Assembly: GCA_963695345.1 (NCBI GenBank)
Contig: OY968769.1
Coordinates: 1,120,001 to 1,184,000, forward strand
DNA length: 64,000 nucleotides
Source of the DNA: an uncultured Methanomassiliicoccales archaeon
GTDB taxonomy: Archaea; Thermoplasmatota; Thermoplasmata; Methanomassiliicoccales; UBA472
Direction of reading: 5' to 3'
The position numbers were made by a program, and so were the translations under genes. The notes under the pieces are model-generated. The model was not told where the DNA came from. It saw nothing but the letters and a program-made list of their open reading frames with translations, and did no database searches. Positions within the stretch are counted from its first letter, which is position 1. Every line of letters starts with the position of its first letter. Shown here piece after piece: positions 1 to 64,000 of the stretch.

Positions 1-316
1 AATCGCTCGAAACGATACAGAACCCTTTGACCACGTGCTTGTGCATGATATCCATGGCGTCGATGACCAGGCCTATGTCGGTGGCGTTCTTGCCTGACCG
101 GTTGGGGATGACCATCGAAGGCAGAAGCGCGAATTCGTGGAGCTTCTTCTTCCAACATACCAGCTGTGGACTGCTCCAGTCCCCATAGACCCGCCGGATA
201 ATCACGGAACCGTATTTCGATGCCTCGTTCAGCATCTCACCGACCATGTCCGAATTTGCGTTGTCTCCGTCCACCAAGAACGCGATCGGACCCTCGGCGA
301 TCTCCTTTTCTGCCAT
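1..316 (-). CDS. NYN domain protein (LabA/DUF88, PIN-like), 5' part; runs off the window edge
   Basis: Manual translation (not in ORF track): MAEKEIAEGPIAFLVDGDNANS...RRVYGDW...SGKNATDIGLVIDAMDI...FCIVSSD; the DGDN, YGDW, GKNATD and SSD motifs are typical of NYN. Confidence 0.85.
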   Translation of the reverse strand, partial: MAEKEIAEGPIAFLVDGDNANSDMVGEMLNEASKYGSVIIRRVYGDWSSPQLVCWKKKLHEFALLPSMVIPNRSGKNATDIGLVIDAMDIMHKHVVKGFCIVSSD

Positions 317-429
317 CTTATCCTCATGTGGTGCATCGGTCTCATGGTTTAACAATGTACGCCACGCCCTGACACGAACGATAAAGATCGAGTGGTAGAC
401 CGGAACGATTTCGCCCGTCGGGGCAACCG

Positions 430-993
430 CTAACCGGTCCGGTGGTTCAGAGCCTGATAGGTGAGCATCGCCACCCCGGATCCCAATTGCCAGGCATCAA
501 GGAGCTTCAGCCTCTGTCTTTCCCCCAGGCCCCGGAACATGGATATCCCGCTGCCAAGCAGGACCGGATTGACTATGATGCGGTATTCATCGATCAGTCC
601 CAGGGCGGCCAGCTCCGATACTATGCTTCCGCTGCCGAACACCACGATGTTCTTGCCGGCCATCCTTTTCATTCTCATGATCCTTTCCGGATCGATGTCC
701 TTGGCAAGAGTGGAATTGTTCCATTCGACCTTCCCCAGTGTCCGGGAGAATACGATCTTGGGTAGATTGTTCATCCTTTCCTTGATGTATGGATCATTGG
801 TCCTATCGGTAGGCCAGTAGCGGGCCATCATATCATAGGTCACCCTGCCGAAAAGAATGGTATCGACGGTCCCCATCATTTCGATCGTGAATTTCTCCAG
901 CTCTTTGTCCCAAACGAACCAGTCGATCTCCCCGTTCGGACCGGCTATGTATCCGTCCAGAGAGACCATGTTCGAAACGATTATCCTTCTCAC
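430..993 (-). CDS. Dihydrofolate reductase-like protein (RibD C-terminal family)
   Basis: Motifs VSLDGYIAGPNG, LFGRVTY, FGSGSIV, LIDEYRIIVNPVLLGSG. Confidence 0.9.
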   Translation of the reverse strand: MRRIIVSNMVSLDGYIAGPNGEIDWFVWDKELEKFTIEMMGTVDTILFGRVTYDMMARYWPTDRTNDPYIKERMNNLPKIVFSRTLGKVEWNNSTLAKDIDPERIMRMKRMAGKNIVVFGSGSIVSELAALGLIDEYRIIVNPVLLGSGISMFRGLGERQRLKLLDAWQLGSGVAMLTYQALNHRTG

Positions 994-1062
994 CTAACCA
1001 TTCTCCAAGTGATTGATTGTCTTTGTGACGATTTAAAACCGGGGGTCGTACCGGTCTCCCCG

Positions 1063-2064
1063 TCACATAGACTGCAGGTTCTTGAGCAACTTGGCTAGTC
1101 TATCCATTGACGCTTCCGACCCTTCCACCATGCCGGCTTTGTACATCCCGTCCCGATCATCGACGGACTGAAAGACCGATACATTGGTCAGCTTGGTCTT
1201 GCCTTCGACCTCCTCCAGTGTAGTGGTCTCGAAGAGCACATGTCCGGGCATGCCTTCCCACTCCCATGTGTCCATGATCAATTCGGGCGCTTTCACGTCA
1301 TGATAGACCCCGTTGAATGCGTCTTCCTTGCCGTCCTTGTCGCGCTGGATGACGCGCCATATTCCTCCCTTCCTCACATCCATCTTCTCTATGGTGGTGG
1401 TATACCTCTCAGGGCCCCAGAACTGCGAGAACAGTTCCGGGTCGGTCTGTGCCTTGAAGACCAGTTCCCGCGGGGCATCCTGGACCCGGATGGTCGTGGC
1501 AGATTGCTGACCAGGCTCAAGCAGCACCAGGGTCTTCATCTGAACGAAGATCTCATCATGGATCGCGTCAGCCAGCTTGTCGAACGACTGTTTCCAGCCC
1601 GCCTCGGCATCCTTGGCCGAGTCCTCAGGCATGCCGTGGTGGATCAGGGTCATGGCGGTCCTTCCCCCGTGCTCCTCAAAATTGACAGATATCTGCAGTT
1701 CCAGGGGGAACTCGTTTCCCATATCATAGTATGATGCTGGAACCACGTTGCCCTGCTCATCGGCGAACGAATCGGTCATGCTCAGCCTCTGGGGTTCTGT
1801 CACCTCCTGATAATAACCGGTGCTCCAGAAGTCCCTTCCCTCCGGAGAGCGCATGTCCAGAAGATATCTGCCCCCTACCCGCACGTCCATCTCCGCACTG
1901 GGACAGGTGAAGCCTTGAGGGCCCCACCATTTCATTGCCCGATCGGACTCGGTCCAATACTTCCATACCAATTCCCGGGGCGCGTCGAAGGTTCTCGTTA
2001 TCACCATGTCCATGCTCTTGCTCGGCTTTTCCCTCGTTATCTGGCTCGTTGATTGGTTGCTCAT
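1063..2064 (-). CDS. Tandem SRPBCC (AHSA1/START-like) domain protein
   Basis: Two repeats of R-x-x-DAPRELV..T..(W/F)WGP...MDVRxGG, each ending in a helix (GWKQSFDKL, GSEASMDRL). Confidence 0.9.
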   Translation of the reverse strand: MSNQSTSQITREKPSKSMDMVITRTFDAPRELVWKYWTESDRAMKWWGPQGFTCPSAEMDVRVGGRYLLDMRSPEGRDFWSTGYYQEVTEPQRLSMTDSFADEQGNVVPASYYDMGNEFPLELQISVNFEEHGGRTAMTLIHHGMPEDSAKDAEAGWKQSFDKLADAIHDEIFVQMKTLVLLEPGQQSATTIRVQDAPRELVFKAQTDPELFSQFWGPERYTTTIEKMDVRKGGIWRVIQRDKDGKEDAFNGVYHDVKAPELIMDTWEWEGMPGHVLFETTTLEEVEGKTKLTNVSVFQSVDDRDGMYKAGMVEGSEASMDRLAKLLKNLQSM

Positions 2065-2336
2065 TATGGCACATCCTGTCAGTTCAATGATTGCATGTTA
2101 AGGTCCCGATTCTCAGCTGACCGTTGGTTCAGCATGGCGAGACTCCTAAAACGACGGCAACGAGAAGGATATGAAGGTTATCGAAGGCAAAGTGGATTTT
2201 ATTGTGACTAATTCGTCCGAAGTGTGGTTCACCATATCCCTTAAGGTCGAACCAACTGGAGCGTAACCATTTGCATCCATCGATCAGCACGCCGCAAATA
2301 ATACCTTTAGATACCTGTTCAGGTTTTGGAACGGCA

Positions 2337-3290
2337 ATGGACGACGTTAGGCCCCGGCTCGTTATCTCGCAATGTATGGGACTCTCCCCTTGCCGTTACG
2401 ATGGCAAGATGGTCGAGTCAAAGCTAGTGAGCCGGATGAAGGGCAAGATCGACCTCATCCCGGTATGTCCAGAAGTTGCCATCGGGCTTGGGATACCAAG
2501 GGACCCCATCAGGTTGATCTCCCTGAGGAACGGTGAACGAAGGTTAGTTCAACCGTCAACCGGAATGGACCTGACCGAGAAGGCGCAGCGCTACTGTGGC
2601 TCTTTCCTGATGGGGCTGGACCATATCGATGGCTTCCTCCTGAAGTCGCGTTCGCCCACCTGTGGCCTGAATGACGCAAGCGTCTACCTGAGCGAGACCG
2701 GCGGATCGCCCCTTCCGGTCAAAGGACCGGGCCTTCTCGGGGAAGCGGTGATGGCCAGATACAGCGACCTGGCGGTCGAGGACGAGGTCAGGCTATCTGA
2801 CAATGGAATCGCCGAACACTTCCTGACCAAACTTTACGCTTTCGCCCGGTTCCGTGAGCTGGACCGTGAGATGAGCGCGCTGATGCAGTACCAGGCAGAC
2901 AACAAACTGCTCCTCATGACCTATGGTCAGAACAAGATGAGATTGCTGGGCAACATCGCCTCCAACCGGGATAAGCGAGATGTCGGGCACGTGTTCGATC
3001 AATACCAGAACCTGCTCAGGTCGATGTTCGACAATCGGCCAAAGCGGGGAAGCGTGGTGAATTCCCTCATGCATGCCTTTGGCTATTACAAGAACAAGCT
3101 CGAGGCCGATGAGAAGAAGGATTTCCTTGGGGCACTCAATGCCTATCGGGATGATGGTACGCCGCTCGCCGCCAGCTTCAGCCTGATGCGCTCGTTCAAC
3201 CAGCGTTTCCACAACGAATATCTCGCTAGGCAGACCTTCTTCGAGCCGTTCCCGCCCGAACTGCTCAGTGGCACTTCCGATCGCGAGTGA
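2337..3290 (+). CDS. DUF523/DUF1722 fusion protein (2-thiouracil desulfidase TudS-like plus YbgA domain)
   Basis: SQCMGLSPCRYDG, VCPEVAIGLGIPR, KSRSPTCG Fe-S motifs; C-terminal HAFGYYK and YLARQTFFEPFP. Start placed at ATG 2337. Confidence 0.85.
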   Translation: MDDVRPRLVISQCMGLSPCRYDGKMVESKLVSRMKGKIDLIPVCPEVAIGLGIPRDPIRLISLRNGERRLVQPSTGMDLTEKAQRYCGSFLMGLDHIDGFLLKSRSPTCGLNDASVYLSETGGSPLPVKGPGLLGEAVMARYSDLAVEDEVRLSDNGIAEHFLTKLYAFARFRELDREMSALMQYQADNKLLLMTYGQNKMRLLGNIASNRDKRDVGHVFDQYQNLLRSMFDNRPKRGSVVNSLMHAFGYYKNKLEADEKKDFLGALNAYRDDGTPLAASFSLMRSFNQRFHNEYLARQTFFEPFPPELLSGTSDRE

Positions 3291-3340
3291 ACGATCCATT
3301 ACTTTTCAAAGCTGGATCGAGCGACCGCCGATAGGGGTCC

Positions 3341-4114
3341 TCAAGTGGTCATGTCATTGATGTCGTTGTCCGGTGAGCTCGGAGGATTGGCCGGCTCATG
3401 CTCAGCGATGAAATCGGAGATGGCCTGGTCCTGGTAGGTTAGGATACCGTTCTGCTGGTTCTTGGAGAAGTACTCTCTTCCCTTGGGACTGTTCATCGAC
3501 CAGGCGACCTCCTCCGTGGTGGGGGCGATCAGCCTTCGGTCCAATTCCCTGGGGACCGGAACCGCGGCGATGAGCAGGTCCAGGTCCTTGAGGAACTGCC
3601 CCGAGCCGGCTTCCCGGGGCCAGCTGATGCGGAGGTAACCGTTGGGATCGAAACCGAAATGCTCGTCGTTACCGTCTGGCAACTTATCCGTCTTCTTCTT
3701 GACCAGCCTGGACCATGCGAACTCGATTCGATCACGATCCTTGAACTCTGGGTTGACGACCAGCGCCGTGGTCATCCAATCGGTGCGCAGATGTCTGCTT
3801 TCCATTCCCTCGGCACGGGCGATGGCGATGCCCGCGGCCTCCAGTTCGGATATCTTGGAGAATTTCACCTTGAACGGGATCGCATAACCGACTCCCATGG
3901 CCTTGCCTTTAAGCTCATCCTCGGGGAAGAAGGTGGTGGTGCAGCATTTGCGCTTGGTCGAGTATCGGCCATAATGGATCGGAAGGGAGACCTTGACCAT
4001 GGCATCCATTTTCAGCCAGTTCTCCCTCCACATGCTTCGCCTCAGATCCTTGCCCTGGTAATGGTCCTCCCATAGCAGCGAACCAATGACCAGCGCGGCT
4101 CCCCTCATCATCAT
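3341..4114 (-). CDS. Hypothetical protein, possibly gamma-glutamylcyclotransferase-like fold
   Basis: 257-aa ORF; N-terminal LVIGSLLW resembles the GGCT/ChaC YGSLxW motif and ARAEG resembles the catalytic Glu loop. Confidence 0.6.
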   Translation of the reverse strand: MMMRGAALVIGSLLWEDHYQGKDLRRSMWRENWLKMDAMVKVSLPIHYGRYSTKRKCCTTTFFPEDELKGKAMGVGYAIPFKVKFSKISELEAAGIAIARAEGMESRHLRTDWMTTALVVNPEFKDRDRIEFAWSRLVKKKTDKLPDGNDEHFGFDPNGYLRISWPREAGSGQFLKDLDLLIAAVPVPRELDRRLIAPTTEEVAWSMNSPKGREYFSKNQQNGILTYQDQAISDFIAEHEPANPPSSPDNDINDMTT

Positions 4115-4221
4115 AACGTTCCACGGACCATGGTTCCCTTACTTAGACCTGATGGTCTCAGAGCATAGCATATTTGTATGATGGATTCGCATAGAACCGC
4201 ATCGAAGGAAGCCTGTTTGTT

Positions 4222-6597
4222 ATGGTCAATGAACTTTCACCCGAACAATGTCGTCGCGCTTGCCCAGAACTTTCAATCGATTGCAGGACAACAAAGGACC
4301 TGATACCTTCGAACAAGATAATCGGACAAGACCGCGCGGTGAAAGCCCTCCAGTTCGGTCTCCGCATAAGGAGCAAGGGTTTCAACATCTACATTGCGGG
4401 TATGCCCGGGACCGGAAGACGGTCCGCGGCGGTCGATTTCGTCAAGGACCTGGCAAAGGACATGCCGGTCCCTCCCGACTGGGTGTATGTCTACAACTTC
4501 CATGAGGCTTCGAAACCTAACGCCTTGTCGCTGCCCGCCGGGAAGGGCAAGGAGTTCAAGGAGGACGTCGAGAAACTGGTCTCAGGTGTACCAACGGCCC
4601 TCCGGAGCGCCTTCGAATCCGATGAATACGCCAAGAAACGTCAGACCACCATGAAGGCGATCGAGGAGGAGAGGGAGGAGTTCACCAACAAGATCAATCG
4701 CATGACCTCCGAGGCAGGTTTCCAGATACAGCAGTCTCCGATCGGAATGGTGCTGGTTCCCGTGGTGGACGAGAAGCCCCTCACCACCGAGGAGTTCAAC
4801 CAGTTGTCCAACGGCGTCAAGGAGAGGTTACGGGCCAAACAGGAAGAGCTGCAGGCCAAACTGCAGAAACCGTTTGTCCAGTTCCGCGAGCTTGAGGAGA
4901 AGGCGGAAAAGACGGTGGTGAAGCTCAACCGAGAGGTGGCGATGTATGTTCTGGGCCCCATGCTATCCGTGATCAAGGAGAAGTACGGAAGCAACACCGA
5001 GGTCATAGAGTACATCGATGATGTCCTGAAGGACATCCTGGACAACCTGGCGAGGTTCCTGATACCGGTGAACAAGGAACAGCTCCCTTTCTTCATGGAA
5101 GCGCCCGACCCGATGGCCAATTATAAGGTCAATCTTGTCGTGGACAATTCCCAGCTTTCAGGGGCGCCGGTGGAGATAGAGCTCAATCCATCCTATTACA
5201 AGCTCTTCGGCGCCATCGAGAAGGAGGCCAGGTTCGGTGCACTGGTCACTAACTACACCATGATCCGGAGCGGGCTCCTGCACAAGGCGAACGGCGGTTT
5301 CATCCTGATGCCGGTGGAAGGCCTGTTCACCGACCCTACCATCTGGATATCGCTCAAGCAGACCATCTCGAGCGAGAAATTGGAGATCGAGGAGAAGGAA
5401 GCGCGGCTGGGTTTCATTGCCACGAAATCGTTGATGCCCGAGGCCATTCCTTTCGACTCTAAGATCATAATAATTGGAGACCCGAGGGTCTATGACATCC
5501 TCTACTCGGCGGACAAGGATTTCAAAGAGCTTTTCAAGATCAAGGCGGACTTCGATATCACCATGGAGCGCAATGAGGAGAACATAAAGCAGTATGTCAC
5601 CCAGATATGCTCCCTTTGCGCCAAGGAGAACCTCCTTCCGATCGACAGTACTGGATTGGCGGCGATCATTGAGTACTCATCGAGGCTGGCCGGGGATCAG
5701 AACAAATTGAGCACGCAGTTCGCGACCGTGTCCGACACGGTCCGGGAGGCGAATTTCTATGCCGTGGAGGCCAAGTCGGATCTGATAACCAAAGAGCATA
5801 TCCAGAAACAGCTGGAAGAGAAACTGTACCGTTCGAACATGATCCAGGACAAACTCGGTGAGTTCATCGCCAAGGGAATCATCCTTATCGATACGGCGGA
5901 GGAGGCCGTGGGACAGGTCAACGGCCTGGCCGTGCTGGCCACCGGAGATTTCGCGTTCGGGAACCCTTCGAGGATAACCGCTTCGATCGCGGTGGGCCGT
6001 GAGGGGATCATCGATATTGAGCGACAGGCGGAGATGTCCGGACCTTCCCACACCAAAGGCGTGCTCATCCTCTCTGGCTATCTGAACGACACCTACGCCC
6101 GTGAGAAGCCCCTTTCCCTTTCGGCCCGCCTTGTCTTCGAGCAGAACTACGGAGGCGTGGATGGAGATTCTGCGTCCTCCACCGAACTGTACAGCTTGCT
6201 TTCGGCGTTGGCCGATGTCCCGATCAAACAATACGTCGCAGTCACCGGAAGCGTCAATCAGAAGGGCGAGGTCCAGGCGATCGGCGGGGTGAACGAGAAG
6301 ATCGAGGGATTCTTCGAGGTCTGCAAGGCACGTGGACTTACCGGGAAACAGGGTTGCATGATCCCCAACTCAAACGTTCAGCATTTGATGCTCAAGGACG
6401 AGGTGATAACCGCCATCAAATCTGACAAGTTCCATATCTGGCCGGTGAGCAGCATAAGCGAGGGCATCGAGGTATTGACCGGCATGCCGGCGGGCAAGAG
6501 GAACGCCGATGGAACGTTCAAGAAAGATACCGTCAACGGTCGCGTGCAGGAACGCCTGGATGAAATGGCGGAACGGGCGAAGGAGTATAAGATCTGA
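4222..6597 (+). CDS. Lon-like protease, LonC type (AAA_32 plus Lon_C)
   Basis: IIGQDRA, degenerate Walker A GMPGTGRRS, coiled-coil insert, LHKANGG, catalytic Ser in VDGDSASSTE and Lys in IGGVNEKIEGF. Confidence 0.92.
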   Translation: MVNELSPEQCRRACPELSIDCRTTKDLIPSNKIIGQDRAVKALQFGLRIRSKGFNIYIAGMPGTGRRSAAVDFVKDLAKDMPVPPDWVYVYNFHEASKPNALSLPAGKGKEFKEDVEKLVSGVPTALRSAFESDEYAKKRQTTMKAIEEEREEFTNKINRMTSEAGFQIQQSPIGMVLVPVVDEKPLTTEEFNQLSNGVKERLRAKQEELQAKLQKPFVQFRELEEKAEKTVVKLNREVAMYVLGPMLSVIKEKYGSNTEVIEYIDDVLKDILDNLARFLIPVNKEQLPFFMEAPDPMANYKVNLVVDNSQLSGAPVEIELNPSYYKLFGAIEKEARFGALVTNYTMIRSGLLHKANGGFILMPVEGLFTDPTIWISLKQTISSEKLEIEEKEARLGFIATKSLMPEAIPFDSKIIIIGDPRVYDILYSADKDFKELFKIKADFDITMERNEENIKQYVTQICSLCAKENLLPIDSTGLAAIIEYSSRLAGDQNKLSTQFATVSDTVREANFYAVEAKSDLITKEHIQKQLEEKLYRSNMIQDKLGEFIAKGIILIDTAEEAVGQVNGLAVLATGDFAFGNPSRITASIAVGREGIIDIERQAEMSGPSHTKGVLILSGYLNDTYAREKPLSLSARLVFEQNYGGVDGDSASSTELYSLLSALADVPIKQYVAVTGSVNQKGEVQAIGGVNEKIEGFFEVCKARGLTGKQGCMIPNSNVQHLMLKDEVITAIKSDKFHIWPVSSISEGIEVLTGMPAGKRNADGTFKKDTVNGRVQERLDEMAERAKEYKI

Positions 6598-6610
6598 AGG
6601 AGGCCGTTCC

Positions 6611-6931
6611 GTGACCGGAGCCAGGTTCATAACGCCGGCTGAGCTAGATGCTCTCATGCCGATGATCGAGAAGGGGGACTGCACATTGCTGGACATCCGA
6701 ACTCAGCCCGAATTCCGTTCCGGACACATCAAGCATGCCACGCTCATACCGGTCGAAGAGCTCGAAAAACGAGTGACGGAGCTTGATCGGGGAAAGTCCC
6801 TCGTGATCTATTGCCGTTCTGGCAAGCGTTGCCTCCGCGGGCTGCAGATCCTAGTCGGCAATGGCATCGGAGGAGTGATGGTCCTCGAGGGCGGACTGGA
6901 ACGTTGGCATGGTGTTCAGGTGCATGATTGA
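6611..6931 (+). CDS. Rhodanese-like domain protein
   Basis: LLDIRTQPEFRSGHIKHA, active-site YCRSGKR, LEGGLERW; GTG start 14 nt after the protease stop. Confidence 0.85.
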   Translation: MTGARFITPAELDALMPMIEKGDCTLLDIRTQPEFRSGHIKHATLIPVEELEKRVTELDRGKSLVIYCRSGKRCLRGLQILVGNGIGGVMVLEGGLERWHGVQVHD

Positions 6932-7468
6932 TCACCAGGAACGAAAGACGATGTCGGACCGATCAAGGAGCGAACATACCCTCCTCGGATCGAATCGAGG
7001 ATTGACTTCCATGACCGCCTTGACGAGTTCATCCGATCTTAGATTGTGGTGATCCCCCAGAAACAGGGCCGTGGTCAGGATCGCCAGGTCCACATCTTCG
7101 TAGAAGCCGAATGCATGTATGCATTGGTAGGCCGTCTCTTTGAGATCGGATGGGATCGCTCCCGATATGCCGCCCCGGGCACTGATGCTGCTTCTTCCGT
7201 TCTCCTTAGTTACGGTCATCATCCCCGATCCCACCGCCTGGCCGAGAGCGTTTTCCACCGAATCCGAATACGGCCCGTTCAAAAAGAGATCGAAGGAGCA
7301 TCCGACATACACCATCCTGGAGAGTACATAGAATAATTTCTGCAGCCTGCTCCTCCCCATGGGGCGCGACGGGAACATGAGCTCCGTCTCCCGTACAATG
7401 TACGCAGCCAGCGCCGCAACTGTATCTTCTGGTCCCAAGACGCCACACTCCCTGATGATGGTCCTCAT
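6932..7468 (-). CDS. YwgA-like / SocA-like hypothetical protein
   Basis: GRSRLQKLFY and NGPYS motifs resemble the GRxKLQKxxY...YGPYS signature. Confidence 0.55.
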   Translation of the reverse strand: MRTIIRECGVLGPEDTVAALAAYIVRETELMFPSRPMGRSRLQKLFYVLSRMVYVGCSFDLFLNGPYSDSVENALGQAVGSGMMTVTKENGRSSISARGGISGAIPSDLKETAYQCIHAFGFYEDVDLAILTTALFLGDHHNLRSDELVKAVMEVNPRFDPRRVCSLLDRSDIVFRSW

Positions 7469-7664
7469 GTCTGCTTCGATGATGTACCATTACCGACCCG
7501 AGGCTATCCCCATTGCCATGAGAGTGGGATGAAAGTGAATGTTGACCGCGGACGATGGAAGGTCAGACCTGGGTGCATCGGGAATGGGGATTTTTCCGAC
7601 CCGAAAGTGTCTGAGCGGGCGAAAATTCGTATTTGAGGACAGCATAATGGTCCTAGGAATGAGA

Positions 7665-8108
7665 ATGAAATACTCGGAAGCAAGGCAGGGACGCGTCTTC
7701 GTGCTGAGGTTGGAGGATGGAGAGATAGTCCATGAGGCAGTCGAGAGCTTCGCCTCCGATAAGGGGATCAAGGCCGCCGCCGTCATCATCCTTGGAGGGG
7801 CGGATCGGGGAAGCAACCTGGTGGTCGGACCTGAGGACGGACGATCGGAGAAGATCAGGCCAATGAAAACGGTGCTTGGAGACGTCCATGAGATGTCGGG
7901 CACTGGAACCATCTTCCTGGATGAGGAAGGCGTCCCCAAATTGCATATGCATATCTCCGCAGGCCGTAACGAGAGGGCGATCACCGGATGCGTCCGCAAC
8001 GGTGTCAAGGTTTGGCTGATAGCCGAGGTTATCATATTCGAGTTGCTGGACTCCAGCGCGTCGCGCAAGGTTGACGTGGCGACCGGGTTCGAACTCCTCG
8101 ATCCCTGA
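7665..8108 (+). CDS. PPC domain (DUF296) DNA-binding protein
   Basis: GRVFVLRLEDGE, EMSGTGTI, LHMHISAG, TGC, AEVIIFE. Confidence 0.88.
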   Translation: MKYSEARQGRVFVLRLEDGEIVHEAVESFASDKGIKAAAVIILGGADRGSNLVVGPEDGRSEKIRPMKTVLGDVHEMSGTGTIFLDEEGVPKLHMHISAGRNERAITGCVRNGVKVWLIAEVIIFELLDSSASRKVDVATGFELLDP

Positions 8109-8141
8109 GCAGGAACGATTATTAGACCGCGGGCCGAATCT

Positions 8142-8450
8142 ATGTCAGAGGCAAAGCGGTTGAACCTAGAACGGTGGTATGTGTCCAGGATCGTCAATGG
8201 ACTCAACAATGAGGAAAAGCGGTCGATGGTCAGGATGATCACCGGCGAGTTCATTTCAAGCATGAGCCCACAGGAAAGAAAGGACCTGGTGATGGTCGTC
8301 CTGCCAGATATCGTCGACCAGCTGATGTCCGGCATGACCTGTGAAGAACGAAAGGACCTTGTTAAAAGCGTAATGCCGCTGATGATCTCCCGATTGGGTG
8401 AAGGCAAGAAGACTGGACGCGACAAGACGGACGACAGGAACGATCATTAG
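8142..8450 (+). CDS. Small helical-repeat hypothetical protein
   Basis: Three imperfect 20-24 aa repeats (LNNEEKRSMV / MSPQERKDLV / MTCEERKDLV). Confidence 0.6.
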   Translation: MSEAKRLNLERWYVSRIVNGLNNEEKRSMVRMITGEFISSMSPQERKDLVMVVLPDIVDQLMSGMTCEERKDLVKSVMPLMISRLGEGKKTGRDKTDDRNDH

Positions 8451-8533
8451 GCGAACGGACAGAATCACGATGACGGGGTCGTAGCTCGGGGGCGGGTTGC
8501 CGGTTCCACGACCACTGCCCATCGGTCGTCCAG

Positions 8534-9988
8534 TCACCCTTGGAGCGGACTTGTCGAATGCGCTTCAGCAGCCTCGATCATCAATTTGATCTGCTGCTTG
8601 ATCTGGTTCTCCTCGGCCATGCCATCGGTGACGGTAATCGCCTTTTGGAGGAGTCCTTTCTCCACCCCGTGCTCATTTGCCTCGTGGGCCAGGTCTGCCA
8701 TCAGCAACAGTTCCTCTAGGAGGTCGGTGGCATTCCCCTTCCGGTTCAAGGCAATGGCCAATGAATCCTCGAATGCCTTGCGAGCATCCCGTTTCTTCCT
8801 CATGAGGGCATAGGAGGAGCCGAGATATGCGCAAACCACCGACTCCCTGGCCAAATCCCCCTTGGACCTTGCGGAATCGAGGGAACGAAGGAAAGCCTCC
8901 ACAGCCTTCCGTGGTTTTTCGTTAGCGAGGTAGAGAATGCCGAGGGTAAGCCCCATCTGGTCGGCGTGATCTGCGTCCATGGGCAGGTTCTTGATGCTTT
9001 CCTGGCAAAGCTCCAGTGCGAATTGGGACCTTCCGTCACGGACATAGGCTTCGATCGCCTTCAGCATCTTCTCCGGAGCCTGGACCCGGTCGTGATGATA
9101 GTCCCCCAGGAGAAGCACAGAACGGGCGGCATAGGCCGGGCCCAACTGTAATTTGTATTCCTGGTCCATGAGCTCGTGGCGGGAGGCGTGCTCCATTTCC
9201 CGGAACATCCGCAGCCCCATCGCCTGCATGAGAAGGAATTGAAGGGTCTCCGGGACCATTACCCGGTCCTGCATGGCAAAGAAGGCCCATGAGGTCGAGT
9301 CTCCCGGCAGCCCCATCTTTGAGGTCACCTCCAAGGCCTTCCTGTCCAGCAGATCCTGGAAATATGAAAGCGATTCCAAAGCGATAGGGTCCACCCCTCT
9401 CAACCGTTGACCGTGGTCTACCAATTCCTGCATCAAGGCGATGAACCCCTCTTCAGTGTCTACGTCCTTGGAAACGGCAGACCAGCGAACGCAGTTCAAC
9501 GCAGTATCCAGGTCATCCAGGTGCACGACGCCCGATTCGATGTCCTTTAGCTGGAGAGGACAGGTCTTCGGCTCACCGAACCTCACATCCCCTAGCATAA
9601 AGAATATCTCGGGATACGTCCCAATGAGCCTCTTCTTCACATCTGCATTGTAACTGTTGCCGGGGAATATCAGGTCGGCTATCACTTCTGCCGTCAGGGC
9701 TTCCAGGTCCTCCGTGTACCAGGGTTTTGCCTTCAGACGCCGGGTCACCTCTCTGAACAGACCCAGGTCTGACGACATGGAGACCATCATATCGTCTTCG
9801 GCGACGATGTCGACAAGGAACTCCCGACGTTTCAGTGCCGGAAGTTCAGCGAATCGCGGGGATGCGCACTGAACGAACTTCTCATGGAGGTCTCCCCAAT
9901 TCCTCATGAAATCAAAATACCGGGTGAACTCTTGAAATGGAAAACTGCTCTCCACATCCTCCATCGCGTTCACCTTCTTCGATCTCAT
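8534..9988 (-). CDS. TPR-containing protein
   Basis: C-terminal TPR-like helical pairs (LGILYLANEKPRKAVEAFLRSL; LGSSYALMRKKRDARKAFEDSL). Confidence 0.7.
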   Translation of the reverse strand: MRSKKVNAMEDVESSFPFQEFTRYFDFMRNWGDLHEKFVQCASPRFAELPALKRREFLVDIVAEDDMMVSMSSDLGLFREVTRRLKAKPWYTEDLEALTAEVIADLIFPGNSYNADVKKRLIGTYPEIFFMLGDVRFGEPKTCPLQLKDIESGVVHLDDLDTALNCVRWSAVSKDVDTEEGFIALMQELVDHGQRLRGVDPIALESLSYFQDLLDRKALEVTSKMGLPGDSTSWAFFAMQDRVMVPETLQFLLMQAMGLRMFREMEHASRHELMDQEYKLQLGPAYAARSVLLLGDYHHDRVQAPEKMLKAIEAYVRDGRSQFALELCQESIKNLPMDADHADQMGLTLGILYLANEKPRKAVEAFLRSLDSARSKGDLARESVVCAYLGSSYALMRKKRDARKAFEDSLAIALNRKGNATDLLEELLLMADLAHEANEHGVEKGLLQKAITVTDGMAEENQIKQQIKLMIEAAEAHSTSPLQG

Positions 9989-10098
9989 TCCACCGAAACA
10001 AGTGCATCTACTACGATTTATATTTGGAGTTTGGAGGTCGAATGTTGATAACGGAGGCGGGGAATGTTCTTTACCTCTCCATGCCCATTTACCGATTC

Positions 10099-10863
10099 AT
10101 GCGCCTGGTGTGTTGGAATGTGAACGGGATCAGGGCAGCTTGTCGGAAGGGACTGCTGGATTGGATAGGTAAGGATTCTCCGGATGTCCTTTGCCTGCAG
10201 GAGACGAGGGCTAGCTATGATCAGCTGTCGAAGGAACTGACCGACATCCCCGGTTACGAATCCTATTTCACATCGGCCAACGGGCGTTCTGGATACAGCG
10301 GCGTGGCGCTATATACCAGGGTACGCCCGGACAAGGTCGAATATGGCATCGGGATCGACCGATTCGACAATGAAGGACGAACGATGATAGTCCACTATCC
10401 TGATTTCGTCCTCTGCAATATCTACTTCCCCAATGGCAAGGCTTCCCCAGAAAGGCTCAGGTACAAGATGGACTACTACGAAGAGTTCCTCCGATACGTG
10501 AACGGTCTGAGGTCTGAAAGAAGGTCGGTGGTGATATGCGGAGATATAAACACCGCCCATAGGGAGATCGATATCGCCAGGCCGAAGGAGAATATGAAAC
10601 GATCCGGTTTCCTGCCCGAGGAGAGGGAATGGATGGACCGGCTTATGGCCAGCGGATTCGTGGATACCTTCAGGGAACAACATCCAGATGAGGTCAGATG
10701 GTCCTGGTGGGATCAAAAGACACGGGCGCGGGAACGCAATGTCGGATGGCGCATCGATTACTTTTTTGTCAGCGAGGACATTTTTCCCAGAGTGTCCAGC
10801 TCTTTCATCGAGGACGAAGTGACCGGTTCCGACCACTGCCCGGTGGGAATAGAGATCAAATGA
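10099..10863 (+). CDS. xth: Exodeoxyribonuclease III / AP endonuclease
   Basis: WNVNGIRA, LCLQET, GYSGVA, YFPNG, CGDINTAH, GWRIDYF, SDHCP. Confidence 0.95.
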   Translation: MRLVCWNVNGIRAACRKGLLDWIGKDSPDVLCLQETRASYDQLSKELTDIPGYESYFTSANGRSGYSGVALYTRVRPDKVEYGIGIDRFDNEGRTMIVHYPDFVLCNIYFPNGKASPERLRYKMDYYEEFLRYVNGLRSERRSVVICGDINTAHREIDIARPKENMKRSGFLPEEREWMDRLMASGFVDTFREQHPDEVRWSWWDQKTRARERNVGWRIDYFFVSEDIFPRVSSSFIEDEVTGSDHCPVGIEIK

Positions 10864-10997
10864 CCGGCCGGTGAGGAAACGATGACCGTTTCAATAAATG
10901 CCAGCGTTGCGGCTATGATCTTGTCCTCACTAAGTGTCCCGAATCCACGATGGAAGTCGCCATGACTTAATAGCGGAGGAAGAACTGTATTTGCCGA

Positions 10998-12188
10998 ATG
11001 GGTGTTCATTTGAATGGATCAAAACCAGTCGCCATTGTCGCCTGCGAGGGTTACGGCCGTGACCGGGTGCTTGAGGCGGTCAAACGCTCAATCGACCTTA
11101 TCGGCGGCATAGAACGTTTCGCTAGTCCAGGTCAGAAGATACTGCTAAAGCCGAATATCTTGACGCCTACCCCATCGGACAAATGCGTGGTAACGCATCC
11201 AGATGTGGTCTATGCTGTGGCAAAATTACTGGTCGACAATGGTTGCAAGGTCATGATCGCCGAGAGCCCGGGGGCAGGCACCGTCTATAGCGCAGCGAAC
11301 CTGAGGAAGGCATACGAGAAGGTAGGCTATGACCAGGTCGCTAGGGAATTGGGGATAGAGCTCAACGAGGACGTGAGAGCTCGTGATGTGGCAAATCCCG
11401 ATGGGGTTCTGATGAAGCGTTTGAGGCTCATCGAACCGGTGTTCAATGTCGATGCGGTGGTGGTCGTTTCCAAGATGAAGACACATCTTTTCACTTACAT
11501 GACGGGTGCTGCCAAGAACGCCTTCGGCCTGGTACCGGGCATGGAGAAGGCCACATTCCATGCCCGACTGCAGAGGAGCGAAGAGTTCGCCAGGATGATA
11601 GTGGACGTGAACGAATACGTCAAACCGACCCTTGAGATCATGGACGCTGTGGAGGCGATGGAAGGGGACGGCCCCCAGTCAGGGACCCCTAGGCACGTGG
11701 GTGCGATTCTCTCCAGCGGGTCATATTCCGCCCTCGATGTGGTGGCCACAAGAATAATGTCGATCGATCCGAATGAGATATGCACCATCAAGGAAGCGGT
11801 CGATCGGGGCTTGCTGGCCGAAGACCTTTCGGACGTGGAAATGGTCGGCGATGGGCTGGAAAAGTTCATTGTCAAGGACTTTCAGAGGCCTTCGACCTTC
11901 ATCGGCAAGAAAAAGAGCGAAAGCAGGACGGTGAAGGTGCTGATGACCCTGATCAAGGTCTATGCGCTTAGACCGAACATAGTACGCTCCATGTGCGTGG
12001 GTTGCGGGAAGTGCTATCGAGGCTGCCCCATGAAGGCAATCACCATGAAGAACGGCAAGGCGAAGGTCAACCAGCGCAAATGCATCCGCTGCTATTCGTG
12101 CCATGAGTTCTGTGATGGCCATGCTATCCGGCTGAGGCGGAGCGTGACCGGGAAGGCGATGGCCGCGGTCATGGAGAGGAAGAAGTGA
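10998..12188 (+). CDS. DUF362 protein with C-terminal 2x[4Fe-4S] ferredoxin domain
   Basis: LLKPN, VTHPDVV, KMKTH, TGAAKNAFG, AMEGDGP; CVGCGKCYRGCP and CIRCYSCHEFC. Confidence 0.9.
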   Translation: MGVHLNGSKPVAIVACEGYGRDRVLEAVKRSIDLIGGIERFASPGQKILLKPNILTPTPSDKCVVTHPDVVYAVAKLLVDNGCKVMIAESPGAGTVYSAANLRKAYEKVGYDQVARELGIELNEDVRARDVANPDGVLMKRLRLIEPVFNVDAVVVVSKMKTHLFTYMTGAAKNAFGLVPGMEKATFHARLQRSEEFARMIVDVNEYVKPTLEIMDAVEAMEGDGPQSGTPRHVGAILSSGSYSALDVVATRIMSIDPNEICTIKEAVDRGLLAEDLSDVEMVGDGLEKFIVKDFQRPSTFIGKKKSESRTVKVLMTLIKVYALRPNIVRSMCVGCGKCYRGCPMKAITMKNGKAKVNQRKCIRCYSCHEFCDGHAIRLRRSVTGKAMAAVMERKK

Positions 12189-12218
12189 AGACCGGCTATC
12201 CGATCGGGGAATGAACGC

Positions 12219-12830
12219 ATGAAAGGGTGTCATTTCCAGGATGTTCCGGGAAAGAAGAGCGTATGCCTCATGGCCGTTTGCCAACCGGGAGAACGCAGGC
12301 CGCACTTCCACACCTGCGATGAGCACCGTGAGGAAAGATGCCAGTACCGGGCATGGGATGTCGACGTGAGAATGCATGTGGTCAGGCAAAGGTCACAGCT
12401 CACGGATTCCTGCCCCGCGTGCAATCAAAGGCACGAGAACCTGGCGGACCGGTATGCATGCGTATGCCGCCACCGGATGGAGGAAGCATTCAGGAGCTCA
12501 CCGGCCTATCTTGAGGACGGAAGCATGGAGGACCTTTTCGAAGGCGCACCCTTGATGATCAGGGCGAACATGTGGAGGAAGCTCCGGACAGCCGTGGTGG
12601 AACGGGACCGGGGCGTCTGCCAGGATTGCGGAAGGGAGCTGGCACGCCTGCCCAAATGGTATACTGAGGTGCATCATATCGTCCCCCGGATAAGGGGCGG
12701 CGGCGACCACCCGGCGAACCTGAAAACGCTCTGCGTCGAATGCCACCGAAAATATACGGACAGCATGCTCATGTCCCGGATCAAGCGAAGCGATGAGGCG
12801 TACCAGGCGGCGCTCCTTTTCAAGAAGTAG
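12219..12830 (+). CDS. HNH endonuclease with Cys/His-rich N-terminus
   Basis: ERDRGVCQDCG...EVHHIVPRIRGGGDHPANLKTLCVECH. Confidence 0.88.
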   Translation: MKGCHFQDVPGKKSVCLMAVCQPGERRPHFHTCDEHREERCQYRAWDVDVRMHVVRQRSQLTDSCPACNQRHENLADRYACVCRHRMEEAFRSSPAYLEDGSMEDLFEGAPLMIRANMWRKLRTAVVERDRGVCQDCGRELARLPKWYTEVHHIVPRIRGGGDHPANLKTLCVECHRKYTDSMLMSRIKRSDEAYQAALLFKK

Positions 12831-12853
12831 CCTGACGGGAACGACCAGGACCA

Positions 12854-14275
12854 TCAGGCCTTCTCATCGAACGCCTTCAGGCCGCTGCTCACAGCCTCGC
12901 GGGCCTTGGGATTGAAAAGATTGCTGAACACTATCTGGCGGGCAGTCCTGTTGTGGACCAGCAACGACAGCAGCTCAAAGACCCCGGCCTTGTTCTTCCA
13001 TGCGTTCAGATAGGCGTCGTAGCCTTGTTGCACCAAACCTTCCAGTTTGTCGCGGCCCTTATCCTTCTGGTATTCATAGACCCGGTGGTTGCGTTTCCAC
13101 TCATCCGGTCCGATGGATCCTTCCTTCTCCTTCTGTTGCCATAGCGGGGTGCCGACGAGATAGTCGAGTATGTTAATCTCGACCGCATGCGGCCTGAGCC
13201 GGGCGATCATTTCGATGGTCTTCCTTATGTCGTCCTCCGATTCCACCGGAGCTCCGAGTATGAACGATGTGACGACGATCATGTCCGCCTCCTTCGCGTT
13301 CTCCACGGCGGTCACTATCTGGGCCGGCCGGATCTTCTTGTTATAGTAGTCCAGCACGGTCTCTGAGGCGGATTCGGCGCCAAAATATATCACATCGAAC
13401 CCGGCCTTCTTCATCGCCTTCAGCATGCTGGGGGAAGCATTGTTGACCCGACCCTCGCAATAGAACCTCATCTTGATGCCCCTTTCCCGGATCATGTTGC
13501 ATATCTTGACCACCCGGTCCTCGCGTTGAGTGAAATTGTCGTCCACCAGGACAACATTGCGATAGCCTTCATCATACAGCAGTTGCATCTCATCGACGAC
13601 GTTCTCCGCACTGCGATAGCGCCATTTTCTCAGCGAGAACGCAGCGCATGAACAGTAGGAGCAATTGAAAGGACAGCCTCTGGACGTGGACATTGTGGTG
13701 AATTTCCCGAAGGTCAGGGGAATGCCCCTCATGGCGTATCCGTATTCTACCCCGGAGAGCATTTTCCGGTCCGGCATCGGCAGAGCGTCCAGATCCTCGA
13801 TTATGGCAATGTCGTTAGAAACATGTACGCCATCGTCCAAGTAGCTGATGCCGGCCACCTTGTCCGGTCCCCTGCCAGACTCGATGCACTCCAGCAGATC
13901 GATGATCGCTTCCTCCGCCTCCCCCTTTATGATATAATCGATGAATTGGTATCCGCGAAGTATCTGCTCCGCGGTGAATGTGGCATGATATCCCCCCAGA
14001 ATTATCGTGGTGTCCGGGAGCCGCTCCGATACCTTTCGGATGGTCTCGATCGCCTGTAGAAAGGTATGGGTCGAACAGTTCATCCCGAACACGTCCGGAC
14101 TTTCCTTCACCGCGAGTTCCACCAGCTGATCGCCGTCCAGGTTCAGGCAGAACGCGTCCACGACCTTGACTTCGTCATTACGGTGCTTCCTTAGATTGGC
14201 CGCGATGTAGAGAAGACCGAGGGGGGGCCAAAGCTCATCGGTCTTCCATGGCGGAGTGGTCAGCATTATCTTCAT
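12854..14275 (-). CDS. B12-binding radical SAM protein
   Basis: PPLGLLYIAA, ILGGYHAT, GEAE, TSRGCPFNCSYC (CxxxCxxC), DDNF, FGAES. Confidence 0.93.
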   Translation of the reverse strand: MKIMLTTPPWKTDELWPPLGLLYIAANLRKHRNDEVKVVDAFCLNLDGDQLVELAVKESPDVFGMNCSTHTFLQAIETIRKVSERLPDTTIILGGYHATFTAEQILRGYQFIDYIIKGEAEEAIIDLLECIESGRGPDKVAGISYLDDGVHVSNDIAIIEDLDALPMPDRKMLSGVEYGYAMRGIPLTFGKFTTMSTSRGCPFNCSYCSCAAFSLRKWRYRSAENVVDEMQLLYDEGYRNVVLVDDNFTQREDRVVKICNMIRERGIKMRFYCEGRVNNASPSMLKAMKKAGFDVIYFGAESASETVLDYYNKKIRPAQIVTAVENAKEADMIVVTSFILGAPVESEDDIRKTIEMIARLRPHAVEINILDYLVGTPLWQQKEKEGSIGPDEWKRNHRVYEYQKDKGRDKLEGLVQQGYDAYLNAWKNKAGVFELLSLLVHNRTARQIVFSNLFNPKAREAVSSGLKAFDEKA

Positions 14276-14407
14276 GTCGTTTCAGACCCGATTTGACGAG
14301 CAAATCGGTTGATAATAGTGGACTGTCCCAAGCTTAATCATTTTGCCTCCTTGACCCCTCCTAGCGGACCTGAATAGATTAATAACGGCCTAAGTCGGAA
14401 TACCGGT

Positions 14408-14851
14408 ATGCAGGGTCGGGAGTTCGAGGTCCGGAAGGCCAGGATGGAGGACTATTGTGGCATAATAGCGCTCTGGACCCGCTCTGGACTAAGTTACCGG
14501 CCAGCGGGAAGGGACTCCCGGGAGAATCTTGAACGGGAGATGGAGGACCCGGAGGTGGACATCCTGGTAGCCTTGGACGGAGACCGCATCATCGGTTCGG
14601 TCATCGGCACCAATGATGGCCGCAAGGGATGGGTTAACCGACTGGCGGTTGATCCCGATCACCGGAGCAGAGGAGTTGCCAAGGAACTTGTGGAGAGGGT
14701 CGAGGAGTGTTTCAGGTCCCGCCATCTCAATGTCTTTTGCTGTCTGATAAACGCCGAGAACGAGCCGTCCCAATCGTTGTTCGAGAGGATCGGATATGAC
14801 CGACACGGGGAAGTGGTGTATTTTTCGAAGAAGAACGATCCTGACGTCTGA
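14408..14851 (+). CDS. GNAT acetyltransferase (YpeA-like)
   Basis: DGRKGWVNRLAVDPDHRSRGVA, N...LFERIGY. Confidence 0.9.
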   Translation: MQGREFEVRKARMEDYCGIIALWTRSGLSYRPAGRDSRENLEREMEDPEVDILVALDGDRIIGSVIGTNDGRKGWVNRLAVDPDHRSRGVAKELVERVEECFRSRHLNVFCCLINAENEPSQSLFERIGYDRHGEVVYFSKKNDPDV

Positions 14852-14919
14852 CCTGAGTATTATCAAGTACTGGAAAACCAGGGAACAATATATCTCTAAA
14901 AAAGGCAAATCACTTCCGG

Positions 14920-17666
14920 ATGTCCGACCCCCAGGAATCATCCATCAGAGTCCTGGTTGTTGACGATGAGTCAACCCTCCTAGAGATAGCCAGGGATTTC
15001 TTGGAACAGGTACCGGGGCTATCCGTCGATGTGGAACTATCCCCGCATAGGGCACTTCAGATGCTTTCCTCGGCCAGATACGACGCGGTGGTTTCCGACT
15101 ATCAGATGCCGGGCCTTGATGGCATCCAATTCCTGAAGCTCATCCGTTCCCAGGGAAGCGATATACCATTCATTCTCCTCACCGGCAAAGGCAGGGAGGA
15201 GGTGGCCATGGACGCCCTTAACAACGGAGCGGACTATTACCTCCAGAAGGGGGTCCAGGTCCGGCCTCTGTTCGCCGAGCTGGTCAATATGATACAGCGC
15301 AGCGTCGAGCACAAGAGGAACGGAAGGGCCATCAAGGAGAGCGAGATAAAATATCGCAGACTGTTCAACAGCAACCGGGACGCAATATTGGTATGGAGGC
15401 TGGATGAGGAGGGCCGCTTGGTCGATGTGAATGAGAACGCCTGTTCGCTGCTCGATTATTCCCGCAATGAACTGCTCGGCATGGACCGGTCCGATCTCCT
15501 TGCACCCGAGTATGCTGGTGCGGAATATGCGATTAAGGACCTGCTTGCCACCGGGGCCGAGGCGACGGTAGAGGTGACGTTCATCTCCCGGACCGGGGAA
15601 AGGATCCCCAGCCTGGTGACGACCAACGCCATTGAGATCCAGAGAGTAGGACATGCCATATCCATCATCCGTGACCAGCGTGACAAGCATCGTTCTGACA
15701 AGGAGGCGAAGGAACGGGAGGCGAGATTCCGAGCGATCTTCGAGAACTCCGCCACCGGAATCGCCCTGGAAGACTCAGAAAGAGTTATCCTGGAATGCAA
15801 TCCAGCATTGTCGAGGACATTCCACAGGAAGTGCGAGGACCTTCGCGGGACAAAAGGGTATGAGCTCATGGACCCGGATTGGGTCAAGGCCGATAAGACC
15901 GAGTTCGATCGGCTGATGAGGGGTGAGATCGACCAGTATGCGAGAGAGAACCTGTATAGGAACGTGGATGGCTCTCTCATCTGGGCGAACGTTCATTTCT
16001 CACGGATTCTGGACAACGGCAGGACCTTGGCACTGGCCATGGTCGAGGATGTAACCAAGAGAAAGAAGGCGGAGAATATCCAGACATCTCTCTACCAGAT
16101 ATCGCAGGCGACCGTCTCGTCGCCCAACCTGGATGTGCTCTACGGACGGATACATGAGATACTTGTCCGGACTGATGCCGGCCGAGAACTTCTTCATCGG
16201 GTTGTTGGTCGATGACAACGAATCGATGACCTTCCCCTACTTCGTGGACCAGAAGGACCCCAATCCAGGCCTGGTATGCCGAGGCAGGACCACATCCAAC
16301 TACGTTATCAGGACCGGTAAACCCCTGTTCATGGACAAGGACCGGTGGGCCAAACTGATCGCCGAAGGGGAGATCGTTCCCTCCGGGACCCTGCCCATCC
16401 ATTGGATGGGCGCACCCTTGAACGTCGGAGGGAAAGCCATCGGTGTGATGGTTATCCAAAGCTATTCCGGCACGGTGACATACAGTCAGTTGGACCTTGA
16501 ACTCCTAATGTTCGTCTCCGACCATGTGGCCTTGGCTATCGATCTCAAGAGATCGGAGGAGGCGCTCAAGGAAAGCGAACGCAAGCTCTCCACATTGATG
16601 GGGAACCTGCCCGGGATGGCATATCGTTGCCGCAATGACCCGGAATGGACCATGGATTTCATCTCCGAAGGTTGCCGCGGTCTCACTGGCTATTCACCAA
16701 ATGATATCATCGGTAACACTCTTCTCAGCTATAAGGACCTGATACACCCGGATGACCGACGGCTCGTCGAGGAGGAAGTTAACAAGGGCATCGAAGGGCG
16801 ATGCCAGTTCCATGTGGAGTACCGCATGATGGCCAAGGACGGGACGGTACGATGGCTATGGGAACAGGGGTGCCCGGTGTACGATGAAACGGGGACGTTC
16901 GTCGGTCTGGAAGGATTCATCACGGACGTGTCCATGCGAAAGAAGGCTCAGGACAACGTTGGGCTGGCGAACCGTAAGCTAACCCTCCTCAGCGATCTGA
17001 CCAGACATGACGTGATCAACCGGGTCACCATGCTGTCGGGGTATCTGGAGCTCATCGAGAAGAACGTCAAGGAAGATAAGGTGCGCCGGTACGCCGAGAA
17101 GGCCATCCTGGCCGCCCGCTCCATAGGGGAACAGATGGAGTTCATACGCGAATACCAGGGGGTCGGGCATCGGAGAACCGGAATGGTTCGACCTGCTATT
17201 GTTGGCAGACCGGGCGATCTCGAAGACCGATCTCGGCGCCATCGCCATCAACAATGAGCTCGGCGGACTGTCGATCTACGCCGATCCAATGATCGAGAAA
17301 GTGTTTTGCAACCTCTTGGAGAACTCGGTCAAGCACGGTGTTAAGGCATCGCAAATCGGCATCAGCTACCTCAAGGGCAGCGACTCGGTCGAGATCTACT
17401 ACAAGGATGATGGAGACGGGATTCCATCGGATACGAAGGCTCAGTTGTTCAGCAGGAGCTACAAGCAGAGGTTGGGCCACGGGATGAACTTCATTCAGGA
17501 GGTGCTCCGGATAACCGGGATGGAGATCGACGAGATCGGCCTCCCCGGAAACGGCGTCCTGTTCCGCATCAAGGTTCCGACTGGCTGTTACCGAATCAAG
17601 GGCGAGCTAAGTAAAAGCTATATGAGAGGCACCACAGTTATGAACCAAGAGAGGGCGGATAAATAA
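14920..17666 (+). CDS. Hybrid sensor histidine kinase REC-PAS-PAS-GAF-PAS-HisKA-HATPase; two apparent frameshifts (~16165, ~17170)
   Basis: Joined ORFs 14920-16215, 16133-17257 and 17199-17666: VVDD/SDYQMP/LTG receiver, PAS repeats, GAF (WMGAPL...GVMVIQSY), H-box TRHD, N-box NLLENSVKHG, DDGDGI. Confidence 0.88.
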
Positions 17667-18055
17667 TGTACGTCATACTGGCCATCGATGCACAATCGTT
17701 CTCCAGCAAGGCGGCGAGGTATTCCATAGACTACGCCAAGGCCATGGGGTTGGACCTCCTGATAATGTCGGTACTGAGCAGGAAGGACATGGAAGAGAAC
17801 CCTCGCCTGGTCAAGTATACCATGATCGTCATGTCCCGGATAAAGACGGAAGCGGGGGACGAAGGAGTGGAAGCGAAGACCGTGCTGGAGAAGGGTCTGC
17901 CTGTGGAGGTCATACTCATCGAGGCGGACCGGATCGGGGCGAAGGCGATCATCCTGGGCCCAACCCAAAAATCCGGACTGGACAAGTTCATGATCGGCAG
18001 CGTCTCCGAGGGTTTGATCAAGGCCGCCAAATGCCCGGTAATAATCGTGAAATGA
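17666..18055 (+). CDS. Universal stress protein
   Basis: ILAID...IILGPTQKSGLDKFMIGSVSE...CPVIIVK; start overlaps the kinase stop (TAATG). Confidence 0.92.
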   Translation: MYVILAIDAQSFSSKAARYSIDYAKAMGLDLLIMSVLSRKDMEENPRLVKYTMIVMSRIKTEAGDEGVEAKTVLEKGLPVEVILIEADRIGAKAIILGPTQKSGLDKFMIGSVSEGLIKAAKCPVIIVK

Positions 18056-18189
18056 CCATAGGGCGCCGGTGAAAGGGGTTTTCAGAGCATCAGCCGTTGC
18101 GGGCCATTTGGGCATGTAATCATTTGAGCCATCGATCAAACGCGATTGAAAAGGTATATCGGAGGGCACGCCAATCGTACCCTAGGAAG

Positions 18190-18588
18190 GTGGGCTTCAC
18201 GAACATTCTATTGGCAACGGACGGGAAGGAACACTCGGCCAAGGCCGTAAGGTACGCATTCGACCATGCGAAGGACCACAAAGCCACACTTTTCGTGGTG
18301 TTCGTGGTCAGCCCCAAGGCGGATGAGGACAAGGAACGCGTCATCCGGCAGGGATTGGACGAACTGGACCGCCTGAAGGAAATGGCGACCAAGGAAGGAA
18401 TCGAGATCAAGACCCTTCTCGAGGCCGGTTCCCCCTACGACACGATCCTGAAGGCTTCGGACCGCGTCAACGCCAATGAGATCGTGGTCGGGACATCGGG
18501 AAAGACGGTTATCGACCGGGTGCTGATCGGCAGCGTCTCCGAGTACGTGGTCCGAAATGCCAGATGCACCGTCATCGTGGTCAGGTAG
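18190..18588 (+). CDS. Universal stress protein
   Basis: NILLATDG, IVVGTSGK...LIGSVSEYVVRNARCTVIVVR; GTG start inferred. Confidence 0.9.
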   Translation: MGFTNILLATDGKEHSAKAVRYAFDHAKDHKATLFVVFVVSPKADEDKERVIRQGLDELDRLKEMATKEGIEIKTLLEAGSPYDTILKASDRVNANEIVVGTSGKTVIDRVLIGSVSEYVVRNARCTVIVVR

Positions 18589-18599
18589 GTCTAGAAGAA

Positions 18600-19095
18600 T
18601 CATGACCTGGCTTCTGGGACTGGCACGTCAGCCTTGATCATCTTCGATTCCATGATGTCCAGGGCCACCATGATCCCCTGGATTATGGCCTGTGGCCGGG
18701 GAGGGCATCCGGGAATGAAGACGTCGACCGGGACGACTGAGCTGACCCCGTTCGAGCAGGCATAGGTATCCGCGAACAGCCCTCCGCTGATGGCGCATAC
18801 CCCCATGGCCACCACGATCTTCGGCGTGGGCGTGGCGTTGTAGGTCTGGAGAAGCGCGTGCTCCATGTTCCGAGTGACCGGACCGGTGACCAGGAGCATG
18901 TCGGCGAAACGTGGCGAGGCCACGATGTGAATGCCGAATCGCTCGATGTCGTAGATGGCGTTGGTCGAGGGCGTTCACCTCCACCTCGCAGGCGTTGCAG
19001 GAGCCGGCGTCCACCTCACGGATGGAGAGCGAACGGCCCAGCACCTTCTTTATCCTCTTGTCCAATTGCCGCCCCAGGACCTCGATCTCCGTCAC
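18600..19095 (-). CDS. hyfI: Ehr/hydrogenase-4 small subunit (HyfI/NuoB-like); one frameshift ~18960
   Basis: DAGSCNACE, ASPRFADMLLVTGPVT, GVCAISGG, IPGCPPRP. Confidence 0.88.
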
Positions 19096-19433
19096 TGCGT
19101 TCTTCGGTCAATCCGGTACACCACCTTCAGGTTCTCAGCTGTCCTTGGCGGCCAGCTCGAACTTCTTTGACATTCCTGATCGCCTGTTCCGGACAATGCC
19201 TGGCGCATTCCCCGCAGAAGATGCATTTGCCCATGTCGATGGTGATCGTGCTGTAGCCTTCATCTATCGCCCCGGTAGGGCAGACCTCCACACAGGTCTT
19301 GTCCATCCGGCACAGGTGTACGTCGACCTCGGGCATCCCCATATGCCCGTCATATGGTTCGATACGGCCTGTCAGGGTAGTCGCTCGTCACCACCCCCTT
19401 CTTCATGACTCCCTTGGTGTACCATCTGAACAT
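19092..19433 (-). CDS. HyfH/NuoI-like 2x[4Fe-4S] subunit, frameshifted; may be fused to the small subunit
   Basis: ATG at 19433 gives MFRWYTKGVMKKGVVTSDYP, then MPEVDVHLCRMDKTCVEVCPTGAI and CIFCGECARHCP; 3' end uncertain. Confidence 0.75.
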
Positions 19434-19443
19434 TACTTTCACC

Positions 19444-21036
19444 TCACAGGTCGTTCCCAGCATAGGAGAGGCTGAGGCTCTTGTTCACGAGACGGGAAGT
19501 CCGGGACGATGTCTCCCAGGACCGCGAACTCTATCGCCAGCCAATTGCTGAACGAGGGGTCCCTGACCTTATGGCGGAAGGGTGCCCCTTGCCCGGCCAT
19601 GATCCAGTGCATCGCTTCGCCGCGCGGAGCCTCGACCAGGCCCATACCTACCTTCTTCTCCGGGACCTCGCCAATATTGACCGCGATATCGGACGCCTTT
19701 CATCGTGTCCAGCGCCTGCTCGATTATGCTCACCGACTCGTATGATCTCATCGATCCTGACCTTTGTCCTGGCCAGTATGTCCCCTTCCCGATAGACCGG
19801 CACGGTGAAGCTCAGGCGCTTGTAGGCCGCGTAGGGATGGTCGCGCCTTACGTCCCGGTCGACGCCGCTCCCCCGGGCGGCTGGGCCCGACCAGGTCCAT
19901 GTTCTTGGCGATGTCGTACGATATGGTGCCGGTGACCTCGATCCGGTCCATCAGGGAGGGCATGTCGGAGATCATCTCCGACCCATTCAGTACAGTTCCA
20001 GCTTCGTCTTGACCAGGGTGGACTCGATCTTGACCGCCTGTCCTTGGTGATGTCCTTACGAACCCCGCCCAGCGTGTTGACCGAACGGAGGAAACGGCTC
20101 CCGGTCAGCCAGATCGTTCAGGTCCATCATGCGCTCCTTGAGAATGTAGGCCTGTTGCGCTCCGACATTGAACGCGGTGTCCAGCGCGATCCCTCCCAGG
20201 TCCCCGAGATGGTTGTAGATGCGCTCCATTTCCAGAAGGCGGTCCTGATGTTCTCCGCCCTCTCGGGCACCTGGACGTCGGCGATCGATTCCAGTGCCTG
20301 ACAGTATGCGGTGGAATGGGCAAAACCGTTGTCCCCGGAAATCCGCTCGGCCAGGAAGACACCCCGGTGGTAGGAGGTCGATTCGGACAGTTTCTCCACG
20401 CCCCGATGGACGTAACCCATCCGTATCTCGAGATTGATGATCGGCTCGCCGGCCACGCTGAAACGGAAATGACCAGGTTCGATGACGCCGGCATGGACCG
20501 GACCGACCGGGATCACGAACACCCCCTCACCCTCGACCGGACGATAGGGGTAATCGGTCTTGATCCGCTCCACCTTGGATTCGATGTCGAAGTCCTTGCG
20601 GAGCGGATAATATCCAAGTGGCCAGTCGTCCCAGAGGACCAGCGGCCTGGGGTCCGGATGCCCCACGGCGGTTATCCCGAACATGTCCATGATCTCCCGC
20701 TCATACCAGTAGGCGGCGAAGACCTCGGAGGTCAGTGTCCGGTAGGCGGGAAGCGATTCGTCGATCTTCGTCGCCAGGGTCAGGAACAGGTCCTTCCTGG
20801 GCAAGGGAGAAGATGGTGTAGAGGCAGAAGCATGAGGTGTACTCCCTCTCATCGGTGGCATGCTGCGAGATGAGGGTCACGTGGTAGCGCCGGTTCAGAT
20901 GGGCCACCATGTCGGGGAGTGAGTCCTTGTTCACGTCGATGCGCAGGTTCTTGCCTTCGAAAGAAGTGGAAGACACCCCGATGGCCACGTTCGGCGGGAG
21001 GTCCTCGAGTATCTCCGTCAGGTACTCTTCGCTCAT
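19444..21036 (-). CDS. hyfG: Ehr large subunit (HyfG/HycE-like NuoC+NuoD fusion) without NiFe cysteine motifs; several frameshifts
   Basis: WYEREIMDMFGI, VGPVHAGVIEPGHFRF, GYVHRGVEK, AERISGDN, VEAPRGE, reconstructed C-terminus DFPLVNKSLSLSYAGNDL. Confidence 0.85.
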
Positions 21037-22513
21037 GGGAACACCTCGGCCGACACCCCGAACAGATCCGCGATATTGACCAGCAGGTCATTCAGCTGGG
21101 ATCGGGATGAACACGCCCATCACCAGTATCATGACCAGCAGTACTCCCATGGGCAGGAACCTGGAACGTTCCATCTCACCTTTGGTCACCCCTTCCGTCG
21201 GCTCGCCGAACATCATCTTGCTCACATGGTACATGAAAGCCGCGAATATCACCGAAAGCAGCAGGATGTAGATGCCGACGGCGAGATAGTTCGTCGCAGC
21301 CAGTCCGCCGGTCAGTATGGTCACCTCTGACAGGAATATGCTGAACGGAGGAGACCCGGTGATCGCCAGCGCTCCGGCGATGAACAGTATGGCGGTCATC
21401 GGGCATCAACGTCGAGACGCCCCTGATCCCGATTTATCTCCCTGGTCTTGAACTTCTGCAGCAGGTTGCCGGCCCCAAAGAACAGCAGGCATTTGGTGAG
21501 GGCATGGTTCAGCATGTGCAACAGCGCCCCGAAGATGCCCAGGAATCCCCCGATCCCGAAACCGAAGGCGATTATGCCCATGTGCTCTATGGAGGAATAG
21601 GCGAGAAGCCGCTTGAAATCCCTGGCCATGATGATGAAGGCCGCCGCCACGGCCATGGACACCAGCCCGAATATCAGCAGGAGCGTGGACGAGAACCCAG
21701 GAACCGTGATCGAAGTTATCAGGTGGAACCGCAGGATGCCGTACATGGCGCAGTTCAGGAGCACGCCCGGACAGCAGCGCGCTGACCGGGGTCGGGGCCT
21801 GGGAATGGGCGTCGGGAAGCCAGGTGTGCATCGGCGCCAGACCCACCTTGGTGCCGTAACCGACCATGATCAGGATGAAGGATATCTTGAGGAGCGTGGG
21901 GTCCAGGTCGGCGGCGTGCGTCATCAGGGTGGACCAGTTGAGCGCGTCGGACGATTCGCCCAGCGCCGGGATCGACGAGGCGTAGGCCAGGATCGTGCCG
22001 AACAGTGCCAGGGTGATGCCCACGGAGCAGATGATGAGGTACTTCCAGGCCGCCTCGACGGCGGTGTCGTTCTCCGTGAAACCGACCAGGAATGCGGAGG
22101 CGAGCGTGGTCGCCTCGATGGCGATCCACATGATGCCCAGGTTGTTGCTGACCACCACCATCAGCATCGTGAACATGAAGATGTGGAACAGGATGTAGTA
22201 GTACTCTGGCCCGGTCCACCTTCAGCTCCTTCTCCTTGAGCTCATGGCCGATGTACGGGATCGAGTAGATGGCGGCCATCATGCCGATGAAGGTGATGAT
22301 GAAGAGCATGTATGCGCTCAGCGAATCCACGTACCAGACGCCGTATCCCAATGTCACCGTTGGTCATCACATCATAGACTACGATAGACCGCAACGGCGA
22401 ACAGGGCGACGATCCCCGCCGTGGAGACCAGCTCCATCTGCCGACGGGACCTGGTGAAGTACAGCAGTAAAGCCGTGATGATGGGGATGGCTATCATCGA
22501 GTTCCAGGATCAT
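21033..22513 (-). CDS. hyfF: HyfF-like proton-translocating antiporter subunit; several frameshifts
   Basis: MWIAIEATTL, EAAWKY, GTKVGLAPMHTWLPDAHSQAP, KRLLAYSSIEHMG, GSPPFSIFLSE; overlapping start/stop with neighbours. Confidence 0.85.
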
Positions 22514-23174
22514 CAGTCCCTCAGCCTCCGCATGAAAGTGGTGTCAACCGTCTCGAAGGTATGATTGATCTTGAAAGCGAAGATGCCCATGATGATCGCC
22601 GCCACCAGCACGTCGAAGAATATGCCTATCTCGACGATCATCGGCATACCGTAGGTGAGAGAGATCGCCGCCAGGAACAGGCCGTTCTCCATCATCAGGA
22701 GTCCGACGATCTCGGTCATGGCCTTGCGCCGGGCGATGATGACGAAGAAGCCGATCAGTACCACCGCCAAGGAGATGGCCAGGCAGTTCTTGGTGATCAC
22801 AGCTTCCCTGGGCGATGATGGGCGAGGTTATGTAATAGGCGACGAAGGTCAGCGCTCCGCAGATCAGGAGCGACCCGGGTATGCTGACCAGCGGCTCGAC
22901 CTCCTTCTTGACCTTGATGCGGTCCACTGTGTAGATCCAGGAACCGGGGGATGACGATCACCTTCAGCACGATGGTCAGTATGGCGACGATGTAGATATG
23001 GTCCGCCTGGGTGTAATAGGCCACCGCCGCGGCCAGAAGACCCAAGGCCAAGGAGCCGAGCGTATAGGCCCGGATTATCTGGTGCATCCTGACGCCTGCT
23101 ACCAGAACGAACGCGAACAGCAGGATCAGGGCCGCCAGCCCGTTGATCACATCGGTCAGGAGTACGTCGCTCAT
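22513..23174 (-). CDS. hyfE: HyfE-like membrane subunit; frameshifted
   Basis: LKVIVIP, GLLMMENG, EIGIFFD across ORFs 22797-23174, 22544-22927 and 22513-22800. Confidence 0.85.
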
Positions 23175-23184
23175 CTTGGTCGCC

Positions 23185-24135
23185 TCATAGGATGTAGAAT
23201 GACATCACCGCCAGCAGGGCCAGCGTGAACGATACGGTCAACAGGTTGGGCAGTCGGAACAGCCGCAGCTTGGATATCGATGATTCGATGACCGCGATGA
23301 TCAAGGCCAGGAACAGCACCTTGACCAGGATGGCGACGAGACCCGACCCCGATGCTGAGCAACCGATAGGTCGTTGGCGATCCCCCACGGGAAGAACACG
23401 TTGGACAGGATCGTGAAGTACAGGACCAGCCGGGTCATGCTGGACAATTCCATCAGACCCAGCTTCTTGCCGGAATACTCCAGGATCATGGCCTCGTGGA
23501 TCATGGTGAGCTCAAGGTGGGTGGTCGGGTTGTCGACCGGCACCCGGGCGTTCTCGGCAATGGTCGAGATGAGGAAGGCGGCGGAGGCCAGGAACAGTGC
23601 CGGGCGCACCAGGTCGATACCCGAGACGGAAAGGGCGCTGGCGATCGAACCCAGACTGGTCGTGCCAGTGATGAGGCCCATGGCGAAGATCGAGAGCAGC
23701 ATCGTCGGTTCGACGATCGACGATACCATCATCTCCCTGCTGGAGCCCATCCCTCCGAAGGCGCTGCCGGCGTCCAGTGCGGCCAGTGCGGTGAAGAACC
23801 GCACCATGCCCAGAAGGTAGACCACCACGATGAGGTCGCCGACGAAGCCGAGCGTCCGAGTGACGAACACCGGAACGAGGAGCGCGGCGATCAGCACAAC
23901 GGCCATGGAGATGTACGGAGTGATCGAGAATATCCAGGAGGTCTCCCTGGAGACGACCGAATCCTTGTGGAAGTACTTGGCGATGTCACGGTAGGGCTGG
24001 AAGATGCTGGCCCCCCGCCTTTGCTGCGCATAGGCCTTGATCTTCCGGATGATGCCGGTGACCAGCGGGGCTATGGCGAGCAGGAGCAATGACCTGCAGA
24101 ACGCTCAGCACGATATCGATGTAGATCTGGTCCAT
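23185..24135 (-). CDS. hyfC: HyfC/NuoH-like membrane subunit; frameshifted
   Basis: RKIKAYAQQRRGASIFQPYRD, FGGMGSSRE, ENARVPVDNPTTHLELTMIHEAMILEYSG, KLRLFRLP. Confidence 0.88.
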
Positions 24136-24139
24136 CACA

Positions 24140-26167
24140 TCACCTGAATATTATCAGCAGGAACACCAGCGTGGCGAAGATGTAGGCCAGATAGGCCTGT
24201 ATGCTGCCCGCCTGGATCCTAGTGACCCTGCGCGCCATGGACGACCATGAGGGCCACCATTGGCTGGTACAGGTACTTCTCGAAGACTGGCACGACCACG
24301 AAGGCGTAGGATACCTTCTTTTTCACATATGGGGAGGATGTCGATTCGGTCCTGACCTCCGGTTTGGGCCGGTAGATGTAGCTGAACACCCGCACCAGGG
24401 GGTTGGAGTAGGCGGTTCCGGTGTACTGGTTGTGCGCCGTCAGCGGGGTGCCGCAATCCCATGTGTCCTCGATCACGGTCTTGCGCTTCGCCACCATACC
24501 GCCTGGAGATAACAATGACCAGGGGGACCATGACGGCGATGAGGATGGCCAATACGAACGGGGACATGGTCGAGAACTGGTCGTTCGTGGGGCTGATGAC
24601 GAAGCCGTTAACGATGGAGGAGGCTGCCGATACCCCTACCAGCGGAGTGGTCACCTGATCCACGTAGGGTATGATCGCGAAGGACATCACGCCGGTGACG
24701 ATGCAGAGGAAGGCAGCGATCCCGGAACCCACCAGCATGGTCCTGGGAACCTCCTTGGCGTGTTCGGCTTGCTCACTTCTGGGTTTGGCCAGGAAGACGA
24801 TCCCGAACAGTCTGACAAAACAGACCGCCGCCAAGGCACCGGTCAGTGCCAATATCGCTATCGCCACCGGAAGCAGGATCTTGACCGTCATGTCCGGGAT
24901 CTGGAACGACTGAAGGAGCGACTGGAAGATCAGCCATTCGCTGACGAACCCGTTGAACGGAGGGATGGCGGCGATGGACAGGGCACCGATGAAGAATATT
25001 ATCCCGGTCCACTTCATTCTCTTGGCCAGCCCACCAAGCTTCTCCATGTCCTTGGTGTGGGTTGCGAAAAGAATGGAACCGGCCCCCATGAACAGGGCTC
25101 CCTTGAAGAGCGCGTGGTTCATCACATGCAGCAGGGTGGCGATGAGCGCGAGTCCGGCCAGCGAATTCAGCTGGTATGACTGGAATACCATGGCGGCGCC
25201 GAGTCCGATGAGGATTATGCCCACGTTCTCCACCGTGGAGTAGGCGAGGACCCTCTTGATGTCCGTCTCCATCAGGGCGTACATCACCCCCAGCAGGGCT
25301 GAGATGGAGGCGACGAGCAGGACAAGCAGGCCCCACCAGGTGTCAGTGACGCCGAGGAAATCGAAGAAAGTCCGTATCATCATGAATATGGCGGTCTTGA
25401 CCATCACACCAGACATGAGCGCGGAGATGTTCGAGGGGGCGGCCGGATGGGCGTAGGGCAGCCACACGTGCAACGGGATGATCCCGGCCTTGGTGCCGAA
25501 GCCGATGAAAAGCAACACGAAGAGCGTGCTCTTGAGCGCGCTGGGCATCAACGCCCCGACACCCGAGTAAGCAGAGAAATCGAACGAATGGTCTTGGGTG
25601 AATAGTCCCATCATGATGAGCGCCACCATGATCAGGGCCGTACCTAGGTGGGTCATGACCACGTAGAGGAGGCCGGAGGACGCGATCCCTTCCTTGCGGT
25701 TCTCGTACACTACGAGGAGATACGAGGTCAGAGACATCGCCTCCCAAACGATCAGGAAGAAGATGGCGTTGCTCGCCGAGACCACGAAGGTCATGGAGAG
25801 CAGGAACAGATTGAACAGCAGCCCCAGCAGGCCGATGCTGTACTTACCGTCGTATTCCTTGGAGTAGCCGATCGAATAGATCGATACCGCGAACGAAACA
25901 ATGGAGATGACCAGGAGGAAGAAGGCGCTCAATCGGTCCAGGGCGAAATCCGAAATGTCCGAACGGGGTGTCGAACGGCAACTGGATGCTCATCGGCGAA
26001 CCGGTTAGCACCAGGATCGAGACGATCGTCCCGAGGAGGGAGGATAGAGCGGCAGCACCGAATGAGGCTATTGCACATTTCCTCTCCCATTTCCTAAGGA
26101 GAACGGCGCATATCGCACCAATAGTGCCGGTTACAATGAGGAGAATGAAGAACAGATCAGCTTCCAA
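24140..26167 (-). CDS. hyfB: HyfB-like antiporter subunit; frameshifted
   Basis: WEAMSL, GTKAGIIPLHVWLPYAHPAAPS, KRVLAYSTVENVG, PPFNGFVSEW, TWDCG, C-terminal IQAGSIQAYLAY. Confidence 0.9.
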
Positions 26168-26382
26168 AGGATGCCTCCCGCCCTTCTCTCAGCATCTCTT
26201 TCGGCGTATCCATCGTCCCAATTATGTTCGCACTCGTTGTGAAGACCTTCTGTGTTTTTTAGGCAAAATCAATACTGACCTTTAACCTTTCGTTGCTAAA
26301 TCACCTCGTGCCAACAGATCGACCCGACGATCAGATATCCAGGCCGCGGGTCACTCCCAGCCTTTTCCGGAGGCGAAGAACC

Positions 26383-27228
26383 TCATCGCCATACCGAGCG
26401 CCAGAACCGATATTGTTTCCCGTGCAGATTGCGCAGCAGAACATGAACCAGGGCGGTGGACACAACCCAGGCCAGGAGCGAGGATGTTTCCACCGGGCCC
26501 CAGCCCCAGAATCCCCTCATCCTATCACATAGTATGCCCAGACCGCCCCTATCGCAATGCCGAGGGTCAGGAGAAGCCATGCCGGCCTGGCCCAGAAGAG
26601 CCCGATCTCGGTCCAGCCCTCGTCCTTGCCCAACTGGTGGGAGAGGGCAGCGGCGAACACCATCATGAGCAAAGCATAGGCCGCGAAGACGAGAATCGGA
26701 TGAACGGCCATCTCCGGAGTCTGCAACGACAGGACCATCCCCTGGCCCTCAGGATACAGGGACACCAAGGACGGATCGCTCGGTGCGAATATGTTTCACG
26801 GTCAGGAGCACGATGGCGAATATGGCGGTGACTGTGATGGCGACCGTCCTCAACCTGATGCTGAAGTCAGCACGGTCTGAGTTCGCCCTTCGTTCTCGGT
26901 AGAGTTCCAGAACGATCACCAACGACATAAGCCAAGTGAGCAGCATGAACGACCTTTGCAGGCCAGACCAGATCCCCGACGGCTTGTAGACCACTTCGAG
27001 GTCGACAGATGAGTTGGACCAGACATAGGCAGGGCAGGTGTCGGTCACCAGGAACGCGTAGATGAGGTACAGCATAGAAAGGGTGAACATGACGAAAGAT
27101 AGGACCAGGGTAAGGTCGAATATCTTCGAAAGTCGGTCCGCCTTCCTATGGAGTATGACGAATCCGCATAGACCCGAAACGACCATCGATGCCGCTCCCA
27201 AGATAAGTAACAAATCTCCAGGTCCCAA
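26383..27228 (-). pseudogene. ccmF: Truncated, degenerate cytochrome c maturation heme lyase CcmF (N-terminal part)
   Basis: YVWSNSS..L...YK, WSGLQRS (normally WxGQEGS), LQTPEMAVHP, GIAIGAVWAYY, GFWGWGPVETSSL (normally WDPVE), TALVH; two frameshifts; ends after ~280 codons. Confidence 0.8.
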
Positions 27229-27267
27229 TGCTTCACCGCCAGTGACTAGATTTCACCAACTATCAAA

Positions 27268-28560
27268 TCATCCTTCCCCCGCTTTGACGTCGGACAGTAC
27301 CTTGATGTTCGGCCGGCGCCAGAGCGCAAGATATGCCGAAAAGGAGACCAAAAGCACAAGGGAACCGATGAACCAGGCGACCTCGATCGAGAACAGGCCG
27401 GAGATCAGGCCCAGGGCGACTGATGCCATCACCCCGCCCAACTGAGTGACCAACGAATCGAAGGACATCAGGGTGGAGCGCTTCTCGGAGGGTATTCCAG
27501 AGTTGAAGACTGCCGCGTGTGGAGAGCCCATCATCCCGATCAGCATATAGACAGTGAAATAGAACGCAACGAAACCGATGACCGTGTCCTGGATTGCCAG
27601 GATGGAGATGGAGACCGATATCCCGGCGGCTCCTGCCAAAAGGGTGAGATAGAGGTTGCCCTTGAAAATGTCCGCTACCTTGCCCGAGAGGGCACTGCCC
27701 ACAGACGCCATGGCGAAGTACCCGGCGGCGACCACTCCGAAGATCCAGGATTGGGAATCGGACCCGATGATGCCCTTGAGCTGCGGTTGCCAGAGGAGCT
27801 CCAGACTGAACAGCGCAAAACCGAGTGCAAGTGAGGCTATGAGGAGAAGGCGTGTGTTCCGGTGGCGGATCCCGAACTCCAACGCATCGCGCAGGACCAT
27901 CGGAACATCCTTGAATCCCTGGACCACACCCTTCCGGCCCTCCATGCCGCGATTCTCATTGATTAGGACAGACGTGAGCAGGAACTGGAACACTGACAGG
28001 ATCATCATGGCTATGATGTTCGCCGAGTACCTCCCCATCCCTGTGAGGGCGGCAGCCGAGTCTCCGAGCACCGTGGGAATGAGCCCTCCGACCAGGGCAC
28101 CCAAGGCCAGACCGATCGGGATGAAGACGTTGGCTGTGCCGAGCGCCTTCTGCAGATTGCCGCCGGGATGTTCCCGATTGAACTCGTCCACGAACCAGGC
28201 GTCCATGGAACCGGAGGAGAGGGCCCGGGCAACGCCATAGACGATGAACCCAGTGGAAAAGAACAGGAAGTCCTGACCGACGAGGATGAGCGCCAGCGCC
28301 ATCATGGAAACGCAAAGCGACGCCAGGTACACCTTCTTCCGTCCGATCGCGTCGGCCAGCCCGCCGGTGGGCAGTTCGAGCACGATGACCGTGCCGGAAT
28401 AGAGGGCCAGCACCGTCCCCACCTCGATCAGTCCCAATCCCTTGTCCAGAAGGAGAAGGACCATCACTGGGGTGAACATGCCGGGAATGAACCAGTGCAC
28501 GGTCTGGTTTGTGATGTACCTCAGAAGGAGCCGGTCGATCAATGTGAGCGCCTCGTCCAC
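27268..28560 (-). CDS. MFS transporter
   Basis: About 12 hydrophobic segments; LELPTGGLADAIGRKK, ALSSGSMDAW, IPSEKRSTLMSF. Confidence 0.92.
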   Translation of the reverse strand: MDEALTLIDRLLLRYITNQTVHWFIPGMFTPVMVLLLLDKGLGLIEVGTVLALYSGTVIVLELPTGGLADAIGRKKVYLASLCVSMMALALILVGQDFLFFSTGFIVYGVARALSSGSMDAWFVDEFNREHPGGNLQKALGTANVFIPIGLALGALVGGLIPTVLGDSAAALTGMGRYSANIIAMMILSVFQFLLTSVLINENRGMEGRKGVVQGFKDVPMVLRDALEFGIRHRNTRLLLIASLALGFALFSLELLWQPQLKGIIGSDSQSWIFGVVAAGYFAMASVGSALSGKVADIFKGNLYLTLLAGAAGISVSISILAIQDTVIGFVAFYFTVYMLIGMMGSPHAAVFNSGIPSEKRSTLMSFDSLVTQLGGVMASVALGLISGLFSIEVAWFIGSLVLLVSFSAYLALWRRPNIKVLSDVKAGEG

Positions 28561-28606
28561 GTGATATTTACCGAAACCCTTGGTGACCTGATAAGACTAG
28601 TGACGG

Positions 28607-28927
28607 TCAATACTTGGAGGTGCAGCCCATGGTGACCTCATCGGCATGCAGCGTCACCGGCAACCCGGCCGTTACCACTCCCTTGACCACGACGCTCTTG
28701 CCGTTCTCAAACCCTGACGGCAAGGTCCCGGTCATGATCACGATCATGGTGTCGTTGAGGTTCATCCTGTCGGTCAAGGTGAAGTTACCGGTTCCGAACC
28801 AGTTGTTGACATTTCTTTGGACTTCCAGGTATTCTCCGATATAATGGGATGTCCCGGCCCCGATGGCGGTTGAGTCCGACGTCACGGATGTCACCTCGAG
28901 GAAGTTCTTACCGGTCGTGTCCCAGCC
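28607..28927 (-). pseudogene. ccmE: CcmE heme chaperone (CxxxY type) lacking its N-terminal membrane anchor
   Basis: GWDTTGKNFLEV...GTLPSGFENGKSVVVKG...LHADEVTMGCTSKY (archaeal CPSKY-type end); no TM helix upstream in frame. Confidence 0.75.
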
Positions 28928-29440
28928 CCGGCCGCTGGTATCGTCGGGGCGTTCCTGGGATTGATCTTATTGTTCGTTTCGGGCTTTACGGGATACGGCT
29001 CAGGAGATGCTAGTGTCATCCTTACGGATCCGATTGTCCGAAACAAGGTGATGTTCACGTTCTTCGCAACCGTCCTCTGGGGTACCGTAGTGGTGATCAG
29101 ACTAGCCTTCAAACGGTAACTATGGACCTCGTTCGAGATTTCTGGATTATATACGTTGCTTGCCCTGGGAGCGTACGGGCTCATCGCTCTGATAGGTTCG
29201 ATGGGGGCACACCTCACTCAGGGAGAGAGCACGATCGACCCGTTACTGAACGCGATAGGCGTCGATTACACCAAGTTCTTCTTGCTGGATGCTAACCTGG
29301 CCATGGTGATTTCGATTTTCAGCCTGGCACTTATCGTGATCTGCATCTTCCTATCGGCAAGGATGAGATTGCTGAAGGTCCGAATAGCGAAGGAAGGCTC
29401 CAGGTGGACCCTGCCCCGGATCAACGAACCAAAGCAGTGA
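28928..29440 (+). pseudogene. 5'-truncated membrane protein gene with in-frame stop (DUF2231-like)
   Basis: Continuous hydrophobic frame AAGIVGAFLGLILLFVSGFTG...IRLAFKR*LWTS...GSMGAHLTQGES; TAA at 29117-29119; no start codon at the 5' end of the frame. Confidence 0.6.
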
Positions 29441-29459
29441 TCGAACCATTCCCCTTCCA

Positions 29460-31988
29460 TCATAATTCTTTCTCTACGTAGTAGCGGTAGAAGAAGAACT
29501 TCACGACCTCGACAAGGGCCAGATAGGCGACGATTATGAATACCAACGCCAAATAGAACTCCAGTGGCGGAGCGATGAGCTGGAACAGCGGCCCGATAGG
29601 CGTGTATGGCAGGAGGAAACCTATCACGACTATGGCCAGGCTGCTGAGCGTCAGCAATCGGCTCGGCTTCGAGCGATAGAACGGAGTGATCCTCGTGCGG
29701 ATCACGAAGATGATCAGCACCTGGGTGGCCAGACCTTCGATGAACCAGCTCGACTGGAACTGCTGTGGCGATGCTTTGAAAACGAACAGCAGGATGGCAA
29801 AGGTGATCAGGTCGAATATCGAACTTAGTAGCCCGAAGACGATCGTGTAGTTGCGTATGAATCGGACGCTCAGCCTTTTCGGTTTCTGAACATAGGAACT
29901 GTCCACATTGTCGGTGGGGATCGTGATCTCGGAGATATCGTACAGAAGGTTTCCGAGCAGTATCTGTATCGGCAGCATCGGCAGGAAGGTCAGGAAGAGG
30001 GACGCAATAGCGACGGAGAACATGTTACCGAAGTTGCTTGAGGTGCCCATCATGATGTACTTCATGGTGTTCGCGTGGGTCACCCGACCTTCCAGCACCC
30101 CGTCCTCGAGCACCTTCAGATCCTTCTTTAGCAAAATGATGTCGGCAGATTCCTTGGCCACGTCGACGGCGGTGTCCACCGAGATACTGACGTCCGCCGC
30201 CTTCAAAGGAGGTGCGTCGTTGACCCCGTCACCGAGATATCCCACCACATGGTTGTTCGCCCTCAAGGCCCGGATAATCCTCTCTTTCTGCATCGGGTTC
30301 ATACGGCAGAAGAGGTTGGCATCCTCGACCAGACGCGCCAAGGCGATGTCGCTGACGTTAACGATGTCGGCGCCGAGGACCGTGCCTTTCACCTCCACCC
30401 CGATGGATCGACAGACGTGGCGGGTCACCAGCTCGTTGTCACCGGTGAGCACCTTTAGTTCAACCCCAGAGGAACGCATCAGTCGGATGGCCTCGGCGGC
30501 GCTCTCCTTGGGAGGATCGATGAAGGCGAGGAATCCGACGAAGGTCATCCCCCTCTCGTCTGCCTGGTCGTAGACGACCCGGTCCGACTCCACCGCCTTT
30601 TCTGCGATGCCGAGCACCCGGAAGCCATTGGAGCTCATCTCCCGGAATCGTTCGTCGGCGATATTCCACGCCGCCTCCATTCCGACCGTTCCTGAACGGA
30701 GCCGGCAGGAGGTGCACGCCTTGAATATCTCCTCTGGGGCCCCTTTGGTGATCATTGTACGCTCATTTCCTTCGGCGATCACCACGGAGAGCTTCTTCCG
30801 CACGAAATCAAATGGGACCTCATCCACCTTCGAGAAGGACGAAGTGTCCATCTTGCGATATTCCAGTAGCGCCGCGTCCAAAGGACTCTTTATGCCGGAT
30901 TCGAAGATGCTGTTGAGATAGGCGTCCAACAGCACTGAGTCGTCATCGTTCCCTTCCGGATCGACATGGAGGATCAGCTCGATCCGGTTCTCGGTGAGAG
31001 TGCCGGTCTTATCCGTGCAGAGAACATCCATTGACCCGATGTTCTGGATCGACGAGAGCTTCTTCACGATGACATCCTTACCAGCCATCCTTATCGCCCC
31101 CCTAGAAAGCACCACCGTGATGATCATCGGCAGAAGTTCCGGGGTCAGACCGACAGCCAGCGCAAGGGCGAACAAAAGGGATTCGATCAGGTCCCGGTCG
31201 AACGCCGCGTTCACCGCGAAGACGAACAGCACGAGGAAGATGGTAAGTTCCGATATCAGATAACCGAACTGCCGTATGCCCCTGCTGTATTCCGTGTCTT
31301 GGTCCCGGCCAACAAGGCGCTTTGCTATCTGGCCATAGAGAGTGGCGGCACCAGTCCTGACTATCTCGATCGTGGCACTGCCGGAGACCACCGTGGTCCC
31401 CATGGAGGCGGTCGATTCGTCGGGAACGGTGTCCCTTCCTGACCCTGCGGGCCATTTCTCAACCGGGAACGGCTCGCCGGTCAGTGAGCTCTGGTCGATG
31501 AAGAAGTCGTTGGCGGAGATCACCTTTCCGTCCGCTGGAACGATGTCGCCGGAGGATAGCAGAACGGTGTCGCCCGGGACGATCAAAGAGATCTTGATCT
31601 CCTGGCTCTTTCCGTCCCTAACAACGGTGGCGGTGTTGGTGACCTTCTCCCTCAATTTCTGGGCTGCTTGGCTGGACTTGTTCTCCTGGTAGAAGTCCAG
31701 GGTTACGGAGACGATGACGAGGAAGAAGATTATGCCCGCCTGATCGCTCTGACCCGAGCTGCCGGAAATGAGGCCGGCGATCAGCAGGATGATGACCAGG
31801 GGGTTTTTGAAGTAGGAAATGAACTTCAGTAACAGGTTCTGTTGCTTTACCGCGATCTCGTTCGGCCCATGGACCTCCAGCAGCTGAGCCGCCTCAACGG
31901 ACGAAAGACCATGGACCGCACCGCCGTCGGGCTTGGTCCCCGCATCCCGACCGTCACCTCCGCGACCTGAAGGGCCCTGGTTCTCCAT
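29460..31988 (-). CDS. mgtA: Magnesium-translocating P-type ATPase
   Basis: LTGE, AVGLTPELLPMI, DKTGT, PFDFVRK, KGAPEE, TGD, GDGVND, SSNFGNMFS. Confidence 0.92.
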   Translation of the reverse strand: MENQGPSGRGGDGRDAGTKPDGGAVHGLSSVEAAQLLEVHGPNEIAVKQQNLLLKFISYFKNPLVIILLIAGLISGSSGQSDQAGIIFFLVIVSVTLDFYQENKSSQAAQKLREKVTNTATVVRDGKSQEIKISLIVPGDTVLLSSGDIVPADGKVISANDFFIDQSSLTGEPFPVEKWPAGSGRDTVPDESTASMGTTVVSGSATIEIVRTGAATLYGQIAKRLVGRDQDTEYSRGIRQFGYLISELTIFLVLFVFAVNAAFDRDLIESLLFALALAVGLTPELLPMIITVVLSRGAIRMAGKDVIVKKLSSIQNIGSMDVLCTDKTGTLTENRIELILHVDPEGNDDDSVLLDAYLNSIFESGIKSPLDAALLEYRKMDTSSFSKVDEVPFDFVRKKLSVVIAEGNERTMITKGAPEEIFKACTSCRLRSGTVGMEAAWNIADERFREMSSNGFRVLGIAEKAVESDRVVYDQADERGMTFVGFLAFIDPPKESAAEAIRLMRSSGVELKVLTGDNELVTRHVCRSIGVEVKGTVLGADIVNVSDIALARLVEDANLFCRMNPMQKERIIRALRANNHVVGYLGDGVNDAPPLKAADVSISVDTAVDVAKESADIILLKKDLKVLEDGVLEGRVTHANTMKYIMMGTSSNFGNMFSVAIASLFLTFLPMLPIQILLGNLLYDISEITIPTDNVDSSYVQKPKRLSVRFIRNYTIVFGLLSSIFDLITFAILLFVFKASPQQFQSSWFIEGLATQVLIIFVIRTRITPFYRSKPSRLLTLSSLAIVVIGFLLPYTPIGPLFQLIAPPLEFYLALVFIIVAYLALVEVVKFFFYRYYVEKEL

Positions 31989-32094
31989 CGGGCAACAATT
32001 GAAGCGCGCAACTAATCAAGGTTGCGAGCCCCGAAGAGAACTATCCAATTTCTAAAGCTAGAAATATGACGAACCCGAATGATATCTTGAGCCC

Positions 32095-32607
32095 ATGGTA
32101 GCACCTCCGTCGGTATTATCGATCCTTTCCGCTGCGAGACAGATCGAGATCTTCGGCATCCAATTCTACTCCAAGGTGGCGACCTGCGTAGCCGACGAAA
32201 ACGGTAAGGCTCTCATGAGATCCCTCGGTGCCGATGAACGCACGCACAAGGAGACGATCGAAGAACTGATGTTCCACCTCGCTCCGGGAATTGACCTTGA
32301 CGGCATTGAACCGGACAAGGGGTTCTTGAACATCCTCCCCGACAAGGTGTTCCCGTTCCCTCCTGAGGGGGCTTGTTTGACGGTGGGTGACGAGATACGT
32401 GCGGTCCAGATCGGGCTGGATGTGGAGGTCGCCTCGGTGAGGATGTACCAGGAGGCCTCGGCCATGGTCGGCGACCCTAAGATAAAGGACATACTGATCA
32501 CGCTCGCCCAGATCGAGGAGAAACATAAGCTCCTCCTCGAATCCTCTCTAGCGATGCTGAAAACCGATGGCAGCTGGTACGCCTATACCCCGATATTAGA
32601 GGGTTAG
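32095..32607 (+). CDS. Ferritin-like / rubrerythrin family protein
   Basis: Two E...Y...ExxH halves (DERTH, IEEKH). Confidence 0.85.
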   Translation: MVAPPSVLSILSAARQIEIFGIQFYSKVATCVADENGKALMRSLGADERTHKETIEELMFHLAPGIDLDGIEPDKGFLNILPDKVFPFPPEGACLTVGDEIRAVQIGLDVEVASVRMYQEASAMVGDPKIKDILITLAQIEEKHKLLLESSLAMLKTDGSWYAYTPILEG

Positions 32608-32683
32608 ATAGGTGTTTAATGGCCATGGAAGCGGGCCGGCCATATGACCTTTAACAAGGGATAGAGACGTCCGTCAGCAGATT

Positions 32684-32690
32684 TTTATAT
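32684..32690 (+). promoter_or_regulatory. TATA box upstream of the hdrD-like gene
   Basis: TTTATAT about 85 nt before the ATG; GAGGT ribosome-binding site just before the start. Confidence 0.5.
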
Positions 32691-32773
32691 CCGTCTTCCA
32701 TGCTTAGTTACCAACCTGCCAACGGCTATCGGCTCTTCATCTGATACCGACCGGTGTTCACAGAGGTATTTCA

Positions 32774-34009
32774 ATGGTCAAATTACCAAAAAGCCTTGAA
32801 AGGGATATGGCTGCATGTCTTCAGTGCGGATACTGCGTCCAGGTCTGCGATACCTATAATCAGAACCGATGGGAGTCGAACTCGCCTAGAGGCAAAGTCT
32901 TCTATCTGAACCAATTGGCCAAGAGGAACGCTCTGGACACCCTTTTGGGTCGCAAGATAAAGCTGGACGATGAGTTCATCGAGTCATTGTACTGGTGCAC
33001 CGGATGCGCCAGGTGCTGGACCGTCTGCCACGTCAGCATCGAGTTCGCCGACTTCTGGGAGGTCGTCAGGGAATGGGCCGCTGAGCAGGGCCACGGACCA
33101 CTGCCCGCCCACGTCAAGATCAGGGAGAGGCTGGAGGAGAAGCGCAACCCGTATGACGAACCGATGGAGAAGCGCGGAGCCTGGTACCCCAAGGATGTGC
33201 CCCGTTCCCCGCAGCCAGACGTGATGTTCTTCGCCGGCTGCACGGCATCCTACCGAGCGCCACATCTGGCCAAGGCCGGAGTGACCGTCCTCAGCAGGGG
33301 AGGCGCCACCATCAATATCATGGGTGAGGACGAATGGTGCTGCACATCACCGGCTCTGAGGACCGGCCAGACGAAGCTGACCCGGAACTTCGTGGAACAC
33401 ACCATCACCACCGTCGAGCGCTCCGGCGCCAAGTCGATGGTCATGACCTGCGCTGGATGCTACAAGACCACCTCGCACGACTACGGCAAGTACTACAATA
33501 GCCCAGCGTTCCCGGTGCAACACTTCGCGGAGGCGTCCGAGAAGATGATCAAGGAGAAGAAGCTCAAGTTCACGAAGGAGATCAAGGCGAAGGTCACCTA
33601 CCATGACCCGTGCCATCTGGGGCGTCACGCCCATGTCTTCGACTCGCCGCGTGAGTGCATCAAAGCGATCCCCGGCGTCACCCTGGTCGAGATGAAGCAT
33701 GTCAGGATGGACTCCAAGTGCTGCGGCGCCGGAGGCGGATTCAAGTCCGCCAACAACGACACCGCCGTCGCCATCGCGGCAGAGAGGGTAAAGGAGGCAG
33801 TGGAAACCGGAGCGGACATCCTCGCCACCGCATGCCCGTTCTGCGTCGTCAACCTGCAGCAGGGTGCGAAGAAGATCGGCGCCAAGATCAAGATCATGGA
33901 CATCTCGGAGATGCTGCTCGAGGCCACGGAACCGGTTCCGCCGGCACCCGCAGCCGCTCCGGCTGCCCCTGCTCCGGCAGCACCTGCCGCGCCAGCGGAA
34001 AAGAAGTAA
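32774..34009 (+). CDS. hdrD: HdrD-like Fe-S oxidoreductase (2x[4Fe-4S] plus two CCG domains) with Pro/Ala tail
   Basis: CLQCGYCVQVC, CTGCARCWTVC, FAGCTASY..WCC..TCAGC, YHDPCHLGR..CCGAGGG..ACPFC; the symbol is a family-level call. Confidence 0.75.
   Translation: MVKLPKSLERDMAACLQCGYCVQVCDTYNQNRWESNSPRGKVFYLNQLAKRNALDTLLGRKIKLDDEFIESLYWCTGCARCWTVCHVSIEFADFWEVVREWAAEQGHGPLPAHVKIRERLEEKRNPYDEPMEKRGAWYPKDVPRSPQPDVMFFAGCTASYRAPHLAKAGVTVLSRGGATINIMGEDEWCCTSPALRTGQTKLTRNFVEHTITTVERSGAKSMVMTCAGCYKTTSHDYGKYYNSPAFPVQHFAEASEKMIKEKKLKFTKEIKAKVTYHDPCHLGRHAHVFDSPRECIKAIPGVTLVEMKHVRMDSKCCGAGGGFKSANNDTAVAIAAERVKEAVETGADILATACPFCVVNLQQGAKKIGAKIKIMDISEMLLEATEPVPPAPAAAPAAPAPAAPAAPAEKK
33933..33997 (+). repeat. 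Low-complexity (PA)n/(PAA)n coding repeat
   Basis: Encodes PVPPAPAAAPAAPAPAAPAAPA. Confidence 0.8.
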
Positions 34010-34135
34010 ACTCTAGCGCCGGTCTTTGACCGGCCTTCACTTCCATTTTTTTCGAGAAACAATCACTATCGGAGATCTTTCGCAAAACTTCAAGTATCGA
34101 TTGACTTTCGTTATCAGGTCACTGGACACAATTCC

Positions 34136-36878
34136 ATGGTATTCGAACTTCTGGACGATAGGATCAGAAAGGTCCTCTCCGACAAGCAGATCAGTATGCC
34201 GACGGGGCCCCAATCAGAGGCCATACCGCACATCCTGGCAGGCAGGAACATTCTGCTGGTGGCACCGACCGGCATCGGAAAGACGGAGGCGGCGATGCTG
34301 CCCATCTTTCACCGGCTCATCTCCACCGAGGGAAAGGGTATCCGATGCATCTACGTGACGCCCCTGAGGGCCCTGAACAGGGATATGCTTCGCCGCCTGG
34401 AGGAGTTTGGGGATGCCCTCGATCTGCGCGTTGCCGTCCGTCACGGGGACACCCCCCAATCGGAGCGGACACACCAATCGAAGTACGCGCCAGATGTTCT
34501 CATCACGACGCCGGAGACCCTCCAGATCATGTTCACCGGCAAGAACTTGAGGCAGCACCTATCGAACGTGAAGTTCTTCGTGGTCGATGAGATACACGAG
34601 CTTGCCAACGACGAGAGAGGAGCCCAGCTCGCCATCGCCATGGAACGGCTTGTCTATCTGGCCGGGGATTTCCAGAGGATCGGCCTATCGGCCACGGTGG
34701 GCAGCATCCAGGAGGTCGCGAACTTCCTGGGCGGACCCAAACGTCAGGTCACGATCGTGAAAGCACAGATAGCCAAGGAGATGAGGCTGTCGGTTCAATA
34801 CCCGGAGGTAACGGACGAGGACCGGGATCTGGCTGGTACGCTACAGAGCGACGCCCAGCTGACCGCGTGCATGCGGCGATGCAGGAAGATGATCGAGGAA
34901 CATCGGTCCACCCTGCTGTTCGTGAACACCCGTGATACCGCGGAGGCCTTGGCCGCCCGGTACCACATATGGGACGAGACGTTCTCCGTTGGTGTGCATC
35001 ATGGATCGCTGTCCAAGGAGACGCGCATCGAGATGGAGGAGAACTTCAAGGCGGAGAAGCTGAAGGGACTGATATGCACCTCATCGCTGGAGATGGGCAT
35101 CGACATCGGATCGGCGGACTACGCCATCCAGTACAACTCCCCCAGGCAGGTGGCCAGGCTCATCCAGAGGATGGGGCGGGCCGGGCATCAGGTGGGGGCC
35201 TATTCGGAAGGAGCGGTGGTGGCCTCATCCCCCGACGAGATCGTGGAGTCCATGGTCATCACCCGCAAGGCACTGAACGAGGAGCTCGAGCCTCTGCTCG
35301 TCCGCCCCTGTCCGATGACCGTGCTGGCTAACCAGCTTGTGGCGATGACCATGCAGGGAAAGGTCAACAAGGACGATGCGTACGCTGCCTGCGTCCGCAC
35401 CTATCCGTTCCGTGACCTTACCCGGGAGAAGTTCGATCGGGATCTTGGACCAGATCTCCAGGATCGGACTAGTCTTCGTGGACCGGGACGACTATAGGCG
35501 ATCATCACGTGGCCGCAAGTACTTCTACGACAACATTTCGATGATCCCTGACGAAAGGACCTACATGATCAGGGAGCTGTCCAGCCGCAAGATCGTGGGC
35601 ACCCTGGACGAATCTTTCGTTGTATCGTTCGCTGAACCATACGCCACCTTCATCACCAGGGGAAGGACGTGGCGCATCATCGAGGTCCGGGAGGACGAAC
35701 TGCTGGTCGAACAGGTCCGTGAGATAGGCTCCATACCCTCCTGGGTCGGAGAGGACATACCGGTCCCGTTTGACGTGGCCCAGGAGGTCGGGAGACTGCG
35801 CAGGCAGGAGAACTATTCCGAGTACATGGGCGACGCCGCATCGGTCAGGGCGGTCAAGGATTACTTCATCGAACAGCGAGCGAAGTTCCCCATGCCCACC
35901 GACAAGAAGGTGACCCTTGAGATCGGAAAACGTCTGGCGATCCTCAACATGTGTTTCGGCACTAAGGTCAACGAGACCCTGTCAAAGATGTTGTCGATAC
36001 TGCTGACCGCTCGACTGGGTGAGTCGGTGGCGGTCACCACCGATCCTTACCGGATCATACTGGACCTGCCGCGCGACATCAAGCCGGATATGATCATCGA
36101 GACGCTGAGGGGGATCCGGTCCGACACGGTCGAGGCATTGGTCCGCATGGTCATAAAGAACTCCAGCCACCTGCGCTGGCGCTTTGTCTACGTGGCAAAG
36201 AAGTTCGGGGCGGTGGACAAGGACGCGGACTACAAGAGCGTGAACTTCGGCAGACTGGTCGAAGCCTACGAGAACAGTCCCATATTCGACGAGGCGATCG
36301 CCCGGGTGCTATGGGAGGATTTTGACCTGGACGGGACTGTGGAGGTCGTCCGGAGCATCGAGTCCGGCGATCTGGAGTTCCAAATATGCGGCCTGACGCC
36401 GATCGGCCGGGCGGGGCTGTCGCATTCGAAGGAGCTGATCACCCCACAGCGCGCCGACCATTCCATCCTGATGGCGCTCAAGAAGCGCCTGGAAGAGGAA
36501 CAGATGCACATGTCCTGCCTCAGCTGCGCCTCCCAGTGGCGTCTGAGGGTCCGGGAGGCGCCCCGGACCGTAACATGCCCCAAGTGCGGCGGCCAGATGA
36601 TCGCCGCGCTCAATCCCTACAACAAGGACCTGGTCAAGCTGGCGAAGAAGAAGAACCTTAACGAGGAGGAAGAGAAAGAGCTGCGCAAGCTGTTCAAGAA
36701 CGGCAGCCTGGTGATGAAATACGGCAAGAAGGCGATGACCGCGCTCGCCGGAAGGGGGATCGGCCCGGACACCGCCTCCAGGGTGCTGGCCGGTTTCTTC
36801 GACAGCGAGGATGATTTCCTCAGGGAGATCCTCAGCGCCGAGATCAACTACGCGAAGACAAAACGTTTCTGGGATTAA
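34136..36878 (+). CDS. lhr: Lhr family ATP-dependent helicase; one frameshift ~35440
   Basis: APTGIGKTEAA, TPLRALNRD, TTPET, DEIH, SAT, HHGSLS, QRMGRAGH; C-terminal CxxC..CPKC and LAGRGIGP..KTKRFWD. Confidence 0.92.
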
Positions 36879-37505
36879 GGCCTAGCCCGGACCGGATTGG
36901 TAAGATTTCCGACCCCCTCGATCCTCATTTCGATCAGGTCGCCCGGGACGATCGGGCCGACCCCGCTGGGAGTGCCGGTGGCGATTATGTCGCCTTCTTC
37001 CAGCGTCATCCATTTGGAAATGAACGCTATCAGCTCCTCCGGCGTGTAGATCATCATGGAGGTGTTCCCATGCTGCCTCGGCATTCCGTTCACATGACAC
37101 GATATCTCCAGATCGTGGATGTCATGGGCCGATGCCAGCGGCTCTCGGTTCCGACATCGGCGCGAACGTGTCCATGCCCTTGCTCAATGTCCAGGGCAGT
37201 CCGTCCTTCCGATATGCGTTCTGGATGTCCCGGGCGGTCACATCGTTGAAGACCGCCAGGCCGGAAACGTGGTCCATAGCCGTTTCCTTCGGGATGTTCT
37301 TCCCGGCTTTGCCTATGACCAGGGCTAGTTCGACCTCGTGGTCGACCCTGCCGATGCCCTCGGGGATCAGGATCGGGTCTTGGTTGGCGACAAGGGATGA
37401 CATCGGTTTCAGGAAGATCACCGGTTCGGAAGGCACTTCGTTCTTAAGCTCCTTGATGTGCTCCCGATAGTTCTGGCCGATGCACACTATCTTTCCGCTC
37501 GTCAT
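36875..37505 (-). CDS. Fumarylacetoacetate hydrolase family protein; frameshifted ~37130
   Basis: KIVCIGQNYREH, HEVELALVIG, NDVTARD, SKGMDTFAP, GDIIATGTPSGVG. Confidence 0.9.
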
Positions 37506-37516
37506 CTGCACGCCTT

Positions 37517-37783
37517 CTACTGGAACGGGTCGGACCCTGATGCGCCTACGTCGTCCCGCTCGGATACGGTCTCGAACTTCATGAGCACGTTCATCCCTTT
37601 CAGGGTGGCATGAACCTTATCGGCCAGATAGATCGCGTCGTCAAGCGTGGCATTCTTGTCCCATTTGTAAATGCCGTCATAATTGCCCTTGGTCGGTTCA
37701 AAGCCCAGGTTCCGGAGAGCATCCAGTATTTCCGAGGGGCGTCTGCCCTCGGAACTGAACGTGACGGTGATGTACGTCAACAT
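37517..37783 (-). CDS. Conserved archaeal hypothetical protein
   Basis: MLTYITVTFSSEGRRPSEI...LGF...GNYD..YKW; co-oriented between rlmE and the FAH gene. Confidence 0.7.
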   Translation of the reverse strand: MLTYITVTFSSEGRRPSEILDALRNLGFEPTKGNYDGIYKWDKNATLDDAIYLADKVHATLKGMNVLMKFETVSERDDVGASGSDPFQ

Positions 37784-37829
37784 GAAGGGTAATACCAAAC
37801 TCCGCTCCTTTAACGGTTACGGAAACTAC

Positions 37830-38475
37830 CTAGTTGTCTTCCTTCTCATTCGCGAGGATGACGTGGTCTTCGCCCCTGAACTTTCTGGCGATGATGTACA
37901 TCTCGGACGAGCTGTCCCTCGACGCCTTCGGCGCGAACATGCGCACGTTGTCGAAGTACTTCTTGACCTCGGTAACGAACTCCTTGGTGTCCTGGCCTTC
38001 GAAGATCTTCATGACCAGGGAGCCGTTGTCCACCAATGTCTTCCGGGCGAACGACAGCGCGTACTCGCACAGCTCGACCGACCGGGCCTGGTCGGTGTTG
38101 TAGGCACCGGAGATGTTCGGGCTCATGTCGGAAAGAACGACGTCGGCCTTTCCCGCGATCATGTAGAGAAGTTTGTCTACCGTCTCCTGCTTCCTGATGT
38201 CGCCGCGGATGGTCTCGACCATCCCGTCAACGGGAGCGATGCTCTGCAGGTCCACTCCGACCACATGGCCGGTCTCCGTGACCCGTTCTGAGGCGACCTG
38301 CAGCCATCCGCCCGGCGCCGCCCCCAGGTCCACCACGACGTGGCCGGGTTTCATGATATGGAAACGATCGTCGATCTGTATGAGCTTGAAGGAGGCACGG
38401 CTGCGATAGTCCAGCTGCTTCGCCTTTCGGTAGATAGAAGTCCTTTCGGCGGGCCGAGAGCCAGTTCTTGGACAT
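37830..38475 (-). CDS. rlmE: 23S rRNA Um2552 methyltransferase RlmE/FtsJ; frameshift ~38432
   Basis: YRSRASFKL, VDLGAAPGGWLQ, VLSDMSPN, KIFEG, PKASRDSSSEMY. Confidence 0.93.
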
Positions 38476-38575
38476 AACGTGCTGTTCGATGCAATTCGGG
38501 GATAAAACGTTTGTCATTGCGAACACGAACGGACCGACATTGTCATCGGCCTAGTCCGACCCGTGCCTCATCTGT

Positions 38576-39253
38576 CTATTTGATGCAATAGAAACCAGCC
38601 TGCATGTACGAATACCAGAGCAGCTCGACCGTACTGAACCCCACGCTCCGGTATAGCTCCAAGTGCTCTTCGACAGTGATTGGAAAATATTCCCTGTCAA
38701 ACCTGGCGAGGTTGGCGGCCACCTCTTCCGGGCTCTTGCCCATTTCCGTCTGAAAACGTTCCCAGTATCTCTTTCCGATCTCGACGCCCCGGTCGGTAAA
38801 TGGCCTCACGTTCTCGAACGTGATGAACACCCCCTCCGCCGGAAGCATGACATGGCATGCCTGCACCGCCCTCCTCCTCTCATTGTTCGATAGATAGTGA
38901 TGGCACTGGATGGCGGTGATCAGGTCTGGTCTTTCACTGACCTGTCCTTCCAGTTCCTGGGAGCATGTCGGCCTGAGGAACCGGACCCTATCCTCTTCTT
39001 CAAACTTTTTCTGCGCCTGTCCGAGCATGGTTTCGGAAGGATCCGCGAGCAGGAAATGGGTGCTCGGGAACCGATCCAAAGCCGTCCTGACCAACGTTCC
39101 CGTGCCACAGCCGGTATCGAGCCACAGCCCAGGCGGCCTGTCCAATGACAGTACCAGGTCGATGATTCCTTGGTGTATGAGTTCGTAGTGGGGGATGGTT
39201 CGGGTGATCTGAGCGTCGTAGTCTCCGGGAAAATGGAAGGGGCCGCTGTTCAT
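38576..39253 (-). CDS. Class I SAM-dependent methyltransferase (CmoA-like)
   Basis: YDAQITRTIPHY, WLDTGCGTG, DPSETML. Confidence 0.88.
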   Translation of the reverse strand: MNSGPFHFPGDYDAQITRTIPHYELIHQGIIDLVLSLDRPPGLWLDTGCGTGTLVRTALDRFPSTHFLLADPSETMLGQAQKKFEEEDRVRFLRPTCSQELEGQVSERPDLITAIQCHHYLSNNERRRAVQACHVMLPAEGVFITFENVRPFTDRGVEIGKRYWERFQTEMGKSPEEVAANLARFDREYFPITVEEHLELYRSVGFSTVELLWYSYMQAGFYCIK

Positions 39254-39365
39254 TTCGGCTGAAATGGGTCATGACCATATTAAGAACCTGCGAGCCATGG
39301 AAACCGCCTTGACGTCCGATGAAAGACTATTTAGACGGCGGACCGATTTACCTCCGGTGCCCTCC

Positions 39366-40391
39366 ATGACCCAGAACGACTGGACGTACGCCCGCGCGGG
39401 TGTCGACATCGAGCAGAAGTCCCGTTCCATCGCATCGCTAGTCAATAGGCTCACCTACCGCAGGACCGGCAAGGGCAGGGTCATAGACATCAAGGGACAG
39501 TTCACCAGTCTGATTGATTTTGACGGGATCGTCCTTACACTGTGCACCGATGGCGTCGGCACCAAACTGCTCATAGCCGAGGCATTGGACAAATGGGACA
39601 CGGTCGGCATCGATTGCATGGCCATGAACGTCAACGACACCATATGCGTCGGTGCCGAGCCGTTCGCGTTCGTGGATTATATCGCCATCGACAAGCCCGA
39701 CGAGAGGATCACCGAGCAGATCGGCATCGGCCTGGAGAAAGCCGCCGAGGAATGCAACGTGGACATCGTCGGCGGTGAGATCGCCGTACTACCGGAGATC
39801 GTGCGCGGCGTGGACCTGTCCGGAACCGCGCTGGGCTGGCTGGAGAAGGACAGGATCGTCGACGGAAGCAAAGTGCAGGTCGGCGACGCCATCATCGGGC
39901 TGAGGTCGTCCGGGATACACTCCAACGGCATGACGCTGGCCAGGAAGGTGCTCGAGTCGGCCGAGATCGGGCTGGACCAGAAGTTCGACCGGCTGGGAAA
40001 GACCATCGGTCAAGAGCTGCTGACGCCGACCGAGCTCTATGTCAAAAAGGTGGTCGAGCTGGTCGAAAAGGTCCAGGTCCACGGCATGGTGGACGTGACC
40101 GGCGGCGGTCTGAAGAACTTCGTCCGCCTGAAGAAGGATGTCCTATTCGAGATGTCCGACCCGATCAGACCGCAGCCGGTGTTCGAGATTATCTCCGAGC
40201 TGGGCAACGTAAATGCCACCGAGATGTACAAGACCTTCAACATGGGCATGGGCTACGGCATCGTTCTACCGCAGGAGAACGTGAAGGAAGCGCTGCAGGT
40301 CCTGGGCGAAGGGGCGAAGGTCGTCGGCCAGGTTGCCATTGGCAGCGGGGTCGGCATCCCGTCCCTCGGCGTTCATTACGAGAATTACTGA
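39366..40391 (+). CDS. purM: Phosphoribosylformylglycinamidine cyclo-ligase (AIR synthetase)
   Basis: TYARAGVDI, TDGVGTK, AMNVND, GGEIA, SSGIHSNG, TGGG, TFNMGMG. Confidence 0.96.
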   Translation: MTQNDWTYARAGVDIEQKSRSIASLVNRLTYRRTGKGRVIDIKGQFTSLIDFDGIVLTLCTDGVGTKLLIAEALDKWDTVGIDCMAMNVNDTICVGAEPFAFVDYIAIDKPDERITEQIGIGLEKAAEECNVDIVGGEIAVLPEIVRGVDLSGTALGWLEKDRIVDGSKVQVGDAIIGLRSSGIHSNGMTLARKVLESAEIGLDQKFDRLGKTIGQELLTPTELYVKKVVELVEKVQVHGMVDVTGGGLKNFVRLKKDVLFEMSDPIRPQPVFEIISELGNVNATEMYKTFNMGMGYGIVLPQENVKEALQVLGEGAKVVGQVAIGSGVGIPSLGVHYENY

Positions 40392-40392
40392 A

Positions 40393-41715
40393 ATGAAGCG
40401 CATCTCGCTCAATTCCCGATCGCTTGGCTCTGAGTTCGCCGCCTTCGAGAGGGAGCTGATGCGGCCCGACCGGCATGCTGGCTGGGTCAAGTTCATTGCC
40501 CAGGGAGTCATACGTCTAAGGCGCTCGCCGTTCTCCGAACATTATTCAGACATCTACTATTACGTACCCGATGACATCCAGCTCCGCGAGGGTGAGCTCG
40601 TCGACCTGAATGTGGGCCCACTGCGCTGGACAGGAATCAAGATCGAGGACGGATCGGTCTATCCATCGTACAAGGCCTCCTACCGGGAAGTGCGCAGCGT
40701 TGAGAAAGGCGTTCTCAGACTTCCGAAGCCGCGCATCGACGCCAAGGATTTCCAGTATTTCCTGACCGAGCAGTGGAGGGACGCAGAATACGATGACCTG
40801 GGCAAGTCGTTGGCGCTTCAGCTTCTTTCCTGCCCTTCGGACGTCTACGGGAATGGCGGCATCGGCGCCCAGTCTATCTGCCTTTCGACGAAGAAGGGGC
40901 CGCTGCTAGACCTGAAATCGACCATCAGGAACAACCTGCCCTTGGAATTCACCGGGAGGAGCGACCGCTACCGCTTCGACGTTATTGAGAAGGATGAGCA
41001 GACCGAAGACCTTCACAGGAGCCTTGGACGGTCATCGGCAAGGGAAACGTCGTTCAACTTCCTCACCGTCATGAACCCGCTGTCGGACCCATTGCCAGTG
41101 CAGGTGCCGACCACGATCATAAACGCTTACAAGGTCGGTGCGGAGAAGGAGCCGAACCTGGACGTCCTGGAGTACCTGCTCTACTCGCTCATGATCAGAC
41201 CGGTGATCAAGCGTTCCGCCGTCACCGAGATCGAAGCCGGGATGAGGCTGGTCAAGGAGCAGGTGGAGCCGGAATCGGTGGAGCTGGAACTGCCCATTGA
41301 CCGGTATGCGATAACAAAGCTGGCGATGGCGATGTGCAGGCTCGAGGGCAAGGAGGAGATCGACGATTCATCCTTCTCGAGAAGCAAGGACGTCTTCTTC
41401 GATCTGTACCGCGAGTTCCTGGACGCGAAGAAGGACCATTTCATTCCGGGGAAGAGCTCGTATGGAAGGAAGGGCGTCCGATCATCGGTCTCGGGCCAGC
41501 TGGACGCCAATGACCTGATCCTACTTTCCTATGTGCGTAAGATATCAAGAGAGCAGGGCAAGGAGTACGTGACCGTCCAGGACCTCAAGGACGAGCTTGG
41601 CAGGAAACGTTACCAACGTTTCGACCTGGACCGTTCGTTGGAGCGCCTGAACATATTCGGCCGCCTGATACGCGGCGAGAACATGAACGCGTTCAAGCCG
41701 ATTGATCTTGACTAG
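40393..41715 (+). CDS. Hypothetical protein resembling a degenerate MCM helicase paralog
   Basis: 440-aa ORF starting 1 nt after purM; LALQLL, YLLYSLMIRPVI, AITKLAMAMCRL..EEID and a winged-helix-like C-terminus recall MCM; no Walker A/B. Confidence 0.6.
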   Translation: MKRISLNSRSLGSEFAAFERELMRPDRHAGWVKFIAQGVIRLRRSPFSEHYSDIYYYVPDDIQLREGELVDLNVGPLRWTGIKIEDGSVYPSYKASYREVRSVEKGVLRLPKPRIDAKDFQYFLTEQWRDAEYDDLGKSLALQLLSCPSDVYGNGGIGAQSICLSTKKGPLLDLKSTIRNNLPLEFTGRSDRYRFDVIEKDEQTEDLHRSLGRSSARETSFNFLTVMNPLSDPLPVQVPTTIINAYKVGAEKEPNLDVLEYLLYSLMIRPVIKRSAVTEIEAGMRLVKEQVEPESVELELPIDRYAITKLAMAMCRLEGKEEIDDSSFSRSKDVFFDLYREFLDAKKDHFIPGKSSYGRKGVRSSVSGQLDANDLILLSYVRKISREQGKEYVTVQDLKDELGRKRYQRFDLDRSLERLNIFGRLIRGENMNAFKPIDLD

Positions 41716-41725
41716 TCCAGATGAC

Positions 41726-42289
41726 CTATCTGGTCCGGTCGTGCACCTTGTGGGCGAGGACCGCCACGCACGCGCCTAGAGCGGTGCAGGTCTCCATCGA
41801 GTACTCGCCGAACGTGATGTCCATGTGGTTCGGCGCCATGTCGTGGATGTCCTTCGGGACACCCTTCGGACCGGCCCCGAAGACAAGGCAGATGCTCCTG
41901 CCGTTCAGCAGCATGTCCACCACCTCGTCGACCGACCGTTTCTTCTTCTTGTCCGGGTTGCAGGTGGTCAGCACCACCTCTCCCAGCTGGGGCTGGAAGC
42001 CTTTGCCCGGATACCCGACCGTCGAAAAGCGCCCCTTGGCGGTTACTTCCTTGAGGTAGCCGCCGTCCTCCCCGATCGAGGTCGTCGTAGAAACCCAGTC
42101 GGCGATCTCCTGGGGCGTGTTCAGGTCCTGCGGGAACGGGAAGCCTATCGTCACCAGGTTGCAGTCGAACGCCAGGGCCAGCGGTCCGGCGCGGGCGAGG
42201 ATCCGGCGGTGCGCCTCGCGGAAGTTGTTCGGGTCGTAGGAGTTGTAGATGGCGATGGTCGCCCGGCCGAGACGGCGTGTTTCTTTCAT
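41726..42289 (-). CDS. DUF531 family protein (SPOUT-like)
   Basis: IYNSYD..EAHRRILARAGP, GFPFP, PQLGEVV.TT, FGAGPKGVP, SMETCTA. Confidence 0.85.
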   Translation of the reverse strand: MKETRRLGRATIAIYNSYDPNNFREAHRRILARAGPLALAFDCNLVTIGFPFPQDLNTPQEIADWVSTTTSIGEDGGYLKEVTAKGRFSTVGYPGKGFQPQLGEVVLTTCNPDKKKKRSVDEVVDMLLNGRSICLVFGAGPKGVPKDIHDMAPNHMDITFGEYSMETCTALGACVAVLAHKVHDRTR

Positions 42290-42340
42290 GGTCTGTCCGT
42301 TGAATGATAAAATGGAACAGGCCCGGAGGCCTGAAGGAGT

Positions 42341-43420
42341 TTACTTCTCGATATTGAGCGGGACCTGCTTCACCGAGGTGAGCATGTCCTCGTCCCAGGT
42401 GTTCTTCAGGCGCTTCCTGCCCTTCCAAGCTCCGGACTGCAGGATGTAGCCGACCAGCAGCGAAAGGCCGATCGATGCCTCGACGTAGGCGACGGACTTG
42501 TTCGCGTCCCGGTTGATCTTGCCCCAGGATTGCGCCTCCTCGAAGGTGCAGCCGGACAGTCCGCCCCACTGGGGCGTGTCCATGGTGATCTGGATGGCGT
42601 AGTGGTGACCGCCCTTGTCGTAACCGAGCGTCTCCGCGATGACCTCGATCTGCTGGATGAAGTTCTTCGGGACGCCGCCGCCGATGTAGATGACCCCGGT
42701 CTTCTCTGACTTGATCTTCATCTGGGTCAGTTCCCAGTTATCGCGTATCGAGTCCATGTGCATGAAGGGCTTCTTGGCAGCGCGGGCCCTCTGGTACAAT
42801 CCGGTCAGACCGATGCCGATGCTCGAGTCGTTGAGCGCCGGAACGAACATCGGAACACCGTACTTGCGGCAATTGTAGAGGATCGAGTTCTTGTCCTTGA
42901 CATGGTCGCCGAGGATCTCCATGAACTCCCTGGACGAGTAGCCCCGGGGTTCGAGCTTCTCTGCTATGTCACCGATGACCGCGTCGGTCTCGCGGAACTT
43001 GTCCTCATCGACCAATGTGTCGTATATCCGGTCCACGAACAGTTCCCGGAGGGCTAGGTCATCGACCCGGGGCGAGGTCTTGTAATGAGAGTATCCCTGG
43101 GCCTGGTAGAAGTCCTGGTACGGAATGGCGCCGATCGTGACGATGCCGTCGACGATACCGTACTTGACCATGTCGGCGATGACCTTTCTCAGTCCGGCCG
43201 CGACCAGCGGTCCGGCCAGACCAAGGAGGATGGTCGGCCTGGCGGGGTCCTTCAGCGCCTTCTCGTAAGCTATTCCGCAGGTGGCCAGGGCCCGACTCTG
43301 AACCGAGCTGTCCTTGTATGCCTCCATCAGGTCCTTGACGGTCGAAATGTTGTCAAAGTCAATGTGCTTGACCTTCTCCTTCATCACAGTCTTCTTGGAC
43401 AATTCGGTTTTCTTTGCCAA
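42341..43420 (-). CDS. dhs: Deoxyhypusine synthase
   Basis: DRIYDT, DSSIG, IGGGVPKNF, YAIQIT, GGLSGCTFEEAQSWGK (catalytic Lys retained). Confidence 0.93.
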   Translation of the reverse strand: MAKKTELSKKTVMKEKVKHIDFDNISTVKDLMEAYKDSSVQSRALATCGIAYEKALKDPARPTILLGLAGPLVAAGLRKVIADMVKYGIVDGIVTIGAIPYQDFYQAQGYSHYKTSPRVDDLALRELFVDRIYDTLVDEDKFRETDAVIGDIAEKLEPRGYSSREFMEILGDHVKDKNSILYNCRKYGVPMFVPALNDSSIGIGLTGLYQRARAAKKPFMHMDSIRDNWELTQMKIKSEKTGVIYIGGGVPKNFIQQIEVIAETLGYDKGGHHYAIQITMDTPQWGGLSGCTFEEAQSWGKINRDANKSVAYVEASIGLSLLVGYILQSGAWKGRKRLKNTWDEDMLTSVKQVPLNIEK

Positions 43421-43488
43421 AGTTTAACCCCCAGTTACATAGGAATCTACTATTTCAAACTTAAAGAATGACAATATATAATGATGCA

Positions 43489-43662
43489 TTACTCACGTTT
43501 TTCCGGAGCCTTCCTGGGCCGGCTGCATATGGCGTAGTCATCGCCATCAAAAAAGACGTCCAATTCCGGATGCTCGGCCTGGATCTCCTCGATCTTCTTG
43601 AGAACCTCGCGCAACGTGAAGTCGCTGTTGCGGTCCAACTTAACGTGCACGGTCTTCTCCAT
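43489..43662 (-). CDS. Small hypothetical protein (57 aa)
   Basis: Manual translation MEKTVHVKLDRNSDFTLREVLKKIEEIQAEHPELDVFFDGDDYAICSRPRKAPEKRE*; AGGTGTGGTGAG upstream and TATA-like GATATATA near 43713-43720. Confidence 0.75.
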   Translation of the reverse strand: MEKTVHVKLDRNSDFTLREVLKKIEEIQAEHPELDVFFDGDDYAICSRPRKAPEKRE

Positions 43663-43779
43663 CTCACCACACCTGGCCGATTTCCCGATTCTTTCTAAGA
43701 TAGGTCGGAGAATATATATCCTTTTTTGGAGGAGAACCGAAGGTGATTATCTTCTCCAGTGAGGCCAGAGGAAGTCCTT

Positions 43780-45834
43780 TCATATCCTGGCCTTGTACAT
43801 GTTCCGGGGGATCTTGATCTCGAACCTGACCCCTTGACCCGCCCTGCCTTTCTCTGTTATGACCATACCGGTTATTGCCAGGATCTCTCGTGTCAGATAC
43901 ATGCCCAATCCGGTGTTCTTCCCGAAACCCCTCTCAAATACCCTCGCCTTGTCGTTGTCCTCAATGCCCACACCATCATCGAAATAAACGAGTGTGGCCT
44001 CCGCTTCGGACACGTGGAATTCGATGCCTAGATGCGAGACGTGACCGCCGTGTCTCAATGAATTGTCAATGAGATTGTAGAATACTCTCTCGACCAGCCG
44101 GTCGCAGAATATCTTGAGGTCCCCTACCGACGCTGAGGTGGTTACGTTCACCAGTTTAAGCTGTTTCAATGCCCCTTCGAACATATCATCAACCCGATAC
44201 CAGCCAGGCGGCTCACTGCCCAGGTTCTGATAGGTCTTGGCGAAGTCGATGAGAGCTTCCATCCGGGCCGAAGCGGTCTTGATCTTCGCCAGGTGGCCAT
44301 TGATCTTCGTCGGGTCGCTCTCGGAATCGGCCAGGTGGATATGGCCGTTTATGACCATGAGGTCGTTCCTGACGTCGTGCCGAGTGATGGTTGAAAGCAG
44401 GTTCAACTTCATGTTGACCGATTGGATCGAGGCGCTGAGACGCTTCAGCTCGCTTATGTCGTTGTATTCGGCAAAGACCGCCGTGACCCCCTGATACTCG
44501 ACCAGTATGGCTGAAGTGGATGCCCAGAAGGTCCCACCCCCGACGTCCCTCATCATGAGCTCGAAATCTTCCAGGTGGCCATTCTCGTCGATGGATCTGA
44601 TGACCGCGCTCCTGAGGCTTGGATTCTCATAGTAATCCTGGATCTTCGTCCTTAGGGCCTCTTCCTTGCTAATCTTGAACTGGCGCTCGGCCCTGCGATT
44701 TATGAAAAGCAGCCTGCCGTCGTCCCTTCTGGCGATGGTGATGGGGAACGGTGACGAGTCCAACAGTTCACGATATCTTTCCTCGCTCAGCCTAAGCTCG
44801 TTCTCAGCATCCTTTCTCTGCGTAATGTCCCTCAGGAGGATCAACCGGTTGCCGGGCAGACCGGACTGGGAGAGATCCACCACGGTCGCCTCAAAAATCG
44901 GATCGCCCACCTTCCCCATTGCTTCCAGTTCTTGGACGAAGTCGGAGTGGTTCGCCAATTTGTCATAGAATCTAGAGCCGGCGGACAAAATGGTCTTCAG
45001 CTCAGAGCCGACGCCCCGGGCTCCACTGAGGCCGAGCTTTGTCGCCGATGCTATGTTGTAATCGACCAACCTGTCCCTCGCATCTACCACCAGATAGAGA
45101 TCGGACATCTTATCGACCACCTCGGACCGGGCAACCGGTTTGATGTCCAGGATGTGATAGGAGAAAAGGGCCCAGAAGAATAGCACTCCGGTGGCCATCA
45201 TGGAACAGGAGGCGATGCTATAGCCCTGGATCGGAGTGAACCCGAGGTTGAAGGCCAAATCGCTTGCCGTTGGGACGAATGTCCCAATGATCAAGATTGC
45301 GGCTTGTTTTGAATAGATTGAGCGTGTTCCTTTTGCCGTGCTCAGCAAGACAATGAAAGTTACGGTGGCTATGAGATAATTGTAGAATGCGTAGATCCAG
45401 TACCAGGGGCCATTATTGAACGTAAGTACGGTGAAATCGCCGACATCGCGAACACCGAAATCATAGCGGAAAAGGTGAGTTGCGTCTGATGTCAGCATTG
45501 TGATGACGGTGAACAATGGCATCACTGTAAGGAGCATAATGTTCTCCTTGGAGAGCCATCGTACTTTTCCAGCATGGCTTGCGGACATCAGGAAATAAGC
45601 CAGTGTGATGAACGGAAGGAAAAGGAACCGAATCTTCGCGAAAAGCACCTTGTCTGAAAGAGGTCCGGCATTCAGCTCAAGGCCGTAAAAGGCCGCCCAT
45701 ATCATTCCGATGGCGATGGCGACACGAAAATACTTGGCCTCGGGAACATCCTTGTATCGGAGGCTGGAAAGGAATACTGCTGCCAATATGACGGTAGCTA
45801 TGATCTGCGGCAACACTATGGTGCTGATGGCCAT
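43780..45834 (-). CDS. 7TM (HisKA_7TM) PAS sensor histidine kinase
   Basis: Seven N-terminal TM segments, two PAS domains, H-box TRHD, NLIDNSLRHG, DDGVGI, GLGMYL. Confidence 0.92.
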   Translation of the reverse strand: MAISTIVLPQIIATVILAAVFLSSLRYKDVPEAKYFRVAIAIGMIWAAFYGLELNAGPLSDKVLFAKIRFLFLPFITLAYFLMSASHAGKVRWLSKENIMLLTVMPLFTVITMLTSDATHLFRYDFGVRDVGDFTVLTFNNGPWYWIYAFYNYLIATVTFIVLLSTAKGTRSIYSKQAAILIIGTFVPTASDLAFNLGFTPIQGYSIASCSMMATGVLFFWALFSYHILDIKPVARSEVVDKMSDLYLVVDARDRLVDYNIASATKLGLSGARGVGSELKTILSAGSRFYDKLANHSDFVQELEAMGKVGDPIFEATVVDLSQSGLPGNRLILLRDITQRKDAENELRLSEERYRELLDSSPFPITIARRDDGRLLFINRRAERQFKISKEEALRTKIQDYYENPSLRSAVIRSIDENGHLEDFELMMRDVGGGTFWASTSAILVEYQGVTAVFAEYNDISELKRLSASIQSVNMKLNLLSTITRHDVRNDLMVINGHIHLADSESDPTKINGHLAKIKTASARMEALIDFAKTYQNLGSEPPGWYRVDDMFEGALKQLKLVNVTTSASVGDLKIFCDRLVERVFYNLIDNSLRHGGHVSHLGIEFHVSEAEATLVYFDDGVGIEDNDKARVFERGFGKNTGLGMYLTREILAITGMVITEKGRAGQGVRFEIKIPRNMYKARI

Positions 45835-46119
45835 TGGTCTGGTCTCGCCTTTCGGATTAGGGACCGGAATACTTAATCAATCTGGACAAAGAATCAGGAA
45901 CAGAGAATCAGAAAAGCGATCGATACCATATCTGATCTGTGATCTGAGCTCGACGGTTTTGGAGGGACGGCCCAACGCCTGAACCAACACCTGCCCCGTT
46001 GCCAATAGAATGACTGGCTGGCTACCCTTAATATCGGTTCGAAGAACCACTCGGAACATCTTATATAGAGGGCTGGGCCGTCATGAAACGATCGAAATTA
46101 CGCTTAACGGGTATTGAAA

Positions 46120-48060
46120 ATGGCTTCTAGCAAGAATTTGGACGCCGCCCCACACGAGGTCCGCCTGGACCCGGGGCCATCCACCGTCGAGGTCAGCTCC
46201 ACTTCCAAGGCCAGTGAGGGAGGGGACCTCCGGTCTTGGCTTGAAGGCGGCGATGATTTCCTATCCTGGCTCAATGAAGGAGTGGAGGATCAGAAGACCG
46301 CCGACAATAAACAGACGGCCGTCATCGAAGCCAGTTCCGAATACGTTACCGAGCTCACCGACAGGCTGAAGAAATACGAGGACGAACTCCGGCTGTTGAA
46401 GCAGAAACTGGCAGAGGCTTTCTTGGACAACACCTCGGACCAGTCCGGCAAGGATGTCGAGATCGACCTTGGCCGAAAGCTGCAGGAACTGATCGAGGCG
46501 AAGGATCAGCTGGGGCTCGAGGTGGACAGGCTTCAGAAGCTGAACAATGAGATAAAGCAACACTTCCAGCAATCGCTAGTGAACGTATCAGAGGATAAAT
46601 CGTCCCTGCTCCTGAAGGAGATCGAACTGAAAGAGAAGGAGTCCAAGCTTCTGACCCGCATGAGGGAGCTTGAACTCAGACAACGGGACGCATCAAGTTA
46701 CACATCCAAGGAGGTGGAGGCAAACCTGGAGGAGCGCTTCCACACCGAACTCAGACAGAAGGAGACCGAGTGGAGGTACAAGGAACAACAACTCCAGAAC
46801 CGCATCCAAGACATGGAGAAGGAACTCCTCCGGCTCTCGATGGACCTCAAACTGAAGGACGACAAGCTGAAGATTTTCAACATGGGCAAGCCAGATATCG
46901 AGAAGGCGGTGTCCCAGAAGTACGAGGAGATGATGGCCAAGGAGAAGGAAGCGGCCATGATGAGGAGCGAACTGGACCAGATGAAGATCCAGATCCGTGA
47001 GAAGGACGACGAGCTGAAGAAGATCAAGGACATCGTCACTTACAAGGAGGATGAGCTCAACCGCCGCGAGGAGGACATGATGTACCGGGAAAAGGTCCTC
47101 TCGGGCGAGAAGCGCAAGTTCGAAGAGACCCGCAAGGAGCTCTCTGGCACCGACGAGGTGGAACTGAAGAAGCGCATCGAAGAGCTCCGCAACGAGGTGC
47201 AGAAGAAAGAGGAGGACCTGCGCGCCAAGGAACGGTTCCTCAACGCCAAGGCCGAGGAGATCCGGATGCGTGAGTCCGGTCTGATCGAGGACGAGATCAA
47301 GGCCAGGGAAAAGGACCGGGTCCTGGAGGCGACCCAGGCAAAAGTGAAGACGGGCAACACCCGTCTGGACGATCTGCTGCTGGGCGGCATACCGTTCGGT
47401 TCCAACATCATGGTCCACGGACCGCCGTTCGTCGGCAAGGAGGTCATGGTCAACTCATTCGTCGCGGAAGGCCTCAAGAAGGGCATTCCGGCGCTTTGGG
47501 TGATCACCGACAAGACCCCCAAGGATATACGGGAAGAGATGAAGTTCGTACTATCTGGTTATGATGAGTACGAAAGGAGAGGGTTGGTCCGGTACATCGA
47601 CGCCTTCTCGCGTTCCATGGGCGACGAGTCCAAGGACGAGTATACCGTATACATCGATGAGCCGACCGACCATGAGAAGATCTCCGAGGCGGTCGAGACC
47701 ATAACCAAGACCTTCCGTGAGAATTACGAGTACTATCGCATGGCGTTCCGGTCCATCTCCACCCTTATCGCCTACTCGGACCCGAACACCGCCTTCCGGT
47801 TCCTTTCGCCATTGTGCGGTAAGCGAAAAAGGGACAAGGCCGTCTCGATGTTCACAGTCGAGAAGGGCATGCACGGCGAGCAGGAGATCCAGATGCTCGG
47901 CTCTATCATGGACGGGATGATCGATTTCAAGGTCGATCAGCTGAAGACGTTCTTCTCGATCCAGGGGATCAGCGAGGTGCAGTCCCGGGCCTACATCAGG
48001 TACACTTCATCGAAGCATGCCCTGCAGATCGGCTCGTTCGCCCTAGACCACATCAGGTAA
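46120..48060 (+). CDS. Long coiled-coil protein with C-terminal KaiC/RAD55-like ATPase domain (probably inactive)
   Basis: About 330 aa of E/K-rich heptads, then KTGNTRLDDLLLGGIP, GPPFVGKE, Walker B position reading MAFRS. Confidence 0.88.
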   Translation: MASSKNLDAAPHEVRLDPGPSTVEVSSTSKASEGGDLRSWLEGGDDFLSWLNEGVEDQKTADNKQTAVIEASSEYVTELTDRLKKYEDELRLLKQKLAEAFLDNTSDQSGKDVEIDLGRKLQELIEAKDQLGLEVDRLQKLNNEIKQHFQQSLVNVSEDKSSLLLKEIELKEKESKLLTRMRELELRQRDASSYTSKEVEANLEERFHTELRQKETEWRYKEQQLQNRIQDMEKELLRLSMDLKLKDDKLKIFNMGKPDIEKAVSQKYEEMMAKEKEAAMMRSELDQMKIQIREKDDELKKIKDIVTYKEDELNRREEDMMYREKVLSGEKRKFEETRKELSGTDEVELKKRIEELRNEVQKKEEDLRAKERFLNAKAEEIRMRESGLIEDEIKAREKDRVLEATQAKVKTGNTRLDDLLLGGIPFGSNIMVHGPPFVGKEVMVNSFVAEGLKKGIPALWVITDKTPKDIREEMKFVLSGYDEYERRGLVRYIDAFSRSMGDESKDEYTVYIDEPTDHEKISEAVETITKTFRENYEYYRMAFRSISTLIAYSDPNTAFRFLSPLCGKRKRDKAVSMFTVEKGMHGEQEIQMLGSIMDGMIDFKVDQLKTFFSIQGISEVQSRAYIRYTSSKHALQIGSFALDHIR

Positions 48061-48102
48061 TGGGATCGTTCGATCGAGCGGGCCGATGACTCAGAAATAC
48101 GG

Positions 48103-48528
48103 TTACGCGACCTCGACACCGCTGCCCGGCTTGATCCCGCCCTTCTTCTGCACGTTGATATGCGGCAGAGGGAATGGTGGGGGAAGCTTGATGTCCCGGG
48201 CGACCAGCAGGGCGGTGGGCAGGCAATTCGCCACTACGGTGTTGTGCACGGCGTTGGCCTCGTCCAAAGGCATCGAACCGTCCTTGGCCCATTCCGCCAT
48301 GATCTCGTTGGCGTTGCCCTCACCGATGATCTGGCCCTCGATCTTGATAAAGCCCATCCCGGAATAGTTGGCGGTGAACCGAAAATCAACTGAGATCGTC
48401 TCATCCGACATCCTAACCACTTGGGTGATGCTGCTGTTCTGGTCGATACGGATGTTGGTCATGCGCTCTCCTGCTTTGGAGAAACGTTTCGCCTCGATGA
48501 CGCTCATCTCGAAGGACTTGACCTGCAT
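48103..48528 (-). CDS. Conserved archaeal hypothetical protein, possibly SecB-like fold
   Basis: Four beta-strands then helices, ending ARDIKLPPPFPLPHI. Confidence 0.7.
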   Translation of the reverse strand: MQVKSFEMSVIEAKRFSKAGERMTNIRIDQNSSITQVVRMSDETISVDFRFTANYSGMGFIKIEGQIIGEGNANEIMAEWAKDGSMPLDEANAVHNTVVANCLPTALLVARDIKLPPPFPLPHINVQKKGGIKPGSGVEVA

Positions 48529-48600
48529 GTTCACCATGAACCCTATCGGTGCGGGCGATATCAAACTTTGTAATGCGTCTCAGATGAAAAGGATAAGGAG

Positions 48601-48673
48601 TGCCGCAGGCCGGGCTCGAACCAGCGACTTCAAGGTCTTCAGCCTTGCACTCTCCCAGCTGAGTTACTGCGGC
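48601..48673 (-). tRNA. tRNA-Phe(GAA)
   Basis: GCCGCAG acceptor stem, anticodon arm CAAGG-CTGAAGA-CCTTG, T arm GCTGG-TTCGAGC-CCGGC, discriminator A; no intron and no encoded CCA. Confidence 0.97.
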
Positions 48674-48700
48674 TTGGCGGTCAGAGAAAGTGGAGGACCA

Positions 48701-48707
48701 TTATAAA
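48701..48707 (-). promoter_or_regulatory. TATA box of tRNA-Phe
   Basis: TTTATAA on the minus strand about 28 nt upstream of the tRNA 5' end. Confidence 0.65.
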
Positions 48708-48805
48708 GGTTGGCATGTCCCGCCCGCGTACAAAAAATGAAAGGACCGCACCCTAGAAGGCGGCAAAAAGCGTTGCGGGAGGGGTTCCCTGGCAGATGCA
48801 TCGTG

Positions 48806-48858
48806 TTGCGAAAAGCCTTAATTTCGCAAATAGCCAGACAGCTCAGAATGTTTAAATA
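48806..48858 (+). promoter_or_regulatory. Pilus operon promoter: inverted repeat plus TATA box
   Basis: TTGCGAAA-N8-TTTCGCAA (48806-48829) and TTTAAATA (48851-48858) ahead of ATG 48902. Confidence 0.55.
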
Positions 48859-48901
48859 CTCACGATTAACTTCTTTCACGATACGATTTTGAGGAACCAG
48901 C

Positions 48902-49906
48902 ATGGTCAAAGTTGCCCTTAAAAAAAGGATTCTGAGCAGATCGAGTCGGGCTCGATGCATACGCCGTGACGAAGAGGGAGTAGCCTCCGTGATCGGCACG
49001 ATCATGGCCTTGCTGATATTCCTAACTTTCATGTCCATGTTCGTGAACACCTACATCCCCATTTGGATGAAGGAGAACGAACGGCTTCACATGAACGAGG
49101 TCCAGAACCAGATGGGTGAGGTCAAAGGTAAGATCGACAACCTCATCGTCAACGCCCAGGTGACCGGGACCAGCATGGTTAACACCTATGAGCCGATCAC
49201 CCTTGGTGCGGACGGGATCCCGCTGTTCGCTTCGGCCACCGCGGGAGGGCTCTTCCTGAGGCCTTCCGGCACAGGCACCACCAGTACCACCGTCCAGTTC
49301 AATTACACCTCCAACGGAAAGGTTACCTTCAGCGAGACCGGGGGCGGGAAGTTGGAATTCTATGCCCCCAACAGATACTATGTCGGTCAGTGGCTGGCCT
49401 ATGAGAACGGCGCCTTGATCGTCAAGCAGGACGTGGGCGAGGCGATGAAAGCATCTCCCTCGCTGGAAGTGACCAAGTCCGGGTCCACCTTCAACGTCGA
49501 GTTCACCCAGATCGACATCGTCGGGACCAACTCCACGATGTCCGGCAACGGAGTGGCCGGCGTGAACATCAACCTGATCTACCTGGACTCCCAGAAGTAT
49601 ACTCCCCATTGGAACAACCAGAACACCACGGTATACAAGTTCAACACGGTCTACCACGTGGCGCTCATGGACTTCATGAACAAGACGATAAAGGCAGCCG
49701 ACCCATTGGCCACGATAACCGCCACCAGGACCGGTACCGGCGTCGGTAGCGTCTACTCGGTGGTCGCCGCCAATGCCGGCGTCACCGAGATGACCGTCAC
49801 GGACACGATGCTGGCAGACAAGTCCCACATGGTCACGCTTCAGATAATCAACACGGGAACGCTGACGCTCAGCCGCGCCTTCGTCCAGGTCGACATCAAC
49901 GTTTAA
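48902..49906 (+). CDS. Large archaeal type IV pilin-like protein (class III signal peptide)
   Basis: Basic leader, then DEEG/VASVIGTIMALLIFLTF, followed by a T/N/G-rich beta domain. Confidence 0.85.
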   Translation: MVKVALKKRILSRSSRARCIRRDEEGVASVIGTIMALLIFLTFMSMFVNTYIPIWMKENERLHMNEVQNQMGEVKGKIDNLIVNAQVTGTSMVNTYEPITLGADGIPLFASATAGGLFLRPSGTGTTSTTVQFNYTSNGKVTFSETGGGKLEFYAPNRYYVGQWLAYENGALIVKQDVGEAMKASPSLEVTKSGSTFNVEFTQIDIVGTNSTMSGNGVAGVNINLIYLDSQKYTPHWNNQNTTVYKFNTVYHVALMDFMNKTIKAADPLATITATRTGTGVGSVYSVVAANAGVTEMTVTDTMLADKSHMVTLQIINTGTLTLSRAFVQVDINV

Positions 49907-49918
49907 CGAGGTTTCAGA

Positions 49919-51647
49919 ATGACTACAGAAGCAGATCCGATGGCCCGCGGCAACAGGAGGCAGGAGCCGCTGTCAAAGGAGACCACCATGGAGAAGGCCA
50001 AGGAGGGCTACATGCGCTTCCTGAAGAAGGTAGCCCCGAACCGTGGGATCAAGGTCATGCTCCCTACCAAACTGGTGGAGCAGAAGCGCCTCCAGAAGGG
50101 TTCCCACGTCACTGACATCCCGGAGATCAAGAACCCCAACATCGAGATCCTGGAAGTTTATCCGGTCAAGGAACCTTACAGCTACATCCGGATCTCCTTC
50201 AACAACGATAACAGCGAGTACCTCTACGAGGTCATCGAGCCAGAACTTAGCCGGGAGGAGAAGGACCTTCTGGCCCTGATAAAGGACACCCTGCAGCGCA
50301 CCCTTGGCTACGAGTGGGAGAAGCTCACCGGCCTGGACAAGGAGGAGTACCTGCGGGAGAGCGTGGACTCGTTCGTCCGCACCCGGGGGATCAAGGTCGA
50401 ACCGATCACCAAGAAGAAGCTCGGTTATTACATCATCCGCGACTTCGTCGGTCACGGTGTCATCGACGTGATGATGTGCGATGACGATATCGAGGATATC
50501 TCCTGCGACGGACACAACATCCCCATCTTCATATCGCACCGGAAGTATGAATCGGTGCGGTCCAACATCATTTTCGACAACGAGGATTCGCTGAACAACT
50601 TCGTCGTGACGCTATCTCAGAGGAGCGGGAAGCAGATCTCCGTGTCCAGCCCCATCCTCGACGGGACCACCATCGAAGGACACCGCGTCCAGGCGACCTA
50701 CTCCCGGGAGGTGACGACCAGAGGTTCGACCTTCACCATCAGGCGGTTCAAGCACCGCCCGTTCACGCCGGTCGACCTGCTCAAGTACAAGACCGTCTCC
50801 CCGGAGATGATGGCGTACTTGTGGCTCGGGGTGGAGAACGGGGAATCGATGATCCTTTGCGGCGGCACGGCATCGGGAAAGACGTCGGCGCTGAACTCGC
50901 TCGCCCTTTTCATCCCTCCGGGCGCCAAGATCGTGACCATGGAGGATACCCGGGAGATAAACCTGCCCCACGAGAACTGGATCCCGGGCATGACCCGCAC
51001 CGGCGTGGGCGAGAAGGACAAGGACGGCAAGTCGGCGGGTGAGATCGACATGTTCGACCTGGTCCGCGCCGCGCTGAGGCAGCGTCCGAACTACATCATG
51101 GTCGGTGAGGTCAGGGGCAAGGAGACCTACATCATGTTCCAGGCCATGGCCACCGGTCACTCGACCTATTCCACCATGCACGCCGATTCGGTCAAGTCGC
51201 ATGGTCAACCGGCTGGAGAACCCGCCCATCAACTGCCCCAGGATACTGCTGACCGCCCTGCGCAACGTCCTCATCCAGGCCCAGGTCAGGGTGGGCAACG
51301 ACCTGGTCCGCCGCATGAAGCAGGTCATCGAGATCGTCGGTTTCGAGCCGGAGACCAATGAGCTCATCACCAACACCGTCTATGAATGGGACCAGGCGAC
51401 GGACCGGTTCATCTACAAGGGCCACTCGTTCCTTTTCGACAAGATAATGGAAATGAAGTCGCTGACCCACGACGAGATGATGACCGAGTTCCAGAGGCGG
51501 ATAGAGATCATCAATTACATGGTGTTCAAGGACATGACCGACTACCGCAAGATCTGGGCCATCACCAATGCATATTACAAGGATCCCGAGAAGACCCTAG
51601 CCAGGGTTAGGAAGGAGACCGAGGAGGGTACCAAGAATGTCGCCTGA
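49919..51647 (+). CDS. Type IV pilus / type II secretion assembly ATPase 1 (ArlI/TadA-like); frameshift ~51200
   Basis: IEDISCDG, FTIRRF, Walker A GGTASGKT, EDTRE, LRQRPNYIMVGEVRG, MATGH..STMHA. Confidence 0.92.
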
Positions 51648-52682
51648 AGTCTCAGATATGTTCTCCAAGGTGGATTCGAGCAAAAGCACCTACATGAAGA
51701 CCAAGAAGATCGGCGAGCACAAGAAGGAGCTGGGACCGAGGGTGGTCAGGCTGCCCGAGGGCGTCGTGCCGGACTACGTCAAGCTTACCAAGTACCAGGA
51801 GTTCTGCTGGAGGACGATCGGGCAAGACTGGTCACGCTCCGGGCAAAGCCCAACCCGAAGCAGGAGTCGCTGCTCCTTCAGGCGCACATGCGGATGCGGC
51901 AGGAGGAGTTCGTCGCATACGTGTGGATGACCACCCTGTTGGTCGCGATCCTGACCGCGCTGATAAGCGTGTTCTTCGGAGCGATCTTCATCGCCGTGCT
52001 GAACATCAGCCCGGCCTTGGCCATATTCTTCTCGGTGATGGTGGTGGTGATCCCCACCATCATGACCTACGTGGTCGTGAACAGCGATCCCGGGCTCCAA
52101 GGCCAAGATCCCGCAAGCGCGACATCGACAAGCGCATAGGCCCGGCAATGTCGTTCATCTCGGCCATGGCCTCGGCCGATGTCAACATCGATGTCATCTT
52201 CAAGGAGCTTTCCCGCCAGCCGATCTACGGGGAGATCCAGAAAGAATCGGAATGGATCACCAGGGACACGGAGCTGCTGGGCATCGATATCCTTACCGCC
52301 ATAGGCAAGGCCGCGCAGCGCACGCCGTCGCAGCGCTTCCAGGAATTCCTGCAGGGAGTGGTCACCACCTCCACCTCCGGCGGACAGCTGAAGCCGTACT
52401 TCCTGCAGAAGGCGGAGCAGTTCGAGAAGGAGCACAAGCTGGAGATCAGGGCACAGCTGGAAAGCCTGGGACTGATGGCCGAATCGTTCGTCACGGTCGT
52501 GGTCGCGTTCCCGCTGTTCCTCATCGTCATCATGGCCATCATGGCCATCGTGCCGGGCGGCGGCGGCAGCGCGGGCACCACCATAATGCTGCTCTACGCT
52601 GGTCGTGGGCCTGATGGTGCCGTTCTCCCAGTTCGGGTTCATCTTCTTCATCTGGAATTCAACCAAGGAGTCAACGATGTGA
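51637..52682 (+). CDS. TadC/GspF-like pilus platform membrane protein 1; frameshifted
   Basis: TM pair, YGEIQKE...LLGIDILTAI..AAQRTPS..FQEFLQG, LGLMAESFVT. Confidence 0.85.
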
Positions 52683-52691
52683 GGTGCTTAA

Positions 52692-53611
52692 ATGGCCAAT
52701 GAAAAGAACCTGGATATAATGGACCTTAAGCAGCTCAAGAGCGAGAAGAAGGATCTATACCAAGACCATGCTGATCGTCGGCATCGTCCTCGGGGTCCTT
52801 TTCCTGCTCATCGGCTTCCTTGACGCCATCGGCGGCCTCGAGACGCCATTGAACTGGATCGACTACGTGGCGCTTGGCCTGATGGGCGTTTCCGGACCAT
52901 ATGGTTTCTACACGACCTACAAGCACAAGAAGATCAGGAACATCGAGGCCCGTCTCCCGGACTTCCTCAGGGACGTGGCCGAAGCGGGCCGTTTCGGAAT
53001 GACCTTGGCCGAAGCCATCAAGGTCTCTTCGAGGGGCAGGTACGGACCGCTCACCCCGGAGATCCAGCGGATGGCCGCCCAGATCGAATGGGGCGTCCCA
53101 GCGGCGGAGGCGTTGAAGCTGTTCGCGGAACGGGTCGACACGCCCGCTGGTCAACCGGATGATATCGATCATCATCAAGGCCAACGATGCCGGCGGCAGC
53201 GTCGCCGACGTGCTTACCATGGTGGCCCACGATGCCCGCGAGAGCATGCTCGACCAGAGCGAGCGCAGCCTGGAGATGTCCACCTACACCGTGGTCATCT
53301 ACGTGGCGTTCGCCGTGTTCCTGGCCACCATATTCATCCTGAACGCCACCTTCCTGCCGAAGATGGCGGAGGCGGGGGCACAGGTTTCCGCGGGGGCGGC
53401 GGCGGCCGGCATCACCAACATGCCCGCCACCATCAAGACCGAGGTCATCCCGCAGATCCAGTTGATATTCGTCATATCGGTCGTCATCCACGCCTTCGGG
53501 GACGGCATTCTGGCGGGTGTGCTGCAGGACGGCCGGATCGCCAACGGGCTGAGGCATTCGTTCATCATGCTGCTGCTGGGTCTCCTCGGCACGAAACTGG
53601 GAGGCACCTGA
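52692..53611 (+). CDS. TadC/GspF-like pilus platform membrane protein 2; frameshifted
   Basis: IEARLPDFLRDVAE..RFGMTL, YGPLTPEI, KANDAGG, C-terminal TM segments GLRH. Confidence 0.85.
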
Positions 53612-53612
53612 G

Positions 53613-55340
53613 ATGGAAGCTTCAAGAAAGCCGATGGACGAGATCGACGAGGTCCTGAAGAAGAACCGGGAGCCCCGGGTCAAGCATGCCCCCAAGCAGG
53701 GATTGAGCAGCCGAGTACCTGGGTTTCCTGCTGAAGGTCAAGGGCCGGCCTATGAAGATCACTGCTTCCCTCCGAGACGAGAGCCCCGGCGGTCGAATCC
53801 GGAGTGATCACCGAGGTGCCGAAGATCGGGGAGCTGAACGTCGACGAGGTCGAGGTGACCCCGGTCTACAAACCGTACTCATTCGTCCGTATCAAGTTCG
53901 ACAACACCTCTTCGGAGTACATCTACGAGGTCATCGAGCCGCACCTCACCGAAGACGAGATGTACCTGCTGGACATGCTGAAGTCTTCCCTCATCGTAAC
54001 CCTGAACCTAACGATAAGGAAGACGCCCAAGGAGAAGTTGGAGATCCTGCGCAAGGCGACCGACGAGCTCCTCCGGGTATTTGACGTCAGTCCGAACGCG
54101 CTTTCCAAGGAGCGCATCCTGTACTATCTGCGCCGCGACTTCATCGGTTATGGCGCCATCGACGTGATGATGCATGGACCCGAACGTCGAGGACTGCTCC
54201 TGTGACGGGGTCAACATCCCGCTCTACATATTCCACCGCAAGTACGGGTCCATCAAGTCCAACGTCAAGTTCGAGAAGGAGGAGGAACTGGACTCGTTCG
54301 TGGTCTGGCTGGCACAGAAGTGCGGGAAGCACATCTCGGTGGCCAACCCGATGCTGGATGCCACCATCCCGGACGGTTCCAGGCTGAACGCGACCCTCGG
54401 CATGCACGTCACCAAGAGAGGTTCGTCGTTCACCATCAGGCGGTTCAAGGAGAACCCGTTCACGCCCATCGACCTGCTCAAGTTCAAGACCATGAGCACG
54501 GAGATGATGGCCTACCTGTGGATATCCACCGAGTTCGGCTCGTCGATGCTGGTGTGCGGAGGTACCGCCTCCGGAAAGACCACCACGCTCAACGCCGTCC
54601 TGCTCTTCATCCCGCCGCAGAAGAAGATCATCAGCATCGAGGACACCAGGGAGCTGAACCTGCCGCACGAGAACTGGATCCCCGGCCTGACCAGGGAGGG
54701 TTTCGGCGGCAAGAAGGCGAACAGCACCGGTTCCGTCGACATGTTCGACCTTCTGACCGCGGCGCTCAGGCAGCGCCCCGATTACCTGATGGTCGGTGAG
54801 GTGAGGGGCAAGGAAGCGTATGTGGTCTTCCAGGCCATGGCCACCGGCAAGACATCCTACTCCACTTTCCACGCCGAGGACGTCCAGGCGATGGTGCACA
54901 GGATGGAGAACGACCCGATCAACCTGCCCCGGGCGCTCATGACCGCTTTGGACATCGTCATGCTGCAGGCCCAGGTCAAGGTCGGCACCAAGATGACCAG
55001 GAGGGTCAAGTCATTGACCGAGATAGTCGGCATGGACGCCGAGACCGGAGAGCTCATCACCAACGCCGTCTTCAGCTGGAACCCGGCCGATGACACGTTC
55101 AACTACTCCGGCCACTCGTACATCTTCGAGAAGGTCAGGACGATCAAGTCCTGGTCCCCCAGGGAGATGGAGCGCGAGGTGAAGCGCCGGGTCGAGATAC
55201 TGGAGTTCATGAAGAAGACCGGTGTCGACAACTACAAGCAGGTGGCCCGGATCATCTCGGCATACTACAAGAGCCCGGAACGCGCCATAAAAGAGATCCG
55301 GGACAAGATGACGGCCACACAACTGGCCCCTCCCCAGTGA
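53613..55340 (+). CDS. Type IV pilus / type II secretion assembly ATPase 2; frameshifted
   Basis: VEDCSCDG, FTIRRF, GGTASGKTT, EDTRE, LRQRPDYLMVGEVRG, MATGK..STFHA. Confidence 0.9.
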
Positions 55341-55362
55341 CCGGACGGTCCTGGGGTCGAGC

Positions 55363-55388
55363 TCTATTTTTTTACTCTCTTTTACTTC
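55363..55388 (+). terminator. Oligo-T terminator of the pilus operon
   Basis: TCTATTTTTTTACTCTCTTTTACTTC about 25 nt after the stop codon. Confidence 0.55.
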
Positions 55389-55786
55389 GTATGGGTGAAT
55401 GGATTCCATTTGGGTTAGTTCGGGAAGGCCCCTCCTCCCAAAAGAATATGCTTTGAATCAAGGTATTTGTTGTTATTGAGCAGTACTGGATGCCTCAAAT
55501 AAGGACTAGCTTATGATAAATCGAATCAGAAATATTCGAAGGCATTCCTGCATCTTCGATCATGAAAGACAAGATTTCACCCCACTAACTGAAGAGAGCC
55601 TCTTTTTTTCAACCCGATGATGCGGCCTGAGATCAGCTCGGCTTTGGTATGTGAAACGGACCGCGGCTGCGCAAAAGACCGGCGGGTATGGTCTTTCGGT
55701 CATCGAAGGAACGAAACCGCTGCCTCTGAAGGGTGAAGATCGGAGAAATGGGGAAAGGGGTTTGTCTAAATGGTTTGGAAGCGGGA

Positions 55787-58700
55787 TCACTCTTTCTTCT
55801 GACCCTCTTGCGCGTTGTCCTGGAAGCGCTCCGCCGGGTCCTGTTCCTTCACGACCTTCTTGGGGACCATCTTGCGTTCCGAAGAGCGCTTGACGATCTT
55901 GCGGAACGGCTTGGCCTGCTCCCCGGTCTCGGCGGCCTGCGCCGTTTCCGGGACCCGGTCGAACACCGTGCCGCACTTGGAACAGATGGGCGCTCCTTTC
56001 GGGTTGAGGGTACCGCAAGCCGGGCAGGGCACGGAACTAACCTTCCGGTCCTCCTCCTGCTTGGCCACCCAGACCTCGAAGGTCATGTACGCCGGCTCGG
56101 TCCTGAGCCAGTCCATGAACTTGTCCTCGGAGTACTTCTTGCCCAGTGCGGCCTTGGCCTGCTCCCGGAACCCGTTGACGTACTCGTCGTACTGCATTCT
56201 CATGGACGACATGTAGGCATCTTCGGAGATGTCCTCCATCGGCTCGGTCATGAACTTCGCCCCGCACTCCGGGCACTCCTTTGACCTGGACGGAATCCAG
56301 GTGCCGCACTCGGAGCATTTTGCCGTGTCCGTCTCGAACTCGGTGCCGCACCGCGGGCAGCGTTTCGAGCTCTCCGGGATCAACGAGCCGCATTCGCCGC
56401 ACTCCACCATCTTTCCCAGTCCGTACTTGTACAGGTATACCGAGAAGATCAGGATGATGGCCACGACGATGATCGCGATGAGGATGAATATCCACAGCGG
56501 TACCGACTGCGGCTTGAATATCTCCACGATGTTGATCGGGATGGCGTTCGAATAGGTCGCGCCGGAGTTCAGCGTCACGCTCACCGAGTGACTGCCGGAA
56601 CGGTCCGTGGGCACGAATATGTAGCTGGTGTACGCCCCGCTGGTGTCGGTCCTGGTGGACATCGCCGTACCCACTGGCAGACCGGCGGAGTCAAGCAGCC
56701 TGATCGTGATCGACTGGTTGGCCAGGGCGTAGCTTCCATCGACGTTGGTGATCGACTCCGGTCACCAGTATCGATTCGCCCGGCTGGAAGTCGGTCTTGG
56801 TCCCTACGCTGATGAGGATGCGCGGGTTCGGAATGTTCACGGTGAACGTCCGGCTGTCGATGTTGTTGGTGTAGTTTGACTCCTCGATCACGTGACGGGA
56901 GTTCATCTCCACGAACAGGGTGTAGACGCCGGAGGTGACGTTCACCACCCAGGGGAACGTTATCTGGACCGACGCACCGCCGGCCAGGTCCCTGGTCATG
57001 CTCATCAGGTAGTGGTTGAAGTTGTCGCTGTCCCTTACGTAAATGTCTAGGACGGCCCCGTTCGCCGGCTTCAGACCCTCGTTGGCCATGGTGAACGAGA
57101 TGTCAATGGACTGACCCTGGACCGCCTGGGAGGTCGAGTTGCCTCCGCTGGACGGTTTGACCGTTACCCCGGAGGGGTACCAAAGGTCCGCCCGGTTGTC
57201 TATCACCAGGAGCGAACTGGAAATGATGTTGTTCTCATAGGTCGTCTCGATGATCGGGGTGTCGTTGCCGTGGGTGAAGGGGTTGACCTCCACGGTGATC
57301 ATGCGGCTCTGGTTGCGGCCCGATCCCTGTATGGCGCTGGCGATCCAGGCCATCTGAATATCGGTCGTCGCGCCTGAGTTAATGCTCGGGACCACCACAT
57401 CACCGATCTTGGTGCCGGTGCTGGTCGTTCCCAGCCAGAAGCGCACGATGAAGTTGGACGCCACGAACTCGCCGGTGTTCATCACGGTCGCGCTCAGTGT
57501 CACGGAATCACCGATGAACACCTGGGTCACGACCGATCCGGAACTGGTCAGTTTGAACTGGAGGTTCGTGGCCACCAGGTCCGGGTAGTTCAGGACCTTG
57601 ACGACGACACCTGCCTTGTTGTTGCCCTTGGACGCTTCCAGGAGGGTGTTGTTCTCATCTATCACGACGGTTATGTTGTGATCGCCGGGCAGCATGTGCT
57701 GCCAGGTCGCAAAGGCGAACCCTGTCTGACCGCTCCTTATCGCGGGCAGCGTGAAGTTGCCGATGGATATCCATAGGCCATGGAACACATCGTAGAAGCG
57801 TATCACCGCGGTGTGCTCCATGTTGTCCCCGCTGTTCACTATGTCAGCCCGTATGGACACGGTGGAGTTGGTCTCTATGATGGCCGGGTTGAACGAGATC
57901 TGACCGGGGAGGATGCTCAGGTCCGGGACACCCTGCACCGACACTATTGTCTGATTCCAGTTGTTGGTGCGGTTCAGCTGCGGAATGGCAGCGAACGGGT
58001 CGACGGTAACGTTCAGGGTATGGTTGCCTACTGGATAGGCGGCGGTCCAAAGGACGGTCAGGTTGGTGTGCTCTCCCGGCGCGATGGCTGTGAGTATGCG
58101 GTCGGCCACTATTGCGTCCGTGGTCACGTCCTTGAAGCGGACCAGCACATTGTAGGCAGTGACCACTCCGGTGTTGGTGATGTTGGCCGTGAGGCCCACC
58201 ACTACGCCCCTGGCGGGGCTGTAATCAGACGCCCAGAAGGGCGGGTCAAGTTCGGGCAGCGCCCCAAGGATGTTCACATTGGTGGCGATGTCGCTCTTGG
58301 CGATCCCTGTTCCATTGTTGATCAACCCGTCAGGAACGACCTGGGTATACCGGCCGTTGATGGCTCCGGTGCTGTCATACCGGACGCCGTGGAACCAGTA
58401 GGTCGCGTTGACACGGTAGTTATCGTTGAAATGTGACCCGCCGTAAGGGGTGATCCAGTCGGACAGGAGCGAGAAAGTGGCCTTTCCGTCCGCACCGGTC
58501 ACGCCCGTTGCGTAGAGAACTCCGGTCGACCGGTCGACCTCTACGAAGGCATCGGATATTCCATGGACCAGTGTCCCGTCCATGACGGTCACTGTCAACA
58601 GGCGGTAGCTCCAAGCCCTTGCCTCATCCTGGAGATGCAATGCTGGAAGAGATACGCTGGTCAGTACCGCTGTCGCCTGACCTCCGAAGTTGGTGATACC

Positions 58701-61414
58701 AACGAGGAAGGTGACATTGGTGGCGGTCAGGTTTCCGTACGAGGAGGACGGGGCGGAGATGTTCGACGCCACGAAGTTGCTGTCGGACAGCGTTGCCTTT
58801 GAGTGGCCATCGATATTGATGCTGACGACCCCTGGCAGAACGGATCCGTTGCTGGCCGATAGAACCGCGTTTTCCGTAAGGAAGATCGTTGTCGGGTTGT
58901 TAGATGTTATCCTGCCGGATACTATCTCTATAGAACCGGACCCAGAAACGGTTATCTTGAATTGGTTCGGATAATCGTTTATTAGGTTCAGTATGCCCGA
59001 TGAAATGACTAGTCTGGCATTGTCCCTGACCTCTATGTCGCCCTTGATCTGGTAGGGAGTGCTCCCACTGATCGACATCACCTGTGTGCCTGAAAGGACG
59101 ACCGGACCATAGACGACGGACAAAGTCGGGAACGTCACGGTCCTGGCGTCGACGTTGTTGGCCATGTCGGGGAAGTGCCTGAAGTTGGTCGAAATTCCCC
59201 CGTTGCCGTCGTCCAGCTCGTAAAGGACATGGTTAAGGGTACGGTACTTGAAGACCAGGTTGTAGTCGAATGCCTTACCGTTCCTCATGTTAGAGCTGTT
59301 CAGCACATCGCTGAGCAGGGGCAACTTGACGGTTCCGTTGGCGGCCGTCCTGTTGAAGTTTGATGCGGTCTTGCCGAGGTAGTTGAGGATCGCCTGGGGC
59401 GGGGTCGAAACCGTACCGGTTTGATCTAGATAATGGGAAGCGAGACCGCTTCCGATGTTGCTGGACGTGACACCGACGTTTCCGACAGGTATTTGTTGGT
59501 TGTCGGTTACTTCAAGCGAGACCCAGCGGTAGAGTGCGACGGTCGGTTGTGTTCTGAATATTCAGATAAAGTCGATCAAAATGGATTGTCGCCCCACCGG
59601 CATGTGTAAAAGACGAATGTAAGTGTCTTCAATTTTTCAATGGAATTGACATCGTTTGCATATAAATCGAAGGTCCGATGGTTGTTTGACCGGGATCTAA
59701 GTGACGGTCTTAGAATGTTGGTGTTTCTTAATGTAGACACCATCAAAACTGAATACTGAATATAGTTCGTTTGAGAGTATCCAGATTTCTGTAAAGTATA
59801 CAAATGATACGGTTAGACTCTTGATTGATCCAGTCAACTCTCCAAGATTGAACTGACGACGTTCATTGTTTGTCCGATCGTCACATCATAATAGAAGAGA
59901 GTCGCCCTGTAGCATATAGTCCAATTACATTCTGTCCAGTTGTGTCATTCGTTCCGATTTGCTGACAATTACCTTGGCCAAGATTCTTAGTCTTGAAGAC
60001 ATTGGTGCCGAAGTATCCGCCAGTGCTGTTCTGGACGGTCAGACCGTACAGGTTGGCGATCGACTGGTCCAATGCGACCAGTTTGTGATAGGCGCCTTTT
60101 GTCGCATCGGTCCCGTTGTTCTCGTTGATGTTGTTCAGCGGGATGAATGAGTCAGCGACCACCAGGTTCGTCGATCCGCCGATGGTGATGTTGCGGTAGG
60201 TCGACAGCTTCATGTCGATCGTGACCCAGATCCGGTCGATGTACACGTTGCCGGCCTTGGAGTTGGTGTAGTTCAAGGTGAGCTTGCTCAGGCTCTGAGC
60301 GGACATGCTCGGCAACGTATAATCCTTGGTTATGTTGACATTGGTCCCGGAAGGATTGCTGGCCTGATAGGTCGGAGTGGTTTCCATGTTGGTGTCGACG
60401 GCAGCTCCGAACTGCGGTGTGTAGTATAGCGAATCGTGCGTGCCGGCGATCGGCGCGCTGGTGCTGGTCTTGTAGCTGACGTGCAGGATGATGCTCGTTA
60501 TGTCAGCCGCCTCGAACACCAATCCGCCCATGTCGAAACCGGTCGTGTAAATCTTCTGTGTGGTCGCCACGGTCACGTTCAAGGTGTCGTTCATCGTCAT
60601 GGACAGCGCCTGCTGGCCGGCAGCCACCGTGCTGAGCGGTCCGAACACGGCGTTGACATCCCTCTCCAGGTAATAGTCCACGATCTGTCGGGCCTTCGTG
60701 TCCTTGGCGAACTGGTAATTGTTATTGTAGGGACCCGGCGTCGCGATAGCGGAGTTGTACGTGCCGTTATCGTACATGTTCAGGACCCGGGAGCCGATCA
60801 TCGTCACATCGCTGGACATGAACAGCATGACCGGAGAGCTGCTGAACGCCTTGGTCGGGAAATAGGTAGAATTGTATACGGTCGTCAAACCGGAAACGGT
60901 GGAATCGATGAGCGAGAACCTTGAATCATCGACCAGAAGGTGTCCCGAGAACGATATGTTGGACGTCCTTGATTCCAGGTATCCGCCGTGCCTGACCACA
61001 ACCCCAAGTGCTGGAATGAGGTTGCCGCCCAGTACATCGACGGTCAATGTCGAATTGTCAAGGATCAGTATCCCGCCGTCCTCGATGGTCAGCGATAGCG
61101 CCTTGACGCCCGCCCCGACCGGGGTGCTTCCTGAATAGGTAGAACGGAATACTATGGTAGAATTGACGATCTCGACCATTCCGCCACGCCCTGATCGTCA
61201 GGTTCCCGTCGAACGGGAACGAGCCCTGGTTATGCACGGTCAGGTTCTTGGAATATCCTGTTCCTATGATCATGTCCCCATTCGGGATCTCTCCCTGGGC
61301 GGACACCCCCACCTCGGGGACGGCAATGAGCATTACCCCAAGGAAAGACGAGATCACCATGCACCAAACGATTGCGAAGCTAACAAGCTTGTTGAATCCA
61401 GCACCCTGCCTCAT
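55787..61414 (-). CDS. Giant single-pass surface protein (~1,870 aa): signal peptide, beta-helix-like region, about 4 CARDB domains, TM helix, cytoplasmic zinc ribbons; multiple frameshifts
   Basis: Joined ORFs 61058-61414, 59881-61179, 56691-59324 and 55787-56674; CARDB motifs (PDL...NxG...VD..N.I.E....NN), TM VPLWIFILIAIIVVAIILIF, six CxxC pairs. Confidence 0.8.
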
Positions 61415-61439
61415 TATAACACCTGATTGACGACCATTG

Positions 61440-61471
61440 GTATTTTGGAAAATACTGTTTGAGTCTATAAA
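61440..61471 (-). promoter_or_regulatory. TATA box plus palindromic operator-like site of the giant surface gene
   Basis: TTTATAG (61465-61471, minus strand) and GTATTTT-GG-AAAATAC (61440-61455). Confidence 0.5.
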
Positions 61472-61602
61472 TAGATGGTTACTTCTATCACACTTTGAAA
61501 CTTGCGTGGCCTACTTTTTGCCTACTGGCCATATATGAAAAAACTAATTATCATTATGCGCAAAAAGGGAGCATAAAAATAAGGATAGGGAGGGGGCCGC
61601 CC

Positions 61603-62781
61603 TCACTTCCTCTTGATTATCTTCCGTATCGAAACGGAGCGCTTCACTTCCGATTTCCTATCGTCTTCCTGCTCCTTGTGCTTCTCTTCCTCGACCGGCT
61701 CTTCCTCGACGTGCTTCTCTTCCTCGACCGGCTCCTCTTTCGGTTTCGGCTTTGGTTCTTCCTTCTTCGGTTCCGCCCGGCGGGAATCGGTCTTCTTGGG
61801 GGCTTCGACCAGCTTGCCGTCCTTGAGCTTGGCGTCGCAGGCCCAGCAGCGTTCTGACTTGGAATCGATCATGGTCCCGCAGTTGGGGCACTCGAACTCT
61901 TCCCTCTTCTCCTCGGCCGGTTCTTCCTCGGCGATCTCCTCTTCCTCGGCCGATTCCTCTTCCTCGGCCTCGGGTTCTTCGATCGGGGCCGGGATGGATC
62001 TCATATTGGGGGAATCCTCTTCGACACTGGCCTCCATCTTGGCGGCGTTGTCCTCTTCCATTATCTCCTCGGGCTTGGCCTCATCGAAGGCTGGCTCGGG
62101 GACATGTGATCTGGCCGCGGTCTTGGCCCGGCGGCCTTCCATCGCTTCCCTTTGGGTAAGGGCCTTCTCCCTCTCTCCCAGGGTGCGCTCCCATTCCACG
62201 AAACGCTTCTGCTCCTCCAGCATCAGCTTCTTGCTGTTGGCGAGAAGGTCGGCCTGCTCTTCCACGACCTTGATCTTGGCGAGGAGCTCCTCCCTCTTCG
62301 CGCTCAGGGATTCGACCATCTTCTTCAGGTCCGACTCGCCGGCGAGCATGCGCTCCTCCATCTTGGCGGCGCGCTCACCGGAATCGCGGAGCCGCTTCTC
62401 GTAACCGGACGTGAGCTCGGTCAGGCGGAGCAGTTCCGACTCCTGTCTGGCGATCTCGCTCCTGACGCCGATCCAGGGTCTCCCGGCTGGCCTGGATGTC
62501 GTCCTCTCTGCTCTGGAGGTCGGCCTGCAGCCGGTTCAGATCGTCCTGGAACTTGGTTACCCGGTGCTCCCGGGGGGCAAGCTCTGACTCGCGCTTCTTG
62601 ATCTCGGACTCCTTCCTCCCGAGATCGCCCTCGCGGTCGGCCAGCTCACGCTCGTCGGCGCGCAGTCTGGTCTCCGAGCGTCGAGGTCCTCGCGACGCTT
62701 CTTGAGGTCGGCCTCTTGGGTCTTGATCTTGTCCTTGAACTCTTCTATGACCTGCCAGATCGGTACTGAATCGTCTGCCAT
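61603..62781 (-). CDS. Coiled-coil / acidic linker / zinc-ribbon protein; frameshifted in the 5' part
   Basis: MADDSVPIWQVIEEFK..., coiled coil, E-rich linker, CPNC..CWAC, C-terminal IRKIIKRK. Confidence 0.8.
61678..61737. repeat. 33-bp tandem repeat (about 1.8 copies) inside the CDS
   Basis: GTGCTTCTCTTCCTCGACCGGCTC repeated at a 33-nt period; encodes EEPVEEEKH twice. Confidence 0.85.
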
Positions 62782-62806
62782 TGATATTCCCCGCATTTGA
62801 ACATTT

Positions 62807-63508
62807 CTAGGCCAGTGTCGGCCCTAGTATAGTAAGCCCGTGATCGCCCACTTCCATGGTGTGGCGTTCCATCGAGTGCTCCGTGGCCCTCATCTTCTCG
62901 ACCCGCATGTACCGCACCAGCTTGCCGCGGGTACGGTCGAGCCCGAGCTCGATTATGCCATCCACCAGGAACCCTTCGTTCCCGAGCAGGTCGGAAGGCG
63001 CCCCGGGATTCCGTTCCATGACGATGAACGACATGAGATTGTAGTCCCTCAGCGTCTTGAAGAAGTAGAACATCTTCTTGCGCATCCCCTTCACGTCGTC
63101 CATCAATGAATACAACGCCCCCAGGGAGTCTAGGCTGAACACGGTGAACCGGTCTCCGTGCTTCTTCTTGTAATACCCGATGGTCTGGATGATGAATTGG
63201 AGATAGTCGGTGGGCGAATCGACCTCTACGATCTCGTCCAGCTCCCGGAGGTCCGTGAAGTCGGATATCTCCAGGTTCGATGTCAGCTTTAGGTTCAAAG
63301 ACCTCATGTTCCTGATGTGGCTGTCCGCGGTTTCCTCCAGCGTGACATACAGCCCGAACTCGTTGGTCTTGTCCAGATATGATGACATCATCGAGTAGCA
63401 GAAGGAGGTCTTCATGGATCCTGGGGGGCCGGTGATGAGAACCACCTTGGGGACCTCGATGTCCGTCCTGAATACCTTGTCCAAACCTTGAATGGAATTC
63501 CTGAACAC
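62807..63508 (-). CDS. KaiC/RAD55 family ATPase (single domain)
   Basis: IQGLDKV, Walker A GPPGSMKT, YVTLEE, Walker B FSLDS, FLVDGIIEL, EKMRATEH. Confidence 0.92.
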   Translation of the reverse strand: MFRNSIQGLDKVFRTDIEVPKVVLITGPPGSMKTSFCYSMMSSYLDKTNEFGLYVTLEETADSHIRNMRSLNLKLTSNLEISDFTDLRELDEIVEVDSPTDYLQFIIQTIGYYKKKHGDRFTVFSLDSLGALYSLMDDVKGMRKKMFYFFKTLRDYNLMSFIVMERNPGAPSDLLGNEGFLVDGIIELGLDRTRGKLVRYMRVEKMRATEHSMERHTMEVGDHGLTILGPTLA

Positions 63509-63550
63509 TTTATCGACCGCCCGGATTACCTCATTTTATCGGCGGTCAGG

Positions 63551-63564
63551 TAATAAACCTTTTC
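63551..63564 (-). promoter_or_regulatory. BRE/TATA promoter of the RAD55 ATPase gene
   Basis: GAAAAGGTTTATTA on the minus strand about 45 nt upstream of the start. Confidence 0.55.
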
Positions 63565-63671
63565 TGGCTGGGCACCACTCTATGATAATTTTGAATGTTC
63601 CCTCCGATGCATAGAGCTGGCTTGGTTTGAAAATGGGTTTGGGGAAGGCCCCGGAAGGGACCTGAAACGGG

Positions 63672-64000
63672 TTACTCTTCCCCTTCCTCGCCGCCCTCGA
63701 CCCGGAGGGAATCGCCCTTTGCCTCGGTCTCTTCCACCATGCGTTCCTCGCCCTTTCCTATCAGGCGGGCCACGGCGATGACCTTCTCTCCCTCTTCCAG
63801 GCGCTTTGCCCTGACCCCCATGGTCACCCTTCCCAGGACCCGGAAGTCGGAGGCCGGGAACCGGATGATGTTGCCCTTGTTGCTGGCCAGGATGATCTCG
63901 TCCTCCTCGGACACCTCGAGCACGGCGAGCACCTTCCCGTTCCTCTCGCAGACCTTGATGGCCTTCACGCCCTTCCCTCCCCGGTGGGTCTTCCGGTACT
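63672..64000 (-). CDS. gyrA: DNA gyrase subunit A, C-terminal pinwheel (partial)
   Basis: THRGGKGVKAIK and IIRF...VLGRVTMGVRAKRL blade repeats, acidic tail. Confidence 0.9.
   Translation of the reverse strand, partial: YRKTHRGGKGVKAIKVCERNGKVLAVLEVSEEDEIILASNKGNIIRFPASDFRVLGRVTMGVRAKRLEEGEKVIAVARLIGKGEERMVEETEAKGDSLRVEGGEEGEE

Follow-up and report, generated by a model that had tools for sequence, protein, structure and literature searches.

The window, a 64 000-nucleotide stretch of DNA from an uncultured Methanomassiliicoccales archaeon, carries a cluster in which all genes named in the original prediction are found where it had placed them. Three minus-strand genes, encoding a giant surface protein, a coiled-coil zinc-ribbon protein and a small KaiC-family ATPase, converge on a plus-strand type IV pilus operon, as had been described. 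Across the operon is the gene for a long coiled-coil protein ending in a degenerate KaiC domain; it is present and intact, but it is not contiguous with the operon. A SecB-like gene (48106–48564, minus strand) and a tRNA-Phe (GAA) gene (48600–48673, minus strand; ARAGORN, Rfam tRNA 63.1 bits), the latter probably a passenger in the cluster, lie between the two. Directly upstream of the cluster is a 7TM-PAS histidine kinase gene (43780–45834, minus strand), so that the absence of a His-Asp phosphorelay stays no more than a suggestion.

Six of the genes have single-base indels in the window: the four that encode the pilus ATPases and platform halves, and those of the giant protein and the coiled-coil zinc-ribbon protein. 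The giant gene (55787–61414, minus strand) is spread over at least four frames. There is one frame change in the ATPase 1 gene, caused by a 1-nt insertion near 51199, three visible changes in the platform N-half, two in the C-half and at least two in ATPase 2; the zinc-ribbon gene carries two indels, +1 near 62458 and −1 near 62676, neither of which occurs in a contig of run X1. This run may be the sample behind the genome assembly. Its contigs have one base fewer at 51823, 51827, 52086, 52107, 52600, 52757, 61186 and 62460, and one base more behind 62676, and these differences coincide with the frameshift sites of the window. Because the indels are absent from two congeners (G003 and G007) and from metagenome contigs, the frameshifts are most likely assembly errors. 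The intact giant protein has 1873 aa in G003 and 1578 aa in G007, the zinc-ribbon protein 396 and 393 aa, and each pilus ATPase 574 aa in both.

The operon begins with a gene for a 334-aa prepilin-like protein (48902–49906, plus strand), recognized from its open reading frame and sequence. Its N-terminus reads ...RRDEEG/VASVIGTIMALLIFL, judged by eye to be a class III signal peptide; the protein has no Pfam match. Orthologs are present in 20/20 loci of the order at 41–76% identity, and those adjoining the operon in other orders show 27–35% identity. It is the only prepilin-like gene within the operon. Four plus-strand genes follow. ATPase 1 (49919–51644; 574 aa in congeners) matches Pfam T2SSE at E 1.1e-28. 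The platform protein of ArlJ/TadC type is divided into an N-terminal half (51637–52679; 346 aa in congeners; Pfam T2SSF), which aligns to positions 5–244 of 555 of NCBIfam ArlJ, and a C-terminal half (52692–53608; 305 aa in congeners; T2SSF E 8.2e-20 for the G003 copy), which aligns to positions 184–448 of 465. ATPase 2 (53613–55340; 574 aa in congeners) matches Pfam T2SSE and PilB3_C. It is the most conserved protein of the cluster, with 81–97% identity in 19 of 20 loci and 56% in the remaining one (L039); between families its identity is 81–89%, compared with 65–83% for the small KaiC and 54–65% for GyrA. Both ATPases fall under the cut-off of 550 bits of the NCBIfam FlaI model, with 413.8 bits for ATPase 1 and 444.5 bits for ATPase 2. 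The hits of the ATPases and platform halves also include two bindosome models, BasE (ATPase; 202–210 bits against a cut-off of 1000) and BasF (membrane component; 34–54 bits against 1300), and BasE ranks second for both ATPases.

A related machine is the CdiP pilus of Cuniculiplasma divulgatum (Thermoplasmatales), which has two ATPases of the AapE/FlaI kind and a platform split into N- and C-half genes (ISME J 2025, PMC12448462). The layout is the same and the organism belongs to the same class of archaea; the operon described here is accordingly best seen as probably of CdiP type, on the strength of architecture and lineage. The major CdiP pilin is encoded about 500 kb from its operon, whereas here the prepilin-like gene opens the operon. 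In the available part of the CdiP report, a giant zinc-ribbon-tailed neighbour, a KaiC partner and a coiled-coil protein are not named.

The giant protein consists of a signal peptide and ectodomain (56435–61414, minus strand), delineated from translations and by mapping the frames onto the intact G003 protein of 1873 aa, and a cytoplasmic tail (55787–56434, minus strand) recognized by Pfam DZR and Zn_ribbon families. With the topology judged by eye, the order is a hydrophobic leader, a region rich in N-x-S/T that has no family match, four CARDB stretches (Pfam, E 7.4e-39) and one transmembrane stretch. The charged-residue/glycine cleavage pattern present in the prepilin-like protein was not seen in the leader, also by eye. 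Orthologous open reading frames span 1578–2858 aa. The tail, about 215 aa after the single hydrophobic stretch, has the six CxxC pairs that had been reported. A double zinc ribbon is followed by three helices and a third zinc ribbon, and a disordered linker leads to a basic motif, PFRKIVKR. Six pairs are found in 23 of the 24 orthologs listed; the exception (L039, five pairs) has an apparently frameshifted end. All 12 tail cysteines are invariant (alignment A3), the helical core is invariant or nearly so, and the basic motif takes the form F/L-R-K/R-I-V/I-K/R-R or a lysine-rich variant across orthologs. The predicted model of the tail has a pLDDT of 74.6, and above 90 in the helices. The domain is found in 226 representative proteins at E 1e-30, and in nearly all of the 150 matches listed it is at or near the C-terminus, mostly of proteins of at least 1000 aa. 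Between families the tail is 46–53% identical, compared with 30–38% for the ectodomain. This much stronger conservation of the tail points to an intracellular partner.

The small KaiC ATPase (62807–63508, minus strand) is a single-domain protein of 233 aa with an intact frame (Pfam KaiC E 3.2e-35). Its Walker A motif is GPPGSMKT, and the lysine, the EE pair and the Walker B aspartate are retained in an alignment of 22 orthologs (A2). The best match of its profile among solved structures is KaiC 8zn5 (E 5.5e-31). The 17 of 20 loci long enough to include the gene show 65–99% identity. Its neighbour, the coiled-coil zinc-ribbon protein (61603–62796, minus strand; 393–397 aa in congeners), was characterized from its translation and an alignment of 12 orthologs (A1). 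It has an N-terminal motif VPIWQVIEEFK, one CxxC...CxxC ribbon and the C-terminus KRSVSIRKIIKRK. The ending SIRKIIKRK or a close variant is present in 12/12 aligned orthologs; a basic C-terminal motif is thus common to this protein and the tail of the giant protein.

The long coiled-coil protein (46120–48060, plus strand; 646 aa) carries its KaiC-like domain at residues 411–611 (Pfam KaiC E 9.2e-20). Over its 646 aa it shares 92% identity with the G003 ortholog, and it is found in 20/20 loci of the order. When the domain is aligned with the small KaiC, the Walker A motif reads GPPFVGKE, DK stands in place of the EE pair and arginine in place of the Walker B aspartate. The protein is, by these residues, a pseudo-ATPase, and the proposed pairing of an active with an inactive KaiC is borne out. 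Among the matches listed, at least 16 further genomes have a homolog of the domain no more than 10 kb from a FlaI-like ATPase. In the two operons of pilus type inspected (L073 and L074), the homolog is about 240 aa long and has APPFIGKE in place of Walker A.

The SecB-like protein, about 145 aa and 92% identical to the G003 copy, has no Pfam or NCBIfam family match. The best fold matches of its predicted model (pLDDT 80.5) are the SecB-like chaperone Rv1957 and the SecB proteins of E. coli and H. influenzae (E 2.5e-4 to 5e-3, probability 1.00, TM 0.5–0.6). In 20/20 loci of the order, the space between the coiled-coil KaiC gene and the operon holds this gene; in four loci of other orders searched, it was not found beside the operon.

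Conservation was compared at two levels, in 20 loci from as many genomes and four families of the order, and in 201 genomes sampled from the phylum. Gene order and orientation of the cluster are identical in 20/20 related genomes of the order. The conserved linkage proposed as a check is therefore present, but gyrA adjoins KaiC in 16 of 17 KaiC-holding loci (the 17th stretch, L028, ends there) and thiC, gyrB and other housekeeping genes follow the cluster. With gyrA just as faithful a neighbour of KaiC, conserved synteny in this order says little about function. The four components tested are jointly missing from families f6 and f7 (0/20 genomes of the 201-genome sample), a pattern that could come from one deletion of a contiguous block. 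In the 2016 census of archaeal pilus loci by Makarova, Koonin and Albers (PMC4858521), the Methanomassiliicoccus genomes known at that time were recorded as having no secretion ATPase, which fits families f6 and f7 but not the genome described here.

The housekeeping flanks, and the tRNA-Phe gene inside the cluster, raise the question of whether the pilus, a variable adhesin or envelope protein and a general KaiC pair are independent neighbours, kept adjacent in this order only because rearrangement is rare. In support of this, the small KaiC is widespread in the phylum at sites away from pilus genes. Twenty stretches around it from outside the order (about 19 kb on its downstream side) contain neither a pilus ATPase nor a platform gene; its company there consists of other partners and large helical or TPR proteins. 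Neither the small KaiC nor the long coiled-coil KaiC-like protein is near such an operon in any of 12 stretches outside the order; both adjoin the operon in this order only. In family f8 the tail-bearing protein lies amid housekeeping genes (3/3 genomes). Independence of all the parts nonetheless seems rather unlikely. The operon and the zinc-ribbon-tailed giant protein are convergent neighbours in five of eight genomes from other orders of the class, and this convergence recurs in families f9, f11 and f12, where the flanks differ. In addition, so strongly constrained a tail should have a cytoplasmic partner, and the relatives of the KaiC-like domain recur within other pilus-type operons.

In 4 of 12 stretches from outside the order (L061, L062, L065 and L066), a giant protein of 1498–1840 aa with six CxxC pairs adjoins ATPase 2; in three it is directly convergent, and in L062 a prepilin-like gene lies between. 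In G192, by coordinates, the giant protein is likewise next to ATPase 2. The tail occurs in 13 of the 201 sampled genomes, all of one class; all 13 have a match to the coiled-coil KaiC-like protein, and 12 to the ATPase. Judged from these gene neighbourhoods, the cluster splits into modules: the operon with the giant protein, the small KaiC, and the coiled-coil KaiC-like protein.

The original prediction had proposed surface sensing from the outside in, with load or ligand on the ectodomain of a giant receptor signalling through the tail, a zinc-ribbon adaptor and the small KaiC to the pilus motors, with no phosphorelay. In each of the 17 loci (of 20) long enough to show them, the three genes lie side by side and point the same way; the tail is much more conserved than the ectodomain, and the small KaiC keeps its catalytic residues. 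The putative adaptor has a zinc ribbon and a tail-like basic end, and none of six aligned downstream partners of the small KaiC from outside the order has a CxxC (A6); a 542-aa partner left out of that alignment (L044) has an N-terminal zinc ribbon. KaiC-family ATPase genes occur in archaeal pilus loci and their products are proposed regulators (PMC4858521), and the KaiC-like CirA is described as a repressor of Haloferax volcanii motility (PMC10983859). Nevertheless we consider this pathway unlikely. Three of the five other-order genomes with the convergent arrangement (G092, G167 and G116) have no small-KaiC ortholog at E 1e-45, yet they retain the tail, the basic motif and the place beside the pilus operon, so that KaiC is not an obligatory end of a pathway from the tail. 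The different company of the small KaiC outside the order and the histidine kinase adjoining the cluster also count against it. Genome G000 has two further T2SSE ATPases, one of which adjoins five archaellin-family genes; the KaiC proteins could therefore serve another machine, which counts against the coupled apparatus favoured below.

That the giant protein is cargo, a glycoprotein installed or organized bindosome-style by the machine and the SecB-like chaperone with the cytoplasmic proteins timing or gating the process, would fit the BasE and BasF matches, the retained SecB-like gene and the single prepilin-like gene, but is very improbable given scores far below the cut-offs, a giant leader without the prepilin cleavage pattern, no SecB-like neighbour found in the four other-order loci searched and the filament that the homologous CdiP machine is reported to produce (PMC12448462).

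The reading that we favour, tentatively, is that the locus encodes one physically coupled cell-surface apparatus built of modules of different age, in which the contacts are predicted and the direction of any signal is left open. The core would be a CdiP-type type IV filament machine with two FlaI-like ATPases, a two-gene platform and one prepilin-like protein. It would be paired with a giant envelope glycoprotein whose zinc-ribbon tail reaches the cytoplasm, and the tail may dock at the machine's base or at a scaffold next to it. The coiled-coil KaiC-like protein, the single-domain KaiC ATPase and the coiled-coil zinc-ribbon partner would be additions to the locus in this order. The pseudo-ATPase is perhaps a scaffold that works independently of nucleotide and would then resemble KaiC-like proteins of other pilus-type operons, and the small KaiC with its zinc-ribbon partner may form a nucleotide-dependent switch. 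The shared basic C-terminal motif could recruit this switch to the membrane site of the giant tail; the motif may bind the membrane, and there may be an effect on filament assembly.

In bacterial pilus alignment complexes, the cytoplasmic tail of a bitopic protein binds a scaffold on the motor side, as PilN does with PilM. By analogy, a single-pass membrane protein with a short conserved tail would tie outer structures to a cytoplasmic motor here as well, although there is no relation in sequence or fold, and the locus described here has a 215-aa zinc-ribbon tail and an outside glycoprotein of 1400–2600 aa. The cluster may also work like the archaellum motor, in which a small KaiC-like ArlH (FlaH) and an ArlX or ArlCDE scaffold are found beside ArlI and ArlJ. 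There are differences: the two KaiC-like proteins score 21.9 and 23.2 bits against the ArlH model (cut-off 215), FlaH 4yds is a weak match (E 4.6e-4), the pilus ATPases are below the FlaI cut-off, and the cluster has neither an archaellin gene nor one for ArlC, D, E, F or G.

Another parallel is found in the archaeal pilus loci surveyed by Makarova, Koonin and Albers (2016; PMC4858521), where, in the accessible text, a single-domain KaiC gene stands beside an operon of pilus ATPase and platform genes, as here, and coiled-coil and zinc-ribbon proteins are among the recurrent neighbours. The combination of a giant CARDB protein with a zinc-ribbon tail, a zinc-ribbon coiled-coil partner and a coiled-coil pseudo-KaiC does not appear in that text, supplementary tables aside. 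The cluster extends the known association of KaiC proteins with archaeal pilus loci.

The two-motor machine and the giant surface protein beside it form the oldest and best supported link in this gene cluster, and the intracellular KaiC-type proteins appear as later neighbours. The genome (G000) is a single closed contig of 2.56 Mb with a completeness score of 85%; the window is C1:1120001-1184000. It contains McrA and the organism is therefore a methanogen of the Thermoplasmata lineage, as the original prediction had assumed. All of the genes named in that prediction were found between positions 46120 and 63508. Gene order and strands were read from intact copies in the congeners G003 (locus L021) and G007 (L022) and in genome G014 (L026), and mapped back onto the window. 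A long coiled-coil protein of 646 aa with a KaiC-like end (46120-48060, + strand) is followed on the opposite strand by a small protein of SecB-like fold (48106-48564) and tRNA-Phe (48600-48673). The pilus operon then runs on the + strand, with genes for a prepilin-like protein (48902-49906), ATPase 1 (49919-51644), platform half 1 (51637-52679), platform half 2 (52692-53608) and ATPase 2 (53613-55340). Convergent with it, on the - strand, are the giant gene (61414-55787), the gene for the coiled-coil zinc-ribbon protein (62796-61603), that for the 233-aa small KaiC (63508-62807) and, beyond 63508, gyrA.

Several of these genes are broken in the window. The giant gene is spread over at least four reading frames, the zinc-ribbon gene is interrupted, and translation gives nonsense at the ends of ATPase 1 and both platform genes and at the start of ATPase 2. 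When G000 is aligned with G003 and G007, most of the breaks prove to be single-base insertions in G000 whose positions agree against both congeners; 17 such sites were listed in the locus. An alternative genetic code can be dismissed as the cause, since the breaks are single-base indels and not in-frame stops of one kind. Contigs from a sediment metagenome run (X1), in pieces 95-99% alike, are without one base at 51823, 51827, 52086, 52107, 52600, 52757, 61186 and 62460, and have one extra base behind 62676. These omitted or added bases coincide with frameshift sites (at least nine; 25 further indel rows exist). A broken stretch of the giant gene, 59521-59855, falls outside the X1 contig pieces among the matches listed. 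X1 may be the sample from which G000 was assembled, in which case two readings of one population disagree and there is no independent support; whichever origin X1 has, open forms of the broken genes exist. The frame breaks are probably assembly errors and not natural, and the genes are treated here as functional. A completeness of 85% for a closed genome fits a consensus that carries many indels. The insertions lie in a GATC context at 8/17 sites and in a CATG context at 3/17. GATC occurs at 8.4 per kb, for which our arithmetic gives a chance expectation of about one context in eight, and most of the 147 GATC sites in the locus are spared. Our guess is a systematic consensus error at methylated motifs, which would also explain the completeness score.

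The operon encodes two secretion ATPases of the T2SSE/FlaI kind. In the intact G003 copies the Pfam T2SSE domain is found at E 1.9e-31 and 6.8e-35, and the best match of both is the NCBIfam FlaI model, with 413.8 and 444.5 bits, values under the model cut-off. The platform is split in two genes that represent the N- and C-terminal halves of ArlJ/AapF: the 346-aa protein covers positions 5-244 of 555 in the NCBIfam ArlJ model, and the 305-aa protein covers positions 184-448 of 465 and 267-541 of 555. The 334-aa prepilin-like protein has no Pfam match, even at E 10. Its N-terminus, ...RRDEEG/VASVIGTIMALLIFL, consists of a charged stretch, a glycine and then a hydrophobic helix, and judged by eye it may conform to the class III signal peptide pattern. 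Both ATPases in one operon and the split platform are features of the CdiP machine described from Cuniculiplasma divulgatum, in which the second ATPase is termed enigmatic in its role (PMC12448462). The likeness is one of gene layout.

The giant protein begins with a hydrophobic leader and a long region rich in N-x-S/T, followed by four CARDB stretches, one hydrophobic span and a cytoplasmic tail. The N-x-S/T-rich region gave no family matches, and the best score for the first 700 aa in the ESM Atlas was 0.80, to phage clusters of no known family and at chance level. The tail, about 215 aa with six CxxC pairs, is modelled as two zinc ribbons, then three helices at a pLDDT above 90, a third ribbon and an end that is disordered. 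A fold search of this model against solved structures found none at E 0.001, with generic zinc-finger and zinc-ribbon rows only. As a domain, the tail is represented by 226 metagenome proteins (cluster representatives) at E 1e-30; in nearly all of the 150 that were listed it is at or near the C-terminus, mostly of large proteins. Constraint is far stronger on the tail than on the ectodomain, and our reading is that the tail is a docking module through which the machine, on its cytoplasmic side, is joined to an exposed and variable glycoprotein. At 59500-59990 (- strand) the giant gene has a stretch where G+C falls to 0.48, with many small indels relative to both congeners and some 300 aa missing in G007; it is a hypervariable part of the ectodomain. 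A further protein of 358 aa (L077:9896-10972, - strand, in G003; near C1:1193890 in G000) has a double zinc ribbon at its N-terminus, with 50% identity to that of the tail over 58 aa; the rest of it is long and helical. In most relatives it is 16-19 kb past the tail-bearing giant gene, on the KaiC side, and a DUF835 protein (L077:8837-9880, + strand) adjoins it. No DnaA-like fusion was seen in G003 over 18 kb of this neighbourhood.

The small KaiC matches Pfam PF06745 with 122 bits (curated cut-off 26.6). Canonical Walker A is GxxxxGK[ST]; here it reads GPPGSMKT, and M or L replaces the glycine before the lysine in 22/22 orthologs, while one paralog has F at this position. The P-loop lysine, the S/T, the EE pair (E58, E59) and Walker B D127 are all invariant in the same 22 orthologs. 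Circadian KaiC has two tandem KaiC domains in about 500 aa, and KaiA and KaiB as partners. The small KaiC is not a circadian KaiC proper, as its single 233-aa domain aligns to one half of KaiC chains; a family scan of the cluster genes found no KaiB-like gene. In the zinc-ribbon protein a conserved motif at the N-terminus is followed by about 200 aa of charged, heptad-like sequence, an acidic linker and a single ribbon; the C-terminus of the protein, KRSVSIRKIIKRK, is almost invariant. Its ribbon and basic end resemble those of the tail, and this, together with the lack of CxxC in six aligned downstream partners from outside the order, is the best hint of a functional juxtaposition. The basic motif looks to us like a putative membrane-binding amphipathic segment. 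If it does bind membrane, the tail and the zinc-ribbon protein would be held at the same membrane patch without binding each other directly. Complex prediction that combined the tail and the small KaiC with the zinc-ribbon protein as partner, all three supplied with alignments and run without controls, scored 0.00 in both runs against a mark of 0.32; this counts neither for nor against binding.

The C-terminal domain of the long coiled-coil protein scores 71.4 bits with Pfam KaiC. Its Walker A, GPPF[VIQT]GKE, has a glutamate right after the P-loop lysine, and in 11/11 displayed rows (of 20 orthologs) DK stands in place of the EE pair and arginine in place of the Walker B aspartate. The domain is predicted from these residues to be an inactive member of the KaiC family, and the label 'inactive' that it was originally given is upheld. 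Short relatives of this domain stand beside FlaI-like ATPases, which might suggest an ArlH-like protein; this was rejected, as the ArlH model and the FlaH structure match it weakly. The ArlH equivalog model gives 21.9 and 23.2 bits for the two KaiC-like proteins, against a cut-off of 215. No archaellin was found in the cluster, and the archaellin-family genes of G000 are elsewhere. Five of them (PF01917) accompany a T2SSE ATPase in a second pilus- or archaellum-type locus at C1:683505-691810. Three more are at 543 kb, 894 kb and 2066 kb, the last of these between two KaiC paralogs (2060 and 2068 kb). A third T2SSE ATPase of G000 is at 161.5 kb.

A full-length ortholog of the tail is present in 32 of 40 relatives. 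Of the eight exceptions, two are fragmented f1 genomes, and the other six are every f6 and f7 genome among these relatives. Families f6 and f7 also gave 0/20 genomes for each of four queries in a 201-genome sample of the phylum, and this joint absence could represent one deletion of a contiguous block. Synteny was analysed in families f1, f2, f3 and f5, with a 20-kb stretch around the tail from each of 20 genomes. The operon, the SecB-like gene, the long coiled-coil gene and the giant gene have the same order and orientation in 20/20 loci, and the zinc-ribbon gene and small KaiC are present in 17/20, the three misses being contig ends. It should be pointed out that gyrA adjoins KaiC in 16 of these loci, and that the 17th locus to include KaiC is cut off at that point; beyond gyrA come gyrB, thiC and further housekeeping genes. 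As gyrA is equally constant beside KaiC, gene order in the region is conserved whether or not the genes cooperate. The predicted linkage of the gene set is borne out as synteny within the order, and does not amount to functional evidence. In G003 both gyrA and gyrB (L077:449-7049, beyond the KaiC gene) carry intein splicing domains; gyrA, an ORF of 1385 aa, also has LAGLIDADG and Hint.

Family scans found no histidine kinase or receiver domain among the conserved cluster genes. Just outside the cluster, at 43780-45834 (- strand), a histidine kinase gene is divergent from the long coiled-coil KaiC gene and about 280 bp upstream of it; the kinase combines a PAS domain and HATPase_c with a 7TM region at the N-terminus. 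Among the 20 loci it turned up in L021 alone, at the edge, most stretches being too short to reach it. The gene between the long coiled-coil gene and the operon (48106-48564, - strand; L021:2542-2979) is present in 20/20 loci. It encodes a 145-aa protein without a family match, whose model (pLDDT 80.5) best matches SecB and a SecB-like chaperone (probability 1.00, TM 0.5-0.6). An archaeal export chaperone of the SecB-like kind is one possible reading, perhaps with the giant protein as its client.

The comparison outside the order covered the sample of 201 genomes. The tail is found in 13 of them, all of one class (f1 4/4, f8 3/3, f9 3/3, f11 1/1, f12 1/1). Next to the second ATPase of two-ATPase operons in f9, f11 and f12 there is again a giant protein, 1498-1840 aa long and with six CxxC pairs; these are L061, L062, L065 and L066 and, from coordinates, genome G192. 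The giant gene and the ATPase gene converge directly in L061, L065 and L066, and the prepilin-like gene intervenes in L062. In f8 the tail-bearing protein is among housekeeping genes (3/3). The small KaiC, the zinc-ribbon protein and the long coiled-coil protein are absent from 12/12 stretches around such operons outside the order.

Orthologs of the small KaiC occur in 54/201 genomes, and no pilus ATPase or platform gene was found in 20 stretches around it outside the order. In 7/9 loci inspected it is followed by a co-directional gene for a charged, low-complexity protein, often joined by a helical or TPR protein of 845-2720 aa. The phylum-wide KaiC/coiled-coil pair cannot be treated as one family: six aligned downstream partners from outside the order are 11-21% identical to the first sequence, consist mostly of low-complexity sequence and have no CxxC. 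The L044 partner, left out of that alignment, has an N-terminal zinc ribbon. A tblastn search with the zinc-ribbon protein gave no match around the small KaiC outside the order. What the data establish is co-directional adjacency of KaiC and a partner in those 7/9 loci. In three genomes of other families, surface-type proteins ending in zinc ribbons adjoin a small KaiC gene or are within 5 kb of it (L055:12268-16509 in G047, L053:5228-7510 and L058:12977-16171); their family matches are Big_5 and CarboxypepD_reg, or CARDB, or none. Such a pairing, of KaiC with a surface protein that ends in zinc ribbons, may recur independently.

The conserved partner of the tail is not the small KaiC, as genomes G092, G167 and G116 retain the tail, the basic motif and the pairing with the operon and have no small KaiC at E 1e-45. 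A likelier partner is either the machine or the long coiled-coil protein. The latter is present in 13/13 tail-bearing genomes, and long relatives of it occur in many families, well away from the operon or on a separate contig. Homologs of the KaiC-like domain of this protein are within 10 kb of a FlaI-like ATPase in at least 16 genomes, among the matches listed; in two operons inspected (L073 and L074) the homolog is about 240 aa and has the same odd P-loop. Both belong to another pilus-type operon in the phylum (L073:2739-9795, and L074; family f13), in which, from the proteins scanned in L073, a FlaI-like ATPase is encoded together with a split FlaJ, a 238-aa pseudo-KaiC, a CheY-like receiver, a Roadblock-like protein and a protein that joins a KaiC-like domain to a small GTPase. 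The Roadblock-like protein of L073 was assigned by eye and has no family match.

In this order we read the small KaiC with its zinc-ribbon partner, and likewise the pseudo-KaiC scaffold, as having come to adjoin the machine and giant protein. Information could flow inward, from a giant receptor through the zinc-ribbon adaptor and a KaiC switch to the pilus, as originally proposed; it could flow outward, with KaiC gating the motors or the adhesin; or there may be none. The gene set is robust, and the mechanism is one that we infer. The tail would be a transmembrane coupling device, tying a giant, fast-evolving adhesin mechanically and chemically to the pilus base. In this order, the P-loop-deviant KaiC ATPase, its zinc-ribbon coiled-coil partner and the coiled-coil pseudo-KaiC would read the state of the tail, and this readout would switch between the two motors. 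That the tail couples adhesin to two-motor base and that order-specific KaiC-type proteins read it and switch the motors is, taken together, a speculative proposal that we consider unlikely to be right as a whole.

To our knowledge, the anchoring and control of archaeal pili are poorly understood, especially in Thermoplasmata, which as far as we know have no regular S-layer. Parts of the present picture are already known. The machine type has been described, with the reason for a second ATPase stated as unknown (PMC12448462), and an association of KaiC-family genes and of coiled-coil and zinc-ribbon proteins with archaeal pilus loci is recorded in a published survey (PMC4858521). In the literature searched, no description was found of a zinc-ribbon-tailed giant protein as a constant neighbour of the machine, nor of this KaiC set beside it. 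The giant protein with its cross-order tail, the pseudo-KaiC scaffold and the putatively active KaiC with its dedicated partner are candidates for missing parts. Should the contacts not be real, the locus is a warning that perfect synteny within an order, which extends to gyrase, is no evidence of function. If they are real, they would provide a model, amenable to testing, of how the cell surface is coupled to a filament motor, and the first defined function of archaeal KaiC-like proteins outside the archaellum. Tail-coupled motor switching, if true, would represent archaeal sensing of surface or load by KaiC-type proteins instead of a phosphorelay.
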